A DNA stretch of 64,000 nucleotides. It comes from Setoptus koraiensis (lineage: Eukaryota; Animalia; Arthropoda). How positions within the stretch are numbered: the first letter of the stretch is position 1; every line of letters begins with the position of its first letter. The notes under the pieces were generated by a model, which was given only the letters and a program-made list of their open reading frames with translations, had not been told where the DNA came from and searched no databases. Below, one piece after another: positions 1-64,000 of this stretch. The DNA is taken from positions 9,610,001 to 9,674,000 of the forward strand of contig CM106585.1 in assembly GCA_048013815.1 (NCBI GenBank), read 5' to 3'. Both the position numbers and the translations under genes were made by a program.

Positions 1-2014
1 CAGGCCCACACAAAACACGCTGGCCGACAACAGCTCGAATATCTGGCCAATGTCTGGCCAGCCCCAGCGAATACCCGAAGGTTTTCAGCGTGAGCCGGAC
101 AACACCAGCAGCAACAACAACAGCAACAACAGCGACAGCAGCAACAGCGACAGCAGCAACAGCAACAACAGGTTCATGTGCAAGCTGGCCGCCGAGAGCC
201 CGTCGAGAGCGCTGCCAAAGGTGAGCTTGGCATTGGAAACAATGGCCGGCCGACTGTGCGCTGGCGCGCCGACCGTTACGCAACCGAGCTTCTTTGTTTC
301 GTCGCTTCTTCGCTCATTCGGCTTCGCTCGCTTCTCTGGCTCGTCGCTCGCTTCTCTGGCTCGTCGCTGGCTTCTCCGGCTCGTCGCTGGCTCGGCCGCC
401 GTCGTCGGCCGTTGCAACAACAGTGCCGACGCCGTTGATGCTGCTGATGATGCCGGTCGGTTGTCGCTCGGTTGTTGCTCTGCGGTTGTTGTTGTGCAGC
501 CATAATAGAGAGATGATTGATCATTCGCCCCTGTTCTCTGTGTCCACTGGCCACGCTGGCCAATGCGCCGTGTTCGCGTCCTGTCGCTGTCATGTCCGAA
601 GCCGCGCGCAACAGCAACACCGACACCAACAACCGACATTTGGCCGACCGACAACAACGGCAACAGCGATATCGACAACAACAACAACAACAACAACAAC
701 ACTGGACGGCGATATCGACGAGCATGAGCAACAAATTGGCGCAACGAGCGTCGGCAACTTGTCGGCCGGCTCGGCCACTTGTATCGCTAACAATCATCAC
801 GTGCGTCCTGCGCCGGCCGGCCCGACCGACTGGCGGCGCACTAGTGGTCGCTTCGAGCGGCCAAACGGGCCGAGGTTTGCCGGCAGTCGCCTGACCGGCA
901 TCTTGGACAGCGTCACCGAAGCGGCCATTGTCGGCGCTGGCAGCGTCGTGGTCAATTTGTTGCCATGATACTGACGCGGCCCGACGCGGCCTGTGTGACT
1001 CAAACGGGCAGCGATTCTCTGAGAACCGTCGGCCGACTGCGGCCGTCGCACAACAACGGCAACAACAGCGACAACAACAAGTTGAGCGTCCGACGCACCG
1101 AAGCCCAAGATATCGGGCCAACGAGAGCGCGACGAGCGACACCGCGCCACCGATGCGTCCGCTGCGCCGGCCGCAGACGGACACAATTGGAACGTTCGAG
1201 GAGCCGCGCTCGAATTGTGTCCGGACTGTGGCACCAGTTCGTGTCTCGGGCCGACAATGGCGCTGCGACCGCAACGGCCTGCTGCAACGCGATCCGCGCC
1301 GACAGCCGCGCTCAAGAAGCCGCAGCGGCTGACAGCGGCGCTCGAGGAGCCGCGCCGCGCCGACGAAGCCGAGAAGCGAAGAAGCCGCGAGAAGCGAAGC
1401 GGCCGCGATAGGCGAGCGGCGAGAAGTGGCTCCTTGTTGCTGCTTGTCGGCGGTGGCCGCAGCGTCTCAGTTCATGGTCATGATTATGATGATGCTATTA
1501 ATTTTTTGCGCCGTCTTACTCGGCGCTGGCCTGCCCGTTCTGCTTGGCTCGGTCGGGCCGGCCCGCGTTGCCACAACCGCTCGCTGCACGCTCGCCGACG
1601 CACAACAATTGCGCCCGGTGGCCGCTGTCGTCCGCGGCGCTCGGTTGCGTGGGGGGGGGGGCAACGGCAGGCCGGCAAGGGACCTTGCTGCGTCCTATGC
1701 GGGCCCTCGCGGGCCGGCGCAACTCTTTCGGGAGCCGTCGGCCGGCGCACGCAAGCACGCAGCCAGACGGAACAGGGCACTGCGGCGGCCCGGCGAGAGC
1801 GGAGGCTAATCCGCAAATCGTTCACTCACACCGGATTGGCGCTTGGCTTTTTTATGCCGGCTCATATCGGCTCACTGGCCGGACTAGGCGATTCTGTGCG
1901 CAAGACACTTGTCCGAAGTGGCAACTTGTTGGCTCGCAATCACACTCGCGGCCTGTCGGTATTGTTGTCCGCTTGCAAATCGGCCACTGGCGTCCATTAG
2001 CGTCCATTCACACA

Positions 2015-2153
2015 TTCGCACATTCACGATTCGCGATTCTCGAGTCTCGATTCGCAGTTCGAATTTGCGATTCGCAGTTCGAAGTTCGCGATTCGCCGTT
2101 CGCAGTTCGAAGTGCGCGATTCGCCGTTCGAAGTTCGCAGTTCGCGATTCGCG
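2015..2153. repeat. Degenerate 7-bp tandem array (TTCGCAG/TTCGAAG/TTCGCGA/TTCGCCG)
   Basis: Seen directly. TTCG recurs about every 7 bp. Confidence 0.85.
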
Positions 2154-2680
2154 GGCATGTTCGCGGAACAACGCCAACAATCTCAGCAGCACACGAACAG
2201 CTGTTCGTGTATAATACCAAACGCAATAACAATAACGACGGCCACTAACAGATGAAGACGTAACAGCTACGATACGATTGCGTCACTTTCGAAGCTTCGC
2301 TGCCGGCAAACAAACAAGCCGAGCCAACAGCCCGATTGCGATGTGAATGGACTGTTTGTTTGTATGGATGCAGCGTGAATAGCGTACATGTAATATTATA
2401 TTGTATATTGCATTATATAGGCGCGACAGGTGACTTGTCGCCGGCCCGGCCGCGCCGGTCACGCGATGCCGGCCGGCCGATAGGCCGATCCGGCGGCGAG
2501 TTCGTTCGGGTAACCGCGAGCCCGTCTACACGCCGACGAGCGTGCCTGTTCGAGCCGGCCCGATGGGTCGCTTCGAAACGGACTCTCGCATTGTGTTTTG
2601 CGCATTGTGTTTCGCCGCACACACTTTAAACGCTCGCTTCATGCACTTATCCGCCTCATGCGCTCGCCGCCGCCGGCGCG

Positions 2681-2802
2681 GCCGGGATAATACGCACACT
2701 GGTCGGGACGCGGCGCACACACTGGCCGGGATAATACACACGCCGGCCAGGATAATACACACGCCGGCCGGGATAATACACACGCTGGCCGGCATAATAC
2801 AC
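2681..2802. repeat. 21-bp minisatellite (GCCGGCCGGGATAATACACAC), about 5 degenerate copies
   Basis: Seen directly. Confidence 0.85.
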
Positions 2803-5774
2803 GGACGATACAACAGCAGTTTGATCGATTGGTCGCCGATTAGCCGCGCTCAATCGATCAATCGGCGTTTCGGACGGCACGACTCCGGCCCGTCGCCCGG
2901 CGGCCTCTCGACTGGTCGGGCTTGCGCGAACGTTGCGCGGCCGCGGCGGACGTTCGCGGCGCAACAGCCTCATTGGCGTATCGCGGCCATTACATGCTGC
3001 GGCACACCATCGGCGGTGTTTGTTACAGCGGCGATCATCGCGCCGCCGACCTTTGCTCTCTCGAGTGGCGCTTCTCTGCGCGCCCCCCCCCCCCGACGCC
3101 CAACGCGCCCGATCCGGCCGAGATTTCGAGGGCGGCGAATTTCCGAATTCGGAGGCTCCGAAATCCGCGCTCCTCCGTCGGACGCTCCGTTTGTTGGCTG
3201 CGAGCATCGCCGCAACTCGAGCCAGCCGGCGGGCCCGCCGATGACTGATCGCTCGCCAACTGGTGGCCCCGCGACGGGCCGCTCAAATTGAGCGTGATGT
3301 GGGACCGCGCGCGGCTCCACTCGCTCGTGCCCGTTGCAAGCGGCGAGCTCGCACGTAAAACAATCGCCGGCCCGGCCGCAAATGAGCGATTACGCAACAG
3401 ACAGCCGGCGCTTACATATCGCTGTGTATCGGGCATCGGCCGGGCGCTTGTGCGCGGCGCGGCCCGTCACTGTCGGGTCGGCGTGATTGCGTCGGTGCGC
3501 AAACGGTTTAAAATTTGGCTGTAAAATAACACCAGCGACAGATTGCGATCGTGGCGTGTCTGGCATGATATCGAGAGGCGAGCATCGCGGGCTCACAGCT
3601 CACTGTGCACAACGCGCGCCGTCGGACCGGCGGCGCAAAATGTCGAGTCGGCGGCCCGCAACGAACGCATGACGGGCCGCCTGTAGCCGCACGGGCAGCA
3701 TCGTTGTCTGGTCGAGTGGATCGGGCCGGCGAGCCAACGACGGCTCAGGCGAAGATAAAAGAATCGTGCGAATGTGCACCCATTAGCAAGTCATGCCTGT
3801 CAAAACAAAAGACTACCACAAATCCATGTCAAAACAACAACAACGGCAACAACAACAACAGCTACGACGGCAACGGCAGCAACAGCAGTAACAACAGCGA
3901 CAGCAGCAGCAGTTTCGAAGCGACCATTTTCGAAGCGTTCGAAGGGCGCGCATGCGCTCCCGCCGATGGGTTCGAGAGCGAGAACGAGTTTCGTTCGTCG
4001 AAGCTGGAACAAGCGTGCACATTTGAATGTAACCACTAGCGCTGCTTGTGTGCGAATTAAATTGCGTCATGCGATATTTAACAAGTGACTGAGTTGTGTG
4101 TTATGTAATCATAACGAATAAGCGTGACCTAACTCCTGCAGCCAATTCGCTGGCTGTGTGTGTGTGTCAGTAGCCTCATGAATTCGGTAGCTCGTTTAGC
4201 GTTGGCAAAAGTTTATTGTCGCGCTCTCATTTCGCCAAGTTCCAACCGCTTGCCAACCGACGGCCGACCGACAAGCGAACAAGCGCCGCCATATAGGCAA
4301 GCACGGCGACAACCGAAAAAGAACGTCTTCGAAACGAAACGAGATTCGCTCCGGCTCGACAAGCCAGACGATCAGCTGACTATAGACGACTGCTGATTAT
4401 AGGTTGGGGCACGCCGTTTGAGAGCCAACAGATCAGCTGTTTGCATTCGGTGGCTTCTTTTGTTGGCTTGTGGCTTCTCACAAGTTGTGTGAGTTGCGTC
4501 ACATAACCCGTTTTGTCTCGTCATGTGATCACTCAACACGACCAAGTGACAAAGTGATATGACAGAGCGAGTCGCATTCGTTTCGAGCACACATATCATC
4601 GTCACATTGGCCGCACATTTGTCCACAAGTCGAGTTGCACACAATTGTCAATTATGCGCACGCACAATGATAATTATAATGATTGCATCATTTAGTCACT
4701 TTTCAGCTTCCGTTTGTCAACCATAAATCACACTCTTTGTCTCATGTTTGCGTGTGTGTGTTGGGGCGCCACAATGCGAGCTCGCAACGACGAGCTCGCA
4801 ACGATAGGCTCACTGCGATGGGCGCCACAATGGGGCCAAAGTTGCATAATGGCGACACTTGGAACATAATGGTGAGAGTGACGCAATAAGTGCTGCTGCC
4901 ACAGTCGATTGATTAGGTGGCGCGCAAATTGAATTTAAATGTCGCCAAAATGCGTGTCAAATGTCTCGTGTCAAATTATAATGCTAGTGGTCGCAAACAC
5001 AAGCTGTCAACGAGACACATCTGACAATTGATATTTGCGCTCTGTGTCTTGTCACAATTTGTGAATGAGTTGGCATTTGGCGTAAAAAGTGTCAGCCGTG
5101 TCAAGATTGTTTGACCGGTCAGTTGCGTCACATGGGCGCCGATGGGCGTCCGAGCAACAGAGTCGCGCACTCGAGGTCCGGCTTGGGCCGCTGCGGCCGA
5201 CCGAGCGTCCGACTGGGCACATGCTAACATGTGAATATCAATTATTCGTATAATTCGTTGTGATTCGTTGTGATCCGTTGTGACTATTCGTTCGCTGGCC
5301 ACCACCTCGGTGGCCAGCGACGACTCGGTCGTTGGAGGCGCGATATAAAACAAGCAAAAATATAATAATGTATTAACGATACTCATGCACAGCATAATGC
5401 GATAACACGGCCGATAAATGTTGCATACTGCACCACTGTAATATTGCATAATCGGTGTTGCGGCCAATGGTCAGGCGTGAGGTCACTTGTGTCATGAGTG
5501 GCCTGAGACGGCAAAAAACGAGTTGCAGTTGGTTGGTTTATTTGGCCGGATTATGGCGCGAGTTGGCTCAGTCAGTTGTGAGTGTGGCAGCGAGCGTGCC
5601 ACACAATGGGTGAATGGCAAACTTGAATGACGACAATTTGAATGTCGTTGTTGAATTGTCATGAAATGACATATCTCACAAGAATGTTTAGATAACATGG
5701 CGTGTTGTGTGTTGCGCAATAGTTTGCGCAATTGATCATCGCTAGTATCATTAGTGGCACTTTGTTGCGCAATA

Positions 5775-5885
5775 AGCAGGCAAGCAAGCAAACAAGCAAG
5801 CAAGCAAACAAACAAACAAACAAATAAACAAACAAACAAGCGAACAAACAAGCGAACAAACAAAACGACAAGCGCCAACAACGAA
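5775..5885. repeat. (AAAC/AAGC)n tetranucleotide microsatellite
   Basis: Seen directly. Confidence 0.9.
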
Positions 5886-6235
5886 CAGCAGGCAACTCGA
5901 CAACTCGAGAACGGATTGGTTGCGTCATTTTGTCGTCTATGCCCTTGCTTGGCGGCACCGTCGAGCCTTGGTCGGGCACTCGAGATGCCAGCTCGAGCCG
6001 TTGAGTTGTTTGAGTGTGACACCGACAACGTCGTGAGTGTGACACCGACAACGTCGTAAGTGTGACAGCGAGCAACAACAACGGCAACCCTTACATGACT
6101 ACTATTACGTAATTTCCATCGTGCGTTGCATGCGGCTGCAATGGAAATGAGTGAGCTCACAAACACGACGCTTATTTGAGCTCATGAGTAATTGGCCCAC
6201 CGTCTCGACTCTCACCTCTGGCGGTTGCCACAGAT

Positions 6236-6326
6236 GCGGCCCGACTCTGGCGGGCGCCGGTTGCGGCCCGACTCTTGCGGACGCCAGTCGCGGCCCGACT
6301 CTTGCGGACGCCAGTCGCGGCCCGAC
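6236..6326. repeat. 27-bp minisatellite (GCGGCCCGACTCTTGCGGACGCCAGTC), about 3.4 copies
   Basis: Seen directly. Confidence 0.9.
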
Positions 6327-6696
6327 AGTTGGCGAGACCAATGCGAGTGGCTAGCTAGCAACCTATAAAACAGTCATGTCCTTATAGGACATGGCATGTC
6401 TACAAATGGTGGCGCCGCGTCTACTAATGGTGGCGCCAAGTACCGTTACTTTGGCCGGTACCGGTTGTTAGCGACTATCCTATATACAGTGGATACAGTT
6501 GTGCGTGTTAAGTATACATGTACTCGTATGTGCGCTCTCATGCAACATACACACACACGAGCACGTTACGTAAGTTACGTAAGCATAATGGCACAAGTGT
6601 CACGTAGTGCGTGCGCGACAGTAGCCAAGTAGCAGTATGAGCCAGCAGTAAATAGTGTACGTGCAGTATATTGTATGATGATGCAACAACTAAGGC

Positions 6697-6737
<41 letters not shown>

Positions 6738-9102
6738 CTACAAGGGCTGATTTGATTGCGCTCACTTGATGCCTGATTGTGCCGGTGTGGGCCACTGTGA
6801 AGTGCACTGGCCCCCACTCGACAACTGACCAAACCACAAATTGTGGCACACTGTGGCACAGCTTGCGGTGTTGTATAGGGCCACCATGGCGCCCTTATGT
6901 GCGCGAGGGGGCACGTCCACTGCAAACTGACTGCAAACTGTACGTGACTCCACTGCCAAACTGCAACAACCGACGGCGGCCAGCAGCGGCCAACAGCGGC
7001 CACTGTCAGCGCACAACCGGCCCACAAACAAGCTAATAGACACCCCCGACAGACGGCTTGACCCCCGCAAACTAACCTATTTTTGCGCCACTGGTCAGCC
7101 GAGTTGTCGCGACCGTTGGTGTCGCTGTTGTCGTTGTCTGTGATGTCGTTGTCTGTGTTGTCGTTGTCTGTGTTGTCGCTGTCGTGCGTGTCGTCGTGGC
7201 TGCCGTTCGCGTTGTCGCTGCTGTCGTGCCGCCGAGAGGGCGCAGTGGGAGACAAACACGACAAGCACGTGCTGCGGCCGCCGCCAGGGGCGAGCGCAGT
7301 GGTCAGAGGTCGGCGCAGAAGCCAAACGATTGCCAAATGAGCGATGCTTGTGTCTATTTGTGTCCATTTGAGCCCATTACCGAGCGTCGCCGAGACCCGA
7401 GCGCCAGCGCTTGCGACAACTGCCGGCAGCTCGGGCAAGCACGCTGAACATGCTCGGCACCCCGCTGGCCGGCTCCATTGCAAATTGCCCACCGGAGCTC
7501 GGTGGGCGCCAGCGAGCGGCCGCGCTCAGTCGTTGTGGTCGCTCAGTCGATGTCGTCGCTCAGTCGTTGTCGTCGCAAGTTGCGCCAACTGACAACTTTT
7601 GCAACTTGACACAATCGAAATTGCGAGCAATTGTGTGTGCCAAGCTGTGCGCAACGGAAGGGGCACAGTCGGCGCGATTGGCCAGCAGATTGGCGAGTGG
7701 CCGGCCGGCCGGTCATCTGTCAGCGATCGTCACCTCGCGAGCCTGTCAGAGGCTCTTTGGCGGCGCCCGCGCGACCCGAGCGGCGCTCGCTGCCGGGTCG
7801 GGCCATTCGGGCGAACGGTCAGCAGGCGGGCATGCAGCGCGCGGGTATGAAGCGGGCGAGTTGCAAAACACTGCTTAACACCAGTTGACAGGCGCAAAGA
7901 TTTGGCGGTTGGCCGAGCCAGCGAGCGAGCGAGCAACGGACAAGCGCACAACAACAACGCCGGCAACAACCGAGCCGACGGACACAACCATCCGAAGTGA
8001 TTATGATTGATGAGATGCTTTCATGCCGGCGCGCAAGCATCGGAATGGCGCTGCGGCCGGCCCTCGCTGCGAGCCACAGAACGCTCACCGACCGAACAGT
8101 GCCCTGGCCGGCCCGCGGACGAGCCGGATCGAGCCGCCAACATGACACAACAGCGCCAGCGACACAAGCGCCAACAACGGCAACAACCACAACAACAGCG
8201 GCAACCACAACAACAGCGGCAACCACAACAACAGCGCCAGCTACAACACCCACAGCGGCACCAGCAACGACAACGAGAGCGTCAACAGCGAGCGGCGAGC
8301 CGGCGGAAGAAACCCGAGAGCAATTGATCATCCCGAGCGCTCGCAGCCGTGTCCGCCAGTGGCGCGCTGCGCCACAATTTGCGGCTCGGCTGTGCTCGCA
8401 ACTCGCGGCTCGCTTGTGCCCGCAACTCGCGGCTCGCTTGTGCCCGCAATCGGTCGGCGCGCCGGCCCGAGCGCCGTGGCTGGCGCAAGGTGCTCGGGCC
8501 GGCACAAACTGACCGCTGGGGCGACACACAAGCGAACAGGTGGTTGCGCCGGCCAACTTGTAGGCGATCGCTGACCGCTTGGCGCAAGCCGCGTCCAGTG
8601 GTCAGCGGCTACGGGAGCACGATGCGCGACGCTTATTCCAGTGCGCACAGAAATTCCAATCGACGGTCGGCCGCAAATATCGGCCGGCACGCCGGGCGAG
8701 CAACAAAATGGACGAACAACGAACAGCGTCAGTGCGCCCGATCGAGGGCACCGATTCTGGCTCTCGTCGTCGGTCGTGTTCGAAGCTCGAACGCCACCGA
8801 AGAATGCGAGCGCCTGCTTCTCGGCAGGCCATTCCAACTGCCGATCAATAGACGATTGCCAACGGACGATTGCCAACGGACGACTGCCAATGGACGACGG
8901 GCCACAAACAATCGGCGCATGCGACCGGCCCGACCGACTGGCCAAAGAACGCGCCCGCCAACAAGTGCGCCCGACAGGTAAAGTTCAGCGCGCAACAATC
9001 GATAGTGGCAGCACGCACAAAAGCGATTGATCACTCATTGTTGCAAGTTGCAGTGTTTGCCGGCCGGCTCGCAACCGCTGCACCTCGCTCCCGTCCGGCC
9101 CA

Positions 9103-9172
9103 CCGGTATCGGGCCGCCAGTATCGGGCCGCCAGTATCGGGCCGCCAGTATCGGGCCGCTGGTGTCGGGCCG
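9103..9172. repeat. 14-bp minisatellite (CCAGTATCGGGCCG) x5
   Basis: Seen directly. Confidence 0.9.
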
Positions 9173-10420
9173 CTGGTGCCGCTCGGTGCAGGCGGCGCAC
9201 AGCCACTGGCACCGATCGGCTCAGGCTGGCTCCGGTCGCCGCCACAATGACACGCCCCCAGCAATTAGTGCCCCCCTATTGGCCACTGGTATTTTGTTGG
9301 CCCATTGACAATCGCTGCCGGGGGCACTTGACAGTGTCAAGTTGGCAGTGCCCAGCAGCAATTGCCTGTGGCTCGAGTGCGTGTGCGCTACCCACTTGCC
9401 GCGTGCGGTATCCGCTGCGCGCCGGCCTTTGAGTGTGGGCCGGACGGCGTCTGACAGACCGGTGACAGTTGACGGTTGCAGATGCCCAGTTGACAGTTAT
9501 GTACACAATGTGTGCCGCATGTAACGGGTTGCGTCTATATGCGCATCCCCCGCTGCTCATGAACGGGTCGGTCGGTCGTTCGGTCGGTCGGTCGGGCTGG
9601 CTAGACGGTCGCGCTCGACGGTCGCGTTTGACAGTTGTGTCGGGCTCAGCTGGCCGCGGTCGCTAATTGCCCGAGCGCTACCTGTCGGCGACGCGGACAG
9701 TGGCGCTGTCGTGATTTGGCGACACACCGGCCAGGCGCGCGTCGTCGTGGGCGGTCGGCGAATTGTTGTGTTGTGGCGATTATCCGTTTGACAACAATGG
9801 CCACTGTTTGTTGTTTGTGGTCGCTTGTTAGCAACAACAACAACAAGTACAAACAAGCGCCACGAGTGTGTTTAATTTGACATAAACAATGGACTGGCCG
9901 CACAGCGCGTCGGGCCGCTGTTTTTGGTCAGCGGCCCAACGCGGGTTTTTGCGGGCAGCACGGCGGCAGCCCGCCGGCGGGCCCACAGCGGCCAATAGGA
10001 ATTCGGGCGAGCGGGGCCCATTGTTGTGGCGGTGGCAGCGCTGCCGATACTAATGACGCTAATCTCCTTTGTCAGTGGCTGTTGTTGCAAGCGGATAAGC
10101 GTCGAGGGCCGAGATTTGTCGCTGTCGGTTGGTTGTCGCTGTCGGTTGGTTGTCGCTGAGTGTGGCGCTGTTGTCGCTGTTGTCGCTGTTGTTGTTGTTT
10201 GCGGCCGCATCGCCACTGACAGCCAGTGGCCAGTGACAGCAGTGACAGCAGTGACAGTAGTGACACTTTCGACAGCAGCATCCATTTGTCTGTGCGCGAC
10301 AATAAGTTGTTACCTTGCGATTGTTACAGCGCCCGTCGTCTCAATTGGATTATACACACACCGCCGGCCGCGTCCGCGCATATACTCGCACCATGTACTC
10401 AGCTCGCCCCACTCGAAATC

Positions 10421-10490
10421 GCTGGATATCGCCGAATGTCGCTGAATGTCGCTGAATGTCGCTGGATATCGCTGAATGTCGCTGGATGCC
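10421..10490. repeat. 10-bp tandem repeat (GCTGAATGTC) x7
   Basis: Seen directly. Confidence 0.9.
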
Positions 10491-10727
10491 GCCATGTCGC
10501 TATGCGCGCGTTCGCGACTCGCCGCCACGGGCTGGCAGATCGCAAATTTATGCAGTGGATAAATTTGCCGAACGCGCGATCCGTGCGCGCCGTGGCCACT
10601 TCACACGGCCGCTAATCTCATAAGTATCGTTTACCAGCGTCGCCCGCCGTCGACGTTGCATGCCGCTCGTCAGCGGGCCGCCACATTGACAATGGGATTT
10701 GGCCGATCGCTGCGTCTCCGCTCGAGC

Positions 10728-10783
10728 GCCGCTCATCTCTGGCCGCTCATCTCTGGCCGCTCATCTCTGGCCGCTCGTCTCTG
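10728..10783. repeat. 14-bp tandem repeat (GCCGCTCATCTCTG) x4
   Basis: Seen directly. Confidence 0.9.
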
Positions 10784-13700
10784 GATGCCGGCCGGGCGGC
10801 GCGACGCCGCTCCGAGCGGCCCGAGCACTCGAACGATGCCGGCACAGCCGCGGCGCTCGGAAACGGTTGTCGGCGCTCGCGGCGGCCGCCCGACGCTCAG
10901 TTGGCCGTGCCGTCGCTGGCCGCGGTGCCGCTCGGGATTTGCGCTCAACTTTTGCCAGTGCGCCCCCGAATTCCGGCAAATCGCGCCGCGGCCGCCCGAA
11001 CACAGAGGCCCGAGCAGCGAAACCCGAACAGCGAAACTCGAACAAACGGGCAGCGAGCCGCCACTCCAGCGGCCGCCGTTCCGATTGCGAACACGATTGG
11101 CGCCGTCCGCCGGTTCGCTGCCCGGATTCGCTGTGCTCGGTTTGCCGGTTGCGTGCGCCCCGTCCGGCACTGCGCCCCGTCCGCAGGTAACCCGCACAAT
11201 GAAATATCCGCGAGCAAAGTAGCCCCACACACACGCACTTTGCATACAGTTGCGGCGAACAAAATTGGTTGCGCAAAATTGGTTGCGCAAAATTGGTTGC
11301 TGCAAAGTTTGCGCCTTTGTGCCGCCAATGTGCCCAACTTGCAACTCGCTCGCTCGTGCGCCTCTGTAGCCCGCTTCTGGCGGGCCGATCGGGCGCCCGT
11401 CGGTGGGCGCTGTCGGGCGCATTGTGCCGGCCGCCTATTGAGACAACTCGAGCCATTGAGAGTCTCGATTTGAGGCAACAATGCACTCTCCATGGCATCG
11501 CAAATGCAGTTGCACGCAAACAAACAACCGCCGGCCGCCCCGTTGACAGCCACTGACAGGCGGGGGCGTGGTGACGGGCAACTCTTGTCAGGCGGTATTG
11601 CGGTACCGCGAATTGGCAGTGTGGGCATTTCTTTTCCGCTGGCTGAAATGTGCGGTTCGAATGGAAATTCGAACGGTTCGGTTGAAATGCGTTTGCGTGC
11701 CGCGTCATTGTGCGGGTCACAATGACAGTTCCCGTGATGACTAGCGCCACCGCAGCAAATAGCATATACATGATATCGCTTCGATGGGGGCGCGGCGATC
11801 GCCGCATGAGAGCTCGCCGACAACTGTTTGCGCTGTGTCCACAAGCATGTCAACAAACATCAGCTGACAAGTGTCAGAAATGTCAAACGGTGCCATCAAA
11901 CGCACACACCGTGCACGCTCGCCGCCAACGGATGCGCTCACCTGGCCGAGCTGGCTCGGCCAGGTGAGCTATTATATTGTAAGAATTATTAATGCACCTG
12001 AAAATGTTGTGAGCCAATTACGCACAGTGTGCGTGTGTGTGTGCGCGCCATGGCTCACCGTGTAGCGGTGTCATAGCGGCGCGTGCCGCCCACATGATAG
12101 CGCACTGCGCGGTGCGCAACTATGCGATGCTATGCGCCATTGTGCCGCACCACTATGACGTAACGGCTATGACGTAACGTTATGACACGGCAACGGCAGT
12201 GTTGTGTGATGGCGCCCGGTGCAACGCACAACAATAATGTTGTGCGTATGTATGTAACATGACACAACACGGACGCACAGGTCAACACTGTGCAAGTGGC
12301 TCGCTCAAACGCTCAAAAGAAAACACGTGTTTCAGGCAGCCACTGGCTGGTGCGTGTGCGTGTGACACGAGCACGCACCGGCCGTGCAAGCCGGGCCAAT
12401 CGCTGGCGGTGCTTACGCGCAACTTACGTAACAGGATGATAAGCTTCTTAAGTGGCACACAAGTGGGCGCAAGTTTAAGTTTTAAGGGGCCCGCTCGTTG
12501 GCGGCCGCGGTTGATACTGCGCGCACAGCATCACAGGTCGACCCGACGACATGCCAGCCGGACCAAAAGCGGACACATCGGCGCAATATCCGAGCCGGAT
12601 AATCTGGCACAAGCGGGCGGGTCGGGTTGCGGTGGATTAGGCGACTTTTGGTTTAAACTTTGGGCGCACCAAAAGTTTAAAGCGGCCGCTGCTGCGGGCC
12701 CCGATCATCCGATCAGCCGACTGCCGCTCTGCACACAAATATACTGGCTGCGTCGCCGTGCGCGAAATAGCTGCACTAGTGGCCGATATCCGAGTTACTT
12801 ACACTAATATTATTTATACGAGCGCGATGCGATCATCTCTCCGGTGGCGGGTATTTGGCCGCAAGTTGCCGGTCGATACCCGCCGCGATAGGTCGCCAGT
12901 TCACAGTCGATAAGTTGCGGTTTCGGGCGCCGCGAGCCATCTCGCGCCAGCAAAGTCTCGCGCCGGCACAGTCTTGCGGCAACAAAATCCTGCAGCGGCG
13001 ACAATGGCCGCCCGACAAGTTGCCCGGTCGGCCGCGAGCGGGCGGCGGCGCGGTCGCCGGGCGCGACCAGTTCGTGACTGGCGGCCGCACTGGGGCACCG
13101 GCGATCATGATGCGCGATATACCGACGAGTGCAAACGTATCAATAGTTAGTGCTTAGGTAATTGCACAAACGCACAATGGTAACCACTGAATAATCGCCG
13201 CTCTCGAGTGTTGCTGGCAAGTGTAATCATTGTTGTTGCTGTGCACAATGATACAGCAGCAGCAACAACAACCGCACTAACGACAGCAGCAACAACAACA
13301 ACAACAACGGCAACAACAACAACAACTGAGGCAACAACAACAACAACGGCAACAACGGCCAGAGCGATCGTTCTCGAAAAACTCATTAGTCGATCGGGCA
13401 TAAACTCACAACTAGAGCAAACATCACAAACGCAGCGCAATGGCAACACAACTGGCACATTACGTAACGAGCGCTCGGTTCGAGCCAGCAATGGGCACAA
13501 TGAAGCGCCGTCATTTGAATTCATTCAGTGAAAAATCATCATTATTCTTTCGCGCATTCTTATCTCTCAGGTCTGGTGTTGCTGTGAGCCGGCCAAGATT
13601 GGCCGCGGCGTGTGCAGCACGACTTTGCCGATTTCGCTCTGTTGTTGCGCTCCAACGTGACGGCCACCGTTGAACAGACCCGGCGATTGGGGCCTGCGAA

Positions 13701-15784
13701 CTCGGGCCGGCCAAGGCGCACACGCGAGAGCGGTCGCTCGGCGGCGCTCGGCGGTGTTCGGCGGTTCTCGGTGGCGCTCGGCCGTTTTCGGCGGCGCTCG
13801 AGTCGGCGAACAGCCGACGCGGAGAGCCGAAGAATTGCGCAAAAAGAACGAGCGATTGCCCGAGAGGAAGGAGCCAGGATTGCCAGACAGAATGCGCAAA
13901 AAGAATGGCAACTGTCGGGCGAGCTAGAGCCGCGGCGGCGGCGGCGGCATTTAAATTGCGTGCCCATTATGCACAGCGGCGTCGGTTAGTCACTGTTACA
14001 TTGTGCTCGCATGGCCCGCTCGCGGCCGGGTAACTGTGGCCGCGGCGACGGGCACACGACGAGACGCCAGACAGCGGACAAACGCGACGAGACGCCAGAC
14101 AAGCGCCGAGCAGCAACTAGAACGCCGAGCGGCCGAGACAGACAAACGGGCAAGAATCGTGCCAGCACATTAATTACGCAATGGACGCCATCTATCACTC
14201 CCGTTGTCTCGCCTGCGCTTGTTGTCCTTGTTCGACAACAACAACAACAACAACAGCAACAACAACAACAACAATAACAACGACAACGACAACAACAAAG
14301 GCAACAGCAGCAGCAACAACAACGCCAACAACATCGACGGCAGCGCCAACAATAGCGCCAACAACAACTCTGTCAGGCCAGTCCGGAAGCCGCTGGGGCC
14401 AGCCAACGATGGCGCACATTGCGTAACGCAATTGCGTGTCGTGCAAACGCAATTGTGCATTACGCAACAGCGCTGAGGTGTCCGGATGAGGCCAGGGCGA
14501 AGTGTCCGGATCCGCGCTGTTTGAGTGGCCGGTGCGGTCACCGGCCCACGCCAACTGACCGTTACCCCTTTCGGGCCGGCGCTGCGGCCACTGTGTGCGA
14601 CTGCTGCACGCACTCGGGCACGCACTCACGTCGTTGCGTAACACGGCAACGTAACGTCGCTAAATGTCACATGGGCAACGTATATTAGCGCCACTATATA
14701 GGCCACTGACAGTCGTCCGAATGGCAGATGACGTAATCAGCTACCATTTAGAACTCTTTATCGCCGCGCGGGTTGTGAGGCGCGTGTGAGTTACGCGCCC
14801 GTGCGGCTCACTGCGCGTCAATTCAGCGCGCTCCGGCCATCGGAGCGCCCACCGCACCGGGCTGTCGGGCCCGGTGCAAAAGTGCGGGCCTCAGTTGCGC
14901 TGCAAATGTGCGGCCCGACAGGCCTGGCCAAACTCAATTTTAACTGGCCTCATTTGTTTGTCTGTCGGTACAATGCACCGGCGTGGCTCAGGCGGCGACG
15001 CGCGCCGCTCACGTCAGACGCGCCGCGTTCTGTCGCGCCGCGATCGTGTCGTCGTCGTGACTAGATCGGGCGCCCCAGATAAATGGCCGCACGGGCGCAA
15101 TCTGCATAGCGGACTGGCCGGCGCGATTGTGTCACCTTGTTCGGGGGGCGACACGACAGTGTGTCACAGTGCGGTGCTGTCATGTTGGCGCTGACGGCGC
15201 TTGTTTGCTGGCAGCGGGTTGCCGCGCTCGCGCGTGGGGGGGGGGCGAGGGCGCCAGCCATCGGGCATTAGCGTCATTGTCGTCGGGCGACAGACACACA
15301 CTCACTCAGACGAGATAAGACGACACTCGCAATGGGATAATAAGTGCGAGCTATGCAAGCTGTGGGCCGCACGCACCAGCGACGACGCACGGGATAAAAT
15401 CTCCTCATCTGATTAAATCTCCGGCTGGCTGGCTGGCCGACTGGCTGTGTCACCGTTGTGTGTTTAGCGAGGCGCTCATGCGCACAACCGCCGGCCTATA
15501 GGCTCGTCGGGGGCCCCCGAGCCAACCGAGCGCTGTGTTGGCCGACAGTGTTGGCTAGATTGTTGGCGCGCGCCAGACAGTAATGATTGCGTAATGGCGG
15601 CCATACGGCCCGCGGACATTGGGGCCGCAGTGAATTACTGCCGGCCCGCCATGTATGCGGCCCCGCGCCCCGACAACCACCGGCCCATGAATATGCCCGA
15701 CTGGCCCCATGAATGGCCTCAAGTAGCCGCCAGTGGCTGCCGGCGCTGACCTAAAACACCCAAGACGCCAATAGGGCGCCGATA

Positions 15785-15880
15785 CAATGCCCAAACACTG
15801 TCCGCACAATGCCCAAACACTGTCCGCACAATGCCCAAACACTGTCCGCACAATGCCCAAACACTGTCCGCACAATGCCA
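15785..15880. repeat. 22-bp perfect minisatellite (CAATGCCCAAACACTGTCCGCA) x4.3
   Basis: Seen directly. Units are contiguous, with no spacers. Confidence 0.95.
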
Positions 15881-18800
15881 ACACAGTGTCAATACCGGCC
15901 CGACATAATGCCCACATAATGCCGAGCGCCAGTCGCGTGAATGGCGGCCCCACTGCCGGCCGCTCGCCGGATATATCGCCGGAGATCGCCTGCGAGCCAG
16001 CTCGCGCCGTATATCCGTCTCTGCTGCCAATATCACATATCTCACGCATCCAGCACACACGGCCATACATGGCGATATACGGCAATGTGTGGCCGATATC
16101 GGCCAAGATATTGGATGCGCGCCGGGCTTAACCAAAGATGGGGCCCGTCGCAATTAGTTTTATCACACTGGCTGGCGCTGCCCGTGCAGACGCTCGCATC
16201 AGAATGGCAGCAGAGGATTAGCGGCGCTGGCCCGCTAAGCCCCATCGCTGGCCCCTTAAGCTCGAGCGGGCGACGTCCGCGGGATTCTTCACAACTGATT
16301 GCGTTGCCCCCTCGAAACTGGGGCCCCATGCGCACAGCTCAACACGCTGATCACACTGCACGAACTGATCAGCAGCAAACAGCTCGAAACGAATTAGATC
16401 ACACCCGGCCGCCCGAGTGTCGAGTGCGCGCGGCCACCTTGCCGCCGGGCCAAAACGCCCACCGCGCTCGGGTACCCGTTTGCTCTCTTTTGTGGCGTCG
16501 CGCTGGCCTAGAGTGCCCGCACTCGTGCCCGACGCCCGGCAACAAAGCGGCAACAGCACGGCAACAGCGCGGTAACGGCGCGGTAACGGCGCGGTAATAG
16601 CGCGCTTATGGCCCGGTAATAGCGCGTGGCCGCGCTATCGGGTTCGAACGCGCGCGACCCAGCGCAACGTTGCACGTGCAAAGATAATTTTGCCACGTGT
16701 AACGATTAAATAACTCCCTCTCTCTCTCTCTATACATAACTGTCTTTTGTTGTTGCGTCTGTCTGTTTGTGCGTCCGAGAGGCACAACTGTCATTCGGCT
16801 GGTCCGGCGGGCGCTCGCCGAAACGGGCGCTCGCTGAAAAAAGACGCGCAGCGGCCGCGGGGGCACATTGTAGTGGCCCGCAGCTAGTTACGTACCTGGC
16901 GGGTATTTAGCTAGCGCAGGGCACCTTCCGCTTTGGCGCTGCTGATCGCTGGAGCGGTCGTACCCGCGACACACATTCAAGCCAGTTAACTTGACGTACC
17001 CGCCGCACTGCGCCGCACATGTGCCGGGCCCCCGCGAAAGATCTATCACCTAAAGCCAGCTTATCCGGGCCGCTTATCTGCGGGCCGAATCTGGCGCTCG
17101 TCAGCCGTTTGCTGTTGTGAGTCATTAGAAGAGGTAGCCGTGTTGTCGGTGTCGCTGTTGTCGCCGTTGTTGTCACTCGCGCCCGATTGAGACAAAGCCA
17201 GCCCAGCGAGAGCCCCCCAGCTAATGTTGCGCAATGATCGTGCGGGCCGCACGCCGACATTGCGTAAGATATGGGCGTGCGATAGCGTGTGATAATTAAT
17301 CACATTTCATTAATCATTTCGTCTCTGGTTCTCCCAGGCTGGCCCCGCTCGCCCGCTGCCCCTGCTCTCGCGCTGTCTAGTTACTTCTGGGGCCGGTTGC
17401 TTCTGGGGCCGGTTGCTTCTGGGGCCGGTTTCTTCGGGGGCCGGCCAGTTTTTGAGGGCCGGCCAGCGCGCCAGGCCGGCATTCAATTGTCGGCCCGACA
17501 GCGATTGTCACAACAACGTCACAATAACAAAGTGCCATTCAGTGAGAACTGGCCGCTCTCATTAATCACCTTTCTCTTTTGTCGCCTCATTGTCTCAGCG
17601 GATTGTGTCAACGCGCCGGCGACATCAACTACGAGCAAATTATCTATTGTGGCCATCTCAGCGCCGCGCCCGTCCATCAAGTGTGAAGCTCGCCATCCAA
17701 TACGCGCCCGGTGCTCTCCGAGACGTCTCAGAAGGTTTTCGGCCAGGGGCGAGCTGTTGCGGAGACGGGTATTGGCGCGGCGACGGGTAGCCGCGGGGCC
17801 GCACAGCGCACAAAGTCAAGCCAAACAGATGCCGCACCAAGCCGGACGAAGGCTTGCGACGCGCACCCGAACGAATAAAAATATCCGGACCTATAGCGGC
17901 GGTTTATCAGCGCTGCCAGATATAAATCGAGATTGACCCCAGAGAGGCCCCGCAGCACGGGCGCCAGTGGAAGTAAAAAGCGGCTTGTAATGTTTATTGC
18001 TGTTTTGATTATATTGCTAATCAAAACAGCCGGTTGTGCGTCGGTTGTGCGTCGGTTGTGCGCCGGTTGTGCGCCGGTTGTGTGTGATTGGGGTCCGCGG
18101 GCCCCGCTGTCGTGTGTGCGCGGCATGGCCCGGCGTGTCGGGTTTGCATGTTCGAGCTGCCGGCAACTTACGACCAACAACATAGATTTAAATTTGTTTT
18201 ATTGCGCCAGACAAATGGCGCAACTTGGATTCTTTCCTTTTTTACACGGGCCAACAATTGTCAGCGGCGCTGGCCAGTTGTCAATGGGCAACGCGCTCAC
18301 ATTTGCGCGGCCCAACAACTGGGGCACCCCATTTCTGACAACAACAACCTGCCAGCAAACGGGCACCAAACACGACAGGGGCACAAATCCCAAGTTTCCA
18401 ATTTGGCGCCATGATCGCTCTACATGAGCTCCCCAGACGCTGCACAGGCGGGGCGGCCTACCTAATCGGTGGCGCTCCGCCGTCGACTCAGCCGAACAGT
18501 CTAAATCAATCTGGCATTCGGGCTGCTCTCAGACTGCGTGTTCGGCGTACAATGCGCCGATTGAGGGCGCTCGCCAAGCCGCCGGGGAGACAGGACAGAA
18601 TGGAACACAAAAAGAAAAAAAAACTATTATCCGTTTAATGTGGACCATTCATTAACTGTTCGCTCGTCAGGCCAATTCGGTCTGTCGGTCTTTTCGAATT
18701 GTCGGCCAGCATTGGAAAGGAAAAAGAATGTGCGATAAAGAACGCGCACGAGCCCGCCAGAAGAGGTGCCATTAATTGTGCCAGCGCATGCCTGCAATAC

Positions 18801-21800
18801 CTCGCCGGGCCTCTCTCAGTCGGCTCTCGATGTGCGGGCCTCTTGCGCTCTTATTTTATGTCGAACATAACGAGCATAATGAGCGAACGCGGAGGCCACG
18901 CCGACCGGCCCCAACTCAAACCTCAAACTGGCGCGTCTGTGTGACGTAACCGGCGCGCGCGAGTTTTTGTTGACTGCGCGTTTGTGCGACGGCGAGAGGC
19001 ACGAGCTAGCTGGCGACGCCACGCCCACTGGCGCTCATCGCCTGGCAGATCGAACGCTCGATGGTGGCGCAAAGAACGCTCAAGGAACGCGCAAGGAACG
19101 CGCAACGAACGCGCAACGAACGCGCAAAGAACGCGCAACGAACGCGCAAAAGAGGACAAAGTCATTATTACGTAATTGGCCTCTCTATTGGGGGCGCACT
19201 TACTTGCGCGCTGTTTTCATTGTTTTATATTGTCTTTGTGTGACTGCTCTTGACAACTGCTCGTTCACTTGTGTGTGCGTGTGTGTGTGCGTGTGCGTGT
19301 GTGTGCGTGTGTGTGCGTGTGTGTCGGACACATTTGATATGTCACATGCACGTTGATGATCGGTTAGGTCGGTTCGGGCGCGTCGGTGGTTGCGACAGCC
19401 AGACGACGCAAACAGAGAGATATGACGACAACAGCAACAACGACAGCGACAACAACAGCGACAACAACCGGCCAAACAACAGCGACAAGCGATTTGACAC
19501 GAAGAGGTCAAAGTCACAGACACGCCCACGCCGGAAAGAGGCGACGACGGTGGGTGTGGCGGTCACAGGTCAGCTGACAGTCGCGGGATGCTCCAATTTC
19601 CGAGTTGCAGCGTTCGAACTTTGCAGCGTCGAAGGGCGAGCGTCGAAGCCGGCACTTGGACGAACGGCGCCCAACAGCGAGCACGCGACGAGCTTCGGCG
19701 CGTTCGGAGCCGAGTTCGCAGAGAACGCTCGCACACTCGGCAGCTCGTGACGGCACACATTTCAAGAACGCGGCGAGCCAACCCACCGCCAATGTGCTGC
19801 TTCAGCGCCTCTCGGCCGACGGCTGCCCGCCCCCGTCCGGCGGAGGCGCGCCAGACGGCGCGACAACTATGTCACTTCCGGTGAGTCAGCGACGACAATG
19901 AGTGCGATTCGTGCCAGATGGCCTATATTTAGCGCTGCGCGCACTCAACGCGCGCCCCACAAGCCGTCGCTGGCAAGCTAGTTGTGTGCTCAACTCTATA
20001 TCTGGCGCCAGCGACCGCGCTTGCCCGTGCTCACTGTATTTATACACACATTATCCCGATGTGTATCGGGCGATGGCGCCACCGCAAGACGGCGCACAGC
20101 CACACGCGGGCACAACCAGACGGCCGCACAATCAGACGCCCGCACAAACACGAGCCATTGTAACAGCGGCATCGCGAATGGGGCGAGACCCGTCGGCCGT
20201 GGCCGCATCTCTGGCCCAGATAACCGGCCCGTCGTCTGGCGCACACCGGATAACAATCTCCGGCTGACAGCGCGCGTCCGCGTCAAAAAATTGACGCGGA
20301 CGCGGCCGGGGTTGCGTCAGACAAGCGGTGTCAGACGAGCGGTGTCGGCAGGGCATTATCACGGCGATCGGGGCATTATCAGGCCGATCAGGGCGATCTA
20401 GACACGGGGGCGCAGACTAGCTGCGCCGGCAGTCGCGAACCAACTGCACAGAAATGGCCCCAAACGGGTCGCCTCACAATGTCAGATGGGAAATTGCGGC
20501 CAACGGCTCGGCGGCGCAATGGCCGCCACAATCGAGCGGCGCCATTCTTTCGAGAAATGCGGCCTATCTAGATCTTTGGCGGCGCTTGCACGAGACAGTT
20601 TGTATTTGCATTTGCGACAAACAACAAACACACACACTCTTACAAAGCAGCCAGTACATTTGGCAGCGCTAATTTGCACGTGTTGATGAGCGCGTGCACA
20701 GTGCAACTTCCTCTCGTGCGCCGCGCACGCGATTCTCCATTGTAGCGACGTATGTTTACCTTGATTATCCTTATCTCGCCATTAGCACAGTCAATATTGT
20801 CGCTCTTGTTTACCTTGTTTTGGTCGTCGTTGTTGCCGCTGTTGTTGTCGCTGTTGTTGTTGTTGTCGCTGTTGTTGTTGTCGTTGTTTGAGTGGCACAA
20901 CTGGCTGCGCGACGCAACCACTGGCCACCGGCGTCGGCAAACGTCAGACGAGACGCGCACACTGTCACGTGCAGGCCAGGAAGGGGCGCCTAATGCGATT
21001 TGTTGGCCCTGTTATATCGTGTCTCGCGCGGTTGTTGTCGGCGGCGCTCGTGCTGCCGCTGTTGTCGGCGGGCCGGGCCGGGGGCCGCACCGGCAACAAC
21101 AGCGACATTGTGCGGCCGGGGAGAAGCGAAAGGGATGAAAGTTAAAACTGGCGCACGACGCTCGCCACCGGCCCAAAATAGCCAAGCGCACGCGGCACAC
21201 AGCAGCGCGCAAGCGGCACAGCGCACACACGCGCGCGCAAACAAATTGTTAATGTTACGTAATTAGAATGTTGCCTCGAGTGGCAATCTGGAGCGCTTGT
21301 CGAGTGCTATCGCCGTTGTGCCCCCACTCGGCACGGCGATGCGCGCGGCACAGCACATTGTACTGACTGCACAACTGGCAACCCAAGCGGCGATGTTATC
21401 TCCGACGACGACGACGACGACAATATAATGTCTCCATTTGGGCCCCTCGGAGCGGCCCGCGACAGCGGACACGGGCCCCGGATTGAGCGGGCGTGTTGCC
21501 CGATAAATTGTTTAACCAAGTGCAGCCAATATAAACAGACAGCGACAGAGAGAGAGGGGCCAATCGGTCGGGGCAATGGGCGCAACATGCGCGCTGTGTG
21601 CAGGCAGCGCGAGTGTCGCGCGCACTGAGAGAGTGTCTCATCGACAGCGATTCAGACAGCAGGATATGAATATGCAAATGAGCTCGCCTCTGCCTGGTGA
21701 CGCCACATTTGAGTGGCGCACTTCCGCTTTTGCTGGCGGCTGGCGGCTTGTGTTGCGCTGCGCCGCGCTGTGTTTCGTCGTAACCGGCGTCAGCGACACA

Positions 21801-22000
21801 ACGAGCTGACGACGGCGCCGGCGAGCGTCTCAAATAATGAACTCTCCACTTTGCTCGCCGGCGATGCTTGAGCCGCCATCGACAAGCTCGCAGTGGATGA
21901 TGGGCCAGTGAAAAAAGCGCTCAAAGTTGCGAACGCGACGCCGAAAAAGAGCGACAGCAAAAACGCAAAGGGTTGCCATTGTAAGGGATTCTTTCTCAAC

Positions 22001-22091
22001 TTTGCCAGCGAGATTTGCCAGCGAGATTTGCCAGCGCGATTTGCCAGCGAGATTTGCCAGCGCGATTTGCCAGCGAGATTTGCCAGCGAGA
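22001..22091. repeat. 13-bp minisatellite (TTTGCCAGCGAGA/TTTGCCAGCGCGA) x7
   Basis: Seen directly. The two variants partly alternate. Confidence 0.95.
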
Positions 22092-24254
22092 GAGACGCAA
22101 CACAAGCAGCGCCAGCACCCTATAATGGCCCTGCGATTGCATTATTATCATTTGTGTGTGTGTTGCGTAATCCGTGATTATTCACAACAATGATAATGAG
22201 TCGATTTTGTATCGCCGGCCGTCTCGCCAACTGCGGCCGCGCCGGGGCTCGTTGCGACGGCCGTCGTTGGCGTGGTTGTTGTGGCCGCTGTTGCAGTTGT
22301 TGCTGTCGTTGTTGCTGTTGCTGTCGTTGTTGCTGTCGTTGTTGCTGTCGGCCGGTACAGGTGGCTGACGGCGGGCATAAGTTGCGGCCGGCGATTTGCA
22401 AACAACTTCATTCAATCATGTCAGTGCCAGCGCGGCAGCAACTTGTTAGATCTGGCCAGCCCAATGGTCTCAATGAACTCATTAGACTTACTTGCGCGGC
22501 TCGAGCCGCGGCCGGACCCGCTTACGGCCGCGCTCACAACAATGCCGCTCGGCGCGCCGCGCCGAGCACAATGCCGCCCGGCGATGCTATCTCTGGCCTC
22601 GCATCTCGGCCGACCGTCGCACAGCCCGACCGGCCGTCTCGTATGTCCGGTCGCGCAGCCCGAGTGGCCGCTCGCGGCCGACCGACACATAGGAGTCGTA
22701 TGATACGACTGGCATGATACGAGACGCGAGCGCGATGTTGTGTGTTTGTACAATATGTATTATGTGCGCTTGTAATTATTTATGGCCAACTGGCTGGCAT
22801 GGATCGCCGGCCGGCCGGCCGGCTCACAGTCAGCGACTGGAATGAGCGAGCCCCATTTCAGTCACTGGCCGCTGACCAATGCGGCGGCCAGCATGCAAAC
22901 AAGAGCTCGCACAAGCACACAACGAACAGGCGAGCATGCAAACAAACGGATAAACAGACGAGCGAACGGATAAACGCAAGCGAGCAGCCGAACGGATAAA
23001 CGCGGCGACAGGACAGAGTGACTGGAAAGTGATTGCGTAACCACAAACAACAACGCTTATGCTTTATGGCTGTTCGAGAGGTGGCAATAATCGTAAATCT
23101 TGTCTAAACCTCGTGTCGTCTCTTACGCCAAACTATCCATTTCTGCGTGCCGTCTCGTCGTGCCTTCATTGTCTGTTGTTATCGGTTGTCGGTGGTTGTC
23201 GGTGTCGTTGCCTCTTGTCGCTGTTGTGCGTTGTCGCTGTTGTGCGTTGTCGCTGTTGTGTGTTGTTGCTGTTGTGTGTTGTTGCTGTTGTGTGTTGTTG
23301 CTGTTGTGTGTTGTTGCTGGTGTCGCTGCAGCGACACCAGCAACAACAAGTCGCCGCTATCCGTGATTGCGCCACAGCGCGCCACCAAGTGTCGACGCAG
23401 CGATCTTGTCGGCGGCTCGGTGAGCCTCACGCTCGACACATACGCACGGCAGCAACAACAGCAACATCAACAACAGCAACGACAACATCAACAACAGCAA
23501 CGACAGCAACAACAACAGCAACAACAGCAACGACAGCAACAACAACAACGACGACGACCAGCACATATCCACGCATGAACACATATACGTTACATGGCCA
23601 ATAGATGGGCGCCCCATTTCGGCTTGCGCGCCAGTCAACAGCAGCCAGTGGTGCTGACCCGCAATTGTTGTTGGCCGCAACAAACTGGCAGCCAGCCAGT
23701 GGCCAGTGGCCAGTGGTCAGTGGTCACAAGTCGGCTAATGGCGCACGCCGGCCAGCAAAGGTCGTAAATTGGCACAATAAAAGTCAACTTTTTGCCCATT
23801 ATCGCTGCCAACAGGAGAGCCATTGAACAATATGGCCATGGCATATGTATATTGGGATTGGTGCACATTGCAGGAGATGGTGCGATAGTCGCTGCTCTCG
23901 ACAACAAACCCGCAACTCGGCTTGGTCAGTTGGTCGGCAGTTTGTCCGCTCGCCGGCCCGTCGGCTGGTCGGGTTGCAGCGGCGCCGAGCCGAGCCAGCG
24001 TGCAACGCGCAAACCAACACGGCCAATATATAACAACGCGATATATAACAATATACGATACGACAAATGGCTCGGGTCGCGCTGTTACGCAACGACCATG
24101 CAGGCGAAATAACTCGCTCACACGATGAGCTGTTACGACGAGAGTCTCATAATGAGACGCAAGAGTCTCGCGAGACTGATGATAACTTAACTTGAAAACC
24201 TTGAATGATAACGTGATAACTTGGAAAGAGTTGCAAGATAAGAGGTGCACTCAC

Positions 24255-25623
24255 CTGGATGACGCGCATGTTGAGGCCCGTCTCCTGGGCCAATTGCTCG
24301 CGCGTGTGCCTAGTGGGCTTTGGCGTGGAGGTGAAAGCCGCTTTGAGCGTCTCCAATTGTTTCGGTTTGATTGTGGTGCGCGGGCCCCTGCGCTTGCCGC
24401 AAACGTCCACCTCGTCTTGCGAGTCGCCCATGGAGCCGGCGGCCAGCGTTGCGCCCGAATTGGGCCAGTAGTTGTTGTTGTTGTTGTTGTTTTGATTGTT
24501 GTTGTCGCTCAGCTGTTGCTGCTGATTGCTGGCTTCCGGTGGCTGCTGGTGGCCAGCGCTTGTCACCACCTGTTGTTGTTGTTGCTGGTGTTGCTGTTGT
24601 TGTTGTTGATGGTTGCTATTGGCCAGTGCGGCCAAGTGATAGGCGCCCCCGGACGAGGACAACAGTAACGACGATGTGGGCGACGATGAGCGCGACAACG
24701 GGCCCCCTATCGATGAGCTAACCGGTGACGATATTGTGTGCGACGATGAACTAGATGAGGCGCGCGATTGAGAATTGGCCGGCGAGCTGATGGAGCGAGC
24801 GGGCGACGGCGTTGCCAGCTGATCGGTTTGGTCGCCCGTTGCAAGTTGATCATTTATCGCCGACTCTAGCGCGCTTGTTGGGGCGCCCGATAGGTGCAAT
24901 TGTTGTCGTTTGTTGTCAAGTTGTTGTTGTTGTTGTTTCACATTGGTCTTGATGGTGGCGGCTTTGGTGACGCTGGCGGGCGACGACGTAACGGTTGTGG
25001 CCGTTGTTGTGGTGCTCGCTGCCGCTTGTGTTTCTGTTGCTGGCGACGATGTCGGTGTTGATTTGGCTTGCTGTTGCACTTGTTGTTGTTGTTGTTTGTC
25101 TTGTGCCTCCGCTTCTTTGCTGTCTGCTGCTGCTGCTTGTTTGTTTGTTGACGACGAGCTCGACAACAGCGACCCCTGTTGCTCCATCGGCTGAGGCTCG
25201 CCCTTGATGGCGGTCGAGCTGCCGTTGTCCAGGTTGGCGCTGCTGCTGCTGCTGTTGTCGTTTGGGGCCAGCTTAGAGGCCGATTGGTTCGAGGTGAACA
25301 GCGAATTTGAGGACGACCACGACAGCGACACGGACGACGCCGTCGACGACGACGACGCCGGCTGACCGTTGGCCGGCGTCTCTTGCTTGACGTTGGCCGT
25401 CGTGTTGTTATTGCACAATGCCTGCTGCTGCTGCTTCAGGTAGTCTTTTTTACAGAGGAATTTCTTGTTCTCGAACAGATACAATTGTTCGCCGATTTTC
25501 AGCGGCTCCTGGCACACGGAACAGAGGAAACAATTTGCATGGAATATGTTGTCTCTGACTCGTTGCACAAAGTCCGTCGGCTCAATCAATCGGCAACAAT
25601 TTGAACATTTTGGCCCGAAGCGG
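24255..25623 (-). CDS. Lim1: Lim1/Lhx1-5 coding exon 2 (LIM2, long S/Q/T/N-rich linker, homeodomain up to the middle of helix 3)
   Basis: Encodes LIM2 ([61 protein letters not shown]). Also encodes [47 protein letters not shown], which is diagnostic of the Lhx1/5 homeodomain. Ends at CAG|GTGAGT (phase 0), a common homeobox intron position. Confidence 0.94.
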
Positions 25624-25820
25624 CTGCAATCGGGTGCGTCGATTTCGTCATTGTGATGGGGGATTTGAGCGATTTCGGGGATTCGAGCGGTTCGAGCGAT
25701 TTGAGCGAGTGTTAGAGAGATACAGATACGAGTCAGATACAGAAAAGTGCTCTAGAGTGGGGCTACCAGATGCACGATAATATATGCGATTATGCATGCG
25801 ATAACGCATACGAGACTCAC
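25624..25820 (-). other. Lim1: Lim1 intron 1 (197 nt, GT-AG)
   Basis: Donor GTGAGT at 25820 and acceptor TTGCAG at 25624. Splicing gives in-frame ...[16 protein letters not shown]..., joining LIM1 to LIM2. Confidence 0.88.
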
Positions 25821-26002
25821 CTATAATAGTGGTTGCGACAGTAGATTTTGCCCTCGCGCGAAAAACATTTCTCCCTGAGCCGCGTTGAACAATCAATACA
25901 CTTTACACAATCTTGGTGCCACGATCTGTCTATAACAGAGAATATGAAACGCTCCGTTATAGGGCGATTGCAACCGGCGCAAATGGTGGCAAACATGGTC
26001 AT
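25821..26002 (-). CDS. Lim1: LIM-homeobox protein Lim1/Lhx1-5, coding exon 1 (LIM domain 1)
   Basis: Translation MTMFATICAGCNRPITERFIFSVIDRSWHQDCVKCIDCSTRLREKCFSREGKIYCRNHYY is a complete LIM double zinc finger of the Lhx1/5 type (CAGC..WH..C..C..C..EKCFSREGK.YC). It ends at a consensus donor AG|GTGAGT (phase 2). Confidence 0.93.
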
Positions 26003-26949
26003 CTTGGTTTGGTTAACTAATTAATAACTGCTACTGCTTATGCTGATTAGATTAACTCGCTCTTCATTTATGACTTTGATTTTGGTCACTTGGTAACGAT
26101 TCGGCTCGATTCGGCTCGGTTCTGGTCGATGCCAGGCGGCGCTGCTTGACGTTGCGAGCTGCTGCTAATTGGCTGAGCGGCTGTCGGCGGTTGTCGTTGT
26201 TGGTTGCGATCTCGACCACAATGGGTGCGCGCTGGCTCTAACTGGCTGCATCAATTTTTGTCGGTATATGTGCCAGTATCATCACTGCTGTTGCTGCTGA
26301 TGTTGTTGTTGCTGTTGTTGTTGTTGTTGCTTCTTTAGGGGATAATTCACAACTAACACTGGTCTGTCAACAATATAGAGATCTCTCTCGCGTTTGCGTC
26401 GACCATTTGTTTTGTCCATTCGAGCTGGCCGGAGTTCGGGAGCGCATGCGCTGTCCGCCACCAAGAGCGTTCGGAAGAACGATTGCGCGCGCCATCTGTT
26501 GGCAGGGCACCGCAAGGCCAGCTTGCAGCTTGAATTTGGCGCTCGCGCATCCCTGATTATGCGCTCTACGGTGAAGCAAGTGCACATCTGTGCTCATTAT
26601 CCATCAGATTAGATGCCATTATCAGTCAGTTGTGTGTGCGTGTGTTTGTAGCACAGTTATTGTATAATATGTGTGTATAAAGTACACAACGCAAACGGCA
26701 AAAACAGGCACAGAAATCGCCGTACACAGTACAATGAAAAAGTCAGATTAGACACTCAGATATGTCGGCATAATAAAATTAGCCTCACTATTATTATTAT
26801 TATTATTATCACTATTATTATTATTTGTATTTATATCATATATGTACTAACACAGAACCATTTCTGAAGCAGCATTATACATATTTTCACTAACCACTTA
26901 CACATCTATCACTTGACATTGTCCCAGCGCCTCAAGACACCAGAACAAC
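26003..26949. promoter_or_regulatory. Divergent intergenic and 5' region shared by Lim1 (-) and msps (+)
   Basis: Lies between two head-to-head start codons at 26002 and 26950. Contains (TTG)n and (TTA)n tracts. Promoter function is inferred from position only. Confidence 0.5.
26888..26927 (+). other. Branch point and 3' splice site just upstream of the msps ATG (5' intron)
   Basis: CACTAAC at 26888-26894, then ...GACATTGTCCCAG ending at 26927, 22 nt before the ATG. An in-frame TGA lies at 26914-26916, upstream of the acceptor. Confidence 0.5.
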
Positions 26950-29900
26950 ATGTATCACACTGATCTTGTCGACGCTGTCGATATCTCCGCCAAGATACCG
27001 GCCAGCTTTTATACTCAGATGGAATCAAAAAAATGGGGCGAACGCAAAGAGGCTCTCGACAACATCGAGAAGCTCACCACGGCCCCAAAGATAGAATATT
27101 CAGAGCAACTGGGCGACCTGGTGCGAACACTAAAGAAAACTATTACCAAAGATAACAATATTGTGGTGGCCACATCGGCCGCAAAATGTTTGTGCCAATT
27201 AGCTCAAGGACTCAGGACAAAGTTCGCCCCACTATCGCACGGATGTTTGAGCATCACTTTTGAGAAATTCAAAGAAAAAAAGCCACAAGTCATCAGTGTT
27301 TTACGTGACACAGCTGATGCAATCTTTGTTTGCACAAATCTAGAGTCTATTCAAGATGACACTATTTCACATCTAGATAACAAAAATCCACAAATTAAAT
27401 CGGAACTATGCCTATTCCTGGCGCGCGCCTTCTCTAATCATTCGGAGCAACTGATGCAACACAAAAAAGTGATCAAACCCCTAGTGACAGCGCTTATAAA
27501 GACTCTTAGTGATATGGATCCAACAGTACGCGATACTTCAGCTCAGGCGCTTGGAACAATGATGAAGGCTCTGGGCGATCGCGTACTAATGCCTTTGCTT
27601 GCCGACTTGGAGGAACTTAAGATCAACAAAATCAAAGAGCATCGAGACAAAGCTGAGATAAGAAATTCGCAAAGTTCTGAATTAGCCGAAGCAAAGTCTT
27701 CGACTATCACCAACGGTGCCGCTACTGCAGATGCCGCTCAACCGGATGCCGGCAATGATGACGAAGGCGATGAGCCTGACATAGACCCATATGAACTCAT
27801 GGACGCAGTTGATATCTCTAATAAAATACCTGCTGGCTTTTATACTCAGATGGAATCCAAAAAATGGGGCGAACGCAAAGAGGCTCTTGACAACATTGAA
27901 AAAATCACGGCAGCGCCCAAAATAGAGTATTCAGAGCAACTGGGCGACCTGGTGCGAACACTAAAGAAAACTATTACCAAAGATAACAATATTGTGGTGG
28001 CCACATCGGCCGCCAAATGTTTGTGCCAATTAGCTCAAGGACTTAGAGCAAAATTTGCTCCCCTATCACACGGATGTTTGAGCATCACTTTTGAAAAGTT
28101 CAAAGAAAAAAAGCCACTAGTTGTTACCGTATTGCGAGACACTTCTGATGCAATCTTTGTATGCACCAATTTAGAAGCCATCCAGGAAGATATTACTACT
28201 AATCTTGATAACAAGAATCCACAAATCAAATCGGAACTATGCCTTTTCTTGGCGCGTGCATTCGCTAACCACCCCGAACAATTGTTGCAAAACAAAAAAG
28301 TGATCAAACCCCTAGTAACAGCGCTTATCAAGACTCTTAGTGATATGGATCCAACAGTACGCGATACTTCAGCTCAGGCGCTTGGAACAATGATGAAGGC
28401 ACTGAGTGATCGCGTACTAATGCCTTTGCTTGCCGACTTGGAGGAACTTAAGATCAAAAAAATAAAAGAGCATCGAGATAAAGCGCAGGTGAAAAATCTG
28501 CCTCGTTCTGTGTTGGTCGAGTCCAAGCCACCCGTAATGAAGGCGCCAACACAATCAGCACCAGTGGAACAAGTTAATCCGCCTCAGCAACTGCCCCAAC
28601 AGATACCCTCCTCTACTGCAACATTTGTAAGACCAAAGATGCGTCAAAAATTAGGCGCTGTCAAGTCAACTGGATATGGCCAGCAAGCACCAACTGCCGC
28701 TTCTTCCAATGTCAGCTCGTCATCTTCAACGGCCAGTGTCCCAACTACAGCTACAGTTAAACGAACAAATACTATTGTAAAGCATAGGTCTATGTTGCCG
28801 TCATCAGGTGGCATGAGTGGGTCCACTGCAAATATAGACAATCTAGCCCAGCAAATGAGCCAGGTTTCTATTGGCTCAACTATGACTAAAAGTTTACCTA
28901 AACCAGGGGGTTTGCCCAGTAGAACTAATTCAGGCCTAAGCGGTCGTTCTTTAGCTGCCAAAAAAGGATCATTGCCTGTCGCAAAACCAACATTTGCCCC
29001 GTCGCATCCTCCGCTGCAGGCCAATCAAAACACTATATCTTCCACACCTATAGCACCTGTCAACAATACGCAACATCAATTCAATACTGAAGAGTATAAA
29101 TCACCTCCTCAGCTAGAATTTAACAATCATAGCATGAATAATGAGCACTCGCATGAGCATAAGGATCCCGATGCAAATCTGAACAGAATTTTAGGTCTAT
29201 TGACCTCACAGAATACAAACCAAGCCCTCGAGGCCTTTCAGCAACTAGAGAATCTTCTGTCGCAATCAGAAACTCAGGAACTATTTATTAATCGTGTCGA
29301 TCAGGTAATTGGATTCTGTTCCAACCATCTGAGAGTGATCTATGAGACTCTTAAAGATGCTCGCCGGTTGAATCCATCAGCCACATTACCGTCGAACACA
29401 TCTATTAAATTTGTCAAGGCAGTATCAACCACTCTTATTGCCTTATTCAACTCCAGATCATTGGCTATGCTGGCCAGTCCGCTACCTCTAAGCGATTTAA
29501 TGAAACAAATATTCACGTTATTAGCATCTAGTCCAACAACACATGCGAATAATATCTCAGTCAATAACAATGGCCATATAAGTAACAATAGCGATATTCA
29601 TTTAAATACCAGTGTCAATTCTCCCAACTCTACTAAATACAGTATATATAACAATAGTGAAGACGAAGCTTCAGTTAACAAGAACCTTAACCTACTGGCA
29701 GCTTCTGCCATAAAAGCAGTGGATCCAACAACAATGCTATGCCTTCTAATCGGCCTACTAGTTGATAGTTTGCAAGTTTGCGTCAGCTCAGTTCATATTG
29801 CTACAAATGAATTGATCATGAAGGGACTCTGGCGAATGACACGGAAGATCGGGAGTGGATTTGGACAGTTGGATATAGAGCGAGTCTTAGCGGAAATCTA

Positions 29901-30144
29901 TTGTTTCATGGAAACTTTTCCTCCAAGTTACTGGAAGAGCGGAGAAAAGAGAGACGACACTCCAATGAAAACAATTAAAACGCTGATATACAGTCTAACC
30001 GAGTCCCTTGGAAACACAATATACAACTACATGGATACCGTGCCTAATGAATGTGAGATGCGAACGTATATCAAGAGAGCTCTGATACAATGCGAGAGAG
30101 AAAAGGCACAATCTCCTGTTCCAAAATTGATCGACGCAAGTTAA
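26950..30144 (+). CDS. msps: XMAP215/ch-TOG/Mini spindles family microtubule polymerase; reduced form with two TOG2-like domains, a basic linker and a C-terminal TOG6/TACC-binding domain
   Basis: 1064 aa uninterrupted ORF. Two copies of a TOG2-type HEAT array (DAVDIS.KIP..FYTQMESKKWGERKEAL...KDNNIVV...KFKEKKP...DNKNPQIK...DMDPTVRD). The C-terminal part (LIMKGLWRMTRKIG...DIERVLAEIYCFMETFP...PMKTIKTLIYSL) matches the ch-TOG C-terminal domain. Confidence 0.93.
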   Translation: MYHTDLVDAVDISAKIPASFYTQMESKKWGERKEALDNIEKLTTAPKIEYSEQLGDLVRTLKKTITKDNNIVVATSAAKCLCQLAQGLRTKFAPLSHGCLSITFEKFKEKKPQVISVLRDTADAIFVCTNLESIQDDTISHLDNKNPQIKSELCLFLARAFSNHSEQLMQHKKVIKPLVTALIKTLSDMDPTVRDTSAQALGTMMKALGDRVLMPLLADLEELKINKIKEHRDKAEIRNSQSSELAEAKSSTITNGAATADAAQPDAGNDDEGDEPDIDPYELMDAVDISNKIPAGFYTQMESKKWGERKEALDNIEKITAAPKIEYSEQLGDLVRTLKKTITKDNNIVVATSAAKCLCQLAQGLRAKFAPLSHGCLSITFEKFKEKKPLVVTVLRDTSDAIFVCTNLEAIQEDITTNLDNKNPQIKSELCLFLARAFANHPEQLLQNKKVIKPLVTALIKTLSDMDPTVRDTSAQALGTMMKALSDRVLMPLLADLEELKIKKIKEHRDKAQVKNLPRSVLVESKPPVMKAPTQSAPVEQVNPPQQLPQQIPSSTATFVRPKMRQKLGAVKSTGYGQQAPTAASSNVSSSSSTASVPTTATVKRTNTIVKHRSMLPSSGGMSGSTANIDNLAQQMSQVSIGSTMTKSLPKPGGLPSRTNSGLSGRSLAAKKGSLPVAKPTFAPSHPPLQANQNTISSTPIAPVNNTQHQFNTEEYKSPPQLEFNNHSMNNEHSHEHKDPDANLNRILGLLTSQNTNQALEAFQQLENLLSQSETQELFINRVDQVIGFCSNHLRVIYETLKDARRLNPSATLPSNTSIKFVKAVSTTLIALFNSRSLAMLASPLPLSDLMKQIFTLLASSPTTHANNISVNNNGHISNNSDIHLNTSVNSPNSTKYSIYNNSEDEASVNKNLNLLAASAIKAVDPTTMLCLLIGLLVDSLQVCVSSVHIATNELIMKGLWRMTRKIGSGFGQLDIERVLAEIYCFMETFPPSYWKSGEKRDDTPMKTIKTLIYSLTESLGNTIYNYMDTVPNECEMRTYIKRALIQCEREKAQSPVPKLIDAS
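26965..28490 (+). repeat. Intragenic direct duplication of the TOG domain (about 26965-27655 and 27796-28486, offset 831 bp)
   Basis: The two copies align at a constant 831 bp offset. Identical tracts include 27097-27182 vs 27928-28013 and 27499-27569 vs 28330-28400. Confidence 0.95.
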
Positions 30145-30154
30145 TTTGTTTATA

Positions 30155-30832
30155 TTAGACATCCTTCAATAATTTGGGTCTTAAGCATTTTGCCATATTT
30201 GAAAAATTACAAGTAACACATTCGAATGGACAACATAAATGATTAAACTGGAATTCTTTACCATCGATGCCCAACTTGCATGTATCATCTACTGTGTTTG
30301 AGGTTCTGCCTAATTGGCCCTTTTTACTTTCTCTGATGACATTGAGACGTTTTCTAATGTTTTCCACAACCGGTTCCACGTCTACAATATCTGTCGAATC
30401 CATGCCATTCAGAGCCAGTACAATTCTAGCTTTGTTTCTATTGATATGCTTATCGGAAAGTATCTGGAATAAATATTCTGCTACTTGTTCACTCTCTTTG
30501 GGAAAATCCTTGAGGTTTACAAAGAACACTACCCTCGAGGTATCTTGGCGATGCAACTCGAAATGCTTGGTACGCAAATGGGCATCGCCAGGTATGTCTA
30601 CGACGTTGTACCCATTGATGGTGTGATTAATTTCATCAAGTGATGTGACAGTCTTAACATGAGTGTTTCCGAACACAAATCTCTGAAAAAATTGACTCTT
30701 TCCTGAGTTGCTGATTCCGGTCAGTAGAATTTTGTTTTTCTTCGCTGGTTTGAAGAATTTGAGATAGACCAAAACGAGTGAGATCAGTAGACACAAGAGT
30801 GTTAAATAATCCATTTCGGTTAGATTAAACAT
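30155..30832 (-). CDS. SRPRB: Signal recognition particle receptor subunit beta (SR-beta), copy 1
   Basis: 225 aa. N-terminal transmembrane anchor (LTLLCLLISLVLVYLKFF), then an Arf/Sar-like GTPase with G1 GISNSGKS, KTVTS, G3 DIPG and a G4-like NGMD. The C-terminus has LNVIRESK...LGIDGKEFQFNHL, typical of SR-beta. Confidence 0.88.
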   Translation of the reverse strand: MFNLTEMDYLTLLCLLISLVLVYLKFFKPAKKNKILLTGISNSGKSQFFQRFVFGNTHVKTVTSLDEINHTINGYNVVDIPGDAHLRTKHFELHRQDTSRVVFFVNLKDFPKESEQVAEYLFQILSDKHINRNKARIVLALNGMDSTDIVDVEPVVENIRKRLNVIRESKKGQLGRTSNTVDDTCKLGIDGKEFQFNHLCCPFECVTCNFSNMAKCLRPKLLKDV

Positions 30833-31434
30833 GATTACATCTGGATAAGAATGGGTTACTCATATAGGTATAATCTACTAGTAGACATGTGCACTTGTTT
30901 GCGAAATTCAATGTAAACAATGCTAACCAGCTCCCACAAGGAGGGTTGGATGTTTCGGAGAGGTGGGAGCTGGGAGATAAAACACCTCCCGTTCAACCTG
31001 GGTGAGTCTTGGCATCAGACGTGTCGAATTACCTAAGCATTATACTTCTAGCCTGATAAGAAAGAATTAGAATTATTAGCCTTATTTGAAAGCGATTTTG
31101 TTGGGGCAATCATACTGCTTTGTTTGTTTTCAATGTCCCATCAGGGAGGAGAGAGGTGGGAGATTGAAGATTGGATTTGGGAGGGGGAGGTCTCCCCTCG
31201 TTCGCTGAACTGCTACCAGATTTTGAAGTATGCGCCGTTTCCTTCGGAGAAAGATTTCTACTTTATTTGCACTCGAATACAAATAAAGTAGATTACATGA
31301 TGTAAATGTTGGTGCAACAGCCTAGCTTGTACCGAGAATGAACTCTAGTCCATCAGCACACAAAAATTGCTATATAAGTGACACTGGCACGCCATTTTAT
31401 CATCGATTCACAAGTCTCCCAATAAACTGTCAAA
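30833..31434. promoter_or_regulatory. Divergent promoter region between SRPRB copy 1 (-) and Gpdh1 (+)
   Basis: About 600 bp between head-to-head start codons. Function inferred from position. Confidence 0.55.
30841..31032 (-). other. Putative 5'-UTR intron of SRPRB copy 1 (192 nt)
   Basis: Minus-strand donor TAG|GTAATT at 31032 and acceptor CCATTCTTATCCAG at 30841, 8 nt upstream of the ATG. Size is similar to Lim1 intron 1. No transcript evidence. Confidence 0.4.
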
Positions 31435-32502
31435 ATGGAAAATCAAACACTCAAAGTAGCCATCATTGGATCGGGCAACTGGGGATCGGCCATTGCCAGG
31501 ATCGTCGGTGTCAACGTCAACAAGTTCGAGCATTTTCATCATGTCGTCAAGATGTACGTTTATGAGGAAATAGTTGAGGGCCAAAAATTAACAGAGATTA
31601 TCAACACCAAACACGAGAACGTCAAATATCTGAAGGGTTATCGTCTCCCCGACAATATAGTGGCTGTTCCCGATGTCTTAGAGACCGCTCAAGATGCCGA
31701 TGTTTTAATTTTTGTGGTGCCACACAAGTTCGTGCCTGGTTTGTGCAAGCCTTTAATAGGCAAAATAAAACCCAGTGCCATTGGTATCTCACTCATCAAG
31801 GGATTCGGGGAGGGACCTGGAGGCAGCTTCATCCTAATCTCTAATCAGATACAGCAATTGCTCGGCATCAAATGCTCTGTTTTGATGGGGGCTAACCTTG
31901 CCTCTGAGGTAGCGGAGGAGCAATTTTGTGAAACTACCATCGGTTGTAATGATGCCAAGTCAGGACAAGTTCTCAAGGACTTATTCAACAGCGAGAATTT
32001 CCGCGTTGCCGTAGTGCCCGACCGCTGCGCCGTCGAGGCTTGTGGCGCCCTAAAAAATATTGTCGCTTGCGCGGCCGGCTTTTCAGATGGGCTTGGTTGG
32101 GGCGCCAACACAAAATCGGCAATTATCAGAATCGGGTTGAAGGAGATGATTCGCTTTTGCCGCCTGTATTTTGTCGATGAGGACGAGCCACAACTGAGCA
32201 CCTTCTTTGAAAGTTGCGGTGTGGCCGATTTAATCACTACTTGTACAGGTGGTCGCAATAGGAGAGTTAGCGAACAGTTTGTCAAAAATCCAACAAAACC
32301 TCTGATAGAACTAGAGGAGGAACTACTCCAGGGCCAAAAGCTACAAGGACCACAGACCGCCCAGGAGGTTTACGAATTGTTGGAGAAACGCCAGCTGTTG
32401 GAATCATTCCCATTATTCGCCGGGACACACAAAATATTACTGCGCGAAATAGAACCAGAGGCCTTATTAGACTATCTACGTCTCGAGCCCGAGGATATGT
32501 AA
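31435..32502 (+). CDS. Gpdh1: Glycerol-3-phosphate dehydrogenase [NAD+], cytoplasmic; intronless
   Basis: 355 aa with Rossmann motif [12 protein letters not shown], then [27 protein letters not shown], catalytic GALKNIVA and [18 protein letters not shown]. Confidence 0.97.
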
Positions 32503-32545
32503 AGTGATTTTTTATATAGCTACAATAGCCAAACAGTAGATTTGT

Positions 32546-33214
32546 TTATATTATAATATGCGATAGGCACTTTGCCATGTCTGAGAAGTTACAAGTAACA
32601 CATTCGAATGGACAACATAAATGATTAAACTGGAATTCTTTACCATCGATGCCCAACTTGCATGTATCATCTACTGTGTTTGAGGTTCTGCCTAATTGGC
32701 CCTTTTTACTTTCTCTGATGACATTGAGACGTTTTCTAATGTTTTCCACAACCGGTTCCACGTCTACAATATCTGTCGAATCCATGCCATTCAGAGCCAG
32801 TACAATTCTAGCTTTGTTTCTATTGATATGCTTATCGGAAAGTATCTGGAATAAATATTCTGCTACTTGTTCACTCTCTTTGGGAAAATCCTTGAGGTTT
32901 ACAAAGAACACTACCCTCGAGGTATCTTGGCGATGCAACTCGAAATGCTTGGTACGCAAATGGGCATCGCCAGGTATGTCTACGACGTTGTACCCATTGA
33001 TGGTGTGATTAATTTCATCAAGTGATGTGACAGTCTTAACATGAGTGTTTCCGAACACAAATCTCTGAAAAAATTGACTCTTTCCTGAGTTGCTGATTCC
33101 GGTCAGTAGAATTTTGTTTTTCTTCGCTGGTTTGAAGAATTTGAAATAGACAAAAACGAGTGAGATCAGTAGACACAAGAGTGTTAAATAATCCATTTCG
33201 GTTAGAGTATACAT
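32546..33214 (-). CDS. SRPRB: Signal recognition particle receptor subunit beta (SR-beta), copy 2
   Basis: 222 aa from the ATG at 33214 (MYTLTEMDY...), homologous to the start of copy 1. Same motifs as copy 1, with a different C-terminal tail (CLSHIII vs CLRPKLLKDV). The ORF-track start at 33289 is probably too far upstream. Confidence 0.87.
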   Translation of the reverse strand: MYTLTEMDYLTLLCLLISLVFVYFKFFKPAKKNKILLTGISNSGKSQFFQRFVFGNTHVKTVTSLDEINHTINGYNVVDIPGDAHLRTKHFELHRQDTSRVVFFVNLKDFPKESEQVAEYLFQILSDKHINRNKARIVLALNGMDSTDIVDVEPVVENIRKRLNVIRESKKGQLGRTSNTVDDTCKLGIDGKEFQFNHLCCPFECVTCNFSDMAKCLSHIII

Positions 33215-36200
33215 GATTCCAATTAAATGACACGTGTAAATAGATAAATATAAATATCCGTTTGAAATTGGGTCAACTGATGCAGGCACCCATCTTCAGT
33301 AGAGCAAGCTGTATGGCGATTGTCTGAAATGTGAAACAAAATTTTGCGGGATATTCGAATGTGTTAGCATTGTTGCATAATGCAATTTGCAATGCATTTT
33401 TGAAACAGTGAGTATTCTGGCTCTGGATTGAACTGTCTTTCGGAATTTTTCTTACTTCAAGTTTCGCCTCGACAGCCAAGTATATGCAGGTAAGCATGAA
33501 AGAAAAATTCCGAAACAATCGGTTTTGGTGCATTGAAACAGAATCTCATGACAACAATTAGCATAGCAGCTATGAATCATTAGAAAATTTCAGAATTTTT
33601 AATAGTGACTGTACCTAGAATGTCAGGTAACTCACTTGTCGTTTGACAATGCGACATTGATGAGTCGCCTAACTTTATCGATGACTGACCGGATGGACCA
33701 AGTGACCACTTCGATATACTTTGATACTAATGGCATTCAATCGGTAGCATTATTCATGCATGTGCAACTGTAAACCACAGCGGTGTATGCATAGCGGTAG
33801 TTGTTAGAATGGTATTTGGTTGTTGTCGTTAATGATGTCACTGCCAATCTTGTTTATGTAGCACAGTGTTTGTCTCGGTGAGTGCCATGTACACTGACTG
33901 ACTCACTTGTTAATTAAACCTCATCGCCGCTAGCAAAGTTAATTAGTAGTTAGAGAAAAACGCGTCGCGTTTGCACTGAAATGCAATGCCTGTTGCGTCA
34001 TTTATTATCTGGCAGCTCTGTTGTTGTTATTGTTGTTGTTTGTCTTATAATAATAGAATGAATGAATAAAGAATAAAAACACAAACAAAATTGTCTTGGC
34101 ACAAATGACAACCATAGCGTTGCTTGGGCACCGAGCGAGTTGCAACCCTGTGAACACTAGCGCGTTCAACAAGATAAGGATAACGAGATAAAAATAACCA
34201 GCCATTGTGTGTGTCTATGCTAGTGTGTTCAACAACAAATATTAACAGCAACAAATATTAACAGCAACAAATATTAGCAACAACAAAGTAACAAACTAGC
34301 TGGATAGATAATAACTAGCGGCAGCGACAACAACAACAACAACAACAACAACAATGAGTGTGAGACGCCCCCGCGATAATTAGTGGCAAATGATGAATCA
34401 CTTTTGGCTTTCGAGTGCCACTCGATCTGGAAGTGCAAAACGCCAAGCGAGGCCAAGCGAAAATTCTATTAATCATCATCGTGCCTTCGTTGTTGTTGTT
34501 GTTGTTTGTTTGCTCTTTGTTCTCAGAAGCGAATCGCTTTCGTCTCGCGATTGTAACTGTTCCACTTTAAGTGCAAAACTAAAACTAGACCATCCGCTTC
34601 TCGAGCACAGTTATTAATATATATATCAGTTATACTGGCTGCACAAGAGCGCATAATTTTGAATCGTTGTCGTCACGGTTACACGGATGTCAGTGGATAC
34701 AGCCACAGGAACTAGATATGACGGCGCGCTGGAGCATGTGGACTTGAACTTGCCTCAATCATTGAGGCTCAATGTATCTCGCAAATGGCACACTCGCCTT
34801 GCACCTAGCGACCGTTTACTTGTCTGTTGTATTGGTTGTTGTTGTTGTTGCTGTGTTTGCTTGTTGCTCGATGACAAAACAACAACAATTTGGCGAGCAA
34901 GTTCTCGGCGTGCATGCAAGCGGCAACAATTATGGGGCCCCGAACGATTTGCGAGCATGCCAACGCGGCGTTGCACAACAGGGCGCTGTTGCTGGTTGCT
35001 CGTCCCTCTTGCTTACTGTTTCCGTTGCGTTTGCCGGAGCTGGCCCAAGTGCTCGAGTATGAGCCGTTGATAACGCGCATCTAAAATATACAGCCTAATT
35101 GTATACCATACAATCGCTAGGCATACAATCGCGCAACTATCGCTAGGCTACCTGTAGCAGATGACGCAACAGTTATGTGCTTCCAATGACAGTGGTCAGC
35201 AGGGCATCGATTTGTGCCAGCTGACCAGCGATGACAGGTCAAGTTGTAGCCGTTGAGCTGACGGCTTGTCACAAACAAACAACAATCGTCAGCTGATCAG
35301 GACATTAATTGATTGTTTCACTATCATCAAACTGAAGTGATCAAGACAGCGGCTGGCTGGCGGACTGGATATGATGTGATGTAATGTGTGATTGTGGGCG
35401 CTGACGAGGCACAAAAGCATAAAATGAATCTCTCATCCATCAAGTGGAGCGGATGAGTGGCGCTGCGAGCAGGCAGGCAATAGCCATATATCACGACGAT
35501 AATTCATATTGTTGTTGCTGTTTGCAGTGTTACAGTTTCGTGTTGTTTGCGCCGGCGTGCAGCATTGGAGGAAATGCAAGCTTGAACAAGTTTATGACAC
35601 ACATAAAAAGAATGACGACTTAGACTTTGTGAGACTTTGTCGAATAGCTGGCAGCGTGCAGTTTTAAATAGAGTGCACTACATTAAAATGTCTGACAAAT
35701 GTCACCCTTTGCAAGTGCGTTGGCTCGCGCTGCGCGTCGTCGTCGTCGTTGTTGTCGTTGTTGTCGTTGTCGGTTGGCGACAACACAGGCTGGCATCGGA
35801 GCGGCGAACAACGACCAAAACAACGACGGAAAGAACGAGCCTCGAGAGTGACATCATTGTGTTTATTAAATGGACAAGAGCGCATTGTTGGTTGCGGTGC
35901 ATCGAAAGGCGGCAGCGGCGGTTACAATCGCGGGCGCAAACAGTCGTGACATCATCGGCTAATTAATGGTTCGCTCGCTGGCGCGTTCTTGCCAACTTGG
36001 CTGGCTCCGTTACTGGGCCGCTCTGCGGCTCGCCTCGTATGCCAGCTCTGTCAGCGTAATCTGCTCGGCTAGCTGGCTGGCTGGCAGGCTGGCGAGACTG
36101 ACGAGCTAAACGCAAACGCTATCATGTTACGAGGCGCACAACACTAATGGCTGACACAAACGGGCCGACGACGACGACGACGACGACGACGGCGCTCTTG

Positions 36201-39200
36201 AACTAGATAACGGGACTGCCGGCTCATGTTGGCGCAATGTGTGCGATATGTTGGTTGGATGGGCCAACTTTTGCAGTTAATTATCTGACAATTGTGAGAG
36301 AGTCACAATAATAGGTTTATTGCCACTAGCGCAGGGCCGGGCCGGCTTAGCTCACAATCTTGTCAGTGTCGCCGGGCCGCTGATTAAGCGATTGAGCTCG
36401 CATCGAGCTAGCTGGTGAGGCAGCTAGCTGGCAGTCGCTAGTCGCTAGTTGTCGTTGTTGCGTCGCTCGTTGCTGTGGCATCATTAAAACATGTCGCTGC
36501 GTAGCCGTTGTTACGCCGTCGCTCGTTGTTTCGGGGCGAGCAGGAAGTTAATAAACAACGAGATTGAGGTCATTGAGCCTCGGCAGCGGCGGGCCTCCCT
36601 CAATCAATTACAATTAGTGGTGACATGTTTGGCTGACGGCGCGCCCATTCGGCGGCTCGCCGCCGCATATCGCACCGCCGGCATATCGCACCGAGGCACC
36701 CTCGACGCGATATCGATACCGTTGGATCGGCGTGCCGTTTCGACTTGATTTGCGTGCCGTCGGATTTGATTTGCAAAGCGCCGATTTGATTCGGCGGTGT
36801 CAGTGTCGGATTAGCGCTCTCAATTCAATAATATCCATTCAGTGCTGTTGAGTCGTCACTATTGAATCACAGTCAGTGAGCTAAAAATAACTTGTGCGCC
36901 TGTCGTTGGAACTGACAACGGATTAGAAAGGCGCGCGAGCCCTCGGGCAACGGATGTCGACCGGGCCGGCTCACAACTGTACGGCCCGATTGTACGGCTC
37001 GTTGGCTGAGCGATGGCGAGATAACACGAGCAAGTTATTAGCACCGTTTAGCTAGTGTTATGATTAACTTTACGAGTTTGTTGGGCTAGTTTGCATTGGG
37101 CCACGAGCAAGTGGCAACACGTTGATACGTTGGCACGTTGATACGTTAACACGTTGAGTCGGATGCGAGCGAGCACATTATAACAAACATGATATCATTA
37201 TGATATTAATAACGGGCTATTAATAGGCCATTGTGATGGCAAGCGAGCCGGCGCGGCACACCATTGAGCTGCTGAATGGGCTCAATGAACAGTCGAGCTG
37301 TCAGTGTGACAGCGCCAGAAACAGAGTGGGCCACACAATTGCCCCCGTTGTCCGCCGACTCGGCAGCGTTAGCTCGCCAGCTATCGCTCGCCAGCGTCGT
37401 GTCGACGGCGTCAACTCGACAGTGTCGACTCGACGGCGTCGGCTCAACAGTGTCGGCTGGCACCTGTTGCAGTGGCGCCGGCACGAAGGCGATAAATATA
37501 ACACAATAATAATGTGTAATTAATTGTAACAAACGCGCCTCATCGGCGGCCGGCTAAACGAGCGTATCAACTTGTTGGCTGCCAGTAACGGCACGCAACA
37601 AGTTAATGAGCTCGACGCGCGCGTATCGCTGCTCGCGAGCCTGCCTTACGTGAGCCCTGGCTCGTATTGTTGCTGGCGATCAAGGTGATTAGCGCGCGAC
37701 GCAAAGTGCTCGTTGGCCGTCGTTGGCTGTTGCTGTTTGCTAGCGGTTGCTCGCTGTTGTTGGCCGTTGCTGACGGTGCCAGCCCGTCAGCGCTGCCAGG
37801 CCAAAAACTGGAGAGGTGTGAGTAATGATAAATGTAAATTGAACTGAACTGAATTTATCATTGTTGCCCACAGACGAGCGCGCACGCGGGCGTAAGTCGC
37901 CCAGCTCACCTGTTGCCGCTGTCGTTCGCCAACAGCCAGCAACAACAGCCAACAACAACAGCCAACAACAACAGCCAACAACAACAACCAACAGCAACAG
38001 CAAACAGCCAACAACAACAAGCAACAGCGACAGCCAGAGCGACAGCCAGAGTTGCGCTGTCAGCTGTGAGAGCAGCCGACGCAACCACTGACGGCGACCA
38101 CCGTGTCGGCTCTGACAATTGTGAATGAGAGACTCGGATTCGCATCTTTGCCTGTTCGCATCCAGCTCGCACGAGCGACTCACTGACTTATCATGAGCCT
38201 GGCTTGGCGTAACTCGACGACTGTTGGCCAGAGGGCGCGTCCACTGTCGAGCCACTCATTAGCGCAAATGGTGAAAATATTAAAAATAAAACAAGAATCG
38301 CATTCGTAATCGGCGAGCTGTTGCGCATCGTTGTCGCACTGGCAACTTTGTCAACTTATCCATGCAAATGCACACTTATTTGCGTTTCCACTAATCGCGC
38401 CCGTACTCGCAATTATACTCACGCTCGCCTTTATATTAACGTTCGCCTCTATATTTATGCTCGCAATCATACTCGCAATCATAAACTTATGTGTGCTAAT
38501 GTGCGCAAAACGCGAAACAATCGGCCTGCCAACTGACAAATGGAAATGGTCGAGCTGCCAAGGTTGCGCCGAAGGGCTGACAAATCGCCGCATTGATGGC
38601 GGCGTCGCTCGGCTTAGCTGGCCGACTAATCGGGCATATCGCACATGACGCCTATTACATGGGTGCCTATTTGACCGATTGATCTTGACGACAAATAAGC
38701 CGGTCGGCGAAACGAGCGCCGGCGAGCTAGGCAAAAAAAATGAGAGGGCCGCCGAGCGAAAGTGAGCACAAATGATAGGGCTGGCGAAAGTGACTAGAGG
38801 CGCTTGCAGTGTAAGCCAGTGGAACGGGCAAACCTTGAACCTGGACTGTGCAGCCCACTTTGGACTAAGGCTGCTGCCAGCGGCCAACATTTGACGCTAT
38901 GACGCCAAATATCCGAAGCCTGGCACCGTGCACCAATTATGACACATATCGCCTGTGAGTCTAGACGCGCTATCGACGGCCATGATTGATGGTGGCTCTC
39001 GGAGCCGAGCGAAAGAGTTGCGTTGCGGGCGCCCCCGCACCACTGACACTGTCGCTGCCGATGTTGCCGCTGCTAATATCGCCGCTGCTCATATCGCCGC
39101 TGATATCACTGTCAGTGTGACTGTCGCTGTCAGGCCGCGCTCGCATGCGACGCCTCGATCGCTCGCTAAACGACTCTCGAGACACTCGCCCGTTCGCTGG

Positions 39201-42200
39201 CTTGCCAAGTCGCTGCCGGCCGCGAGCGTCGAGCTGCCCGTCACTTTGGGCCTGTTCGGCGCGCCATTCGGCTTATCATTGGGCGTACGATTCGGCTATC
39301 CGTGCAACTGTCTGCCACGGCGAAAAGCGAATAGCAACGAGCGACGAGCAACAAGCAACAAGCGACGAGCAACAAGCAACAAGCGACGAGCAACAAGCGA
39401 CGAGCAGCCGCCAGTGAGACTTGGCAAGCCAGCGAACGGCGACACGCAAGCCGACACACACTGGCTGTTACATAATAGGTGACGTGCGCTAGATGCGAGC
39501 GATGCCAACAGAGTGTGTTGAACAGACTGCATATAGCCAACGATGTTGTGCCAATGTCAGCAATGCCGCCGACTGACGCTAGCGACTCGCAACTCGTTAT
39601 GTTGCGCCGGCGACGTGACTCATCGGTGCAACTCATCGTCGCCGTTTATACGTTCAACTATGCTTACCATGCCTGTGAGCATAAAGTGAGCATTTAGTAA
39701 GCTAGTGGAGTGGCATTATTTTGCAGCATCGCCAACGAATACGCAGAATACAATTTGATTGCGTCGCCATCGGGGAGTATCGCCGTAATTAGGCCGACTG
39801 CGGGCCACAGCGCGGCCAGGGCCGATGCAACAAGCGCACACTGCAATAATACGCCCGATACAAAGTCACCCGAATTAGCGCCGATATCGGCGCCGACTGA
39901 CACGCTGCCCGTCACTGGCACCGGCACCAGCCAGCAGCGACAGCCAGCGCCAGCAGACGAACGCGGCCTGTTAATGGGCGACATTTGCGCCTTCTTGCTC
40001 CACTGCAAGCCCCTGCAGCCACACTGGCAAGCTCGCGCCGGCTAGACTGTCGAGCGCGCCACCGTGGAGCGCCCGCTCGTCGCTAGTGCCAGCGCCGATG
40101 AGCATTCAATGGCTTCAATGGTTTCGACAATTTCAACAGCTTCAATGGTGCGCCGTGGCTGCAATTTGGCGACACCAATATCGCACAAAAACTCGCTCGG
40201 CAGACACTAGCGAGTCGCTAGTAGCTTGAAAGTACTAGCAATGAAACACTCGGCCCGGCTCGGCTCGGCTCGGCTCGGCTAGGCACTGTTGGCCTTGCGC
40301 GCCTTGCATAATGGCTACACGGACGGATGGCAACTGAGGCGAGCAAAGTGATTGATTGGTGCAAGCTGAAGCGCTCAAAAAAGCAACGCGACGCGACGGC
40401 CCGCTAAAACTAACGTGGCTAAACGAGCCTCAATCTGCTATCGGCGCGCTGGGCGCCGATAGTGGCGACACAACATTGCTGACATTGCTGCCTGGAGCGG
40501 CTGGCGCACAAAGTTGTCGCCTCGTCGAAAAGTCGCCCCGTTCGATCTAGGCCAATCCATGGGCGCCTCTTAATGGTGCCTGTCGCGCGGGCCGGCCCGC
40601 CGCGCCGATAGCGAGCGCCGCGCTGACAGCGAGCGCCGCGCCGCACGGTTCCGGGGCGACGTTTCGGAGTAGTTTTATCAGTTTGATCAGTTTGCCGGCG
40701 CGCCGGACCAATCGACACCGTCCAGCCGGCCGGCCCCATATCTGGCCGCTGCGCTGGGCTCGCGCCCGGACCTTGCGGCGCCTCGCAGCGGACCGCTCAC
40801 GTTCAATGCGACGGGCTTGTCACAGTGAGCGCCATGCGGGAGCGCGCTGGGAGCCCAGGGGAGCCGCGGGGAGTGTGCGAGGCGGTGGTGGCTGCACTTG
40901 TCGGCATGGCGGACGCTCGTAAAGTTTGCACTCGCCGGCGCCCGGCGACGAGGCTAGATGCAGCAGCCAGATAATGACTATCAGTCGCTGTCTATACCGT
41001 CTCCGTCGTTGATGGCTGCGTCTGGGCCAGGCCCGAGCGACAGCCTGTGCCGAGCTCGCCGAGCTAGAGCCTGTGGCGGCGGGGCTATAGCGACAACTGG
41101 AGCTTGCAGTGGCGACCAAGACAGCGAGACTCGGCCGGAGCGCACTGATGGCGCCCGCGATTATGACGAACAGCGGCCCGCGGCTGCCATGAAATGGGAC
41201 GCTTAATCATAATGGGAGCACAGTTAAGTTGTTGTTGTTGTTGTCAAAATTATCCCATCCCCAGCGTGCGCCGAGACGCTGCGGCGGCACCGAGCTGGCG
41301 AGCTAGCGCGAAAAATATCTAGCTCACCGCGGGCGCTACTTGCTCGCTGCAGCTGCGCCAAATGAGCATGTTATGGCATAACTAATGAAGTAACGCGAAA
41401 AGAGTAACGCAGCAAACTCTTGCATATCTCGCCAGCGCTGGCTGCACCGCAGCCAGTTGATTAGTGTGCTGTCGTTGTCGCTGTTGCTGTCGTTGTTGCT
41501 GTTGTTGCTGTTGTCGCTGCTGGCGTCGCCGCGAAATCGCTAGCGACCGAGCAACAGCAGCGCCTGCTAGTCGCGGCGAACTGTTGCTGGCGAGACCGCG
41601 ATCTGGGACAGGGCCGGCCCGCGCCGACCTCGTCGCCCGCGGCGTACCCGCCAACAGTCGACTGGGCACTCGTCGTACCCTGTCCGCTCCTTGTGCCCGC
41701 TCTCTGTGCCCGCTCTCTGTGCCCGCCGACAGACTGGCGGCGGAAGTGGGCACGGTGAGCGGGGCGCCCACACACCCGCTCGCTGGGCGCTGCGCCTCAG
41801 ACTGTGAGGCTCAGAGTGGGGCGCTGCACAGCCTCGAACAGCACGGCTGTGCGGCGGCCCACTCTGAGCGCGTCCTATATGTACAGTGTTACTGGCTGCC
41901 AGCGGCGTGTCGTCATGGCGTCTGCCGCCACCCTAGCGAGCACCGGCAACAATAATGCAATTTGTAACGAGCAGCCAATGGGCGAGCCGCTCGTCACAAA
42001 CGGCTTGAGAGCTGCGCCTTGTCGCTCTCGTTGTCGCTCGCTGTTGCGCTCGTTGTTGCGCTCGCTGTTGCGCTCGTGGGCCTGGCAACGAGCGAACTAC
42101 GCGCACTGTGTAAGCTGCTTAAGCTGTATATATACAAACAGTTGGACGGTGATGCTGTCGTCGGTGGCAACTCGCACACGCACATCGCACACACGCACGC

Positions 42201-42422
42201 TCACGCACATCGCACATCGTACACACGCACGCACACAGACACTGTCGATCGGTGAGATTGCACACGCATTCTGAGACTGCAGTGCGGTGCGACATGTCAC
42301 ACACAATTCGAATATCGGTGTCGCGCGTACAACACGTTACCACACTGCCAGTGGAGCGCTGACAGCATTATCTCGTTGCCACAACACACAACACAAGTGT
42401 GTGACACAAGTGACCAGACAGG

Positions 42423-42492
42423 CGAACCATTTGAATCGAACCATTTGAATCGAACCATTTGAATCGAACCATTTGAATCGAACCATTTGAGT
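42423..42492. repeat. 14-bp minisatellite (CGAACCATTTGAAT) x5
   Basis: Seen directly. Confidence 0.95.
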
Positions 42493-43353
42493 CATCGATG
42501 CGCAGTTACCAGTGCGGCCAACCAACCAGCGCAACCGGAGCCGGCAACAAGTTTATCCAAGTGTCCACACAATACGACCAAGCATTGAATTCAGCAGTGC
42601 AATTCAAAATTCAAACTCTGATTCAAATTTCAAATCGTGTGTGCATCGCAAACGCAAATAACGTATAATCGTGCAGTGTGTGCCATGCCAATAGCATAAT
42701 TAACGAGTGACTGCAGCGCCTAAGCGGCCCACCAAGAGTATCAAATGACTGCGCTGCACCAAACTTAAAAATGAAAAAAAAATGAAATCAGACATGAGCC
42801 ACAACACACATCCAGACAATCACCAGCGACTGCATAGTGAATAGACAGCCAAATCACAAGAGAGATATAGCATAGCTCAACTACATACGTTAACTGCGTG
42901 CCACAAACTATAGCTGTTGTGTGCGCGGATACAACGTCTTGAAATCGAAAACAAGAACACTCTTGCCACAGCGCAACGTGGCGCAGGCCGACACAAGTTG
43001 CAGCTGCACCGCGCCACCAGATTGTATCAGCGCGATTGTATCAGCGCGATTGTATCACGTAAGCGTGTCGTGTACACATAAGCGTGTCACTTTCTCATAT
43101 AGGCTTCACTTGTTGACTTACCCATCGTCTCTGCATTCGAGCATCACTTACCCATTTGGGGAGCATTGTTGAAACTGTTGCAAACCCATTATCGAACATT
43201 GTAACACAACGATTACTATCATTACACACACACAGCTCGTCCAATCGAACTTTTGATCGAGCCGACGCATTGATCCATCGGACTGTCGCTTGAGGCGCAC
43301 AAATCGCACAGTTTGGTGGCCGAGCGACGCACAACTCGTACGTTGCCGCCATT

Positions 43354-46300
43354 TTGTCTCGGCTCGCACACACCAACGGACCAACCGGATCGAACTTTTC
43401 GTCAGCGGACCAACTAAATCGAACTTTTTGCCAGCGGACCAACCGGATCGAACTTTCTGCTGGCGGACAACGTGCACACCGACAGCACCGAGCACAGAAA
43501 CAAATCGAACAAACGAGCAACGTAGCCAACTGCAGCATGTCGACCGCAGCCTGGCCCCCGTCGCTGCACCAGAGCACAGGCAGCGCGGCCAGCCATCAAT
43601 CGACAGCGAATACGCCCAACGACCAGGTTCAATTTATCAATCTCAACCACCACCAATACGCCATCGCGAGAGCGGCCTCATCTCAACAGCAGCAGCACCA
43701 ACAACAACAACAGCAACAACAGCAACAACAGCACCAGCAGCAACAACAGCAACAACAACAACAACAGCAGCAACTGCAATTGCAATACGGCTACAACAAC
43801 AATACTAACAATCTGAATGCAAATCCTCAACGAATCGGCCCCGCTCACTACAGTGGTCAGCTGAACAACAACAACAGCAACAACCACATAATGCAGCAGC
43901 AGCAGCAGCTACTTCAATCGCAATCACAAGCGCCCAGCTACCAAATTGATCCCAATTATTCCTCATCGGCAGGCACGCGTTGTTTCACCAACAAAACAAA
44001 CGCCTCTATTCTTTGCGCTGGAATGGCCAACGCCATCAATATCACGGGCAATATTGTGGCCTCATCGCAAATTAAAATGACGCCAAATCAATCAAATGAC
44101 GCAACACAAACAAACCGACAGGCACAACAGAACGCTGTCCAGTTGCACCACCAGCAACAGTCAGCTATCATTCCAGCAGCGCCCACGGCCAATCAGGCAA
44201 CGGGCCACCAATTCATACAGTTTCAAACGCAAAACAATTCACCCGTGCCGGCATCAGCAACTTTTGCGCAAATGACCCAAAACGCAACTAACAACATAAA
44301 CTCACCGCTTCACCCACAGGTTACCCTCTTCACGAGCAACAACGGTCGACCAGAGGCACAAGCCACTGGGGCCCGCCCGCTGCAACAACAACAACAGCAG
44401 CAGCAACAACAACAACAGCAGCAGCAACAACAACATGTTCAATTGGCTCAACAGGATGCAGCAGCAATTCAATTCTCGCCGATTTTCGCTCATCCAACAG
44501 TCGACAATTTTCGCCAGCCGCCCACAAATAATCAACAAAACCTTATCTCATCGAACAACAAGCAACGATTGTCTCAACAAGCAAGTCAGCAACAATTCCA
44601 AGTTATATGTGGCTCGCCCCAACACGACAATCAATTAATCAATCAGCACCAACAGCAACAACAAGCAGAATATCAAGGCCACTCAGCCGACCACGATCAA
44701 TTGCAATCACAGACATCTATTCCCACAGGTGACAAGGTCAAAAAACGTGCCCCAAAAAGCCGTCAGCCAAGGGCACCTAAGGCGACGACTAACGGACCCA
44801 AAGGCCCGAAAAACAAGGGCAAGAAGGCCGCTTCGACGGACAAAATTGTGGACGATATGCTGGATAACATCTCTGGAGAACATGACAAGAATCAAACAGA
44901 TCAACAGCAACAAAATTACGCACCTATGCAACCTTTCCCTATTACAATAAATGATGTGAACAACGCTGACACCGGCAATTCTTCGACTAAACCCATGACC
45001 GTCGAAAGTGCCACAAACACTACACCGATCAAACAGAAAAAGGCTACTGTGAATAAGAGTAACAATCTGATAACAAAGAAGAAAAAGAAGCGAAAGATGT
45101 CAAGCGATTACGATGGTGCTCATATTTCGCAACAATCACCAGCGGCCGTTGGCGCTAATGACAACGTTGTAGAGCAAGCAAATCAATCAAATGTTATGGT
45201 CACTTATACCTCAGATCAATCTAATCACACTAATAATCAATTGAGCCAAATAGTCAAGCCGGATATACCAGTAATTACATCGAATCTAACTGGCGAAACA
45301 CAGTCGGACAACGCAAATATTCAACTCAATAATCAATCAATAAAAAGATTCATCACCCCAACAGATCTAGTTCTTCAGATCAGAAAGAAGATAAGGGACG
45401 CTCAAGAACACAACGGTGGACATTCTTCTACGATCGCCTCAGCGTCTCAGAATCAAACGCAACCGCTCAATAAGTCCAGACAAATCAAATTTCATGAATA
45501 TAAAGGTCCACCTAGTGTTAGAAAACAAATATTGTCGCAACAACAGCACCAGGCATTATCCAATGGACAATCTCTGAACAATCATCCTGATCAATCCAAA
45601 AATATGTTCCAATCTGTCGACAAAGATGCGACTACTACTAGAATGCAACATGATTTTACTGAGATTAAACCCTCATCTATCATGTCAGCAGACGAGTTTA
45701 CGGCTGCTATAGCGAGGCACCATCTACAACAACAACAAAAGCAAAACAGTAGACAAGAGATTCGCCAGATAGAAACAATTGTTAACCCAGTTATGCACCA
45801 TCAGATGGCCAACGTATCATATCCACCAACTATCATCACGCCTCCCATGAGCTCTGTTGTACAAGGACCTGTAGCAGTAATGGCAGGAAATATACAACAA
45901 CAATTTTGCCAACAAGGCCAACATTCTGTCCATTCTCAAGCGCAGGCACCCACTAGAGTCATCCTGACGTCAAGAGCGATGCCAATCGCACAATTACCAG
46001 GTGACTGTACGGTCAACCGACATATAATAGCTAACAGCAACGGGAACAATCAACAAATTTCTTTGATGGGACAAAGTTCCAATGGATCAACATTTCCGAT
46101 TGCTGTTTGTGGACAAAATCAACAGCAATCGATGCAAATAGTAAGCGGCGATTATGAATTAACTCGCAATTTCATACAACAACAGCCTCAATTGATGCCT
46201 ATCTTACAACAGCACACTGCTGATACTTTCTCTATGAATTGTGGCAATTCTTCGACAATGATCAACCAGACTAATCAAACTATTTTACAGTCTACAACAA

Positions 46301-48153
46301 GTAGCAATAATCTATATATTAGAAACAACAACAACCAAATGATTAAATTATACCTGATTGTAGTTCAGCAGCAACAAAATCAACAGCCTGAACAAGTAGC
46401 AAAAGAACAAACCAATGGGCAAAATGTCAAGTTCCAATCGCAAGTAGAGGCAAATAAAGAGGACTCCAATGTTGCCAGTCATGATCCAATGGGTGGTATT
46501 GAGAATCGCGGAAGTGAGGATAAAATTGAGGACACTCTTAATTCAGGTCAAATTTGTCGCTCTAAAGATGAACAAAATTCACACCAGTTTGCCATTGCTG
46601 ATGATTTGATTGCTCCCTCTTTCAATGATGAGGCATCTAAAATCAATGGCGAGAGCAAGGAGACCAATTCGGATCAAATAAAAGATAATTCATTTGATCC
46701 AACGTCGATCAGAAATGATATGATTGAACAACAAAATCAGGGCACAACAAATCAGTGTTTGTCAAACATACTGTCAACGAATATTTCAGAAGACATAAAT
46801 ATGACCAATTATAACAGTAAAAGTCAACAACAAGATTTAGTGTGCTCAAACGATAATCAAGAAGATATGACTTTCAACGAATATATCGACTTTCAAGATG
46901 TCCCTATGAATGTCGATCAAACTGATTGGATAAAGAAGTTCCTTCCACCGTGTTCAGCCTCAAACTCGTCCGAAACAATTGCGACAATGAATAACAATAG
47001 TCAAACACAAGATGTGTCTTCGTGTTCGATGTCAAACAATGGTCATTCAAGCAACCATGCTAGTCCTGATTCCTCACAATCGCCCAATTATCAAGATGAG
47101 GTCAGAAAAAACGACTATACAAGTGATGACTTTCACGAGCAGCAAGAACATGAAAAACTTTTCAAGACATTGCTAGATTCATCTACTCATGATCATAGTT
47201 TAGATGACAAGTATAATGAGTATAATCATGGTGTAGATATCCATCAAGGCTCAAGGGATCATGCAAATGGGCACAGCTACCAACAGATATTCACGGTTTC
47301 ATCGTCATCAAGAGCTGGTGTATCTGATGAAAAAGTTAAAAATGGAAGTGATAAATGTCAGTTCGTGATGCCATCTCCAATGCCATCTTCTCCTTCGGCC
47401 TCACCAACATCGTCGTCTTCGCGATCATCTACCTCTACTTCTCCGGCATCACCAGCAACAGTGACTTGCAATATAACTAATGCCAATTCTTCTATTTTTG
47501 GCATTAATGTAGGAAGAACAAACAACAAATTTCCGCAAAATCAAGTTCATCATGTCATATCATCGTCAGTTGTTTCTCCCAAGTTTAATAACCATAGTTT
47601 CAGTATGTATAGCAATCAACAACATTCGTTTTCCCCCTCATATAACACGAGCAACAACAATATAAACAATCAGAACAAGTTGGATTATGGTAACAATTGC
47701 TATGAATCGGAAGTCCATCAAACAGTACCAACGAACTCGATCCAAGATTCAAACTTAAATTTGTTGAGTTGTACGAACATGGGTACCAATGAATACGTTT
47801 TGGATGGAGCAAACGATTTAAATAATGGAATATTCTCTGCAGAGGTGAATCATGGGGCTTCAATGCGAAATGTAGAGAGTTCAGGCTCGATGAATAGTGT
47901 GGTTTCAAATGATCTAGCGTCACTCCCGACTTTATCAGATTCGTCATCATTCAATGATCCCATAATGCCAAACACAATTATGATGAACAACAATGATATC
48001 ATTGATACTACTCAAAATCATACTTATAACATTGATGAAAACAGCGACGCAAATACCAAAAGCGACCAAAATAATCAACAATATGCGGCCAACAATACTG
48101 ATTGCATAAACTTGCCAAACATTTTGATGAATAACGATCCATTTTTGTATTAG
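43354..48153 (+). CDS. Mrtf: Myocardin-related transcription factor (MRTF)-like protein, Q/N/S-rich; one long exon, true 5' end uncertain
   Basis: 4.8 kb open frame (open from 43294, first ATG at 43537), so it is certainly coding. Contains IKFHEYKGPP at 45484-45513, which I recognise as the invertebrate MRTF B1 basic SRF-binding motif, followed by a Q-rich stretch. An acidic/hydrophobic segment FQDVPMNVDQTDWIKKFLP (46891-46947) resembles an activation domain. No clear SAP domain or canonical RPEL repeats. Confidence 0.65.
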   Translation: MSRLAHTNGPTGSNFSSADQLNRTFCQRTNRIELSAGGQRAHRQHRAQKQIEQTSNVANCSMSTAAWPPSLHQSTGSAASHQSTANTPNDQVQFINLNHHQYAIARAASSQQQQHQQQQQQQQQQQHQQQQQQQQQQQQQLQLQYGYNNNTNNLNANPQRIGPAHYSGQLNNNNSNNHIMQQQQQLLQSQSQAPSYQIDPNYSSSAGTRCFTNKTNASILCAGMANAINITGNIVASSQIKMTPNQSNDATQTNRQAQQNAVQLHHQQQSAIIPAAPTANQATGHQFIQFQTQNNSPVPASATFAQMTQNATNNINSPLHPQVTLFTSNNGRPEAQATGARPLQQQQQQQQQQQQQQQQQHVQLAQQDAAAIQFSPIFAHPTVDNFRQPPTNNQQNLISSNNKQRLSQQASQQQFQVICGSPQHDNQLINQHQQQQQAEYQGHSADHDQLQSQTSIPTGDKVKKRAPKSRQPRAPKATTNGPKGPKNKGKKAASTDKIVDDMLDNISGEHDKNQTDQQQQNYAPMQPFPITINDVNNADTGNSSTKPMTVESATNTTPIKQKKATVNKSNNLITKKKKKRKMSSDYDGAHISQQSPAAVGANDNVVEQANQSNVMVTYTSDQSNHTNNQLSQIVKPDIPVITSNLTGETQSDNANIQLNNQSIKRFITPTDLVLQIRKKIRDAQEHNGGHSSTIASASQNQTQPLNKSRQIKFHEYKGPPSVRKQILSQQQHQALSNGQSLNNHPDQSKNMFQSVDKDATTTRMQHDFTEIKPSSIMSADEFTAAIARHHLQQQQKQNSRQEIRQIETIVNPVMHHQMANVSYPPTIITPPMSSVVQGPVAVMAGNIQQQFCQQGQHSVHSQAQAPTRVILTSRAMPIAQLPGDCTVNRHIIANSNGNNQQISLMGQSSNGSTFPIAVCGQNQQQSMQIVSGDYELTRNFIQQQPQLMPILQQHTADTFSMNCGNSSTMINQTNQTILQSTTSSNNLYIRNNNNQMIKLYLIVVQQQQNQQPEQVAKEQTNGQNVKFQSQVEANKEDSNVASHDPMGGIENRGSEDKIEDTLNSGQICRSKDEQNSHQFAIADDLIAPSFNDEASKINGESKETNSDQIKDNSFDPTSIRNDMIEQQNQGTTNQCLSNILSTNISEDINMTNYNSKSQQQDLVCSNDNQEDMTFNEYIDFQDVPMNVDQTDWIKKFLPPCSASNSSETIATMNNNSQTQDVSSCSMSNNGHSSNHASPDSSQSPNYQDEVRKNDYTSDDFHEQQEHEKLFKTLLDSSTHDHSLDDKYNEYNHGVDIHQGSRDHANGHSYQQIFTVSSSSRAGVSDEKVKNGSDKCQFVMPSPMPSSPSASPTSSSSRSSTSTSPASPATVTCNITNANSSIFGINVGRTNNKFPQNQVHHVISSSVVSPKFNNHSFSMYSNQQHSFSPSYNTSNNNINNQNKLDYGNNCYESEVHQTVPTNSIQDSNLNLLSCTNMGTNEYVLDGANDLNNGIFSAEVNHGASMRNVESSGSMNSVVSNDLASLPTLSDSSSFNDPIMPNTIMMNNNDIIDTTQNHTYNIDENSDANTKSDQNNQQYAANNTDCINLPNILMNNDPFLY
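43377..43468. repeat. 29-bp minisatellite (CGGACCAACCGGATCGAACTTTTYGYCAG) x3.2 at the 5' end of the MRTF-like ORF
   Basis: Units at 43377-43405, 43406-43434 and 43435-43463. Confidence 0.9.
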
Positions 48154-48477
48154 AATACTCATTTGTGTCAAAATGATTATGAATTATAGATAAATTTCTG
48201 AAGAGGGGAGGACACAATTGAATCACATCTTGATTGATTGGATTCAGAAGTATTTCGTCAATAACAAAACATCAGTAACAAAGAATCACTTTACTTGGAC
48301 AAATCGACCAATCTAAATTATTAGATGGTGAAGTTATACACTCTGGCATCTTCGTTCTAAGTTGTACAAACCATGAGAAATAACTTTAGCCATTTGATTT
48401 TATCTCTGTTTCCTCAGAGTGCTTAAGAACAAATCTTTCTTTTAACGAACAACAATTCATTTCAACTTATTAACCAA

Positions 48478-48483
48478 AATAAA
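48478..48483 (+). terminator. Candidate polyadenylation signal (AATAAA) for the MRTF-like gene
   Basis: AATAAA about 325 nt after the stop codon, in AT-rich sequence. Confidence 0.35.
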
Positions 48484-51400
48484 AGTTTTCACAACCAGAA
48501 GAGCTGTCTGCTTTAAAATTGATTCCTTTGTACTCTCTTCCACAAGGGAGACTTACCTGCTAAGCCGATGGCCTTTCGGCTTCATAGAGGTCCTGGTGGT
48601 TGATTTTTTCATGGAGACATCTCAAATGTGGCATATGTGCAATATTATCTGTTGAAATGTGGCTTTTAGCCGTTTTGACTATTGTGAGCCATCAGATTCG
48701 TTGATGTTGGTTGAAGCCAGGGAAATCATTAGCATAATCGTTCACGAGGTGAGAAGTGAAACGCCAGATGGCGCCAGGTGAAAAAATAAAAACACTGATG
48801 ATAACAAAACGAGCTTTTGCCAGCTTCGCTAATCACCTGTCGACTTTTCAGCTGTAATTCAGATGTAATAACAATAGCGATTACATAATCTCGATTGGCT
48901 TGTTAGTTGAGATAGAGTAGTGAACGGAATGTAGCCGCTTCTAGTTAGATGGAGATGTTGGGTCAGATAGAGAGGTAGTAATATATGCAATATGGTTAGA
49001 TAGGCAGCTAAAAAAGACTTGGAAGTGGGTACGAAGAAAGAAAAGAAAAGAAAGAGAAAGTTCTTTGTTGTTTTTGTGGTGATGGTTTCTTTTGATGTCG
49101 AAAGTTGAATTGATATGAGCCGGCAAATTACGTGGAAGTGGCGAAGAATTGGCGCTTATGAGTGAATTGGCGCTGTTATACGAACAAGAGGCGAAAGAAT
49201 GGCGATAAATGATATAGAAACGCGACGAGGCAACGATAATCGCTTTCATGAGAAGCAATCTGTCAGTTTGTTTTAATGTTCATTCAGCTGCAAATTCATT
49301 CGTTGGCTTGATTACACTCGTCAATTTCTCTGGACACCTGGCTTGGCTGTAGCCTGGGCACCAATGAGAATATCATCATCGTTTTCCTTGCCATCTAGCT
49401 ATAACATATCTGTTTGTCTTACCGTATGAGTGTGTCGTCTCATCTCGCATTTGTTATTTGTCTAGCTTGTCTGATGATGCCAAGATGATATTAATCTGGG
49501 GAAAGTTTAGCGTAGCGCTCACCTGTCGCTGGTGCTACCGTGTCACTGATTGGTAGTCGTATAATCTTTTGTTATTTTTGCAATCTTCTTCGTCTCCTTC
49601 TTTTTGTCTCGTCTTTAGCTTCTTGTTCCGTTAAACGACGACAACTAGGAGAGAGAGAGCATGTGTTTGTGTGTGCGAGAGCCTTTACTTTGGATAGATT
49701 GACTTGTCGGTGGCACGCGATGCGCTGCAAACAAGCGACCAAATTGTGCTTTTGTCAGCTTTTTGTCTTGAGACTCTCAAGACGTTGAGTTGCTAACGCA
49801 AGCGATGGCGAGTAAACGTGAGTTCACTCGCCAGTGGCCACCGAGTCTTAATATCATGATACAAAACTATTAGCGATTATTCGCCACTTGGTGACATTGC
49901 CCAGAGAAGAAGATTCGGCGAGGAGAAGCCTGTCCGCTAATTTGCGATAGTTGTGCGTGTCTCAGGGTCTTTTTGGTATTTTTGTTGTTGTTTTGTTTCT
50001 TCTTTCCTCCAGACTCTAAACACTTGCTAACTTCCGGATTATCGTCTGTCCAGTCACCAGGGTTTGATTTGTGTGAGCTGAGAGCTGAGCCGTGAGCCAG
50101 CCGGTCAGCGAGCCATGAGCGAGAGGCCGAGGCGAGATTTATCCAGTCGGCAAGTAGCCGGTGAGTAGCCGACGAGTGAGCGAGGATGCTAGCCAGATAA
50201 ATATAGACACGGGCATTGTCCGTTGACGGCAGTCGTGGAGTTATTGCTATCGTGTCATTCAGTTCAGATTGGGCCATTGCTCACAAGTTGTGCGAGCCAC
50301 AAGTGAAATTGAAAGTTGGCCCATCACAGTTAGCTTATATTGGCGCTGCTGCTGTTGATGGCGACCACAATGTCGTGCAGTTACGTCAGCGACTCACCTT
50401 GTTACTGGCGTACGTAACAAGTAAACGAATTTGCTGCCAACTCGGCAACTAACGAGGCTGGTCGCCGTACAATAATCGCCGGGCCGGATATCAGTGAGCG
50501 CGGCCACTGTCCGGTGTGGCGACAGGCCAGGCGATGGTGTGGCCCGGTTGCTGTCCAGTTGCTGCCTGTCGCTCTGGTTGGTCGGGTCAAGTTGAAGTTG
50601 GCCCAAGTGATAATGTTCGAGCCTTCAATCAGACAGCTTACATGTGTTGCGTAGTAACATTGTTCTAGTTTGCGCAATGGTCAATCTGTTGTGAACTTGT
50701 TGTCGTTGTCATGCCACTCTTGACATTCAACAACGCTGGCCGTGTGTGTGTGTTTATTCGATTAGTGACAGCTCATCACTTGCCATCGTTAGCGCTGACA
50801 GTAACCCATTCATTTATTTATCCCGTTATCCAGTTTTCCCGTAATCCATCTATCCAGTTATTCATTCATCCATCAATCCATTCATCCATGCATCCGTGCA
50901 TCCATTAAGCCAGCCATCGTATCGGCGAGACAGCAAGGTACAAACTCATTGTCGCAGGGCACGCTCCTTGTTGTCCCAGATGAGCAATGAAATGTGATAA
51001 GGTTGTTATTACGATCGCACAATCGTTTACAGCGACAATTTGATGATGCTAGTGACAACGTAAAACATATGGCAGCGCTTGCGGGCGCGACATAAAATCA
51101 AATTTTCTTGCATTTTGTGCAATTTAAAACAATTTTACGAGACTGACATTTTTTACTGGTCTGTCGCTTCACCTGTTGTTGTGGTGAAGCGACAACAGGT
51201 GAAGCTGGCCAAAGTTTGCTCATCATCGCGCGCACAACCCAATTACAATTAAGTGCGCCCGTTACTGGACTGCACTGCGGACATTGATGATGTGACGGTC
51301 AGAGAAGGGCCTGTGTCGCTTTAGTGGCTGCCGGCCAACAGGTGACCATGAGAGGCAGCATGAAGAGCATGAGACAGTACAGTTTGTTCGCTCACCAGTA

Positions 51401-51956
51401 AAGAGGAAATTATTATTTGTTATTTGCTATTTGTTTGTGTGCTCGCGACGCAGCGCAAGCGGCCAAACTGGCAAGCCGCCATCAGCTGTTGGCATTTCGG
51501 GCTCCATCTCAAACTGTCAGACTGGTTGCCTTTATCTCGGCTTGTTGAATGGCCACTGCTGAATGCAACCCGTAGACTAAAAGCAAGCGCACCAACTGAC
51601 ACTGAATATTAGATTAGGCACATTAACATTACTTTGTGTGCCCGTTATATAAGTTATATAATATAATATAGTCTTATTATTATAATATAACCACTGGCCA
51701 ACACACGGCTGGCCATAGGTCATACAGTAGGCAGCTTGTAGTGGCGGGCTCCATGTTGTTTGTCGTTGTCGTTGTTGTTGTTGTTGTTGTGTGTCGAGTC
51801 GCGCAAACAACAAAAACATTATTCCATCATAGTAATTCCATTACAGCCATCGCGTTATAGACAGACGACGAGCAGCCGAGTTAGTTAACGCACAGACACT
51901 TTTTCACGTTGTGTCGTCTAAACAATGGTCACACTGATTGCGTTTTTTGTTGTTGT

Positions 51957-52003
<47 letters not shown>

Positions 52004-54349
52004 TGTTTGGTGCTGTTGTTGTTGGTGCGCTGTGTCGCTGATCGGCGACTATCAATGAACGACCAAACGGCCGATCCAATCAACGCCAGTAGAGCCGATA
52101 GGCGAGCAACCGAGGCGACCGAGATGCACGCTTAGGTGCCTTGGGTCGTGCTCACGCTGTGCAAAGTGTGTCTTTTTTAGCGTCCACTCTTGGCACTTTG
52201 GGCAACATTTAGCACTATGGCGAGTACCGGCACAAACACTCGCTACTGTCAGTTTACTGTCAGTTTGTGTTGCTGCAACAGCGATGCCCACAACAGCGGT
52301 GCCGCTAAAAAGCGGAAGTGACAGCAAGTGGCAACTCTCGCGTGAATTGATATCGAGAGCTGTGTTATTGATATCAATTGTTGTTATTGGGCAGTGATAG
52401 TCGGCTGGCCCGTTGCCGACCAACCAACGCAGATTGACAGACATAACATAAGTGTTATGACTGCCGAATAACAACAGAGGGACTGCGTCACTGCACAACC
52501 ACTGACAGCCACAGTCGGTCGGCAGGCCGGCCGGCCGGCGACCAGCAATTACAATGGGCAATATGCAAATGAGTGCAGCCGGCATGCGGCCAAACACCGC
52601 TGCAAATCAGTATCAGGCAAGGAGCGGGCCAAAAAAGCTAGTCGATCACTTAATGATCCGCTCGCAAATTGATGCATCATCTATCACCGGCCGGCCGGCC
52701 AGTGGCGAGCTGCGGGCACGCTGACCACCGAGTGGCCAGAGCGCTGTTGCGGTCCAGAGAGAGAGAGTAGTGAGTGCAAGTGCCGGCCGCACCGGCCGTC
52801 ACTTGCCGGTGCGGCCGAGCTGTCTTGGCAAGCGTTGTGCCGTGTCGTGTCATGTCGTGTCGTGTTGTGCCGTGTTGTGCCGTGTTGTGCAAACATTGTG
52901 CTGTGTTGCGCAAACATTGCGGTCGCGCACTGACTCGATGACGCCATGATTGATGCGTTCCAATTAATCACCTGGCAACAATAATTCATGCTGAGGCAGC
53001 CAGTGCGTGCCGCTCGGCCCTGACTCCGGCCTGACAGCCGGCACAACAACCGGCAAGCCAAATGGCAGATTGGCAAATTGGCCTTACACTTATCGGGCCA
53101 ACAACAGCAACAACATCGAGAGCGGCAGCAACAACAACGACAACAACATCGAGAGCGGCAGCAACAACAACGACAACGACAGCAGTTACAATGACAGCGC
53201 CATATGTGATTGTTGCAAATGTTAGCCAGCGATTCAAGGTGAATGGGCTCATCAGGCGAGCGGTGTTGGCTTAATTAGATAACAAGTAACAATGGCCAAT
53301 TGTGCAGGCCGTCGTCATCAGTGCTGGTCGCGCTATCATCCGTTTATTATGTGTCTATTATCTCATTATTCGGCCATTATTCGCCAGTCGGCCTGCCCGA
53401 CCAATCGCGCAACCGTCAAGGCCAGTGGCAGCTCGACACGCACACGGGGGCCAGCAGGGACACTATCGGCATGAATACATTAGACGCTGGCCATTTCCAT
53501 ATGCTGGCTGCATGTCACATGTTGTCGCAATTAGCAGCGAGCGACCAGCGTCATGACGACAATTGACCCATCGCCGACTGGCCGGTCGGCGCTCAAACAC
53601 GGCGCTCGGACACGGGCCGGCCCACCCGTTGAATCGCGCTAATAAATTCAGTTTGACAGTAAGACGATACGCGCTCGACCGGCTCGCTGCCGCAGCGACG
53701 GCCCGTCAGGTGATTGGCATGATATGCATTGCATATTACATAATATTGCATAGTACATAATATTACATATTACATAATATTACATATTACATGATATGTA
53801 ATACACGCACATTGTTTGAATTATGCATTAGCGCGCGCATCGCCGCGCGCAATTTGCGCAATTTGCACAATTTGCGCATTTTGCGCATTTAGCGAGCCCC
53901 CGTTTTGTGCCCGTCCGACTGACCGACTGACCGGCGCTGTGTACTTGTGCCCGTCTGTCTGTTGTCCCTCGTCGGGCCGCCCAATTAGAGGCGCCTAATG
54001 TGCATTGGGCTGGCCGTTAATGACGGCGCGCCGCAACCACGCAACCAGCAGCAACAGCAGCGACAACAGCAACAGCAGCGACAACAGCGACAACAGCGAC
54101 AACAGCGACAGCAACACAGGCAACGACAAATGAGAGATCGAGAACAGCTGATGGGGCTGTCAGAGTCAGCTGACTGTGGCGAGACTTTTATTTCATTATC
54201 ACGAGATTTGTCATTAGATTAGAGGTCGCATTGTAATGAGCGGCCGCCACGATTCGTGCGCACCACAATGCACGGCACACAATGAGCTGGGTGTGCAGAT
54301 GTTGTTGATGTCATTGTCATTTAATGGTCGCTGTTGCCTCAGTTGTGGT

Positions 54350-54350
<1 letters not shown>

Positions 54351-54420
<70 letters not shown>
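54351..54420. repeat. (GTTGCT)n hexanucleotide microsatellite
   Basis: Seen directly. Confidence 0.95.
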
Positions 54421-54900
54421 TCGTTGTCGGTAGTGGTGTTGCCGTCGTTGCTGTTGTGTCTGGCCGCCGAATCAGTCCGCCAGGCGGCCGAGATGAGACG
54501 CGGCAACGAGACACAAAGCAAAGCGTCGGCCGCCAGTCGCAGCTCGCCAAGGCAACGGCGATTGTTTTGCCGAGATCACCTTGCCAGGCCGTTGTTGTTA
54601 AAATAGTCAGAGATTGTCTGTTTAATTCAATTCAATTCTCTGCTCGTCGCTTTGTTTTTCTCGTTCGCCGGTCGCCACAAGTGCGAGCGCGTGTCGCCCC
54701 AACCGGCCAACCAGGCCAAACAGCCCGAACAGCCCAAACAGCCCGAACAGCCCGAACAGCCCAAACAGCCCGAACAGCCCAAACAGCCCGACTAGCACGA
54801 ACAGTCCGAACAACCCAAACAGCAAGTGCAAGCAACCGCCAAACAATGCCAGCGCCACCACAGCTGATCGCTTGGCGGTGCCAGTGGCAGCACCTAACAC

Positions 54901-54957
54901 ACAGGTAAGAGCACACAGAAGAACAGGTAAGAGAACACAGAAGAACAGGTAAGAGCA
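54901..54957. repeat. 22-bp tandem repeat (ACAGGTAAGAG.ACACAGAAGA) x2.6
   Basis: Seen directly. Confidence 0.9.
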
Positions 54958-57900
54958 TAGCGCACTTGTGGCTGGCTGACAGCGGCTGTCAGTGGCGCTG
55001 TTACAGTGCGCGCTGGGCGCCAATCGCTGGGCGCCAATTGTTAATCAACACTGAATAAAACATGAATGGCATAAATAATTCAAAAGTGATTATCGCGCCA
55101 ATCGCGACAACAGCAGCAGCAACAACGACAACAACAACAACAACACCAAGCGCGTGCAGTGCGTTTATTCAATAATAAACTTTATTGTCGCTGCTGTTGT
55201 TGGCGCCACTTGATATTGAAATATGTTTGAAATTGAAATTGCATTGTTGCCAATTGTAACTGTTAAACGGTTGCGCGATTGTTGCGCGCGCCGCCAACTG
55301 TGCGATGTGCGTGCAACTGCACAAACAGCACGAGTGCGTAAGACGAAGCGCGCCAAGGCGACCAACGGGCACCGAGGCGACAACAATGAGAGGCGCGATT
55401 GACAAATGAACAAATGAGCCAAATGAGCCGACTGAACGATGCACGCAGTTCTCTCATTAGCATTGTAAGTGTCACCTTGCCGCCAGTGGGCGCCCCACCA
55501 ACGGTAAGCGCTTGTAACAAGTCACTTGTTACGAGTGCGACTAGCGCGCGCAACCGTCACAAGCGTCGTCACAAGCGTCGTCACAAGCGTCGTCACAAAC
55601 GTCGCAAGCGCCATCGCGGGCGCCGCTGGCGAGCGCGCGGGCCACAGGTGAGCCGGCCCGAACTCAACAAGTGGCCAATGACAAGTGGCGACGAGCGCAG
55701 CCACTTGTTGGCAGCGAGCGAGCGCCATTGATGCGAGCATGTCGACGCGTTGTGCCCAGCAGCCCCACTGACAGCCCCACTGACAGCCCCACCGGCAGCG
55801 CCTCTGACAGCGCCGATCGGGCGACCGGCGCCGATGATTAATGCACCTGTGGCCGGGCTGCGCAACGTGATTAATTGCGGCGATTGCGGCGATTGTTGCG
55901 ATTGTTCAATTGGCAGTTGGCAGTTGGCAGTTGGCGCACTCACAGCCTGATAACTGTATCACCGTCGCGCTGGTCATTACAGTCATGAGCGTCGCAGCCG
56001 GCGCAAGCGCCGCAATTGTCGGAATCGTCGGGATCGTCAGAATTGTCGGAATGGTCGGAATGGGTGTTGCGTGATGCGCACTTCTGGCCGCAGTGGGCCG
56101 CTGTCGGCCGCGATATCTCGGCCGATCTAATCTGTTCTCGTGAGCATAATACAGCGTGCACAAAACATAATACAGCCCTTATCTGGGCGCAATCGTTTGC
56201 TTGTGTCGTTTGCCGGACACAGTCGGACATAATTAGTTGGACAGTGGTCTCGTTCGGGCTCGAGATGGCGCTCGCGATGAGCCGGCAATTAAGCGAGCCA
56301 ACAAGCAACTGCTGCTGCTGCCACCACTTGCGCGCTTATCAATTTGGGCGCCGCCCGCCACGCCGGCGATCATTAGTTGCGTCATTAGTTGCGTCATTGG
56401 TCGGCGGGCTGTTGATGATCGGCGGGCCGGCATGATGACGGCGGCGGCGGCGCGATCACTTTGCTTGATCGTGGCAGCTCGATCATGCTACGACCGTCGC
56501 ACTGCCATCATCACATTGCGACCATCGCACTGCGAGAGAGACAGCGAGCTTAATAATAGCGGACACAATGAGCTAGATGGCAGCACTTAATAATATGCAA
56601 CGGTGCGTTTAATAATAATAACGGCAACCTTAAACGGCCGTGCCCGTGTTAAATGCTAATAAACAACAGTCACAGTATCAAGCGAGCGGCCATGCGAGCG
56701 CAAGCGAGCAACGGTCGGCCACTGGCCATCGCGCCACCGGAACGAATTTGTCTGGCTGGTGTTGGCAACAACATTTGCATCGGCAGCCACAACCGCCAAC
56801 AACAGCCAGCAGCAGCAACAACAACACCAACGACAACAGCAACAACGCTTATAGGTCGAGCGGCGCAGCCAAGGGTGGACACCGGCAACAATTGCAACGG
56901 GATCATCACTCAAACGTGCCTCTCATCTGGCTGTTGCTGTTGGTTGTTGCTGTTGGTTGTAGCTGGCGGTTGTTGGCGGTTGTTGTTGGCGGTTGTCGGT
57001 GGTTGCCGCAGCTACGCGATTCGCACGATCAGCGCCGGCCATGGTTGCGATTGGCGCCGTGACCAACAGGTGAGGCTGCTGCCATTTGCCAAGCGACGCA
57101 TGCCAGCCAATGCCAGCGATTGGCCAGAGTGAGAGAGAGAGAGAGAAAGTTTGCAAAGTGCGATAATCGCACTTGTATTTGTTATCGCAGTTGTTTGCGC
57201 TGTGCCCGTTATTGTATCGGTCACATTGGTAATGTTGGCAGCTCGCCTACTGGCCAGAGCTGGCAACTACTGACTCAGTAGTACTGACAGTGTCCGCAGC
57301 GCGCAGCTTGCCAACAACAACCGCTATTTGTTGTTTGTCGGCTGTTTGTTGTTTGTCGGTTGTTTGTTGTTGTTGTTGTTGCTGTTCATCTGCTGCTCTC
57401 ATCTGTCGCTGTTGTTGTTGTTGTTGTTGTTGCTGTTGTGCTGCTGTTGTTGTCGCTGTTGGGCTGTTGTCTTGGCAGCCCGTTGGACACGGCGCCAACG
57501 ATCTAATGCCAAAAGTTTTCCTTGGCGCGATTGTTTCCGTTGGCCCTGGTCGCTGCCAGGCCCACTCGGTGCCCTTTGCCAGGCTCGCCTGGCAGTATTT
57601 GCACATTGTTGCTGGCACCAGCCGAGCCGCACCAACGCAGCCAATGCCAGCAACCCAACAACAACAACCGCCGTTGTGTGTACCTGTCGCTGGTGTCGCT
57701 GGTGTCGCTGGTGTCGCTGTTGCCGCCGGTGTCGCGGGTGTCGCTGCCGTCGCCGCTGGGCCACCGACAACAGCGACTGGGCACTGCGATGAAGCGCGGC
57801 CTGACTTGATTGCGCAAGCAAGCCTATGTGTAAGTTGCATAATGCAACACAAACAGACACATTAAATGGCTGGCCGGCGCAATATAAACTGGCGCTGGCG

Positions 57901-59480
57901 CAATAGAGAGCGCGCCGAGGAAATGAAGATGAATCATCGGCATAATGAGCGATCGGCGCAAGCGAGCAACAAGCCGCCCGTTCAAGGAAGAGGGAGGCGC
58001 CAGCTGAGCGCGCTAACGGTCGCCTGAGCTGGCGAGCGACAAAAACAACAACAGCAACAGCAACAGCAACGACGAGCGCGGCCGCTAGGCGGAGTCTGCG
58101 CTCATTTGAATGGCGCCGACGGTCTCGCCAGGCACGTGGTTGCGCAACAGGCAGCGAGCAACGAGCAACAAACAAAGGGCAACAAACAACGGGCGAGGTG
58201 TCTGATTGGGGGGGCGAAACATGCCCAGCGAGCAGTTTGTTGGACAGCGATTAACGGTGCAGCCAGGTGAGGGCCGCACAACGATGTGGCGCGTTGTTGT
58301 TGCCCCGTGTTGTATCGTGCCTTGTTCATCGTGTGCTATTGCGCTGGCCAACGACAGCAACGACAGCAACGACAGCAATTGGCAACAGGTGAGTTTGGCC
58401 AGCAAACAATCATTCGCAAATCATCCGCTGCCGCCACCGCTAGCCGGCCTAACGTCGAGACAGTTTAGCAGTCACTTTCACTCTCACATTTGCACTTGTC
58501 GCATCGACTCATCAACGCAACGCAACATCGCAATCGACCAAGCGGGACACACGCCGGCCACGCAAGCATCATTGGTGAGTTCATTTCGAGTATTTGCACG
58601 AGTATTTGCACGAGTATTACCATTCCGCGAGCAGCATTCCAGAGCACTGCAAACAGACAGAGTTTCGCACAGCATTGCAGAGTTTTGCAGAGTTTTGCAG
58701 AGTTTTTTAGAGTTTTGCAGAGCATTTTCAAGTTTCTATCAGTGTCAGCAAGTATCGCTCGTGGCAGTTGACAGCGACCAATTGTCGCGCGCTCACCAAC
58801 GTTTTCCCGCTAAAAAACTAACCGAAACCCAATCGTCTCACCAAACTCACTCAACTATTGCCAACCGATCGATCGATTGCGCATCGATTGCTCATCGATT
58901 GGCCCGAATCGCCGAATCGCCAATTTGCCAAATTCAAATTCAATCGTCGGACATCGTCGACAGGAAGCCATTTGGTTAGGTGCACACAAGACAAGCGACA
59001 CAAGATTTACGTGAACTTAAGTCACACCAACAAGTCACATTGATTATCACTATTATGGCTCGCACATCAAATCAACTAGTGAACCTCTGTTCAATGGGTG
59101 AGTGTGTTGACCGGTCAAGCGTGGTTGGCCAGCTCGACGATAGGTGCGCAATTGTTGTCTCGCTGACAAGAGTTGTTGATTTATTGAGTATCAATCAATC
59201 ATCAATAAATCGCTCACTCACAAACCGATGAATGCGATCACAATCGACATTAACCGACCATTTAATCAACATCGGTTAGAGATTCACTTTCACGGTGTCT
59301 GACGAGTGATTTGACCAGTCTGACTGATTTGATGAACAACTCAAACACAACAACTTTTCCCAGTTCCAACAATCAATGTCAGACGCCACTGGCTGCTGGC
59401 CACACAATTCAATTTTGCTCGCGGCCGATGAAAATTGAATTGAATTGCACGGTTATTTTTGCCAATTTGCAACATTCATT

Positions 59481-59560
59481 GCCATCCATTGCCATTCAGT
59501 GCCATTCAGTGCCATTCAGTGCCATTCATCGCCATTCATCGCCATTCATCGCCATTCATT
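59481..59560. repeat. 10-bp tandem repeat (GCCATTCAGT/GCCATTCATC) x8
   Basis: Seen directly. Confidence 0.95.
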
Positions 59561-59581
59561 AGCAGTGAATCCGATGAGAGC

Positions 59582-59650
59582 CAATGAAACTCATTCAATG
59601 AATATCATTGATGAATCCAATCTATGAATGCCATTGAATGAGTTTCATTG
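59582..59650. repeat. Perfect 19-bp inverted repeat (CAATGAAACTCATTCAATG ... CATTGAATGAGTTTCATTG) with a 31-nt spacer
   Basis: Left arm 59582-59600 is the exact reverse complement of 59632-59650. Confidence 0.92.
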
Positions 59651-60180
59651 ACTCATGATGAAATTGCAACTGGTTGCAACTGTCAAAACGAATCGATTGC
59701 CAAATTGATTCTCAATAAACAACCTGTTAACTAAACTATTAACTCTCCATTGAACTCTCCATCTTGCTTGCCCATCTTGCACGCGTCTCGGCTGCACGCA
59801 CCCACTGGCACCCACCGGCACCCACTGGCAACGACTGGCTCCACACTGGCACGCTCACCCAACTGATATTATTGCGCAACCATTACGTTGTTGTGCGACC
59901 AATGTTACGCACACACTCGCTATTACGCAACAACCGCCACCGATCGACAGCCTTGGCCCTCTGGCTTGTGGGCGCCACCATTCAATGCCTATACGCGAGA
60001 TCCACGCACAGGGTGAGTACAGGCCCACTGTTTGCAATGACTGCGAGCCCCCTGGTGACTGTTGGGCTAACAGTGTTCAATGATGATACATCAGTGTTTA
60101 ATGATGATACATTTATGCAACTGCGCCGACTATCGGCAGTGACTGTCAGCAGTGACCATCAGCAGTGATTGCGCGCAGCA

Positions 60181-60285
60181 TCATAATATAATCAAAATAT
60201 AATCATAATATAATCATAACATAGTCATAACATAGTCATAACATAATCACAACATAATCATAACATGATCATAATATAGTCATAA
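60181..60285. repeat. 11-bp AT-rich tandem repeat (TCATAAYATAR), about 9 copies
   Basis: Seen directly. Confidence 0.9.
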
Positions 60286-63043
60286 TGAGCGAGTATCGAG
60301 CGTTATTAACCTTTATTAGCCGTTATCTATTACCTGTCGCCTGTTGTTTGTTACCTGTTGGCTGTTGTTTGTTACCTGTTGGCTGTTGATTGGCGTGCGC
60401 ATGCAAACATCCAACAAACATCTAGCAAACATAAGCAGGCCGATAAGTCAGACACAGATTGCAAGCGATAACTGTGTACAACTAAACGGTGGCCGGCAAA
60501 GTGTGACCAGTTATCATCATGGCATGATTATTGGTTATTATTTCAACTTCCGTTAGCCACTCGTTTGCGCCGTCTGCTCACTCGCTGTGTGTTGCGTAAT
60601 GTTGCGCAACACACAGCGAGCCAATGTGGAGCGAATGCCCGCTGACAAAGCCACAGACGAGCAAGCGATAATAATGATGATAATTATGCAACATTGCCCC
60701 ATTGCACATTGCGCAACGATGCCATCCACTGTTGCCGTTGCCGTTGCCGTTGCCGTTGCGCAACAACAACAACAGCATCCCCTGGTGAACATGAGACTCA
60801 TCACACTGCGACCATCATCGGAGGCAGCGATAGGGCCGATAGGAAGTATCATGCCAGCACTTGTTGCGGTGCGTGTGGCACAAACAACAGCAAGCGCCAA
60901 CTATCAGCGCCGTTATCAGGCTGTGATTCGCGATGCGACTCGCAATGCGACTCGCAATGCCATTCCAATGCCATTCACGGGTAATAACGGTCACTAATGC
61001 AATAATAATAACGGTAATCGTAACAACAACAACAACAGTAATGATAATGCAAGCCGAAAGCCGGAGCTGTCAGGTTCATACGGCTTGATATCAGCTGTAT
61101 CTACTGTATCAACCGCATATCAGCTGCTGCATCAGCTGCGTATCAGCGCTCTCCATCTCGAGACTCGAGACTCGAGCGAGCCAGCGTGTGACAGTAAAGT
61201 GACACTGGCAAACAGCTGACAGCGAGCAGACGACACACAGTTGATAATATTGCTATCATTATAACATGCATATTGCATACCTTTTGTTGTATTAGATGCT
61301 GTTATATTAGATGCTGTATTTATATACAGAGGCACGGAGGCAGTAAATAAGGAAATCGCTTGCTTGCGCAACAATCATCATGCCGGCCACCAAGACTAAT
61401 GCACGCTTCCTGCGCGCCTCTATTGGCCGTTGCACGCATTACGCGCCGCAACCGTTATGTGTGATCGTACGTAGATTAAATGTTGTAAAATTAAATATCC
61501 GACGGCAATTATTATTATACATTAGACACTGTTGTCCGTCGTGGATCGAATACCGCACCGGCCCGACGCAAAACGCTGCGATCGCTGCGTTTATACGCCG
61601 CTCAACAAGACAATAAGCGCTTGCCAAGAATGCCCGAGCATCTGTGAGCGAATCGCCGGCGATCCGTGTGACTCACACGGTGTAAGTGATACAATAATTG
61701 AAACAACAACAACACGAGCTTGCCAGAGTGGCCGAAAGTGCCGGAATCGCTGCAACCTTATCAAGCAACGAGCGCACAGCAGAGCGAAGGATGAGCCAAT
61801 TAAGCGACGGTCAGTCAGGATGTAAGCGTAACTGCAAACTTATTCTTCTTCTTCTGTCTCTTGGTGGCCATGCAAATAAGTGAGCACTGCGCTCGCCTGT
61901 AATGGTCAGCTTGCCGCAGTGGTCTCACAAGCCGAGACGAGCTGGCCGATGAGCCGGCCAACGAGCATTGTTGTTGGCCGGCTCATGGCACTGTGGCGCC
62001 GTTGTTGGCATTGTTGCGCAACGTTGCCGGCATCTAATTAGGAGCATCGGCGAGTTGGCGCATCGCCGGCATCATACTCTATGCGCACCGTTATCAAGTC
62101 AGTGGGCCAGCCAACAGCAGCGGCCAACATCAAGTCGCCAGTCGGTGGGCCAACCGGCAACGCCAATTATGACGCCAGCCGGCCCGGCCAACAGTGTTGC
62201 ACCAGTGCTATTATTACCGTTATTTGGCCATTAATCAACAAGTGATATCATGCATGGCACTATCAGCTGACTCACAACGTTGTCAGCACAACAACAAACG
62301 GTTATGTAAGGCTTGCAACGATTTATAAGGCGACGCTTTATTATGCAACAGTTTATTATGCAACAGTTTATTGGTTTGTGGGCCAGTTGCTATTTGGCCA
62401 CTAGCAACCTGTTGCTTCGATGCTTTAATGGTTGGCGCGGTGCGCAACTAGTGCGACTGTTACATTAATTGAGCCCGTCGTTGTGGCGACCAGCATGCCA
62501 TTAGCTGCCCGAAAGGCTCGCTGCGCCGGGCATCCTTGTTGCCGGTCGCGGCTCGCGTCCGCTCCGCCCGGCCGCATCCGTCGAAATGAGCGTCTGTCCG
62601 GCGCGCCGGCACTTGTAGTAGTACCGGCAAGGTAGTTGTGTTGTGATTTTGACAGCTGTTTCAACAACAACAACGACAGCAACGACAACACCGACAACAA
62701 CGACAACAACGACAGTCTGCGAGCCGCCGTCTGTGGCGCGTTTGTCTCTAGCAGCCGACGATGGATGCACAGCCACTGCACACCGTTCACCTGTTGGCCA
62801 GTGTGGCCACTTTGGCCACTTGGCCACAGTGTGCAGCGGCCAACAATCGGCTGCCCTCTTTTGGCCTGTCTGGTCTTGCTCAGCGGGCTTGTGTGTCAGC
62901 TGTGACGAGACCAGATCTCTTATTTATTAGCGATTACAGTTTGCGCAATGCGCACTGTTGAGAGCGCCAATATGCTAATTAAAAGCAACCATTCACTCTC
63001 GCTTTCCGCGCCGCTCTTCCCACTGGACAATGCTGCCGCATAA

Positions 63044-63108
63044 CACTGCCGGACAGCACTGCCGGACAGCACTGCCGGACAGCACTGCCGGACAGCACTG
63101 CTGGACAA
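63044..63108. repeat. 13-bp tandem repeat (CACTGCCGGACAG) x5
   Basis: Seen directly. Confidence 0.92.
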
Positions 63109-63228
63109 TACTACTGGACATAGCTGGCGCGCTGCAGCCGAGAATGTCCAGCCAGTTTACAAGTTTGTCTCTGTCCGGCCGTTGGCTGGCCGTCTGAGCG
63201 GCCGGTGGGCCGCCAGCAGGCGCACAAC

Positions 63229-63285
63229 AGCGCCAACAACAACAACAGCAACGGCAACAACAACAGCAACAGCAACAACAACGCC

Positions 63286-63329
<44 letters not shown>

Positions 63330-63340
63330 CGGCAACAACA
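63229..63340. repeat. (CAA)n microsatellite with CAG/CGC interruptions, representative of dozens of CAA/TTG tracts in the window
   Basis: Seen directly. Confidence 0.95.
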
Positions 63341-64000
63341 GAGTCCGAGTTTGTGCCGGAGTTGGGACTCGAGCAGCGCTATCGAGACCGCTCAGACGGA
63401 ACAAACAAGCGCTATTTCGAATCTTCGAAAACAACAAACTGACCGCAACTAACGGCCAGCTCACTCTACTTTGTAGCGAGCTGGCTACTTTGCAGTGGCG
63501 AGCTGCGCAGCTCGCTGCAAATGCAAATCAAATCCCGTATGCGTGACCACAATCGTCAAGTCGCTGGCGTCGCGGATGCTCGGGCCGCCGCATGGTCAGC
63601 GGTCGGTGGCGCCGGCCAGACGCAGACCAAGTGGCAGCCAGTGTGAACAGGTAACGAGCCGACGACTAATAGAGCGCCAACTGATCGCACACACACACAC
63701 ACATCGCGTCATGTTGCATTGTTCTCGAGCTAGCTCGCCACTGGCCACTGGCCGCTCGTTGTTTACAACCGCTGGCCAGTTGCGCAACAACAATTATTGC
63801 AAGATTTTGTTACGTAACACAATCTCGCAACCGTCAACCACCTACCTTTATGTGTTTGCCAGTCGCTGGCCATCTCATGCTAGGCGACTCATGCTAGGCG
63901 ACTCGCAGTGTGTGTGCCCAGCGCTGACTGTAATAGCGCGGCGATACTACCGGCTATAATGCCCACTATGATAATGTGGCCGGGTATGCCTAATCACCAC

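What the first reader, a model, noticed from the sequence alone, without database searches (positions are those of the whole stretch)
26950..30144. Reduced XMAP215/Msps made of two TOG2 copies plus the C-terminal domain, resembling nematode ZYG-9
Seen: the protein starts directly with a TOG2-type domain, repeats it, and then has a basic S/T/K/P linker and the C-terminal TOG6/TACC-binding domain. No TOG1, TOG3, TOG4 or TOG5 is present in the ORF or in any upstream ORF in the window. The tubulin-contacting loops (KKW, KDNN, KEKK, NKNP, DPTVRD) are intact in both copies. Established: animal and plant XMAP215 proteins have five TOGs and yeast Stu2 has two. C. elegans ZYG-9 has three, with the first two TOG2-like, and it also begins at a TOG2-like domain. 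Inference: an independent reduction followed by TOG2 duplication, going further than ZYG-9 by also lacking TOG5. This would be a natural minimal polymerase. An upstream splice acceptor means a coding 5' exon cannot be excluded.
Basis: partly seen in the sequence, partly recalled or inferred. Interest (0 to 1): 0.8.

Follow-up and report, generated by a model that had tools for sequence, protein, structure and literature searches.

The report
Two-TOG2 XMAP215 of an eriophyoid-type mite
A tiny plant-mite-type genome encodes a stripped-down microtubule-growth factor with two copies of one tubulin-binding domain, a basic linker and one C-terminal domain, an architecture that resembles versions engineered in yeast and shows how little of this normally large protein may be needed.

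Summary
Window 26950-30144 (+) is one intact 1064-codon ORF. It encodes TOG2 - acidic spacer - TOG2 - basic S/T/P linker (net +13) - TOG6.

- **No other TOG coding sequence:** none lies anywhere in the 64 kb.
- **Both TOGs are TOG2-type:** the TOG1/TOG2 split has 100/100 support, and an AU test rejects a TOG1 origin of the first copy (p 8e-27).
- **Both copies are under purifying selection:** dN/dS is 0.10.

- The host is not an insect. It is an early-branching eriophyoid-type acariform mite, where intronless genes are the norm.
- The direct ancestor was probably a three-TOG protein, not a five-TOG one. All named acariform mites have TOG1-TOG2-TOG5.
- The C-terminal domain is TOG6. The four-helix bundle and the helix that bind TACC are absent.

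Four to five other eriophyoid species from metagenomes share the TOG2-TOG2 layout and also lack the second half of TOG6. The likeness to nematode ZYG-9 is convergent.

Two points stay open: whether this is the genome's only XMAP215 gene, and whether it is expressed. The one read-laying run gave nothing usable.

The scan had not noted this elsewhere. Verdict: a real, conserved new variant of a known family, of moderate to high interest.

The parts
26950..30144 (+). Whole ORF, 1064 codons plus stop, no intron: reduced XMAP215/Msps-family protein
26914..26916 (+). In-frame TGA stop 36 nt upstream of the ATG.
26950..27684 (+). TOG2 copy a (residues 1-245). The Met sits exactly where the TOG2 homology unit begins.
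27685..27783 (+). Acidic inter-TOG spacer (residues 246-278, pI 4.05), predicted disordered
27784..28515 (+). TOG2 copy b (residues 279-522), 277 residues (831 nt) downstream of copy a
28516..29154 (+). Basic S/T/P-rich linker (residues 523-735, pI 10.4, net +12 to +13), predicted disordered with no coiled coil; candidate microtubule-lattice-binding region
28750..28791 (+). Basic motif inside the linker (residues 601-614, ATVKRT.TI.K.RS) that is conserved in the eriophyoid orthologues
29155..30141 (+). TOG6-type C-terminal helical-repeat domain (residues about 736-1050) plus a 14-19 residue end. No four-helix bundle or TACC-binding helix follows.
29533..29655 (+). N/S-rich low-complexity insertion loop inside TOG6 (residues about 862-902, pLDDT below 50)

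Best explanation
The ORF is a real gene under selection. It is the XMAP215/Msps/ZYG-9-family microtubule polymerase of an early-branching eriophyoid-type mite, cut down to TOG2 - TOG2 - basic linker - TOG6.

Proposed history (inferred from trees and architectures):
- The acariform ancestor already had a three-TOG protein: TOG1-TOG2-basic linker-TOG5-TOG6-tail.
- In the eriophyoid stem, TOG1 was replaced by a tandem copy of TOG2. The repeat unit is 277 aa.
- TOG5 and the C-terminal four-helix-bundle/TACC-binding tail were deleted.
- The two TOG2 copies have since been partly homogenised by gene conversion in some lineages.

Proposed mechanism (inferred from the family's biochemistry, not tested here):
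- Each TOG2 captures one curved alpha-beta-tubulin dimer through its conserved Trp and Arg loops.
- The adjacent basic linker holds the protein on the negatively charged lattice near the plus end.
- The tethered tubulins are then delivered to the growing end, as in Stu2. An engineered Stu2 TOG2-TOG2 and a monomeric two-TOG Stu2 with enough basic charge are both active polymerases.
- TOG6 may keep a link to gamma-tubulin/gamma-TuRC for nucleation.
- Recruitment through TACC is probably lost, or is made in another way.

It is most likely, though not shown, the only XMAP215 gene of this genome.
For: Gene reality:
- The ORF is intact over 1064 codons.
- dN/dS between the two copies is 0.10, with dS 0.63.
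- The same TOG2-TOG2 layout occurs in proteins P0001, P0003, P0004 and P0121/P0002, from independent metagenome and SRA assemblies.

Domain identity:
- Best PDB hit for both copies is Msps TOG2.
- Domain trees place both copies in the TOG2 clade at 100/100. The AU test against a TOG1 origin gives p 8e-27.
- TOG6 is supported by sequence and by fold.

Taxon:
- The neighbouring Gpdh is sister to a 38-sequence clade that contains Aceria tosichella.
- P0001's organism carries a Gpdh of that clade in the same samples at the same coverage, about 625x.
- The genome is assembled in two pieces, the one that holds the window at least 19 Mb long. I recall a haploid number of 2 for eriophyoids; the paper read here says only that their chromosomes are few.

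Descent from the acariform gene:
- TOG2 and TOG6 both nest within Acariformes (94/82 and 99/99) and lie outside Trombidiformes, as the species does in the Gpdh tree.
- The basic post-TOG2 linker (+13 to +19) is shared with all acariform homologues.

Ancestral three-TOG state: Halotydeus, Dinothrombium, Leptotrombidium, Oppia, Tetranychus, Brevipalpus and D. farinae all have it.

Gene conversion: the window's a and b copies pair, and so do E4's. In E1, E3 and E121 the b copies group apart from the a copies. Nucleotide identity per 60 nt is patchy, from 73% to 100%.

Mechanistic plausibility:
- The Trp and Arg determinants are described in PMC4145800.
- TOG6 binds gamma-tubulin/gamma-TuRC (PMC13376574).

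Single copy (weak evidence only):
- No other TOG sequence lies in the window.
- No TOG, CLASP or XMAP215 note exists in 256 scanned windows of this genome.
- All unnamed acariform-type hits that carry TOG1 or TOG5 group with Trombidiformes, not with this clade.
Against: - **No expression evidence:** four RNA runs gave no reads on the ORF, and no RNA-Seq run was listed as holding it. Those runs carry a species label that holds only 37-63% of the DNA words. They may be a host or another organism, so the blank says little.
- **No whole-genome search:** the assembly could not be searched, so a canonical three-TOG paralogue elsewhere is not excluded.
- **Long branches:** the clade sits on rather long branches (TOG2 stem 0.41+0.29; TOG6 branch 2.47). 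That pattern also fits a fast-evolving extra paralogue.
- **No shared synteny:** the window has LIM-homeobox and SRPRB-Gpdh as neighbours, while the E loci have MTP-PK and TRM10-SURF1.
- **Loss of TOG5 has a cost:** in flies it lowers polymerisation rates (9.8 against 12.3 um/min; PMC5461023), and TOG5 matters for nucleation (PMC13376574). A protein without it may be a weak polymerase.
- **No biochemical activity was tested.**
Confidence: 0.62

Rival explanations
1. It is an extra, fast-evolving paralogue, for example specific to the germline or meiosis. It would sit beside a canonical acariform TOG1-TOG2-TOG5-TOG6 gene elsewhere in the genome, so it is neither the minimal nor the sole polymerase.
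For: - The branches are long.
- The window and the eriophyoid E loci share no synteny.
- There is no expression evidence.
- The genome could not be searched.
- The neighbours are a duplicated SRPRB-Gpdh-SRPRB cassette, so the region has a history of duplication.
Against: - XMAP215 is single-copy in most animals (my own knowledge, not tested here).
- TOG2 and TOG6 take the position expected for the species, not that of a recent duplicate.
- The database holds at least 38 eriophyoid-type Gpdh sequences. Yet two very large protein searches found no eriophyoid-like protein with TOG1 or TOG5. All such unnamed hits fall in Trombidiformes.
- Notes on 256 windows of this genome mention no other TOG gene.
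Confidence: 0.27
2. The gene model is incomplete. One or more upstream coding exons, such as a TOG1, are spliced onto the AG acceptor 23 nt before the ATG.
For: An AG at 26926-26927 lies between the in-frame stop and the ATG, and the frame is open from there. The neighbouring LIM-homeobox gene shows that this genome does have introns.
Against: - tblastn finds no TOG-like sequence in the 27 kb upstream or anywhere else in the window.
- All five orthologues that reach their 5' end start with Met at the same homologous position, the first residues of the TOG2 unit. In-frame stops lie 15-45 nt upstream in the two loci checked.
- The upstream neighbour is a convergent-free, oppositely oriented LIM-homeobox gene ending at 26002.
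Confidence: 0.05
3. It is a decaying relic or an assembly artefact, such as a collapsed or falsely duplicated TOG2.
For: Other first-stage notes on this genome report many 'reduced' genes. The TOG6 branch is very long.
Against: - The reading frame is open for 3.2 kb.
- dN/dS between the copies is 0.10.
- The copies differ at 14% of nucleotides, so they are not an assembly duplicate.
- The same layout appears in independent assemblies of other species.
- The most conserved TOG6 motifs are retained.
Confidence: 0.03

Closest known systems
C. elegans ZYG-9 (XMAP215 family, trimeric TOG array)
   Same: The first two TOGs are both of TOG2 type (PMC5461023). The protein starts at a TOG2-like domain, lacks TOG3 and TOG4, and has a TOG6-type domain (PMC13376574).
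   Different: ZYG-9 keeps the TOG5-like lattice-binding TOG3 and a tail of about 180 aa after TOG6 that holds the bundle and TAC-1-binding region. This protein has neither. The TOG2 duplications arose independently in the two lineages. The ZYG-9 post-TOG2 linker is not basic (net -3 to -5), whereas this one is +13.
Acariform-mite XMAP215 (e.g. Tetranychus urticae CKAP5-A, Halotydeus destructor CKAP5, Oppia nitens 'mini spindles-like')
   Same: These are the closest named relatives by TOG2 and TOG6 trees. They share the basic linker after TOG2 and lack TOG3 and TOG4.
   Different: They have a true TOG1, a TOG5-type third TOG and a 180-255 aa tail after TOG6, for a total of 1490-1700 aa.
Unnamed eupodine-like mite proteins P0250/P0251/P0253/P0385/P0387/P0388
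   Same: They have two TOGs, a basic linker and TOG6 with no TOG5. The genes are intronless and lie on compact contigs.
   Different: Their first TOG is a genuine TOG1 and most keep the tail. They are sister to Halotydeus inside Trombidiformes, so their loss of TOG5 was independent.
Yeast Stu2/Alp14 and the engineered Stu2(TOG2-TOG2) and monomeric Stu2-deltaCC-2xBasic
   Same: They have two TOGs followed directly by a basic region. The engineered all-TOG2 and monomeric versions are active polymerases (PMC5999394). The Trp and Arg tubulin contacts are conserved.
   Different: The yeast proteins dimerise through a coiled coil and have no TOG6. Here no coiled coil is predicted and a TOG6 is present.
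Drosophila Msps / human ch-TOG / Xenopus XMAP215
   Same: TOG2 is about 55% identical to Msps TOG2. The TOG6 fold matches.
   Different: Those proteins have TOG1-5, TOG6, the four-helix bundle and the H5 TACC3-binding helix, in about 2030-2065 aa.

Membership tests
XMAP215/Dis1/Stu2/Msps family | N-terminal array of XMAP215-type TOG domains (six HEAT-like repeats each) | tested here: met
   Pfam PF21041 matches twice. Best PDB hit is Msps TOG2, E 5e-68, for each copy. AF2 predicts two helical-repeat modules.
XMAP215/Dis1/Stu2/Msps family | Conserved tubulin-contact residues in the intra-HEAT loops (Trp of HR A, basic residues of HR B-D, Arg equivalent to Stu2 R200/R519) | tested here: met
   Columns invariant across 17 TOG2 sequences, including both window copies: W28, K65/D66, K104-K108, N142-P145, R191. 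Supported by alignments to Msps and Alp14 TOG2. Residue roles come from PMC4145800.
XMAP215/Dis1/Stu2/Msps family | Basic lattice-binding region next to a TOG | tested here: met
   The linker at residues 523-735 has pI 10.4 and net +12 to +13, comparable to other acariform homologues. Microtubule binding itself was not tested.
XMAP215/Dis1/Stu2/Msps family | Microtubule polymerase activity | not testable with these tools
   This needs a TIRF assay or cell rescue.
Animal/plant XMAP215 subtype (hexameric TOG array) | TOG1, TOG3 and TOG4 present | tested here: not met
   The domain tree and AU test place both TOGs in TOG2. tblastn finds no other TOG in 64 kb.
Animal/plant XMAP215 subtype (hexameric TOG array) | TOG5 (lattice-binding TOG with HR0) | tested here: not met
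   No TOG lies between TOG2b and TOG6. The linker is predicted disordered.
Animal/plant XMAP215 subtype (hexameric TOG array) | TOG6 C-terminal domain | tested here: met
   BLASTP to CKAP5 residues 1272-1532 gives E 2e-20. AF2 model has pLDDT 84.6. Foldseek TM is 0.69-0.71 to XMAP215 1567-1832, ch-TOG 1535-1806 and Msps 1600-1870.
Animal/plant XMAP215 subtype (hexameric TOG array) | Four-helix bundle plus H5 helix that binds TACC3/D-TACC/TAC-1 | tested here: not met
   The ORF ends 14-19 residues after TOG6. Tails of Halotydeus, Oppia and P0253 find no match in the window beyond TOG6. The element is defined in PMC11921806.
ZYG-9-type trimeric array | TOG2-like, TOG2-like, then TOG5-like domain | tested here: not met
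   The first two domains fit. The third, TOG5-like domain is absent.
Fungal Stu2/Alp14 type | TOG1-TOG2-basic region-coiled-coil homodimer | tested here: not met
   No TOG1 is present. AF2 predicts no helix in residues 523-737. The oligomeric state itself was not tested.

The most novel reading that the evidence does not exclude
This TOG2-TOG2-basic-TOG6 protein is the only XMAP215-family gene of eriophyoid-type mites. In core eriophyoids it is even smaller, with half of TOG6 gone. If so, an animal lineage would build spindles with a monomeric polymerase that has two same-class TOGs, no lattice-binding TOG5 and no TACC tether. That would be a natural counterpart of the engineered minimal Stu2 variants. 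It would also be a second, independent case, after nematodes, of TOG1 being overwritten by TOG2 in a miniaturised, worm-shaped animal.
Probability: 0.55. Interest if true: 0.72.

Novelty: new variant of a known kind. Interest (0 to 1): 0.6.

Why it matters
The field treats the five- or six-TOG array as the animal standard and calls ZYG-9 'a notable exception' (PMC5461023). The data here point to a graded natural series within one arachnid lineage:
- five TOGs in ticks, spiders and scorpions;
- TOG1-2-5 in all named acariform mites;
- TOG1-2 in a eupodine-like group;
- TOG2-2 in eriophoid-type mites, with TOG6 then halved in core eriophyoids.

This offers natural test proteins for three questions:
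- which domains are needed for polymerase activity as opposed to nucleation;
- whether a basic linker can replace TOG5;
- whether centrosomal or spindle recruitment can work without the TACC-binding tail.

It also fits the genome-wide protein miniaturisation that other first-stage notes on this genome report. If a canonical paralogue exists, the finding shrinks to a lineage-specific duplicate.

Tried and rejected
1. **Fly retrogene.** My starting idea was a retrogene of msps in a fly. I dropped it when the Gpdh neighbour and the homologues pointed to acariform mites, where intronless genes are normal.
2. **Read laying.** Reads were laid on four RNA runs of 'organism A'. Only CAG-repeat artefacts at 25.1-25.3 kb were laid and nothing fell on the ORF. 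The label may be a host or a relative, so the blank is uninformative. The second run search listed no holder.
3. **Metagenome scan with a TOG2 alignment.** The aim was to see whether samples that hold the eriophyoid gene also hold a canonical TOG2. No conclusion is possible.
4. **Sample matching.** I compared the samples of the TOG1-TOG2 'two25x' proteins with those of the E-group. No sample was shared, and the trees place them in Trombidiformes, so they are not eriophyoid paralogues.
5. **Aculops genome paper.** A search of its text and 200 supplementary files for msps, XMAP215 or CKAP5 returned only chance strings.
6. **ESM Atlas look-up.** It returned generic XMAP215 clusters and gave no taxon.
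7. **Scan notes by sequence and by words.** No other TOG note exists in this genome.
8. **Downstream exon in E-group loci.** A search for the missing half of TOG6 found none.
9. **Bacterial-type promoter and terminator scan.** It is not meaningful for a eukaryote and was ignored.
Full report
**1. What is there**

Window 26950-30144 (+) is a single uninterrupted ORF of 1064 codons. An in-frame TGA lies 36 nt upstream, at 26914-26916.

Pfam finds two XMAP215/CLASP-type TOG domains. The two copies are 83% identical over 260 residues. Over the 245-residue core they are 87% identical in protein and 86% in DNA.

Each copy taken alone has Drosophila Msps TOG2 (PDB 2qk2) as its best solved-structure match, at E about 5e-68. 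The next matches are Alp14 and Stu2 TOG2.

An alignment of 17 TOG2 domains includes canonical ones from mites, a tick, krill and a butterfly. Both window copies keep every invariant loop residue in it. These include the HR-A tryptophan and the arginine that correspond to Stu2 W341 and R519, the residues shown to contact tubulin (PMC4145800).

The rest of the protein has four segments:
- residues 246-278 are an acidic spacer;
- residues 523-735 are a basic linker with pI 10.4, net charge +12 to +13 and 36% S/T/P;
- residues about 736-1050 align to the C-terminal conserved domain of CKAP5 (E 2e-20);
- only 14-19 residues follow that domain before the stop.

An AlphaFold model of the C-terminal domain, built on a 25-sequence alignment, has mean pLDDT 84.6. 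Its best structural matches are the TOG6 segments of XMAP215 (1567-1832), ch-TOG (1535-1806), Msps (1600-1870), MOR1 and ZYG-9, with TM 0.62-0.71.

A full-length model shows three folded modules joined by disordered segments. The linker has no helix and no coiled coil.

tblastn with seven full-length family members finds nothing in the 64 kb outside 26917-30090.

**2. Which TOG types**

A tree of 97 TOG domains resolves five clean clades, TOG1 to TOG5. A careful tree of the first two TOGs of 37 proteins separates TOG1 from TOG2 at 100/100. Both window TOGs lie in the TOG2 clade.

Forcing the first TOG of this protein and of its orthologues into the TOG1 clade costs 199.7 log-likelihood units (AU p 8e-27).

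Nematode ZYG-9 TOG1 and TOG2 also both lie inside the TOG2 clade, as a nematode-only group (100/99). This agrees with Byrnes & Slep, who call ZYG-9 'TOG2-TOG2-TOG5-like' (PMC5461023). The mite pair nests inside mite TOG2 sequences, so the two duplications are independent.

**3. Whose genome**

I first read the intronless ORF as a fly retrogene. The evidence points elsewhere:
- The neighbouring Gpdh ORF has its closest named hits in acariform mites: Aceria tosichella 74%, Dinothrombium 67%, Tetranychus 66%.
- In a tree, that Gpdh is sister (98) to a 38-sequence clade that contains Aceria, an eriophyid. It lies apart from both Trombidiformes and Sarcoptiformes.
- The genome is in two pieces, the one that holds the window at least 19 Mb long. 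From memory, eriophyoids have a haploid number of 2; the Aculops paper says only that their chromosomes are few and very small.

Eriophyoid genomes are known for massive intron loss (PMC7738191). Intronlessness is therefore not evidence for retroposition here.

**4. It is a gene family, not a one-off**

The best database hits are unnamed proteins of 827-868 aa: P0001, P0002/P0121, P0003 and P0004. They are 39-51% identical to the window protein and have the same TOG2 - spacer - TOG2 - basic linker layout.

They lie on compact, intron-poor contigs with conserved neighbours, MTP-PK-[gene]-...-SURF1.

P0001's organism carries a Gpdh (P0127) of the Aceria clade. It occurs in the same samples at the same coverage, 622x against 628x. 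These proteins are therefore eriophyoid.

All of them start with Met at the same homologous position as the window protein, and in-frame stops lie 15-45 nt upstream. Together with the empty 27 kb upstream, this argues against a hidden 5' coding exon. The AG at 26926-26927 means a 5'-UTR intron stays possible.

These core-eriophyoid proteins end in the middle of TOG6, and no downstream exon supplies the rest. They lack the most conserved TOG6 motifs, which the window protein keeps.

**5. The ancestral state**

- All named acariform mites have three TOGs (TOG1, TOG2 and a TOG5-type domain), then TOG6 and a 180-255 aa tail, for a total of 1490-1700 aa. This holds for Halotydeus, Dinothrombium, Leptotrombidium, Oppia, Tetranychus, Brevipalpus and D. 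farinae.
- Scorpion, spider and ticks have five TOGs.
- A salmon louse and a tardigrade also show the three-TOG layout.
- An unnamed group sister to Halotydeus (P0250, P0251, P0253, P0385, P0387, P0388) has TOG1-TOG2-basic linker-TOG6 with no TOG5. It has its own conserved synteny, AP-sigma upstream and an acetyltransferase downstream.

The reduction seen in the window therefore started from a ZYG-9-like three-TOG protein, not a five-TOG one. TOG5 was lost at least twice in mites.

Two features tie the window gene to the acariform gene:
- The strongly basic linker after TOG2 (+13 to +19) is common to all acariform forms and to the window protein.
- The window's TOG2 pair and its TOG6 both nest within Acariformes (94/82 and 99/99) and outside Trombidiformes, as the species does.

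This is what descent from the acariform XMAP215 gene predicts.

**6. Duplication and concerted evolution**

The repeat unit is 277 residues: TOG2 plus about 32 residues of what follows it. The tree gives a mixed picture:
- in E1, E3 and E121 the second copies group together, apart from the first copies;
- in E4 and in the window the two copies pair with each other.

Nucleotide identity between the window's copies swings from 73% to 100% per 60 nt.

The simplest reading is one old duplication followed by gene conversion in some lineages. Independent duplications are not excluded.

dN/dS between the copies is 0.10, with dS 0.63. Both copies are therefore under purifying selection.

**7. What is missing, and what that implies**

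- TACC3 binds helix H5 (ch-TOG 1932-1945), which follows a four-helix bundle (1817-1957) lying after TOG6 (1517-1802) (PMC11921806).
- The window protein stops right after TOG6. Tails of related mite proteins find nothing further in the window. The convergent SRPRB gene ends 10 nt away.

**8. How it most likely works (inference)**

Two tubulin-binding TOG2 domains next to a basic region are the minimum that Stu2 needs. [quoted passage not shown] A monomeric two-TOG Stu2 is active once its basic region carries enough charge (PMC5999394).

I therefore expect a tethered-delivery polymerase. Each TOG2 would hold one curved tubulin dimer, and the linker would hold the protein on the lattice. TOG6 possibly keeps a gamma-TuRC link in this species.

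In fly cells, loss of TOG5 lowers the polymerisation rate. Activity here may therefore be modest, which could be enough for very small cells.

**9. What stays open**

I could not search the rest of the genome, so a canonical paralogue cannot be excluded. Only weak evidence speaks against one:
- notes on 256 windows of this genome mention no other TOG gene;
- all unnamed acariform-type hits that carry TOG1 or TOG5 are trombidiform.

Expression is also untested. The one read-laying run used runs whose species label holds only part of the sequence, and it gave nothing on the ORF. No RNA-Seq run was listed as holding it.

**10. Verdict**

This is a real, conserved and selected gene. It is a new architectural variant of the XMAP215 family, convergent with ZYG-9 in its TOG2 pair and more reduced than ZYG-9.

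No paper in the searched library links XMAP215 TOG arrays with mites.

I estimate about 0.55-0.6 probability that it is the sole family member in this genome. Interest is 0.6.

Noticed in passing
window 1-24000, 33300-43300, 48200-64000: These are long stretches of 55-63% GC. Their 'ORFs' overlap on both strands and have no Pfam family. The recognisable genes at 26950-33289 sit in a 41-45% GC island. This is unusually gene-poor for a mite lineage known for compact genomes.
   Followed up: partly
window 43354-48153 (+): A 1599-aa ORF with no Pfam family lies in a region of strong AT and GC skew. It may be a low-complexity or repetitive secreted protein.
   Followed up: no
window 30155-33289: An SRPRB - Gpdh - SRPRB cassette holds two near-identical intronless SRPRB copies on the minus strand, flanking an intronless Gpdh. 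The first SRPRB ends 10 nt after the stop of the TOG gene. The Gpdh sits on a longer branch than other eriophoid Gpdh sequences.
   Followed up: partly
window 24147-26002 (-): The upstream neighbour is a LIM-homeobox gene with at least one intron (LIM1 exon 25817-26002; LIM2, poly-Q and homeodomain exon 24147-25589). RNA reads laid at 25.1-25.3 kb were CAG-repeat artefacts from another transcript.
   Followed up: partly
proteins P0386, P0389, P0390, P0391, P0408, P0252, P0045, P0056, P0073: All named acariform mites, plus a salmon louse and a tardigrade, have a ZYG-9-like three-TOG XMAP215 (TOG1-TOG2-TOG5-TOG6-tail). The literature calls ZYG-9 'a notable exception'. The louse and tardigrade models were not checked against their genomes.
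   Followed up: partly
loci L007, L008, L062-L066 (proteins P0250/P0383, P0253, P0387, P0424, P0388): A group of unnamed, intron-poor mites sister to Halotydeus has TOG1-TOG2-basic linker-TOG6 without TOG5. Its synteny is conserved, with AP-sigma upstream and an acetyltransferase downstream. This is a second, independent loss of TOG5.
   Followed up: partly
loci L001-L006, L011 (proteins P0001, P0121): Core-eriophyoid orthologues end in the middle of TOG6, and no downstream exon supplies the rest. They lack the most conserved TOG6 motifs, which the window protein keeps.
   Followed up: yes
window 28750-28791: The short basic motif ATVKRT.TI.K.RS in the otherwise variable linker is invariant across the window protein and the eriophyoid orthologues. 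It could be a lattice-binding or phospho-regulated patch.
   Followed up: no
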